Assembly (NCBI RefSeq): GCF_000400465.1
Contig: NW_008806285.1
Span: 210,001-242,000, forward strand
DNA length: 32,000 bases
From: Wallemia ichthyophaga EXF-994
Taxonomy: Eukaryota > Fungi > Basidiomycota
Direction: 5' to 3'
Below are positions 1-32,000 of this stretch, in pieces (positions within the stretch are counted from its first letter, which is position 1; each line of letters starts with the position of its first letter). The translations under genes were made by a program, and so were the position numbers. The notes under the pieces are model-generated. The model had not been told where the DNA came from and made no database searches. It saw nothing but the letters and a program-made list of their open reading frames with translations.

Positions 1-644
1 TGTTCAATTCAAGCTGCGCCATCATTTAGCAATAGTTTCCCAAACATATTTGGCTCCAAACACGATATACCGTGTTTGATTCCTTGCGCAATCGATCAGG
101 ATCCTTACTTTAGAATAACGCGCGATGTTGCAGCCAAATTAAAATATCCAAAACCTGCTTTGTTACATAGCAAGTTTTTCCCCGCATTACAAGGATCTCA
201 AACAAAGATGAGCGCTTCTGATACTAATTCTTCTATATACATGACGGACAAACCGAACGAAATCAAAAACAAAATGAATAAGCACGCATTCTCTGGAGGT
301 CAAGCATTGGCCGAAGATCACAGAAAGTACGGCGGTAACCCTGATGTTGACGTTTCGTATCAGTATCTTGGATTCCTGATGGATGATGATGATGAATACA
401 AGAAAATTGCTGAAGTAAGTATTGAAAGTGATCGTGTTTATTCTACTCACCTCGTAATTAGGAATATCGTGCCGGTAACATACTCTCAGGTGAAATGAAG
501 AAACTTTGCATCGGAGAATTGCAAAAGTTTGTTGCAAATTTCCAAGAAGCCAAGTCCAAAGTTACTAATGAAATGTTGCAATCCTTTATGGATCCTCAAA
601 AGATCATCAATGGCTTTGATGGTGGGTGTCCTCTCAGATGCTGA
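1..644 (+). CDS. WRS1: Cytoplasmic tryptophanyl-tRNA synthetase, 3' part (5' end outside window)
   Basis: Translation contains [24 protein letters not shown] and the class I KMSAS motif. A GTAAGT...TAG intron at ~415-461 restores [17 protein letters not shown]. Stop TGA at 642-644 unless a further GTGGGT intron from 622 moves the end to ~694. Confidence 0.95.
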
Positions 645-760
645 TGAAACTTTTCTTACTTGAAGAACTAGTCTTAAACACGCAAACCAAATAATAAGGT
701 TGAAAGCATAACAATATTATAACTGTGTTACGTATTCGTATAAAGGTATATATTTACTAA

Positions 761-3688
761 TTACAATTGTTTCTTGCCTTCAACGTTTTGGTGACTTGAA
801 GGATTAAAGTTGTTAGATTCACCGTTTGTGTTAAAGTTTAACAACTCTGAAGGCTCGCTTTCATTGTCAGATGTTGAGGCCTCGCTGTCAACTTCTGATT
901 TGTTAAAGTCGTTAATTGGATTGAGTCGTTCAATGTTGCCCTGAGCCGTCGCATCAACCTGCTTAGACTCAAAATCGGAGTTTGTAGCGACACTAGCTGC
1001 ATCGAGTTGCTCGACGCTTTTTGTGTTCATTCTATTCATTTTCAAAGTGTCGCGTACCATATGTCTACCTTTCAAGATCTCCCGTTCTATCTTAAAGCGG
1101 TTTTCGACAATATGTAGTTTCGGCCACGTTGCCAACTGCCCCATTTTCATCATGCGTCTGTTGAAAGTGAGCAACGTTATTTAGTAATTGCAACAACTCA
1201 CTTTAGTTCAGGCCTATCAGGATCCGACAATATATGGATCCAATCTAAAAACCTTGTCCGTGGCCAAATAGTTATGCTACCTTCAAACTGAGAGCTATAA
1301 GTTAGAGTTTTGAAATTCAGTAAACAAACAAACCTTTTGAAGAAATACAGATGAAAAATCCGTTGCTAATATCTCTGGCATTAATTCCAAGTCTCTAATA
1401 ACCTATTATTCGTAAGATTTTTGTTCTGTGGAATACCTCATCAACAACTAACTTTTAAATTTTTGCTTAATTCCAGTTTGAGGTAGGATTCAGCTGCCTA
1501 GTGAATTGTGAGATTGATTGAAATACGCGGTAAATGCCCTTACAGCTAAAAAGAATCCACCACGCCATCCTTGACCTCTACGGTGAGCAACAGGTTTACC
1601 AGCAGATCCTAAAAGATATTAGTCAATTGAAATGATGCGAAACACATTTAACACCTCTTGGAGCGTAGAAAAACAAGTGAACATGAGGGTTTACTTGGGA
1701 CACAATAGCGTGGTTGACTAAAGAGTATTAGAAATGCGAGTAGCGGAATAGTTATACTAAAGTACCATTATAAACTAACAGCTCAAATTAGAGAAAATAA
1801 AACCAATTGAAAGCTGAACTTACGAAGGTTTAACGACTGTAATGGTATATCAACTCTAATAGAACCATCCTTAAATCTAGCACCAAGACTAAAAGGCTCA
1901 ATTGATCCATCTTTACATTTGCGCATCAGGACAACTGGTGGAAGGATCTAGAGTTTGTCAAATTTTGCATCTACGCGCAAAGATAGACATACACCTGGAA
2001 CTGCTGCAGATCTATTCAAATAAATAAGTGAAAAGACTGAACAATAAGTAAAAAAGACTGAAAACGAACTTACGCGATAATGGCTGACCAAATTACGCAG
2101 TCGGGCGCTGTTAGATGATTTAAAATCTTTGTGGGACTGTGTCTATCAGATGGGGTAACAGATATATTCAAAGATCTCCCTGTTCGCTCGTAGGCGTCTT
2201 GAAATGTCATTGTACCTCTAGTGAAAAACATGGACTGTTTTTAAATTAGTCAAATCAAAAGATATGGGATCATCTAACCAACCTTCTCCGCCCAAGCTAT
2301 TGTGTCAAAACGAGCACCCGTGCGCCACCATCTCGGGAACCAAACAGAGAAGGAATCTTCGCAAGCTTTAATCTTATCTGCTAGTTCTGGTCTGGTATAT
2401 GGTCAGAACAGGACGCGCTGTGAACATGAACATGCTTTAATAATCGAGAAAGTTCCTTATCAGTGCGTGTTGCACAAAACGCTGCCACTAATCCACCTGC
2501 AGATGTACCAGTTATCACTCTAGGTAACAAGCCAGCTTCCAGAAATGCCTTAAGAACACCAAAGTGATAGCTTTTCAGACATGTAAGCAGAATTAAAGTT
2601 TGATCGTGCAGCTTACTATCCAAAGGAACCTCCTCCAGACAGACAAAGTGCTGACTGACCAAAATTGCGGTTAAAGGATTTAAAAAGGATACGCTTCTGT
2701 TCGATAGAGACAGAGGGATGATCGCGAAGAGTAGAAAGGGACCTGCTGACTAGAAGACCTAAGCTTTTGTTGTAAAGAGAGTTGATAGCTCACCCTCATT
2801 GATGTAGTCTTCAATCAGGACTTTGCTGCCGTAGAATGTCTAAAATGGCATGAGTTTTTTTTTTATAGAGCTAAAAAGTAAAATCACACACTTCACTATA
2901 AAGACGCGAGCTCTCAGTACCAGCAAAGTTGTTTTTGATGCAAATTTCAAGAACACCTATCAGGCCCTGAATGTCATCATTTTGACGCTTGTCTTTTAAG
3001 GAGGACAAGACCTAGAAATATAAGTAGAGGATAGTAGGAATGAAGAAGCTTACTTTCTGAACGAGTAAGGAATCATAGTAAATGCCGCTGTGATTATCGC
3101 TTTTCCATTTCTCGAGATCCAGATAGTGATCCATTTCAACGGCAGCTTTCTTCCAATCATGGAAATTGGTAGCATTTCTCATCTTTTGCCTTATAACAGC
3201 AGACTTGCCACGATCTGGAGGAGCTAATGAGTAGGTAAACAGGGGAATGAGGAATAACTGACGTTGAATAGCCCATTCCCAGAGATTTACGATTTGACGA
3301 ACAGAGACGTAGAATATGAATTCGATAGTGATAGTGAAGAAAAGGATGATGAGGAGGGGATATCTGATTGTAGTGTATCCCCAGCTAAAGCCAGAAGAAA
3401 CTTTGGGTTTACGTCTCCTGAGTTAGAGAGAGAGGATGAGAAAGAAGGAAGGGAAGGGGAAGAGACGTACCTCTTGACACGTTCATGTACAGGTGCAAAG
3501 TCGCTTAAAGCGGAAATGCGAGTGTCCTCATCGATGGAGTCAATTTGACTAAGGGCGAGTCTAAATGCTTGAATATGACTTTGAATGAGTTAGAATATGT
3601 ATAAATATATGATATTCTTATACCTTTGATCAATATAATCATTATTGAGCTCATCATCAAGCTTATCAATCGATTTTAGTGATGGCAT
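761..3688 (-). CDS. Patatin-like phospholipase / triacylglycerol lipase (Tgl3/4/5-like), many introns
   Basis: Patatin nucleophile motif GTSAGG within YHFGVLKAFLEAGLLPRVITGTSAGG. Manual splicing gives N-terminus MPSLKSIDKLDDELNNDYIDQSHIQAF...SDFAPVHERVKR followed by a hydrophobic segment typical of the family. ATG at 3688, stop TAA at 761-763. Internal exon borders were only partly checked. Confidence 0.88.
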
Positions 3689-3723
3689 CGAGTTTTAAAC
3701 AGATAAATTATCAATAAAATATT

Positions 3724-4372
3724 TTAGAAAGCTATTTTAGTATCCAAATCTTTGACTTCGCTTTCAACTTCCTCGTAGATCACTTTCCATTCTTCAAGCT
3801 TTTCCTTTGAATCTTCTTCACCTTTCTTTGATTTCGCTGACTTTGGTACGACCATCATACAGCTCGTTGGTCTCTTTGTACCAGAAGCTTCACCTAATTC
3901 TTCTTTGCTTGCGACGAATACGTATGGAATGGCAGATTCCTCACAAAGTACGGGGATGTGTGTTAGAATATCAATTGGTGATATGTTAGCAGCCATGATG
4001 ACCACGCTTTGATATGCTTAATGTCTTGTAACTCATGAACAACATAACTCACCCCTTCTCACCCTTCTTTACACCTTTAACAACTTCCTTCACACCACGA
4101 CGAAGATTACGAGTTTTTGCACCTTTTTTTTATTAAATTTTGTGTAACGCTGCTTAAATGATAATCAAACCTTTCTTTACACACTTGTGCACTTTCTTTG
4201 CCAATTTTTTACCTGCTAGTGGATGTGCTATCGGCGATAAACTTTCCATTGGAATTTCATCTTCCTCAGTCTTTGATTTTTTAGATTCCTTCTTAGGGCT
4301 GTCCACTGTAGCAGCTTCAGCATCATCCGCAGTAACCGATTTCCTCTTCTTCTTGGTCTCGTCTTTAGCCAT
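3724..4372 (-). CDS. NHP2: H/ACA snoRNP subunit Nhp2 (L7Ae family), 2 introns
   Basis: SPIAHPLAGKKLAKKVHKCVKK / RRGVKEVVKGVRKGEKG / VVIMAANISPIDILTHIPVLCEESAIPYVFVASKEELGEASGTKRPTSC, joined across two GT-AG introns. Confidence 0.95.
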
Positions 4373-4503
4373 TTGTGATTGTTTGAGTGGAAGGAGTGTA
4401 AGCTTAATTCAGCGAAACCCTAAGATGGGTTCCCGGGCGGGTGAAATTTAAAATTGACGGAGGAAAATAAGCTGAACGAGCTCATATTTTACGGTGGGTG
4501 AGG

Positions 4504-4563
4504 TGAAAATTTTCGGCTAAGCGACCATATGCTAGTAATTCTGGACGAAACGAGAAAATTTTT
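4504..4563. promoter_or_regulatory. RRPE-like motifs (TGAAAATTTT at 4504-4513; GAAAATTTTT at ~4554-4563) upstream of NHP2
   Basis: Two AAAATTTT-core motifs 130-190 nt upstream of a ribosome-biogenesis gene; an AAACCCTAA telo-box-like word also lies at ~4414. RRPE function is established in budding yeast and only inferred here. Confidence 0.35.
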
Positions 4564-4959
4564 ATCAAAAAGGAAAACTAGTGTGAAAGCAAAATATAGA
4601 ACGAATATAGAATGATTACAAAGTTTAAAAAATAAAGAGATTTACACTTGGTTACGCATGTGTTCGACTTCTGGGAAGAAATGAGGCCATCGGGGAGAAA
4701 CAGGTCGGATAACAAAAAGGCGCAGCCACAATCACTTAGTTGATAAATATGACTTATGCAGGAGAGCCATTTCCTTGTCTAACCTCACTATAACATCTTG
4801 CAAATGGCTTCAAACGTTCAATGAAGGGAGAAGATTATCACCAGGGAATTGGATTAATTATTTCGAATTACTATATAAATTATTTATTATTTATAATCAT
4901 ATTCATATTCATGTTTATCTTCTGTTACTTAATCATTCACTCTCATCACCCTCCCAGAA

Positions 4960-6181
4960 ATGCTCGACAAGTCTTTAAAATCTATCCTTGTTTGTAATTA
5001 TTTTATCATAATTACCCTTCTCATTCCTATCTCAGCCTTTATTGGATAGCGGCGATCACTACGGCGCTCATCAACGTACTAGAACTGCCGCTGCCAGGTT
5101 ATCCAGGAATGGCATTCAAGGTCAATATACTGCTATCGAATTGCTTTTCATCGTTTCAAAGTCTTTACTCGAAAAGTCTCAATGGGCTTCCGGCGTAGAC
5201 GTTTCTATCATGATGATTGATGCTATGGCTAAATTAGAGGCTCCTTGGGAGCCTACTCACAAAGCTCACGTTACTCAATTGATTGGATTATGTACCTCTC
5301 AATCTACTTGGAGGAAAAAGCTTATCGACGCTGCCATATCGTCTGTCTTACCTCTTTTTTGTCTTCTTTCGCTTATGTCACTTTAGTTCCAGCGCGAAAT
5401 CTTTCAATATACCCTCCGGTCATCCTGATATTCTTCAATACATAGGTAATCTCTACTACAAAGGTATTTTACATTTTCTTTCTCTTGATTTTTCTTATCT
5501 TCATTCCGTCCAGAATCTTCATTTAACGTGGCAGAACATTACTTGATGCTTGCTTCAAAAAAGGAATCTGCTACAATCCTTGCTAAAATGTACATGCAGT
5601 GGGCACTTTCCAACAATCAATATCATGACGATGTCGGCCGTTTTGCTTTGAGAGGTGTTCTTGGGTAAGTCATGCGTCTGAAAAAGCATGGATTACATTT
5701 CTAACTATCTTAATAGTTTCATATTAGCTGAACAAGTCGAATGTGCCATTACTTTTACTCTTAACTTTTTAATAGAGTTACAATTATCTCATCCTAACAC
5801 TATCCTTGAATCTCAACCTCTTGATGGCATAACTTTAACACAATCACATACCCTAAACTTCGCCCAACTAATCATTGCATGCATTCAAAGGAGCGGTACA
5901 TCAAATATTGCACAGGAGTGGAAGTCATTGGTAGATTATTATCGAAACTCTAGTTCCATTGTAAACACTCAACCTGTTACTCAAGTAGGTATTACTAGCG
6001 TTATATTTCAAGCTAATTAGTATAGGCTTGTGCAAAGATTGGTTCTCTCTACTTTGACATCAAACCAATGCAGTCCAGTGGTAACATGATGGATATCATG
6101 TCTTCTTTGCTCGGTGGTGCCCCTGCTCAATCAATTTCCAAACGTAAGTTGGCAAATACGTCAGTTGGTGAATTAGATTAG
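4960..6181 (+). CDS. GET4: Get4 (GET pathway, TRC35/DUF410 family), several introns
   Basis: DSGDHYGAHQRTRTAAARL N-terminal motif, an all-helical body, and a C-terminus GNMMDIMSSLLGG...GELD ending at TAG 6179-6181. ATG at 4960 is followed by a short first exon and a GT-AG intron. Confidence 0.85.
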
Positions 6182-6317
6182 ACTTGACTATTTTGTTTAA
6201 TTATACATACCGCATCCGCATCGAGGTTCAGTGAGATAGTGCTTTTGACTGTGACATTAAATGTTACTCATTGATTGGGGTTTCAGGCTTTTGAGAACCA
6301 CGCTTATTCAAAAAACT

Positions 6318-8202
6318 GTCCAAAATTACAATCAGAATGGATGCGTAAAAAAATTGATTAGCAAACTCAGCAAATTATTGAGGCTCGAATATATCTTGAC
6401 AGTGATTTATCTATAGTTGATGAATTGTATGTTACACAAAACATGGGCAAGAGTTAAAAATATATCATTAGACGCATTAACGCTTTTAAAGCACGGTGAA
6501 AGACATTTAACTTGCTGTTAGATTCTTGACACGCTAACTCTAGCCACATCACCTACCATACGTCCTTAATATCGCTCTTCTAGGATTTAAACCGCCGAAT
6601 GAAATCCATGACTATTCATATTTATTCTGATCACGCCTTTGTTCAGAATAAATATAAAATTTACATATTATTGGTCTTCGCTGATTACACTTCTTTCTAT
6701 TTGATTGTTCGCTCGTTGAACAAACCATTCATTCCACAACCCAGCAGTCTAAACCAACATAATGGAAGAAGGTTGTAAAGAATTCTAACCGAGTAATATT
6801 CATAGAGAAAACGAAATACTTTTGTTAGGAACAACGGCTGAGAAAAGAATGATAAACAATACAGATATACACTTTGTGGAAAAATTTCGAAAGGCTGAAG
6901 GCTGATGGAAAGAAAAGTGACTAAATTATTGTTCGTAAATGACGGAACTAATCGAGCCTAAGTGAGGGTCTACCTCAAGAATGAAGGACCTTGCACGCCC
7001 ACGGTTGAGGCATTTGGCATATCTGGCGGAGGTACACTTCCCAAGATGGGGTGGTCTTGCGCCAGTGCTCGAGGATCTCAAGCGAAACTGGCCAGGTGTT
7101 TCACCGGCTGACAGGACTAAGGGAAATCACCGCGTGCATGAACGAGGTACATGCTTTGCTTTCTTCTCCTCTTCCTCGCAGCTTATTAAACTTCTTACTT
7201 GTCTTGCGGGGTCTAAGCTTGCTTCAATGCTATCTTCTCTTCATTCTAGAAAAGGATGGGGGTCGTATTCTAGATGTCGTCGACCTCGCACTGCCCATCG
7301 TAATAGGGTGCGATTAGGGGCAAATAAAATTATTGAATGAAGAGCAATTGAAACAAGACTTCATAAAATTCAGGAGTCATTTTGCGATATTTAGGATGGA
7401 AATTTCACCTCCCGCTGAATCTACTAATCATGATGCCATAATTCGAACACTAGGATATGTTAAGGGAATATGTATCTATACTAATCACTATGCGTACTGC
7501 TTCCGGCTAACCTTATCTAGTATATAATGTTTCCTAAGCTAAGCGCTTTGGCTTGGCTGATGCTTGTTCATGATCGTAAAGTGGTAGTGGTGCCAAACTA
7601 TAGAAAAGAGCCATGATTGTATGTCTTTCAAGTTTATTTGCAAGGATCACATTGACTGATCAATTCCCAGAACGTCGCTGGTGTATGATAACCACTGAGT
7701 TGATGCCGGCAGAAGGGAGTAAGTTTCATCAGAGTTTAACAAGTGCGTAAAAAAGTTTTGCAATCATAACAAAATCACATTTATTAATATCTCATAACAG
7801 TTTCACTGCGTTCGAGCCCCACAATAACTTCATCTTTTCTCCCTGAAAAGCTTCCTCATTGCGATTAGCAGGATGACGATAGGATAAATAGGAAAACAAG
7901 ATATATACTCGCTATAGGTAGCTGTAGAAGCAAGTAGAATTGCTACTTAGAGCTCAATTCATTAAGAAGAATTATTGACCGCTTTGGCGGCAAGAGCCCT
8001 ACGTCTATTAAAATCCAGAAAAATTAAAAAATTAACTAGCTAGCTAACCCAAGGTAGTCGCAATAGTCATTATCACTGTAATATTTAGAGCTTTGCAGAA
8101 AGAGGCATGTTTTCTCATTTTGCCAAGCCGACCACTAGACTAACCCTTATAGTTGACATCTGACCCTAACTTTTTCAAGGGCTGCTTAATATGAGTTTTT
8201 AA
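6318..8202 (+). repeat. Left arm of a 1,885-bp near-perfect inverted repeat
   Basis: Base x pairs with base 18635-x from 6318/12317 to 8202/10433. The only mismatch I saw by eye is 8188/10447. The identical mirrored ORFs in the track (6981-7340/11295-11654, 7051-7317/11318-11584, 7333-7527/11108-11302) confirm the symmetry. Confidence 0.98.
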
Positions 8203-8620
8203 GGTTGTCTCCCTATTAAACTACATATATGGCTCAAATATTATTTCAAAGGTCGATAATTCTTTGAATTACTATGAAGGCTAAATAGTAAGTTTGAAGT
8301 GGAGCTCCAAAGTAAGTTACATAAAAAGCTCCCTATTTAATTTTCAAGGTGGCTTACGGGTCATTTTAAAGTGTGGCTAACTAGTAATATTCAAAGATGT
8401 CTTACTAGGAATGTTCAGGGGTGTCTCACTAAATATATCTCAATAGTAATTATTAATTTAAAAGTGTGAGTTATTGCGATATTTCTGAAGTAAATCACCG
8501 ACAATGTTCAAGGTTTCCTCGCCAATAATACCTAATAATGGCTTACTTTTAATTATAATAAATGTCTCATCAATTTCAAGAATCGATGGATCACTAGCAA
8601 AGTTAGGATGTGACTAATCA
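8171..8620 (+). repeat. Highly degenerate 24-bp tandem array (consensus roughly TTCAAGG-TGKCTYACTA-TAA)
   Basis: A conserved CT dinucleotide recurs at 8185, 8209, 8233, 8281, 8305, 8329, 8353, 8377, 8401 and 8425, then 3 nt out of phase at 8518, 8542, 8566 and 8614, usually preceded by a TTCAAGG/TTTAAAG-like word. Confidence 0.75.
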
Positions 8621-10432
8621 TCAGCCAAAGTCAAGCAAGTGTGCCCAATAATTCAAAGGGAATATGAGCACACCCGAAGCTGTTCTTGACCAGATGAGCT
8701 CCTATTAGAATTCCGGCGCATGATATACTACGGTTCATTCACATCAGTTAATCTTTCGAACACGATTGATACCACTAGAAACGCTAAATTTTACGACAGC
8801 ACATATGGAAACGGATTGCCATTTTCTTCATCGAGACAATTCATCAAAAAGGGTAAAATCAATCACAGACCGGCTAAGAACAACAAATTTATGACGTAGA
8901 AACTATAAAACAAGTTCCAAAGTGAAATGTTTCGCTGTTTCACGATATGACCAACCCAAATTGAGTGTCGATGCGTTGGTCTATTAAATCATGCTTGCAT
9001 AAAAAACAAAAAAGTTCTACCAAACAGATGAGAAGCAAATAAAACATGCAAACGTGCTTATCAGGGCAAAAAAAAACATTGCACCGTGCCGACTGCCAAA
9101 GTCCCAGGCGAAAAATGGAATTGGAAATGGTCAAAACATGCGTCAGTTGAAACAGGGTGATAGATCTCCATGCATTAATAAATATTAGATAATGAAAATA
9201 TGAACAATGAGACAAAAACACAAACGGACACAAAAAAAGCCATGGAATGAAACTGTTCAACTTCTTCCATTTTGTTAAGTACATAAAAATCTGTAATGAT
9301 ATGCAACAAAATGTCCCCCGTTTGAAATCAATTGAAAACAACGAAGACCTAAGAAAGTAATGTTATAGAATGACCAAGAACGTATCAGCTACTTTGCGGT
9401 TATATAAGTTGAAGATACTGTTACAGGAGGGCAACGTCAATTCTTTGTAAGCCGATTAAAGACGATGGCATCCTTATACTTGATTTAAACTTTTCTAAAA
9501 ATCAAGCTGGTTGGTATATTTTTCTTTTGAAAGTCTTGGAGTAAATATTGTCAAGTAGCAATAATCACTGAAATATTAATAATATACAAATTAATGTAAA
9601 AAAGTTTGGCACTAAAACAAGTTAATTCAAGGACAAAAAAACATCACTTTCCATTTAAGTAATTGCGTTAGCTGCGATAACATAGCATTACAGTTAAACT
9701 TAAATTGTTCATTTTTAAATATTAATCGAGAGTCCGAACTTTTCTCCTTTTCACGTAGTGGCTTTTTGAAAAACGTTTTCCAACGAAGGAAAAGTAGGTC
9801 TCGAAGAATTATTCATCATTGAGAGCAATTTTGCTAATTGTCAAGCTCAACAGTTAGAGTATTTGGTTTATGTTCATCTTTTATGTCAAAAGAGATTTGC
9901 TAACTCGGATGTAAAAACAAATTGAAGTTTAGCAAAATAATGAATAAATCTTAATTTATGGCAAAATTAACGCTCAAAAAAAGAACATTTCTTCCACCTA
10001 CTTCGGCAGTGAAAGTAAATTTATAATAAATATTTATGAAATCATGCCAATACTGTCATTACATATATTTGCATATTTTTGCATAGCGAATTTCTAGATT
10101 CTTATGAACCAGGTTCTGAGTAGCTTTAAAGAGAGACAAAATTCCAAAATTTACCCCTATTGAAGTTTCTTTGCCTTTCTTCAAGGTCGCGTAGATATTA
10201 AGGTTTTCTTTTAATTTGGTACATGATTATTTACAGGCAATTTGCTATCCCTCCTTGACAAAAAAAAAAAAATTGTATTCAGACAATGAATGGGTAACGA
10301 AGTCCGCTACAACATAGCGATGTTCTCATTTATTTTGGACAACCTAGATGTGGTGTCATTATCCCATTATTATAACTTTAAAATCGTCTAGTTACTTCGT
10401 CAAAGCAGACATCACTTTACAAACTTTACAAG
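8203..10432. other. Unique 2,230-bp AT-rich non-coding core between the inverted arms (candidate centromere core or invertible segment)
   Basis: No recognisable spliced or unspliced gene found on either strand. Visibly AT-rich, especially 9480-10430, with A/T tracts (A13 at 10260-10272). The functional call is inference. Confidence 0.55.
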
Positions 10433-12317
10433 TTAAAAACTCATATCAAGCAGCCCTTGAAAAAGTTAGGGTCAGATGTCAACTATAAGGGTTAGTCTAG
10501 TGGTCGGCTTGGCAAAATGAGAAAACATGCCTCTTTCTGCAAAGCTCTAAATATTACAGTGATAATGACTATTGCGACTACCTTGGGTTAGCTAGCTAGT
10601 TAATTTTTTAATTTTTCTGGATTTTAATAGACGTAGGGCTCTTGCCGCCAAAGCGGTCAATAATTCTTCTTAATGAATTGAGCTCTAAGTAGCAATTCTA
10701 CTTGCTTCTACAGCTACCTATAGCGAGTATATATCTTGTTTTCCTATTTATCCTATCGTCATCCTGCTAATCGCAATGAGGAAGCTTTTCAGGGAGAAAA
10801 GATGAAGTTATTGTGGGGCTCGAACGCAGTGAAACTGTTATGAGATATTAATAAATGTGATTTTGTTATGATTGCAAAACTTTTTTACGCACTTGTTAAA
10901 CTCTGATGAAACTTACTCCCTTCTGCCGGCATCAACTCAGTGGTTATCATACACCAGCGACGTTCTGGGAATTGATCAGTCAATGTGATCCTTGCAAATA
11001 AACTTGAAAGACATACAATCATGGCTCTTTTCTATAGTTTGGCACCACTACCACTTTACGATCATGAACAAGCATCAGCCAAGCCAAAGCGCTTAGCTTA
11101 GGAAACATTATATACTAGATAAGGTTAGCCGGAAGCAGTACGCATAGTGATTAGTATAGATACATATTCCCTTAACATATCCTAGTGTTCGAATTATGGC
11201 ATCATGATTAGTAGATTCAGCGGGAGGTGAAATTTCCATCCTAAATATCGCAAAATGACTCCTGAATTTTATGAAGTCTTGTTTCAATTGCTCTTCATTC
11301 AATAATTTTATTTGCCCCTAATCGCACCCTATTACGATGGGCAGTGCGAGGTCGACGACATCTAGAATACGACCCCCATCCTTTTCTAGAATGAAGAGAA
11401 GATAGCATTGAAGCAAGCTTAGACCCCGCAAGACAAGTAAGAAGTTTAATAAGCTGCGAGGAAGAGGAGAAGAAAGCAAAGCATGTACCTCGTTCATGCA
11501 CGCGGTGATTTCCCTTAGTCCTGTCAGCCGGTGAAACACCTGGCCAGTTTCGCTTGAGATCCTCGAGCACTGGCGCAAGACCACCCCATCTTGGGAAGTG
11601 TACCTCCGCCAGATATGCCAAATGCCTCAACCGTGGGCGTGCAAGGTCCTTCATTCTTGAGGTAGACCCTCACTTAGGCTCGATTAGTTCCGTCATTTAC
11701 GAACAATAATTTAGTCACTTTTCTTTCCATCAGCCTTCAGCCTTTCGAAATTTTTCCACAAAGTGTATATCTGTATTGTTTATCATTCTTTTCTCAGCCG
11801 TTGTTCCTAACAAAAGTATTTCGTTTTCTCTATGAATATTACTCGGTTAGAATTCTTTACAACCTTCTTCCATTATGTTGGTTTAGACTGCTGGGTTGTG
11901 GAATGAATGGTTTGTTCAACGAGCGAACAATCAAATAGAAAGAAGTGTAATCAGCGAAGACCAATAATATGTAAATTTTATATTTATTCTGAACAAAGGC
12001 GTGATCAGAATAAATATGAATAGTCATGGATTTCATTCGGCGGTTTAAATCCTAGAAGAGCGATATTAAGGACGTATGGTAGGTGATGTGGCTAGAGTTA
12101 GCGTGTCAAGAATCTAACAGCAAGTTAAATGTCTTTCACCGTGCTTTAAAAGCGTTAATGCGTCTAATGATATATTTTTAACTCTTGCCCATGTTTTGTG
12201 TAACATACAATTCATCAACTATAGATAAATCACTGTCAAGATATATTCGAGCCTCAATAATTTGCTGAGTTTGCTAATCAATTTTTTTACGCATCCATTC
12301 TGATTGTAATTTTGGAC
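10433..12317 (-). repeat. Right arm of the 1,885-bp inverted repeat
   Basis: Reverse complement of 6318-8202. The match ends abruptly after ...TTTTGGAC at 12317 and at 10433 on the inner side. Confidence 0.98.
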
Positions 12318-12506
12318 TGAGCGGAGGCAAATACTAACACAAAGGATAGCCGAATAACCCGATGAGAATGACAACATACTACAGTGCACTTCAAATTCTA
12401 ATTCATAGTAGCCATTTAATTCTTTTCGTGTGAATTTAAAAATAATGGATTGCACGCAATTCTATATGAAATGTACAATGAATCTCGCGGAATGGGTATT
12501 TAATAA

Positions 12507-14946
12507 TTAGTTGTTGTAGTTTAGGCTTGCGGAACTTAGCCTACGCAAAGATGTTCTGGTTGAATTGTTAAATTGATCTTGTTCTTTAGTATGGTCATAA
12601 GACGGAATATTTGCATTTGCAAATTCATATGTAGTTGTAGCAGCGCTTGGACTTGACGTATTAGCAAATGGTGTAATGGTCCCGCTAGTATTTGACATAG
12701 AGCCCCGCTTATATGACATCTTCTTTGAGGGAGTGATACCAAAGCGAGATTTTACACTACAGATTGAAGGTGATCGTGAGACTGAGGGATCACTAGACGA
12801 TTCGGTTTTAGGCAAATCACTGTTAATTAGAGAGTTTCTTTGCGAATTTGAAGACTTATTATCAATCAAATCATTTTCTTCGAGTTGTGTTGAATGAGAA
12901 TAGAGGGACATTCTTTCAGTATTGCTTGCAATTGTTTGAGACTCGTGTGACTGATTCAACTTGGCTTGTTCATGACATAGCTGTGTCGATTTAAAGTGAT
13001 CTTTCAAATCATTCCAAGGTAAGTTATTTTCTTTGAGAACAGTTTCAGTATTCTTATTATAAAGTGATTTTGATTGAGAATCGACAGCATTTAGTCTATT
13101 CTTCAAAGTCATAAAGGCTGATGACTGAGGTAATATCATCAAAAGACCATATAAGCACTTGAAAAGGAATGGATTTTGATCTGGTTCAAGTAATTGTAGT
13201 CTTAAACCAATGAAAACTGGGGATTCAATTAATTGAACAAGTTTGTCAACTTGAACGAGTAAATCGACATTGACGTGTAAATCCGAAATGATGTATAATA
13301 ATTCACTGGCGTGTTGATAGTTCTGAGAGAGCAAACATAGAGTAAAAACTGAGATTGGATTATGTGACCAAGACTTGTAAATTTTGCAAAATAATGATTT
13401 ATCTTGATCAGTTTCGATGTTTTTCAAAGATTTACGTAAGTCTGATAGTTCGGGTGCAGTAATCAAAACAATAGTTAGCTTTTGTATCAAGAAACTAACA
13501 AAATCGAAATCATCTTCAGATTGAATAATATCGGCCAAGGCTTGATAGATCTTAGAAGAGCCCAAACTTAAAGATAGTTGGCGAATAATCAAAGAACCGC
13601 GAAGATCTAAAAATCCACGGTCTGTAGAGAATAATTGAATCAAATTTTTCATGAACGCTATAAAGTAACTGAAATCAGAAACTTTGGAAATTTGAGCTAA
13701 AAGACGAAGGTTCCTTTTAATGACGTGCTCTGACGGATCGGAAAGAGTTTTGAGTAAAGCAGGAAAGGTGGCATCATCCAAACTGAAGATCTAGAAGACA
13801 GATTATTATAAAAGGCCAAAGGAAGAAGATACTAACCTCTTGGGGAGATATAGACTGTAACATCAACATCCAATCTAAAGCAGCAACTCTGGTTTGAACG
13901 TTATCATTCAACAGTTGCAAAGTTAGATTTGATAAAGTTAGCTGATAATCAAAGTTTTCAATAGAATGTAATGAACCTTTAATGATATTGAATAATTTGG
14001 AATTCAACTGATCAACTAAATGCTGGGTGTGAGGATTGTGATGAGAAAGGTATGGTAAGATTGTTGGAATCAATCTGGGAGTAAGAGGAATTAGAAGAGA
14101 AGGAGCAGAATCGAACAAAGAAGATAACCAATGAATTGCAGAGAATTGAATGACTTCATCTTGAGAGTTTAAATGATTAAACAGAGTTTCAGCGAGTTCA
14201 AAGTAATTGGGTTGAGATTGATTTGATTGAATATTAGATAAAAAGTTATTTAATAACGATTGAGTGGCCGATCTAACGTCAGGACTCGAATCAGACAGAT
14301 AACGCAATAAAGCGTCAAGAATCTTGGGTAGATGGGATATCAAATCGTTGCTGTTGATAGAATCGAATAAGGAAATCCAAGAAAGTAAAAACATTCTGGT
14401 GAAAGGAGAAACGACGTAAATTCTTTTCGATAGTAGTTGAATAAAGTGATTCAAATTGAATTGAGAATAAGACTCGGTGACTATGTCTTTTATTAGTCTA
14501 TCTAATAACTCACTACCATTCTTGACAGAGAGTTCAGAATCGGAGGAGAGTTTATTAAGACAATCGAATATTTGATCAAAGTGAGGCAAAAGATTAGATC
14601 TGGAAACTTTTGCGATGTTGTACATGGATTCGCAAGTGAAGTATCTAATTCTAGGATCAATATCGTTGAAGCAGGAGAGTATAGGTTTAATAATGATGTC
14701 TAGATAATGAATTAGTTGATCATCTAAAGCAACAGCGGCAGCTGCTAAACCAATTAAGCCACCATTCTTGATATTTGAATGATTCTCTTTATTAAATGAG
14801 GAAGCTAGCTGATCAATAATTAGTTTTATTTTATTTGTTTCATTCTTAAATAAAAATTCTTTCAACTGCTTTTCCAATTCCAACGCAGCAGATTTCCTCC
14901 TTTCATACTTTTGGTCATATAAGCTTCTTGATAAGTGATGGTCCAT
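12507..14946 (-). CDS. VAC14: Vac14, scaffold of the Fab1/PIKfyve complex; one intron at ~13794-13840
   Basis: MDHHLSRSLYDQKYERRKSAALELEK, KNGGLIGLAAAAVAL, RIRYFTCESMYNIAKV, SVKNGSELLDRLIKDIV, DDATFPALLKTLSD, RGSLIIRQL, SWSHNPISVFTLCLLSQNY and QVDKLVQLIESPVF all match Vac14 blocks. Confidence 0.96.
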
Positions 14947-15416
14947 TTCAAACAAGTCAATAAATCTTATAGACCGAATAACTATGTGAGCGATTTTGGA
15001 TGGATGAAGTATGAGTTTATAATTGTAATAGGAAGTTTCAGATGGATTACGTAGAGCAAGATTACCTTTCTTAACGAGGAATTTGGTAACGGCGTTCACA
15101 ATATTGTCGTTTACAGGGGGAGTGTATTATTATTCAATAGCGGCAGTTAAACAAGATGATTTTAGTGTGAGTATGGAGTTGTTAGAGGGTGTAGATAGTG
15201 GTACTGATGCTTTCAAAGGACGTTAAACCATTGATGATTAATAATCATGATTCGAATAAGAATACATCGATAGATGATAGCAACAGGAATAACAATAGTA
15301 ATGTCAATCAAGATATCGGTATCCTCAATAGAATACTAGGATACAACGGCTATAAAACATCAAGCAGTTTATTAGTAACTGATGCACCAAATTTAAATAA
15401 TTTAGGTAAAATGTAA
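14938..15416 (+). CDS. COA3: Cytochrome c oxidase assembly factor 3 (Coa3/Cox25), 3 exons, 126 aa; only exon 3 appears in the ORF track
   Basis: Exons 14938-14985, 15032-15166 and 15219-15416 with GTGAGC..TAG and GTGAGT..AAG introns give MVHFKQVNKSYRPNNY-EVSDGLRRARLPFLTRNLVTAFTILSFTGGVYYYSIAAVKQDDFS-DVKPL...LLVTDAPNLNNLGKM. The RAR.PF...N..T and YYYSI.AVKQD.F patterns plus one TM helix match fungal Coa3 as I recall the family. Confidence 0.85.
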
Positions 15417-15452
15417 AATTATCCATGAATACAAGCTCATATCAATTCAACG

Positions 15453-16358
15453 ATGAACCAAAACGATTTTAGACAGTTAATCAGTCAGAGTAATCAGTCT
15501 AAAAAGCATGAAAATCTGAAAAATCTAAACAAGAATGATAAAAAGAGATTGTCCAATCTATCCACCTTATCTAATGATATTCAACTACTCGCTCAATCAA
15601 AAGGCTTAAATTTAGATGAAATCAATAAACAAAAGCTCAATAAATCTAAAGAAGTTGATGAGCATGTTCAATCAGAATTAGACTCCGTGATCAGTAACAT
15701 AAAACCTCCTACTAATCAACAACATCATTCAAATAAAAGATCTCGTAATGACATACTAGCCGAATTAAAGCGATCTAAACTTGATCATCAGTTTGATGAT
15801 TCTGCTTCAACCCAACATACCTATAAGCCTCCTTCTCCCGATGCCTTGAACTCTGATGATGACATTTTCAACGATACCAACGATAAGTATCAGCCACCCA
15901 TTTTATCTGATAGCGATAGCAATAGTGATAGCGGTAGCCATAACAATATCGATACTACTTCGAAAGACATTCAATCACCATTTTCACAACCGCAATCACC
16001 ACAAATCTCACAATCACCTCTACGGAAAAACTCCCTCTCCCCCTCTCCATCCCCTGAACTAGACATCTCTGGTAGATTAGTCGGCTTAACTTCAACTGCA
16101 CTACCCAACGTCGCCCAACGCATTCAATCTGATAAAGACGCTGAAATAGCTGATCAACGTAAACAACGTAAACAAATTTGGCTAGCTAAGCAAGGCATCA
16201 AGAAGGACACTGGTGACAACCCTGAACCTCCACCCCAAAAGACTCAAACTGACTCTCAAAAGTTAAATTCAGACTATCAAAGGTATGTTATAGTCTTGAC
16301 ATTCAATCAATTAATAAGGTTACATTCACAGAATCAACGCTTATATACAAAAAAATAA
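15453..16358 (+). CDS. RED-like (IK/Smu2-related) nuclear protein, divergent and short; probable intron near the 3' end
   Basis: Starts MNQNDFRQLI (RED-like N-terminal F-R-x-L-L type motif), has an acidic SDDDIF segment and a C-terminal QKLNSDYQR motif. Otherwise low-complexity; the family call is from memory of motifs. Confidence 0.45.
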   Translation: MNQNDFRQLISQSNQSKKHENLKNLNKNDKKRLSNLSTLSNDIQLLAQSKGLNLDEINKQKLNKSKEVDEHVQSELDSVISNIKPPTNQQHHSNKRSRNDILAELKRSKLDHQFDDSASTQHTYKPPSPDALNSDDDIFNDTNDKYQPPILSDSDSNSDSGSHNNIDTTSKDIQSPFSQPQSPQISQSPLRKNSLSPSPSPELDISGRLVGLTSTALPNVAQRIQSDKDAEIADQRKQRKQIWLAKQGIKKDTGDNPEPPPQKTQTDSQKLNSDYQRYVIVLTFNQLIRLHSQNQRLYTKK

Positions 16359-16408
16359 AAAATAAATAAACCCTACTATACAATCCTTTCCTTCATCTAC
16401 CAGTATCT

Positions 16409-19367
16409 TTACGCATTTGACATTTCGACTGGTACTGTTTCATAACCATTCTTTTGTAACTTTAATGGTCTAGTTGTAATCAGATCCCATATCTTATTTA
16501 AACGACCTGTAAAATCATTCTTCATCTTGTTTGTGATCCTCTCTCCTTCTTCGAATCTTGGCTTCCTCCACAGCTTCAACGTTAGGCTGTTTACGACAAC
16601 TGAAACTGACGAACACGCCATCGCCAACCCTGCCATCATCGGATGTAAATGAATATTCCAAGGCAAGAACATTCCCATAGCTAATGGTATAAAAATTGTG
16701 TTATACCCACAAGCCCACAAGAAGTTCATCTTTATCTTCTTCATTATCGCTTTTGATAACTTGATTGAGTTATAAACATCCTTGATTTCTCCTTGCCTCA
16801 TCAATACTATATCTGCTGCTTCAATTGCAATAGATGATCCAGAAGCCAAAGCTATTCCCACGGATGCTGCAGCAAGTGCAGGTGAATCATTTATTCCATC
16901 TCCCACCTGTACCTATATTAGTTTTTTTAAACAGTAAAATTTCAACTGACCATTGCTACACCTCCATCATTATCATCAATCATTGTAATCACCCTTTCTC
17001 GCTTTCCTTTCGGACTAACACCTGCAAATACTCTATTTTTTGCTATAAAAGCTTTTTCTGCTATTGACAAAGCGGTGTTCATTTGATCACCAGTCATCAG
17101 GTAGCTTTCGATTGAGATATTCGATAACGACCTAATTGTTTCTCTAACATTTGACTTAATTTCATCGCCAAGTGCGATTACCACTATTGGTTCTGATTGA
17201 ATAGTCACATATACTATTGTAAAGCCTTTTTCTGAATTTATATTCCTAAACTGTTCCAGGTCCTTTGGCTCTTTTATTCCTTTATGCAGTATTGTTTGAT
17301 TACCAATTTCGACTTGCAAATCAATTGAAGACTTATCGGATAATAACAAGGATACTTCTGATTCAACACCTTTACCTGTATGTGATAACCAGCTCTTGAT
17401 TGAATAGACATCGTCATTATTATTATCAACGATAACTTTATTGTTGAAATGATTCATAATTGCTTGACCCAGTGGGTGCTCACTCTTTGATTCCACAATC
17501 GATATAATCTTCATCACTTGCTCTTTTTTGAAACCTAATGAATGATAACCACCTCTGAATGCATCATCATTCCATGCAACAGAAGTAACGTTAATGTTCC
17601 CTTCAGTTATTGTACCAGTCTTATCCCAAACTATTCTTCTAATTTTGCTGGCTTGCTCTAATGCTTGACCACCTTTTATCAAAATTCCATTCTGAGCACC
17701 AACACCTGTACCAACCATTACAGCAGTTGGTGTTGATAATCCTAAAGCGCATGGACATGCGACAACAATAACTGAAATGCAAAGTTTCAAACAAACTGCA
17801 AATCTACTAACACCAATTTGATTGAATATGTGAGGTAAAGAGGATTTTGGTATAATCAAATAAGAAAGTATCATCCAGACCGAGAATGTTAATAATCCAA
17901 GTAAAATAACCGTTGGCACAAAGTAGCCAGCAATTCTATCGGCAAATGCTTGAATAGGGGCTTTAGAAGTTTGAGCATCTTCAACCAACTTTACTATTTG
18001 CGATAATGCCGTATCTGTACCTGATCTTGTAACACAAACATCAATAGATCCATTTATGTTCATTGTACCACCGGTAACAACATCCCCTTTTGATTTGGGT
18101 ACCGGTATGGGTTCACCTGTAATCATACTTTCATCAATTAATGAAGTACCTTTACAAACACAACCGTCTGCAGGTAATCTCTCTCCAGGTACCAACTTAA
18201 CTATGTCACCCTTTTGTAACAATTCCGTTGGTATCTTTTTTTCGTCGAAATGTACTTGATCTTGGTTTGATTCATCATAATTTGTGTAAATAACAGCTGA
18301 ACTTGGAGCCAATTGTAATAAATCTGATAAAGCTGTACTAGTTTTACCCTTTGCTAGATTCTCCAAGTATCTACCAAGCGTGACAAACGTAATCAACATT
18401 GTTGATGTATCAAAAAACGTTTGAGGTATTACGCTATCACTAGACCAAGTGAAAACGCTTGATACCATAACACCTGCACTATAAACAAAAGCAGCTGTTG
18501 TACCAAAAACAACTAAAACGTCCATTGTGGCTGATTTGTGAAGTAAACTTTTATAAGCCGGCTTATAGAAGAGTTTACCGATTCCAAATTGAACTGGAAT
18601 TGTTAAGACTAGACAGATAAGATCACCAATTGTCAATCCACGCCATAAGTTGAAGATAACAAAAGGTTTAACTGAAGGTATCATTGGTAAAAGCATTCCA
18701 ATTAGGAAGACGGGTATAGCGAATGTGGAGGAATACTTCAGAGCGTCTTTCCATTGATTAACTTCCTTGATTCTAGATAAGGATTTTAATTGACTATCAT
18801 TCCTGTCATCACGGATCATTGAATCGAAACCCGCATCCTGGATGGCTTCAACGATATCTCTAACGCCAATTTGATCAGCATTATAATGAACTCTAGCGAA
18901 TTCCATTGGTAATGAAATATCTGACGAGATAACGCCATCTAAATTTGATAAAGCTGATTGTATTGATGAAGTGCACGAAGAGCACGTCATGCCATAAATG
19001 GAGATATCAATAACGGACTTTGAGTTTAAATTAGTCAAAGCTGTTGCTTCAAATCCCATTTCTCCTATTTCCTTTTATAATTTTGTCAAATTGTCTATAA
19101 ATAGGTATTACAACTCACGTTAGCGAGCTTTTCAGGATCCCAGTAATCTTTGATATAATTTATAGTTGCCTTTTCTGATAACAGCGCGACTTGAATGGAT
19201 TCAACCCCTTGTAATTTCCCTATATAACTCTCGATACTCTGTAACGTAAGGAAGTCAGCGTAAAGAGAAACAATGAATAATATTAGATGACAAACCTGTA
19301 CACAAGAGCTACATGTCATGCCTTCTACTTTAAGCGTGCAATTCTCGATTGCTGTACTTTCCATCAT
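16409..19367 (-). CDS. CCC2: Copper-transporting P1B-type ATPase with two N-terminal HMA domains, several introns
   Basis: GMTCSSC twice, TGE (ITGEP), CPC (VACPCALG), DKTGT, SEHPL, TGD, GDGINDSP, YN..IP and MACSSVSVV motifs. Confidence 0.96.
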
Positions 19368-19442
19368 GAAAGTTGCGTTGTACGTCCAAAGCTATTAATC
19401 AAATGCGATAAAATCCGTGATACAAATAAAATAAATTATCAA

Positions 19443-20519
19443 TTACTCTAATTCCTTCATAGACCTTGTAGCAGTACCGCGCTTTAATGGTTTCAATTGA
19501 TCATCAGAGCGCTTCCAACCAATGACATTTATAATCTGGAATGTGGCGGGTATAGTTCCATCTTGGTTGCCATGTAATGATTTGTAGATCTCTGAAGCTG
19601 CTATTAGAGTATCCCTTGAAATATGCGTTCTTCTTCCATTTATTGCGTTTGATTCACCCATGAACTTGAGATCCTCCATCAATTCGAACATTGAAGGATA
19701 ATTAATGATGAGATCATCAATATCAATAGTCAGTAATGTAAATCCAGCTCTGTTCATTAAATTGCCGACATCTGTCGTATCTGTCATTGGTGAAACATGA
19801 GGACCGAAGCCACCCCAGCGTTCTTGTTCAGCTAGTTGTAATGAAGTGCGTAATTCAAATAACGTATCACCACCAAATAAGCATCCCAAGAAAGGGCTAT
19901 CTGGTTTTAATGCGCGATTAAATTGAATCAAAGCACCAGGTAAATCGTTAACCCAGTGTAAACCCAAAGATGAAACGATAATATCAGTTGAATTGGGATT
20001 GAATATGTTATCAAATGAAGGGTTCTCTTCATCAATTTGAATCCTATTTGGTATCTCTAATCACGATTAGCTGAATATCAGCCATTTATGAAATTCAAGC
20101 TTACTAGCAAAGTATACATCGCTATCTTGATCTCTTAAAACAGCTTTAACTGTTCAAATTGTGAGAATAACTCAATGAATTAAAAGTAACTAACCTGACG
20201 AATCAGCGATGTTTATATCATCAGCCAATTCCTCTTCATCTAAAACTCTTGCAGCCTGATTGGATCCACTGCCAATACAAATAGCTTTAGTGTATCTCCT
20301 CTTTATATCAAGAAGCCTGTCCCTAAAGCTCTCTCCAACCTCATTCTTTATATAATCTACTGTCCTTGAATCTTGTAGGTTACTGGCTGCTACTTCCTTT
20401 TGCCACGTCTTTGTACTTCTATCAAAGACATTAAAAACTGAAGGCGTAGGCTTTTGAATTGAATTTAAATTTGAATGAGTTGCAAATCCTCTGAGATTCT
20501 TTATATTTCTCAATATCAT
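19443..20519 (-). CDS. NDUFAF5: Mitochondrial SAM-dependent methyltransferase-fold arginine hydroxylase NDUFAF5 (complex I assembly)
   Basis: VFDRSTKTWQKE, DYIKNEVG..DRLLDIKR, LHWVNDLPG, GGDTLFELRTSLQLAEQERWGG..PHVSPM, YPSMFELMEDLKFMGESNA and IPATFQII..IGWK. Likely ATG at 20519 giving a mitochondrial presequence-like N-terminus. Confidence 0.92.
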
Positions 20520-20609
20520 GATAAATGCACTGGTTAAAGAGGTGAAATGTAAATTTATTTTCAAAATTCAACAATATACGGATATCATTGGATATCATAA
20601 CGCTGTAAT

Positions 20610-22099
20610 TTAATATTCTCCCTCTTCCTCAACTCCGTCTGCAGAATCAACTCCAACTTCTTCGTAATCCTTCTCAAGTGCTGCAAGATCTTCTCTAGCC
20701 TCTGAGAATTCACCCTCTTCCATACCCTCTCCAACGTACCAGTGAACAAAGGCGCGCTTTGAGTAAAGTAAGTCAAATTTGTGATCAAGACGTGCCCATG
20801 CGTTTGCGATTGCTGTGGTGTTTGAAAGCATACATAATGATCTTGATACCTTGGCGAGATCACCACCTGGAACCAAAGCTGGTGCTTCATTACAGATACC
20901 AAGCTTGAATCCAGTTGGACACCAATCAACGAATTGGATGGTACGCTTCGTCTTGATTGTTGCAACTGATGCATTAGCATCCTTTGGTACAACATCACCT
21001 CTGTAAAGCAAGCAACATGCCATATATTTACCTTGACGTGGATCACACTTAACCATTTGGTTGCCTGGGTCAAAGCAAGAGAATGTCATCTCTGAAACCG
21101 AGTTTTGCTCATGTGTTGCTTTCTCTGCTGATATTATTGGTGCGTAAGATGCCAATGGGAAGTGAATACGTGGGAATGGTACCAAATTCGTTTGGAATTC
21201 GTTAAGGTCAACGTTAAGTGATCCATCGAATCGAAGTGATGCAGTAACTGATGAAACAACTTGAGCAATAAGTCTGTTCAAATTGGTGTAAGATGGGCTT
21301 TGAATACCAAGTCTGTTACGGCAAATATCGTAGATAGCCTCGTTGTCAACCATGAAAGAACAATCAGAGTGCTCAAGTGTAGTGTGCGTAGTGAGAACAC
21401 TGTTGTATGGTTCAACAACTGATGTTGACATCTTTGGTGATGGGTAAACTGAGAATTCAAGTTTCGACTTCTTTCCGTAATCGAGTGAGAGACGCTCGAG
21501 GAGAAGTGCTCCGAAACCAGAACCGGTACCACCACCGAATGAGTGGAATACAAAGAATCCTTGAAGACCTGAACAGTTATCCGCAAGACGACGAACTCTG
21601 TCGAGTACTGAGTCTACGAGTTCTTTACCAACCGTGTAGTGACCACGAGCGTAGTTGTTGGCTGCGTCTTCCTTACCGGTAACCAAAGTTTCTGGGTGGA
21701 AGAGTGATCTGTATGGTCCAGTTCTAACCTCGTCAACTACGTTTGGCTCAAGATCGACGTAGATGGAACGAGGAACGTGCTTGCCTGATCCCGTTTCAGA
21801 AAAGAAAGTTGAGAATCCATCATCGTTAGCTGATGGTGAATCTGGCATAAGACGACCATCTGGCTGTGAATTTTGTTATTATTGAGTTCTGTTTATGTGA
21901 AAATTTTCAGCTTACTGAGAGACCGTGCTCAACGGTGTAGAGTTCCCCTGATACGCGTTAAATTTGATTTCAATAGATTTTAATCAACCCACAGCAAGCG
22001 TTACCGATTTGTACACCTGCTTGACCGACGTGCTATTGACAGTGAGTTGACGTGGCGCAGGAAATAGTTTAGACTTACGACGGAGATAACTTCACGCAT
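20610..22099 (-). CDS. TUB1: Alpha-tubulin, three 5' introns
   Basis: Spliced N-terminus [34 protein letters not shown], the GGGTGSG signature and an acidic tail ending EGEY, stop TAA. Confidence 0.99.
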
Positions 22100-22435
22100 T
22101 CTTAATTATTTATTGAATTTATTGGTATTTAACTGAAAGGGGCCTTGACTCTCGCAAATAAGGGTGCTTTAGAGAAAAGACTTGGTCGTACGGACTCAAG
22201 TGCGTCGCGTCTATAGATACGTGATGTATAAAATTTACAAGTCAGTGGAAATCCAACTCAAATATCATTCGTAACTTTGAACAACTTTTCATTGCCCCAG
22301 TCTCACCTCTTAACTTCGTCTCAATCTCTTTTTGACTTTGGCTCCTTACTCAATTCACAACGGCATCAAGTCATTTATATCTAATTGATTGCATGCAATT
22401 TCAAGTGGTATGACATAAATATTAGTTTCAGACCG

Positions 22436-25400
22436 TTACCCAGCATCTTTTGCAAACTCATCGCTGTGTTCCTCATTTTCATCATCGTTGAACCTAACCT
22501 CTTTTCTGTCTTGATCGTTGCTTAAAGGTGACGTACTGCTACGATCGCTAATATCCAACGAACCTTCATTTGTATGCACCTCGTTTTCATTTGCGCTCTC
22601 CTCTATCGTCTTTGTTAAAGGTGCCAGGAATCCATTATTCTGCAGTGATGCCAACATATCTGCTGCCATAGCTGCTTCATTACCTGGACCTGATAAATCT
22701 GATTGACTTTGCGAGGCATGAGGTACAGAGCTCCTTCTGTTTCCCTTCCTGGCTCGCCTTCTAGGCGCTGTGTCTCCTTGCTTGAGCTTGTCGAGCAATG
22801 TATCCATTATTGACTCGCCCTCTGGGTCCGTGTAAGCTGCTTGTATTGCTGCTCTTTCTTTAACTCTAGCTTCTTTAGCTTGACGTCGCTTTTCAATGCT
22901 CGCCTTCTCCTCTGCGTACGTCTGGTTCTCATTTTTACATTTCTAATCGTAACATTAGTCAAAACCCACAAAACACTTTAGTAAATACCTTGTAAGAAGC
23001 CAGAAATTGCTTAAACACACCAAAGAACTCCGAAGTCGATGGTAACTTGTCAAGTTCACCATAGAAGCGAGCAGTGTTCTGATACGAAGCATCGGCCAAA
23101 GCTAATCTGTCAACCATGCCATCTAGCTTCCCTTTAGCAACTGCAGAAAATTTCCACATCTTTTCAGGGTACCCATCTCGAGGGGTAATAGATTCCGGAT
23201 CATTGAAGTGATTCTCCAATTCCAACAACAAGTGTTTCAGCCCTTCTCTAAGATCTCCTAGACCTTTCCTCACATCCGTCAAATTTACTACTAACGTCAG
23301 CTTGCGGGTTGCAAGTATATATCTCACTAACCTCTGTAAGCTTCAGCCGGCTTTGACAACTCATCAATGAAGAGCTCCATGTCAGTGAACTGCTTTGCTA
23401 CGGTTCTCTCGAGGAAGTGAACCAAAGTAGTTCCATTTGTCGACTTGGTATCAACCATCTACTTCGCGTTAACATATTCCACAAACAAATGCACTCGTAC
23501 CTTATTTAAACTGGTGATCTTAAAACCGAAAGCTCCACCTTTAACACCTTGAGCATTCATGTAATTACCAATCAGTAACACCAGCTGCAGATAATTAGAT
23601 TATATGAAATCCCCTATTCTTACTCACCTTCAACATTTCTATAAACCTTGGAGCAGACATTAGACTTTCAGATGCCTCATGAACTACATCAACGCTCTGC
23701 CGATGTTAGAAGAATTATGTGCTTTTGTAATGACTCACTTCACTTAGAATATTGTACACCTCTTCGAAAACAGACTTATAAAGCATACCCTCGATTCTAG
23801 GTCCCATTCTTTCTATCTTGATCAACTGAACCATTAGTCTGTCTGCAGGGTGCAAAGTAACAAGAACCTCAGGGCCTGCATCCTTGTAAGGTGCCAATTT
23901 ACCTGCCTGTTCAGGAGTCGGCAGAACCGGTTTCAACTCGCTCAAGAATGTCTGCGTACAGAAGTCCTCGTCAAATGAAAGGATTTTTGAGGCGATCTGT
24001 TCGGGGGAGTATTGCTTTACCCGCTGCATCACAATTTCGATTCTCTTCTGCGATGAAACGTCTAGAACACTTATCAAGTCCTTGTCCTTTTTCTTGTTCA
24101 TCAAATTGAGGACTATCTGCTTACTCTTAAAATCTTCTTCGAGTTCAATCCACACACCATCACGCTTTAATTGGTTAAACCATTCTGTTTCAGGAGCCTC
24201 GTTCGTAAGACCCCAGACAGTCTTACCGAGATGATTTTGATTTATTTTATCCCACTGTAGCTGCTTCATCTTCTGACTCGCGGCGTCAGGCAGCTCTTTA
24301 CGAGCATGAGCACTATACATAGTAGAAGTAGGTCGTGAAGAGGGAGGGATTGGCGGAGGAGGCGGAAGACCGGTGTTAGTAGCTGGTATTGCTTGACGTA
24401 GACCACCAGACTTGAGTATGTTCGCAAGTGAGGCGTTTGGTGTTGTAGTACCTGGTGGTGGCGGAGGTGGTGGCGGAGGAGGTGGAGCTCCCTGAGATGA
24501 CGCTTGAGAAGTTGGAGGTGGGGGAGGCGGTAAAGGTATAGGGCCACCAGCTCCCATGGCAATTACTGGATTTCCGACCGGTGGAGGAGGAGGAGGCACA
24601 GGTATAAGACCACCTGTTGTCATAGCACTTGCAGGATTTCCGACTGGAGGGGGAGGAGGCGGCACAGGTATAAGGCCACCTGTTGTCATAGCACTTGCAG
24701 GATTTCCAACCGGAGGTGGCGGTGGGGCTGGAGGAGCTGGAGGAGCTGTAGGGGGTGTAGATTCTGCTGCTGGCATTGAAGATAAAAGATCTTTATCATT
24801 TGTGGCGGACGTCTGATCCGTAACATCCGGTCTACCAACCCCTTGGTGTTTTTTGAGGTTCTTAGTTTGCTTTTGTAGCATGGCTTCAAATGCATTGTTG
24901 CGGGTTTCTGATGAGTTTTCATTAATGGAGGCCATGGATGTCACTTGGGTATCGTCACTTTGGGTAGTAAACCCGCTAGCATGAGTCATAGTTGCATCAG
25001 ACTGCTCCTCGTCAGTCTGCGATTCTTCAGTAACTGCTGGCATCTCTGAATCCGTCTTTGATCTGTCGTCTTCATCTTTATCGTCTTCGTCTAAGGGTAA
25101 ACCTGAAGGCGTCCTGCGGCCTCTGCTGCGAATCTCTTCTAGGTAGGCCGGTTCTATACCAAGTTTCTTATGACTTTTACGTTTACTGGACTTTTCTTGT
25201 GGACTTGGTGCTGTCTTGGAAATTGACATCGAACTATTATCTACATCAATCTCCCGAGAACTACTCACGTATGGACCGTTACTAGGTTGGACACTCATAA
25301 TCGCACTGTCACTCGAAATCCTCTTACTGCTTCTTTGAGGTTTACCTGAAGGCATAGGTCTAGCCAATGCTTTTCGCTGTTGTACGTTGTAATCCACATC

Positions 25401-28155
25401 CTTTGGCATGTTCTGATATCGTAGAACCCTTGGGCTGGGTTGCTTGGGGCTTTCACGCTCTGATCTCATAGGTGTCAGCTTACCTTTACTGACAAGATTA
25501 ACGTGATGCTCCTGTACTTCTTCATCTTCTGCGTCCATGAATTGTGATGCACGACCCTCATCCTTTGTGGCTGTGATGCCTGAACTTTCCGAATCCCTGT
25601 TCTGTGGTGGAGCTTTGACTACACCCAGACTGCGTCCAAGTTTAGCACCTCTTGAAAAAGGCTGATCACCCTTGCTAGGTACCTCTATTTTTGGCTTTTT
25701 GCTTGGACTTTCTGCCATTTGTTCAGCTTCTTGCTCGGCTCCTTGCTCATCGACATTATTCAATGCGTTCAATGCGTCTGTACCCTCTAGCTTCTTAACA
25801 GTCTTGTGCCGAGCAAGTCGTCTTTCAAGGGCAGTGACGAACTCGCGTTGCTGAGACTTTTTCCCATCAATACCAACTTCATTTTCAACTGATATGAGAT
25901 CATGGAACCCTTTCGTCTGCTTAAGCAGATTAAACAATTCGCGTATGAGTGCCTCCAGTTCAGTAATCTTCTCGCGGAGTCTATCTTCAAGTTCTTCAGA
26001 GTGCTCTTGGACTTTATGCATCGCCTCCCGCGAGATACTCAGTGATTCCTCCGTCTCGTTCAGTTTCCTTTGAAGCGTGTTGACTAATACCGTATCTGAA
26101 GATGACGACGCAGGCAAGTCAGTCGCATTATAAAGCGCTACCTCCTGCTCAAGTGCATCCTTTTGTCTCCTGGTTTTAATGTGTTGCGCGTGTTCATTTT
26201 CCAGCTGATTCTCTAGCTTCTGCATTCTGTCCTGATCGGTAAAGCGAGACACAACATTTCCAACAGATACGTTAGCTAGCGATGAGAAGTCTGTCGCAAC
26301 ACCACCCTTCCCGTCCATCACAATTGACGATATGAGGCTATCCACTAATTGAAGATACCTATTCTTTGTCTCAGGATCACTTGGAAGCAGTAGCAAGTGT
26401 TGTAATACGGCATGAAATAAGTCTCGACCTCTGGAACCTTCAACAGATGATATTAAAGCCCGAAAAATGTCTTCAGTCGTTGTAAGACTACCAAAGAATT
26501 GTGATTTCTGAGATTGCATTAATAACTCGTGATCCTCTTCAGCCAATTCTTCGTACTCGAGGATGATGTCCTCAACACGGGGATGCTGAAGGCTCCTCAA
26601 TTTGTCTGTGACTCTTTTCAAACCAGATAATTCCAACTGAGATCTAAGAAAATGACGTACGTCTGGATCTTCCGGCAAGCATACGAGTTGATTGACAAGA
26701 AGCAGATTCACCACCTTGATATAATGAGTTGATTTTCACAAACTGACATTTACTCACGGCATAATCAACCAACATGCTATCAGCAGATATAGCGTTCTTC
26801 AATTCATCGCTTGCACCCACGAGCGAGCCCATTCGACCCCTACCGTCAATGGTAGCTTCGAAAGATTTGAGCCATGGATCGAATCTCGAATTCTCCTCGT
26901 AATGTGTTTGCAGTGCGTCGAATGATCTGAGAACAATCGAGTGGCCTCGTGGTTTATCCCAAGAGATCAAGAAGAGTAGAATTTCAACAGCCTGTCTTCG
27001 AGTTTGAAGTTGTGGGCTCATTATAGACGCCGCTAAGGATGTCACAATAATTGGTTGCGAGGATACATCGCTAGCACCAGACTAGAGCCCATCAGAATAC
27101 TGAAGACAAAATAGGGAACACCTACAGGATAGTTTACCACGTGCCGCATGCACTTGACGATTTCTGCTTCAAGTATTGCGTCGCCCTCTCTCTTAACCGT
27201 GCGATGATTGATGGTGTGTAACACATTGGCCAAAACGGAAGGACCGCGAAGCTCAATAAATTCCTTCAGCCACCTAAACATAGATGAGTAATATAACAAC
27301 AAATTGTCATTCCACTCACTCGAGAGGCATTGTACGCAAGCTGACGGATAGATGAGAAACGTCAGTGTGTAAAACGTTACCACTGAGGAATTTGCGAATG
27401 TAAGCTTGAGGGGGGTCATCAGCATGCCCAACAAAAGCACGTGGGGAGGAAGTAGAGGATTTTTCGCTTCTGCCGTGTCTCTTGACAGCTTGCTTCTGCT
27501 TCAAGGCGCTACTCTGAAGCAAAGCACGCTTATTATCTTGAGGCAAAGCTCTGAGTCTCTTAGCTTCAGAGTCACCCGGAGCTATGGATTGAACAAAGAT
27601 ATCGAAATGATCCTCAATCTCAGCCTCTGAGAGTAAGTCAACATTCTTTATAGAGATACCACCTGTGCCAAGTTTGCTCATGGAGGAGGAGCTTTGGGAT
27701 CTTACAGAATTGAATGAAGGGGATGATTCAATACTTGCTAAGTTAAAGTCGTTTATTGACCTCGAAGGACCAGCCTCGTAAAAAGCATCGCCGCTGCCCA
27801 AGAAAGAGGAGAATTGCGATGAGCGACCTGAAAAGAGAGAATTTCCATCAGATTGCATCCTAGAATTGCGTTTGGTGGGGAGAGTGGAGATCATTGATGA
27901 CGAGGTGGGTAATCTACCTGCGTCGATCGAGGACGAGCTGTGATATGAATCAAGGGTGGGGCTACGATAAGGGTAATCCTTATTAGCGTCATATTCAATA
28001 TTTGAATTTAAATTGGAATTGAGATTTGGATTGGTATTTGGTGCAGAGATGGAACCGCCAGAGATAGCTGACTTGTCAACGTCGTTCCACTCATAATCTG
28101 CTTGGATCTTTGAGCGTGATTTCTTCTTTGAAGACAGTGAAAATATTGAGTCCAT
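22436..28155 (-). CDS. Diaphanous-related formin (SepA/Bni1-like): GBD/FH3, FH1, FH2, DAD; multiple introns
   Basis: LSVSLRTMPL-WLKEFIELRG (GBD), polyproline FH1, KMKQLQWDKI FH2 start, LLVLLIGNYMN..G..GGAFGFKI..LNK-type block at ~23500-23590, and DAD-like MDTLLDKLKQG. The start is taken as the first ATG (28155). Confidence 0.93.
24530..24730 (-). repeat. Three 66-bp (22-aa) tandem units inside formin FH1
   Basis: GGATTTCC recurs at 24568, 24634 and 24700; protein PPPPPPVGNPASAMTTGGLIPV twice plus a diverged third copy. Confidence 0.9.
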
Positions 28156-28370
28156 TTGGACTGCTTTTTCACTCAGTGGTGGTGATAGTACTGGTCCGAC
28201 CAAGACAAATTCAAATCAAAGCCAATATCAGCGTCATATTGCAGCAAAATTAAATTGAAATTCTTCTTCTTTTATTACAATTCTATGTCTTACGATTCAA
28301 AGCGTCTACTTTGGCTCTGACCTGATACCGCAATTGGGCTGGTATACACGGACGCGCCCTATACGCCACT

Positions 28371-29733
28371 TCATTCATCATCTGAGTCGTAGAATTCATC
28401 TGACATATCTTCATCGAGTGCGGCAAGGTGTGCCAAGTCGACCTATTTCGTATTAGCACACTTCGTTATCATCTAATCCAGCATTCACCTTATAACGGAG
28501 TAGACCACCTACACCACCAAATCCGCGAACAAATTGAGCACCTTCTTGCGATTTGTCAGTTACAAATTCCAAGTTTGCACCAAATTCCTTGTAATTCTCT
28601 GCAAACCATTCTAACAAAGATTGTGGTTCACCGATTGGCTCCATTTCAGAACCAGTTGAAGGATCAGTGAACTTTGAACGATCGTCTTCCTGTCCTTTGT
28701 TTACGTGAAGTACAACTTCTTCGCCTGCAGCATTGCGAAGCTTGTGACGAGTGACTTCAAGATTCTCAAACACAATCAAGTCCTTGACAGCACCAAGATC
28801 TAATGCACGTAACGTATCCTCAATACCAAAGCAGAATTTACCAGTGTCTAAGGAAATTTCATCAAAGTACTTTGAGATAAGCTTCTTCTCTTGTACGAAT
28901 TTAACATTCTGCAATGACTCGGAAGATAAATCGATTGCTTGGTTGAAACCATTCTCACCACCGTAAGAAACATCCACAATTTTAACAATCTTTGTCGCCA
29001 ATCTTGGGTCAAAGAGATCCGATTGACTCAATTCAGTCTTAAAGTCTGCACTACCAGCGAGGACCAAACCAGCAACATTGATCTTGTCATTAGTAATAAA
29101 GTGCTGAGTGGCGAACTCAGCAACCTTTCTAACGTAGTTGTGGCGCTTTTCATCACGGAGACGGGAGAAACGCATGGCAGATTGACCACCACGTCCGTGC
29201 TTCTTTGGTAGATCAACGGTAAACTTCTGAATAACCTCTCTAGTGTTTCCGGCGAGTGTACCAAACAAGGAGCCACTACCATCCATAACGATGAAACCAA
29301 ACTTTGTGTCAGATTCGAGCAACTCCTGTAGGGCTTCTGTGTGGAACTTGTTATCGCAAAGGTAAAGGGAGGTGTTTATAGGGCGGTGAGGTTCGAAGTC
29401 AATAGAGACCTTCTTCTCTTTACCGTCATCGGTGACGATTGTGCCTACGAAGAGAACTAAACCATTGTTGGGCATGCGAGTATAGAGCTTGAGACGCTGC
29501 TGAGTGGAAGTGATGGCAGCTAGAACAGAGAGTCTATTAACACGTGATTTAATGTTTGAAGCAGTACCGTATTCCTGCGTAAGCATACCACTGAGTTGAG
29601 ATATTTGTGCTCTACCGTTTGAGATCAAACTGATCATCGAGGTACCGTTACCTCTGACAGAGTCCAACCAGCGAATAACCCTCTTCATCTTCCATATCTG
29701 CACATTTTGTGCTGCAATATCGTCTGAACTCAT
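28371..29733 (-). CDS. SUP45: Eukaryotic peptide chain release factor 1; intron 28443-28488, stop TGA
   Basis: GTS, TASNIKS, YLCDNKF and GRGGQS motifs. The last exon [23 protein letters not shown] follows a GTGAAT..CTAAT..TAG intron. Confidence 0.98.
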
Positions 29734-30262
29734 ATCGTGATGGTGGTGGTGGAAGAATTTATATAACCAATTAAAATTTGAAATATCCTGAGTATAAAAT
29801 CAGTGCCTTTTACTTGGTGTTGTTTACAGTGCCTGCGTATGCTTGATCTTCCTCAGAGACTGCTATCTTCGACTATGCTTGACATCCATCTGCACACCCC
29901 AACCCACGCCAAATATGCTCCAACTAATATCCTAAAATACCTCTCGTCTGCCGCCTTATTGCTCGATTGGCAGCTGAATTGATGGATGCCACGCGGTGAA
30001 AGTAAAATTTGCAGGTACAAACGTCTCAAATGATCGTTGCGTGTTCAAGGCTAGAATTAAAGGCTACGATTATATTTACGTCTGTTCTGATATTTCGCCG
30101 CGTTGCGTGACATCTTTGATCGTGCACAGGGAATGCTTTGGGCACATAAAGGATATACCTTACATATATATTGCACTAGAAGAGCTACTACAGAGTGTAT
30201 CGCTGCTTTTCACATCGTTTTCGCGTCAGAAAGGCTGATAATACTTCTTCAACTGCCCTTCC

Positions 30263-32000
30263 ATGAGCCAGAATAATATAAAGGTAGTTGCGCGGTTTAG
30301 ACCTGTAAATAAGGTCGAGCAACAACAATATCCACCAGATGGAAAACCCATCATCGACATCAACGATACCAACACTCAAGTAAATCTCTACAACGAATCA
30401 AACAACTATTCTTTCGATAGAGTGTTCGATAGACAGTCCAAGCAGGAAGACGTTTTCGAATACGGCGTTAGGGGTATCGTTGACGATGTCATTTCTGGCT
30501 ACAATGGTACTGTCTTCGCCTACGGTCAGACCGGCTCTGGTAAAACGTACACTATGATGGGCTCTGATATCGACGACAACAACTCAAAGGGTATCATACC
30601 TCGCATCACCGAACAGATCTTTGAATCCATTCTTACCTCTCCTCCAAACATGGAGTACCTTGTCAAGGTCAGTTACATGGAAATCTACATGGAAAGAATC
30701 AGAGACCTCTTGTCCCCAAATAATGATAATCTTCAAGTTCACGAGGATAAAGTAAGAGGCGTTTACGTCAAGAACCTTTCAGACTACTACGTTGGTGATG
30801 CAAATGAAGTCTACGAGATTATGAGACAAGGCAGTCAAGCAAGAGCTGTCTCTTCAACAAACATGAACGCTGAATCTTCTCGCTCTCACTCAATCTTTCT
30901 TATCTCTATCGTACAGAAAAACATCGAGACTGGCTCCCAAAAAACTGGTAACCTCTATCTCGTCGATTTGGCTGGTTCAGAAAAAATTGGTAAAACTGGT
31001 GCAACCGGACAAACCTTAGAAGAAGCAAAGAAGATCAACAAAAGTTTATCAGCACTTGGTATGGTTATCAATGCCTTGACTGATGGAAAATCAACCCATA
31101 TACCCTATCGTGACTCCAAACTGACAAGAATCTTGCAAGAATCTCTCGGAGGTAACTCCAGAACTACCTTGATAGTTAAGTACGTTGATTTTCGGCTTTG
31201 GGATTTCGATCTAACTCAAATACAGCTGTTCGCCTTCCGAATATAACGCTGACGAGACTATGTCGACCTTGAGATTTGGTATCAGAGCAAAGTCGATCAA
31301 GAATTCTGCTCGTGTCAACACTGAATTATCTCCTGCTGAACTTAAGAACCTTCTCAAGAAATCGCAAAGAGATCGCACTCTTTATGAAAACTTTGTCACT
31401 GCACTTGAAGCTGAGTTGAAACAATGGAGGGCAGGAAAGACAGTCCCAAAGGAAGATTGGACAACTAAAGACTCAACACCAAAGGAGAATATACCTTTAA
31501 ATACCACAATACCATCTACACCTACCAAACCAATCAATCAAAACCTAGAAGTTGCTCGTGATGAAGCACGCCCAGCTACCCCGGTGCCGCTCAACTTGGA
31601 TAAAGATGAGAGGGAAGACTTCTTGAAACACGAGAACGAATTGAGTGACCAGTTGGCAGACAAGGAAAAAGCGATGACTTCACTCGAAAAGGTTCTCAAA
31701 GAGCTGCGCGACGAGCTTGATTTCTATAAAACCTCTCATCAAACACTCAACGAGGAGAACTCTGACTTCCAAACGCAATTATCAGATCTCCGCCTACAAT
31801 TTGAAAGATTAGAGTTTGATAACAAGGACAACATCATCAATATGGATGTTCTACGCGACAGAAATACAGAATTGACAGCTTCAGTGAATGACTTGAACAG
31901 ATCTCTTGAAGAAGCCAAGAATGCTCAGAAAGACTCCCTTGCGGAAGACTTTGAAAAGAAGAAGGCTGAAAAGATGGCACAGATGATGGCTAAGTTTGAT
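30263..32000 (+). CDS. Kinesin-1 (conventional kinesin heavy chain), 3' end outside window; intron at ~31180-31226
   Basis: IKVVARFRP, P-loop GQTGSGKT, SSRSH, DLAGSEK, INKSLSALG, HIPYRDSKLTRILQESLGGNSRT, then spliced CSPSEYNADETMSTLRFG and coiled coil. Confidence 0.97.

What the first reader, a model, noticed from the sequence alone, without database searches (positions are those of the whole stretch)
6318..12317. Arm-core-arm inverted-repeat block: candidate inverted-repeat regional centromere in a basidiomycete
Seen: two 1,885-bp arms in inverted orientation around a unique 2.2-kb AT-rich core. The ~6.3 kb between the convergent GET4 and VAC14 stop codons has no gene I can recognise, while most other intergenic gaps in the window are 35-350 nt and none exceeds ~600 nt. 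I see no target-site duplication, transposase or tRNA. Known: this layout matches the short regional centromeres of Komagataella phaffii (~2-kb near-identical IRs around a ~1-kb mid), Candida tropicalis and the S. pombe imr/cnt domain. The basidiomycete centromeres I know of are different (retroelement-rich in Cryptococcus, short AT-rich cores in Malassezia). Inference: this may be the centromere of this chromosome and an independent origin of IR-type centromeres in Basidiomycota.
Basis: partly seen in the sequence, partly recalled or inferred. Interest (0 to 1): 0.85.

Follow-up and report, generated by a model that had tools for sequence, protein, structure and literature searches.

The report
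Candidate inverted-repeat centromere in Wallemia ichthyophaga
A 6-kb gene-free block of two mirror-image 1.9-kb arms around a 2.2-kb unique core is real in the salt-loving fungus Wallemia ichthyophaga; it lies in a broad low-GC region and is the best candidate for this chromosome's centromere, but no functional evidence exists yet.

Summary
Arms 6318-8202 and 10433-12317 are reverse complements (1884 of 1885 bases) around a 2230-nt unique core, between the convergent GET4 and VAC14 genes.

The window is Wallemia ichthyophaga EXF-994, reference scaffold KE007235.1, positions 210,001-242,000. That reference is a 2013 short-read assembly.

The outer junctions are independently supported:
- Seven other strain assemblies (k=120) all end exactly 119 nt inside the right arm.
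- Metagenome contigs end or start exactly 30 nt inside each arm.

The identity of the arm interiors and the orientation of the core are less secure. The reference still carries the collapsed 1870-nt arm as an orphan scaffold, KE007285.1.

The block shows no protein homologue, Pfam domain, Rfam family, tRNA, satellite, target-site duplication or coding-like codon usage.

New supporting evidence: the block lies in a broad GC trough. The first 20 kb of the window are 36.9% GC against a genome mean of 45.4%. GC3 rises from 0.27-0.32 next to the block to 0.42-0.47 at 15-25 kb. A GC3 trough containing an unusually long intergenic region is the signature used to predict centromeres in yeasts.

The centromere reading is the best explanation (about 0.5) but is untested. 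One block per chromosome, CENP-A binding and transcriptional silence could not be checked here. I found no paper describing Wallemia centromeres.

The parts
6318..8202 (.). Left arm of the inverted repeat (1885 nt; the perfectly repeated part is 6318-8187)
   Evidence: Logan contigs L010 and L011 end at 6347, 30 nt inside the arm. Orphan reference scaffold KE007285.1 equals 6318-8187 exactly.
8203..10432 (.). Unique central core, 2230 nt, 33.1% GC (lowest 300-nt window 28%), A-rich on the + strand around 8850-9450
   Evidence: No similarity to the arms or to the rest of the window. No residual inverted similarity at its two ends. Its longest ORF (8943-9362, - strand, 140 codons) has noncoding-like codon usage, score -0.24.
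10433..12317 (.). Right arm of the inverted repeat (1885 nt; the perfectly repeated part is 10448-12317)
   Evidence: Logan contig L013 starts at 12288, 30 nt inside the arm. Seven NCBI strain contigs end at about 12199, 119 nt inside the arm, which is k-1 for the k=120 assemblies.
8188..8188 (.). The only arm-to-arm mismatch (A here; its partner 10447 reads G on the complementary strand), 15 nt from the inner junction
6900..7350 (.). GC-richer island (48-49% GC) inside the left arm, mirrored at 11285-11735. It holds overlapping open frames and the 44-aa reference gene model J056_004102, which is probably spurious.
   Evidence: Codon score is negative. No Pfam match. RNA fold z-scores are -1.8 and -1.2, not significant.
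6615..6658 (.). Local 44-nt imperfect palindrome inside the arm, mirrored at 11977-12020
   Evidence: Logan contig L012 ends inside it at 6649.
5042..6181 (+). 3' exons of GET4, the left boundary gene. Its stop lies about 137 nt before the arm.
   Evidence: Pfam PF04190; frame reading
12507..15099 (-). VAC14, the right boundary gene, convergent with GET4. Its stop lies 189 nt from the arm.
1..20000 (.). Broad GC-poor region that includes the flanking genes: 36.9% GC against a genome mean of 45.4% and a CDS mean of 47.5%
   Evidence: genome values from PMC6738226 and PMC3849046

Best explanation
The block is the small regional centromere of this W. ichthyophaga chromosome, of the inverted-repeat type.

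Proposed mechanism (inferred, not shown):
- CENP-A nucleosomes and the kinetochore assemble on the unique 2.2-kb core and tail off along the two 1.9-kb arms.
- The 3' ends of the convergent GET4 and VAC14 genes bound the domain, so no neighbouring transcription starts towards it.
- Recombination between the arms keeps them alike and can flip the core.
- Suppressed meiotic exchange around the site lowers GC-biased gene conversion and produces the surrounding GC3 trough.

Shown here: the arm-core-arm structure, its presence at the same junctions in independent strains and samples, the absence of any recognisable gene, RNA or transposon feature, and the GC/GC3 trough.

Inferred: kinetochore binding, uniqueness per chromosome, silence, arm homogenisation and core flipping.
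For: 1. Architecture and size. Arms of 1.9 kb, a core of 2.2 kb and arms of 1.9 kb give 6.0 kb, with 1884 of 1885 arm bases identical. This matches K. phaffii centromeres: 2-kb IRs, a 1-kb mid region, unexceptional base composition and no transcription (PMC5010909).

2. It fills the only long gene-free gap seen. The gap is 6.3 kb against 76-690 nt elsewhere in the annotated part of the window. The genome is about 72-74% coding and 1.67% repeats.

3. Nothing codes there.
- The index-based search of 5.8 billion proteins gave no hit for 15 arm and core ORFs.
- An exhaustive search of 1.84 billion representatives with the longest arm ORF found only the reference's own 44-aa model.
- No Pfam match and no Rfam match at E<=1.
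- Codon scores of the long ORFs are -0.10 to -0.24, against +0.11 to +0.33 for real exons.

4. No transposon signature. There is no target-site duplication, no transposase and no copy elsewhere in the window.

5. Same junctions in independent data.
- Seven strain assemblies end exactly k-1 = 119 nt inside the right arm.
- Logan contigs from three runs stop 30 nt inside the left arm (L010 from SRR25393947, L011 from SRR25394091) or start 30 nt inside the right arm (L013 from SRR25394091).

6. GC trough.
- Window 1-20 kb is 36.9% GC, and 43-44% by 8-27 kb to the right of the block. The genome mean is 45.4% and the CDS mean 47.5%.
- GC3 is 0.27-0.32 within 7.4 kb of the block, 0.35-0.40 at 9-13 kb and 0.42-0.47 at 15-25 kb.
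- A GC3 trough containing the longest intergenic region is the published centromere predictor (PMC2997560).

7. Internal position. The block lies at 216-222 kb of a 339-kb scaffold, and strain contigs continue 385-393 kb to the right of it.
Against: - There is no functional datum of any kind.
- Only one locus could be examined, so 'one per chromosome' is untested.
- The core is no more AT-rich than the adjacent VAC14 gene. The lowest GC3 values lie on the VAC14/ATPase side, and only 6 kb is visible to the left, so the trough is not shown to be centred on the block.
- The short-read strain assemblies have 194-962 contigs. Repeats that break contigs are therefore not rare in this genome, and the copy number of the arm is unknown.
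- Near-perfect arm identity is partly an assembly construct.
- The centromeres described so far in Basidiomycota are transposon-rich (Cryptococcus) or short AT-rich cores (Malassezia, PMC7025860), not inverted repeats.
- A distant relative (70% VAC14 identity) has no such block next to VAC14.
Confidence: 0.5

Rival explanations
1. A non-centromeric inverted segmental duplication. An intergenic piece was copied in reverse, for example by template switching during replication or repair. It persists as structurally odd DNA with no function, or with a minor regulatory one. The GC trough would have another cause.
For: - The sequence is unique and noncoding, with no family resemblance to anything.
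- Arm polymorphism between strains (2 SNPs in 332 nt in L012) is about the same as in the flank (3 in 704 nt), so there is no sign of constraint.
- The core is not distinctive in composition relative to VAC14.
Against: - A 6-kb neutral insert is unexpected in a genome that is about 72-74% coding and has intergenic gaps of tens to hundreds of bases.
- It is kept at identical junctions in all seven strains examined and in the metagenome samples.
- It coincides with a GC3 trough, which this model does not predict.
Confidence: 0.3
2. A non-autonomous DNA transposon of the foldback or long-terminal-inverted-repeat kind, 6 kb long with 1.9-kb terminal inverted repeats, inserted between GET4 and VAC14.
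For: - Long, near-identical terminal inverted repeats with sharp outer ends.
- The reference paper reports 85 kb of DNA-transposon-like sequence in the genome.
- The arm breaks every short-read assembly, as dispersed repeats do.
- Arm copy number was not measured.
Against: - No target-site duplication of any length at the outer ends, although near-identical arms would imply a young insertion that should still have one.
- No transposase or any Pfam domain in six frames of the ORFs of 45 aa or more.
- No second copy in 40 kb of surrounding sequence.
- No match in the JGI metagenome scan.
- The orphan scaffold is exactly the collapsed arm, not a copy with its own flanks.
Confidence: 0.07
3. A locus for noncoding RNA. 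Either read-through transcription of the inverted repeat gives a long hairpin RNA that feeds small-RNA silencing, or each arm carries an unrecognised RNA or very small protein gene in its GC-richer island (6900-7350).
For: - Each arm has a 450-nt island of 48-49% GC, close to the genome's coding GC, inside 33-39% GC surroundings.
- The reference annotation placed a 44-aa gene model there.
- An inverted repeat with 1.9-kb arms would form double-stranded RNA if transcribed through.
Against: - No Rfam match at E<=1.
- Fold z-scores of the island are -1.8 and -1.2, not significant.
- Codon usage of its ORFs is noncoding-like.
- The 44-aa model has no relative in 1.84 billion representatives.
- No expression data were available to me.
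Confidence: 0.08
4. An assembly artefact. The second arm, or the arm-core-arm order, was created by scaffolding and gap filling of a collapsed repeat in the 2013 short-read assembly.
For: - The source assembly is SOAPdenovo K=21 from 500-bp and 2-kb libraries, barely longer than the arm.
- The collapsed 1870-nt arm contig is still present as orphan scaffold KE007285.1.
- The only arm difference lies within 15 nt of unique sequence, where short reads can phase it.
Against: - In independent data the same arm end abuts both the GET4 flank and, in reverse, the VAC14 flank. The contig ends fall exactly k-1 inside the arm, for k=31 and for k=120.
- With two outer flanks, two distinct inner continuations and a single-copy core, the only path through the graph is arm-core-arm. 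Only the orientation of the core and the true number of differences inside the arms remain open.
Confidence: 0.03

Closest known systems
Komagataella phaffii centromeres (simple inverted-repeat type; PMC5010909)
   Same: - Two near-identical kb-scale arms (2.0-2.7 kb there, 1.9 kb here) around a short unique core, about 6 kb in total.
- No genes and no sequence motif.
- Base composition only slightly below the genome mean.
- In a repeat-poor compact genome, such identical repeats longer than 1 kb are rare.
   Different: - The core here is twice as long (2.2 kb against about 1 kb).
- The host is a basidiomycete.
- Cse4 binding, silence, early replication and core-orientation polymorphism are shown there and untested here.
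- There is no sequence similarity.
Candida tropicalis and Candida parapsilosis inverted-repeat centromeres
   Same: A unique mid region of a few kb flanked by inverted repeats of a few kb, in a gene-free gap (as summarised in PMC5010909, PMC7292649 and PMC12711049).
   Different: In C. tropicalis the repeats are homogenised between chromosomes. Whether Wallemia chromosomes share arm sequences is unknown. Function is untested here.
Schizosaccharomyces pombe central domain (cnt flanked by imr repeats)
   Same: A unique centre flanked by chromosome-specific inverted repeats.
   Different: S. pombe has about 15 kb of CENP-A domain plus tens of kb of outer otr heterochromatic repeats. No outer repeats exist within 6 kb to the left or 27 kb to the right of this block.
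GC-poor-trough centromeres of Clavispora lusitaniae and Yarrowia lipolytica (PMC2997560), and Malassezia short AT-rich centromeres (PMC7025860)
   Same: The candidate lies in a regional GC/GC3 trough and in an unusually long intergenic region. Active genes sit right next to it.
   Different: - Those centromeres have no inverted repeat.
- Malassezia cores are under 1.2 kb at 13-18% GC against a genome of 58.5%, a 40-point drop. Here the core is 12 points below the genome mean and no lower than VAC14.
Foldback or long-TIR DNA transposons
   Same: Long terminal inverted repeats around a noncoding middle.
   Different: No target-site duplication, no transposase and no further copies seen.

Membership tests
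Inverted-repeat small regional centromere (K. phaffii / C. tropicalis type) | kb-scale, near-identical inverted arms flanking a unique core of one to a few kb | tested here: met
   Arms are 1885 nt with 1884 of 1885 bases identical, and the core is 2230 nt. The outer junctions are confirmed in independent assemblies. Arm-interior identity is partly by construction.
Inverted-repeat small regional centromere (K. phaffii / C. tropicalis type) | CENP-A (Cse4) or kinetochore protein occupancy peaking on the core | not testable with these tools
   No ChIP-seq or CUT&RUN data for Wallemia were found.
Inverted-repeat small regional centromere (K. phaffii / C. tropicalis type) | Exactly one such block per chromosome | not testable with these tools
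   Only this 32-kb window plus 7.7 kb of the scaffold could be read.
Inverted-repeat small regional centromere (K. phaffii / C. tropicalis type) | Free of genes | tested here: met
   No homologue, Pfam or Rfam match, tRNA or coding-like codon usage. The sole annotated model (44 aa, on the orphan scaffold) has no relatives.
Inverted-repeat small regional centromere (K. phaffii / C. tropicalis type) | Transcriptional coldspot | not tested
   The 2013 RNA-seq exists, but the held supplements list annotated genes only. The arm model was not found in them.
Inverted-repeat small regional centromere (K. phaffii / C. tropicalis type) | Core found in both orientations among isolates (recombination between arms) | not testable with these tools
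   Short-read contigs stop at the arm ends. No contig of the core from another strain could be retrieved.
GC-poor-trough centromere signature (Lynch et al. 2010) | Regional minimum of GC3 that includes flanking genes, with an unusually long intergenic region inside it | tested here: inconclusive
   GC3 is 0.27-0.32 beside the block and rises to 0.42-0.47 at 15-25 kb. The region is 36.9% GC against a genome mean of 45.4%. Only one side is visible over more than 6 kb, and the chromosome-wide profile is unknown.
Malassezia-type short AT-rich centromere | Core under about 1.2 kb with extreme AT-richness (tens of points below the genome mean) | tested here: not met
   The lowest 300-nt window is 28% GC and the core mean is 33.1%, against a genome mean of 45.4%. 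VAC14 coding sequence is equally low.
S. pombe-type large regional centromere | Outer arrays of repeats (otr) flanking the central domain | tested here: not met
   No further repeats occur in the window apart from the formin FH1 tandem repeat. Genes abut the arms within 137-189 nt.
Foldback / long-TIR DNA transposon | Target-site duplication flanking the terminal inverted repeats | tested here: not met
   The flanks read ...AAAAAACT | arm ... arm | TGAGCGG..., with no shared bases and no flank similarity above shuffles.
Foldback / long-TIR DNA transposon | Multiple dispersed copies, or a transposase in autonomous members | tested here: inconclusive
   No transposase domain and no other copy in about 40 kb. 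The orphan scaffold equals the collapsed arm. Genome-wide copy number was not measurable.
Flip-flop mating-type switch (Ogataea / Komagataella type) | Mating-type genes inside or next to the invertible segment | tested here: not met
   The core has no gene. The window genes identified are a tRNA synthetase, a ribosomal L7Ae-family protein, GET4, VAC14, Coa3, a Cu-ATPase, a methyltransferase, tubulin, a formin, eRF1 and a kinesin. The described W. ichthyophaga MAT region (STE3, HMG, BAP31) is not in the window.

The most novel reading that the evidence does not exclude
This block is a functional centromere, and W. ichthyophaga chromosomes each carry one arm-core-arm centromere with its own sequence. 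That would be the first inverted-repeat regional centromere outside Ascomycota. It would be an independent origin of this architecture in an early-branching basidiomycete class (Wallemiomycetes) with a very compact, repeat-poor genome.
Probability: 0.45. Interest if true: 0.75.

Novelty: new member of a known kind. Interest (0 to 1): 0.58.

Why it matters
I found no paper describing a centromere for any Wallemiomycete. The basidiomycete centromeres described so far are transposon-rich or short AT-rich cores.

If this block is a centromere, several things follow:
- The inverted-repeat architecture, which has arisen repeatedly in budding yeasts and in fission yeast, would also have arisen in Basidiomycota. 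That strengthens the case that the structure itself, rather than any sequence, favours centromere establishment.
- It would give an immediate and cheap way to predict all Wallemia centromeres from existing assemblies, to count chromosomes, and to study karyotype change between W. ichthyophaga, W. hederae and W. mellicola.
- It would provide a 6-kb candidate element for stable plasmids in the most halophilic fungus known.

If it is not a centromere, it is an ordinary though curious inverted duplication.

Tried and rejected
**Searches that found nothing**
1. Other copies of the arm in JGI metagenomes: an exact 24-mer scan found nothing.
2. GET4-based search for related loci in JGI metagenomes: nothing. 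Both metagenome scans are now used.
3. Index-based protein search with 15 concatenated arm and core ORFs: no hit. This search is lossy. It missed the reference's own 44-aa model, which the exhaustive search later found. It also did not return W. ichthyophaga VAC14.
4. Exact look-ups of arm ORF 6981-7340, the two VAC14 ORFs and the L7Ae first exon: not on record. I could therefore retrieve no core contig from another strain, and no NCBI strain contig for the left flank.
5. BLAST of the whole block against PLSDB plasmids, to exclude vector or bacterial DNA: no match.
6. Expression of the arm gene model in the 2013 supplements: not found.
7. Literature on Wallemia centromeres or a long-read Wallemia assembly: none found.

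**Checks that gave a negative result**
8. Structured RNA in the GC-richer island of the arm: fold z-scores are not significant and there is no Rfam match.
9. An older, decayed extension of the repeat into the core or the flanks: none above shuffles.
10. Synteny with relatives. The only relative with usable context (L001-L006, 28% GC, 70% VAC14 identity) keeps Coa3-VAC14 but has a PCI-domain gene where the block and GET4 are. It is too distant to interpret.

**An argument I withdrew**
11. I first intended to argue for concerted evolution of the arms, from one arm difference against 0.14-0.44% divergence between strains. I withdrew this because the arm interiors in the reference probably come from one collapsed contig.


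Full report
**Identity of the window**

The eRF1 ORF (28453-29733, - strand) is 100% identical to proteins labelled Wallemia ichthyophaga. Seven NCBI strain assemblies of that species match the window at 99.6-99.9% DNA identity.

The EXF-994 reference, GCA_000400465.1, scaffold KE007235.1 (339,016 nt), matches at 100% over 13,630 nt. The offset is record = window + 210,000. The finding therefore lies at KE007235.1:216,318-222,317.

Wallemia belongs to the basidiomycete class Wallemiomycetes (PMC3849046).

The reference was assembled in 2013 from Illumina 500-bp and 2000-bp libraries with SOAPdenovo, K=21. It has 82 scaffolds, 45.35% GC overall, 47.51% GC in coding sequence and 1.67% repeats (PMC3849046).

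**The observation**

The repeat finder reports one inverted pair, 6318-8202 and 10433-12317. The arms are 1885 nt and 2230 nt apart.

A base-by-base comparison shows one mismatch, 8188 against 10447, 15 nt from the inner end. The perfect repeat is therefore 1870 nt.

GET4 (+ strand, Pfam PF04190) ends at about 6181. VAC14 (- strand, PF11916) ends at 12507. They are convergent, and the arms start 137 nt and 189 nt after the stops.

Gene models for the annotated part of the window give coding-to-coding gaps of 76-690 nt. The 6.3-kb gap stands out about tenfold.

**Is it an assembly artefact?**

Caution is needed because of how the source was assembled. The reference still contains an orphan scaffold, KE007285.1, of 1870 nt. 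It equals window 6318-8187 and the reverse complement of 10448-12317 at 100%. This is the collapsed repeat contig.

Two consequences follow:
- The two arm interiors in the scaffold were probably filled from pooled reads, so their near-perfect identity is partly by construction.
- The lone mismatch sits where short reads anchored in unique core can phase it.

The orientation of the core rests on 2-kb mate pairs across a 1.9-kb arm.

The topology itself is nevertheless well supported by independent data:
- In Logan assemblies of metagenome runs carrying the same species (99.6% identity), contigs L010 and L011 run from the GET4 side and stop at 6347.
- Contig L013 starts at 12288 and runs into VAC14. 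Each overlap is exactly 30 nt into an arm. From my own knowledge, these assemblies use k=31, so 30 nt is k-1.
- L011 and L013 come from the same run.
- All seven NCBI strain contigs that carry eRF1 end at window position about 12199, which is 119 nt into the right arm. Those genomes were assembled with a maximum k of 120 (PMC6738226), so this is again exactly k-1.

The same arm end therefore abuts the GET4 flank and, in reverse, the VAC14 flank in every data set examined. The arm also has two different inner continuations. With a single-copy core, the only path through the graph is arm-core-arm. I put the artefact reading at about 0.03. What remains open is the core orientation, the true number of differences between the arms, and the genome-wide copy number of the arm.

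**What is in the block**

I found nothing recognisable:
- No tRNA.
- No Rfam family at gathering score, or at E<=1.
- No tandem array.
- No similarity of the arm or the core to each other or to the rest of the window.
- No decayed extension of the repeat.
- No match to plasmids.
- No Pfam domain at E<=1 for ten of the twenty ORFs of at least 45 codons, the longest included, beyond three weak matches far below the gathering scores.
- No hit in an index-based search of 5.8 billion proteins with 15 ORFs.

That last tool proved lossy. I therefore also ran the exhaustive search of 1.84 billion representatives with the longest arm ORF (6966-7337). It returned only a 44-aa protein and two low-complexity chance hits. 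The 44-aa protein is the reference's own GeneMark model J056_004102 on the orphan scaffold.

A codon-usage score trained on the window's Pfam-verified genes gives +0.11 to +0.33 for real exons that were held out. The long ORFs of the block score -0.10, -0.15 and -0.24.

Each arm has a 450-nt island of 48-49% GC (6900-7350 and its mirror). I cannot explain it. Its RNA fold z-scores are -1.8 and -1.2, which is unremarkable.

**Transposon reading**

The outer ends are sharp, but the flanks share no duplicated bases...AAAAAACT | arm ... arm | TGAGCGG.... Near-identical arms would imply a young insertion, which should still show its target-site duplication. There is no transposase. I rate this reading at about 0.07. 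Arm copy number from read depth would settle it.

**New evidence: a GC trough**

The published genome mean is 45.35-45.41% GC, and 47.51% in coding sequence. GC along the window is as follows.

| Region | GC |
|---|---|
| Whole window | 39.3% |
| Window 1-20 kb, with or without the block | 36.9-37.0% |
| Core | 33.1% |
| Arms | 38.8% |
| Window 20-32 kb | 43.3% |
| Next 7.7 kb of the scaffold | 43.9% |

The drop is in the genes themselves. Third-position GC (GC3) changes with distance to the right of the block as follows.

| Genes | Distance from the block | GC3 |
|---|---|---|
| VAC14, the next ORF, Cu-ATPase, methyltransferase | 0.8-7.4 kb | 0.27-0.32 |
| Tubulin, formin | 9-13 kb | 0.35-0.40 |
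| Genes further out | 15-25 kb | 0.42-0.47 |

Lynch et al. (PMC2997560) showed that in several yeasts each chromosome has one GC3 trough that marks the centromere. They predicted the centromere as the unusually long intergenic region inside the trough. They attributed the troughs to suppressed recombination and GC-biased gene conversion. This locus shows both features.

The limits of this evidence:
- I see only 6 kb to the left of the block.
- The lowest GC3 is on the VAC14/ATPase side rather than symmetric around the block.
- I have no chromosome-wide profile.

I therefore score this test as inconclusive but supportive.

**Comparison with known centromeres**

- *K. phaffii.* Its centromeres are 2.0-2.7-kb near-identical inverted repeats around a roughly 1-kb mid region. 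They are unrelated between chromosomes, untranscribed and of unexceptional base composition, and the mid orientation is polymorphic. In that compact genome only seven sequences longer than 1 kb occur in identical copies, and four of them are the centromeric repeats (PMC5010909). The present block matches in layout and scale.
- *Other budding yeasts and fission yeast.* Inverted-repeat centromeres recur in budding yeasts (PMC12711049) and in S. pombe. S. pombe also has outer repeat arrays, which are absent here.
- *Malassezia.* Its centromeres are cores of 13-18% GC in a 58.5% GC genome, without inverted repeats (PMC7025860). This block does not fit that type.
- *Wallemia.* I found no paper on Wallemia centromeres, and none reporting an inverted-repeat centromere in a basidiomycete.

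**Relatives**

A metagenomic relative with 70% VAC14 identity and about 28% GC (L001-L006) keeps Coa3-VAC14. It has a convergent PCI-domain gene about 120-290 nt after VAC14 and no inverted repeat. A closer relative (L007, 82.5% DNA identity) is known only from a 1.5-kb contig. These say that the GET4-block-VAC14 arrangement is not ancient. They are too distant or too short to test positional conservation.

**Verdict**

The structure is real and is shared by all W. ichthyophaga genomes I could examine. It is gene-free, shows no transposon features and lies in a GC3 trough.

The centromere reading is the best single explanation, at about 0.5. The main rival is a functionless or otherwise-functioning inverted duplication, at about 0.3. 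Every defining functional property of a centromere remains untested. The decisive computations are whole-assembly self-alignment, arm read depth, RNA-seq mapping and GC3 profiles. All of them can be done with public data that these tools could not reach.

Noticed in passing
L022 (NCBI GCA_000400465.1 scaffold KE007285.1, 1-1870) = window 6318-8187: The reference assembly holds a redundant orphan scaffold that is exactly the collapsed arm. It carries a 44-aa gene model (J056_004102, EOQ98635.1) with no relatives, which is probably spurious. It inflates the scaffold and gene counts by one.
   Followed up: yes
window 24322-24711 (formin FH1 region, - strand gene 23715-26714): There are three tandem 66-nt copies (74-79% alike) plus a further 45-nt repeat pair, in the proline-rich part of the formin gene. 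Alignments of the strain assemblies to the window break here, with length differences of about 63-69 nt, so the repeat number varies between strains.
   Followed up: partly
L001-L006 (ENA and Logan metagenome contigs, up to 197 kb): An unnamed fungus with a very compact genome, about 28% GC and 70% VAC14 identity to W. ichthyophaga occurs in many metagenome assemblies (43 index blocks). No named NCBI protein matched it closely. It may be an unsequenced relative of Wallemia.
   Followed up: partly
L007 (Logan SRR25399871, 1552 nt) against window 12520-13894: A closer relative, with 82.5% DNA and 84% protein identity in VAC14 and 31% GC, possibly W. hederae or similar. The contig is too short to show what follows VAC14.
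   Followed up: no
L015, L017-L020 gene tables (window about 20.6-28.2 kb): In five of the seven strain annotations the formin and the neighbouring tubulin gene are fused into a single model of 2233-2255 aa. This is probably an annotation artefact.
   Followed up: no
window 12507-15099 (VAC14): The index-based protein search did not return any W. ichthyophaga VAC14, although the gene is present in the reference and an ORF is called on Logan contig L013. Negative results from that tool should be read with care.
   Followed up: partly
window 6900-7350 and 11285-11735: Each arm holds a 450-nt island of 48-49% GC within 33-39% GC surroundings. It has open frames in several phases but no coding or RNA signal. 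Its origin is unexplained.
   Followed up: partly
window about 4633 (left flank, L010 against the window): A small indel separates the SRR25393947 strain from the reference upstream of GET4. The ungapped comparison goes out of register from here on.
   Followed up: no
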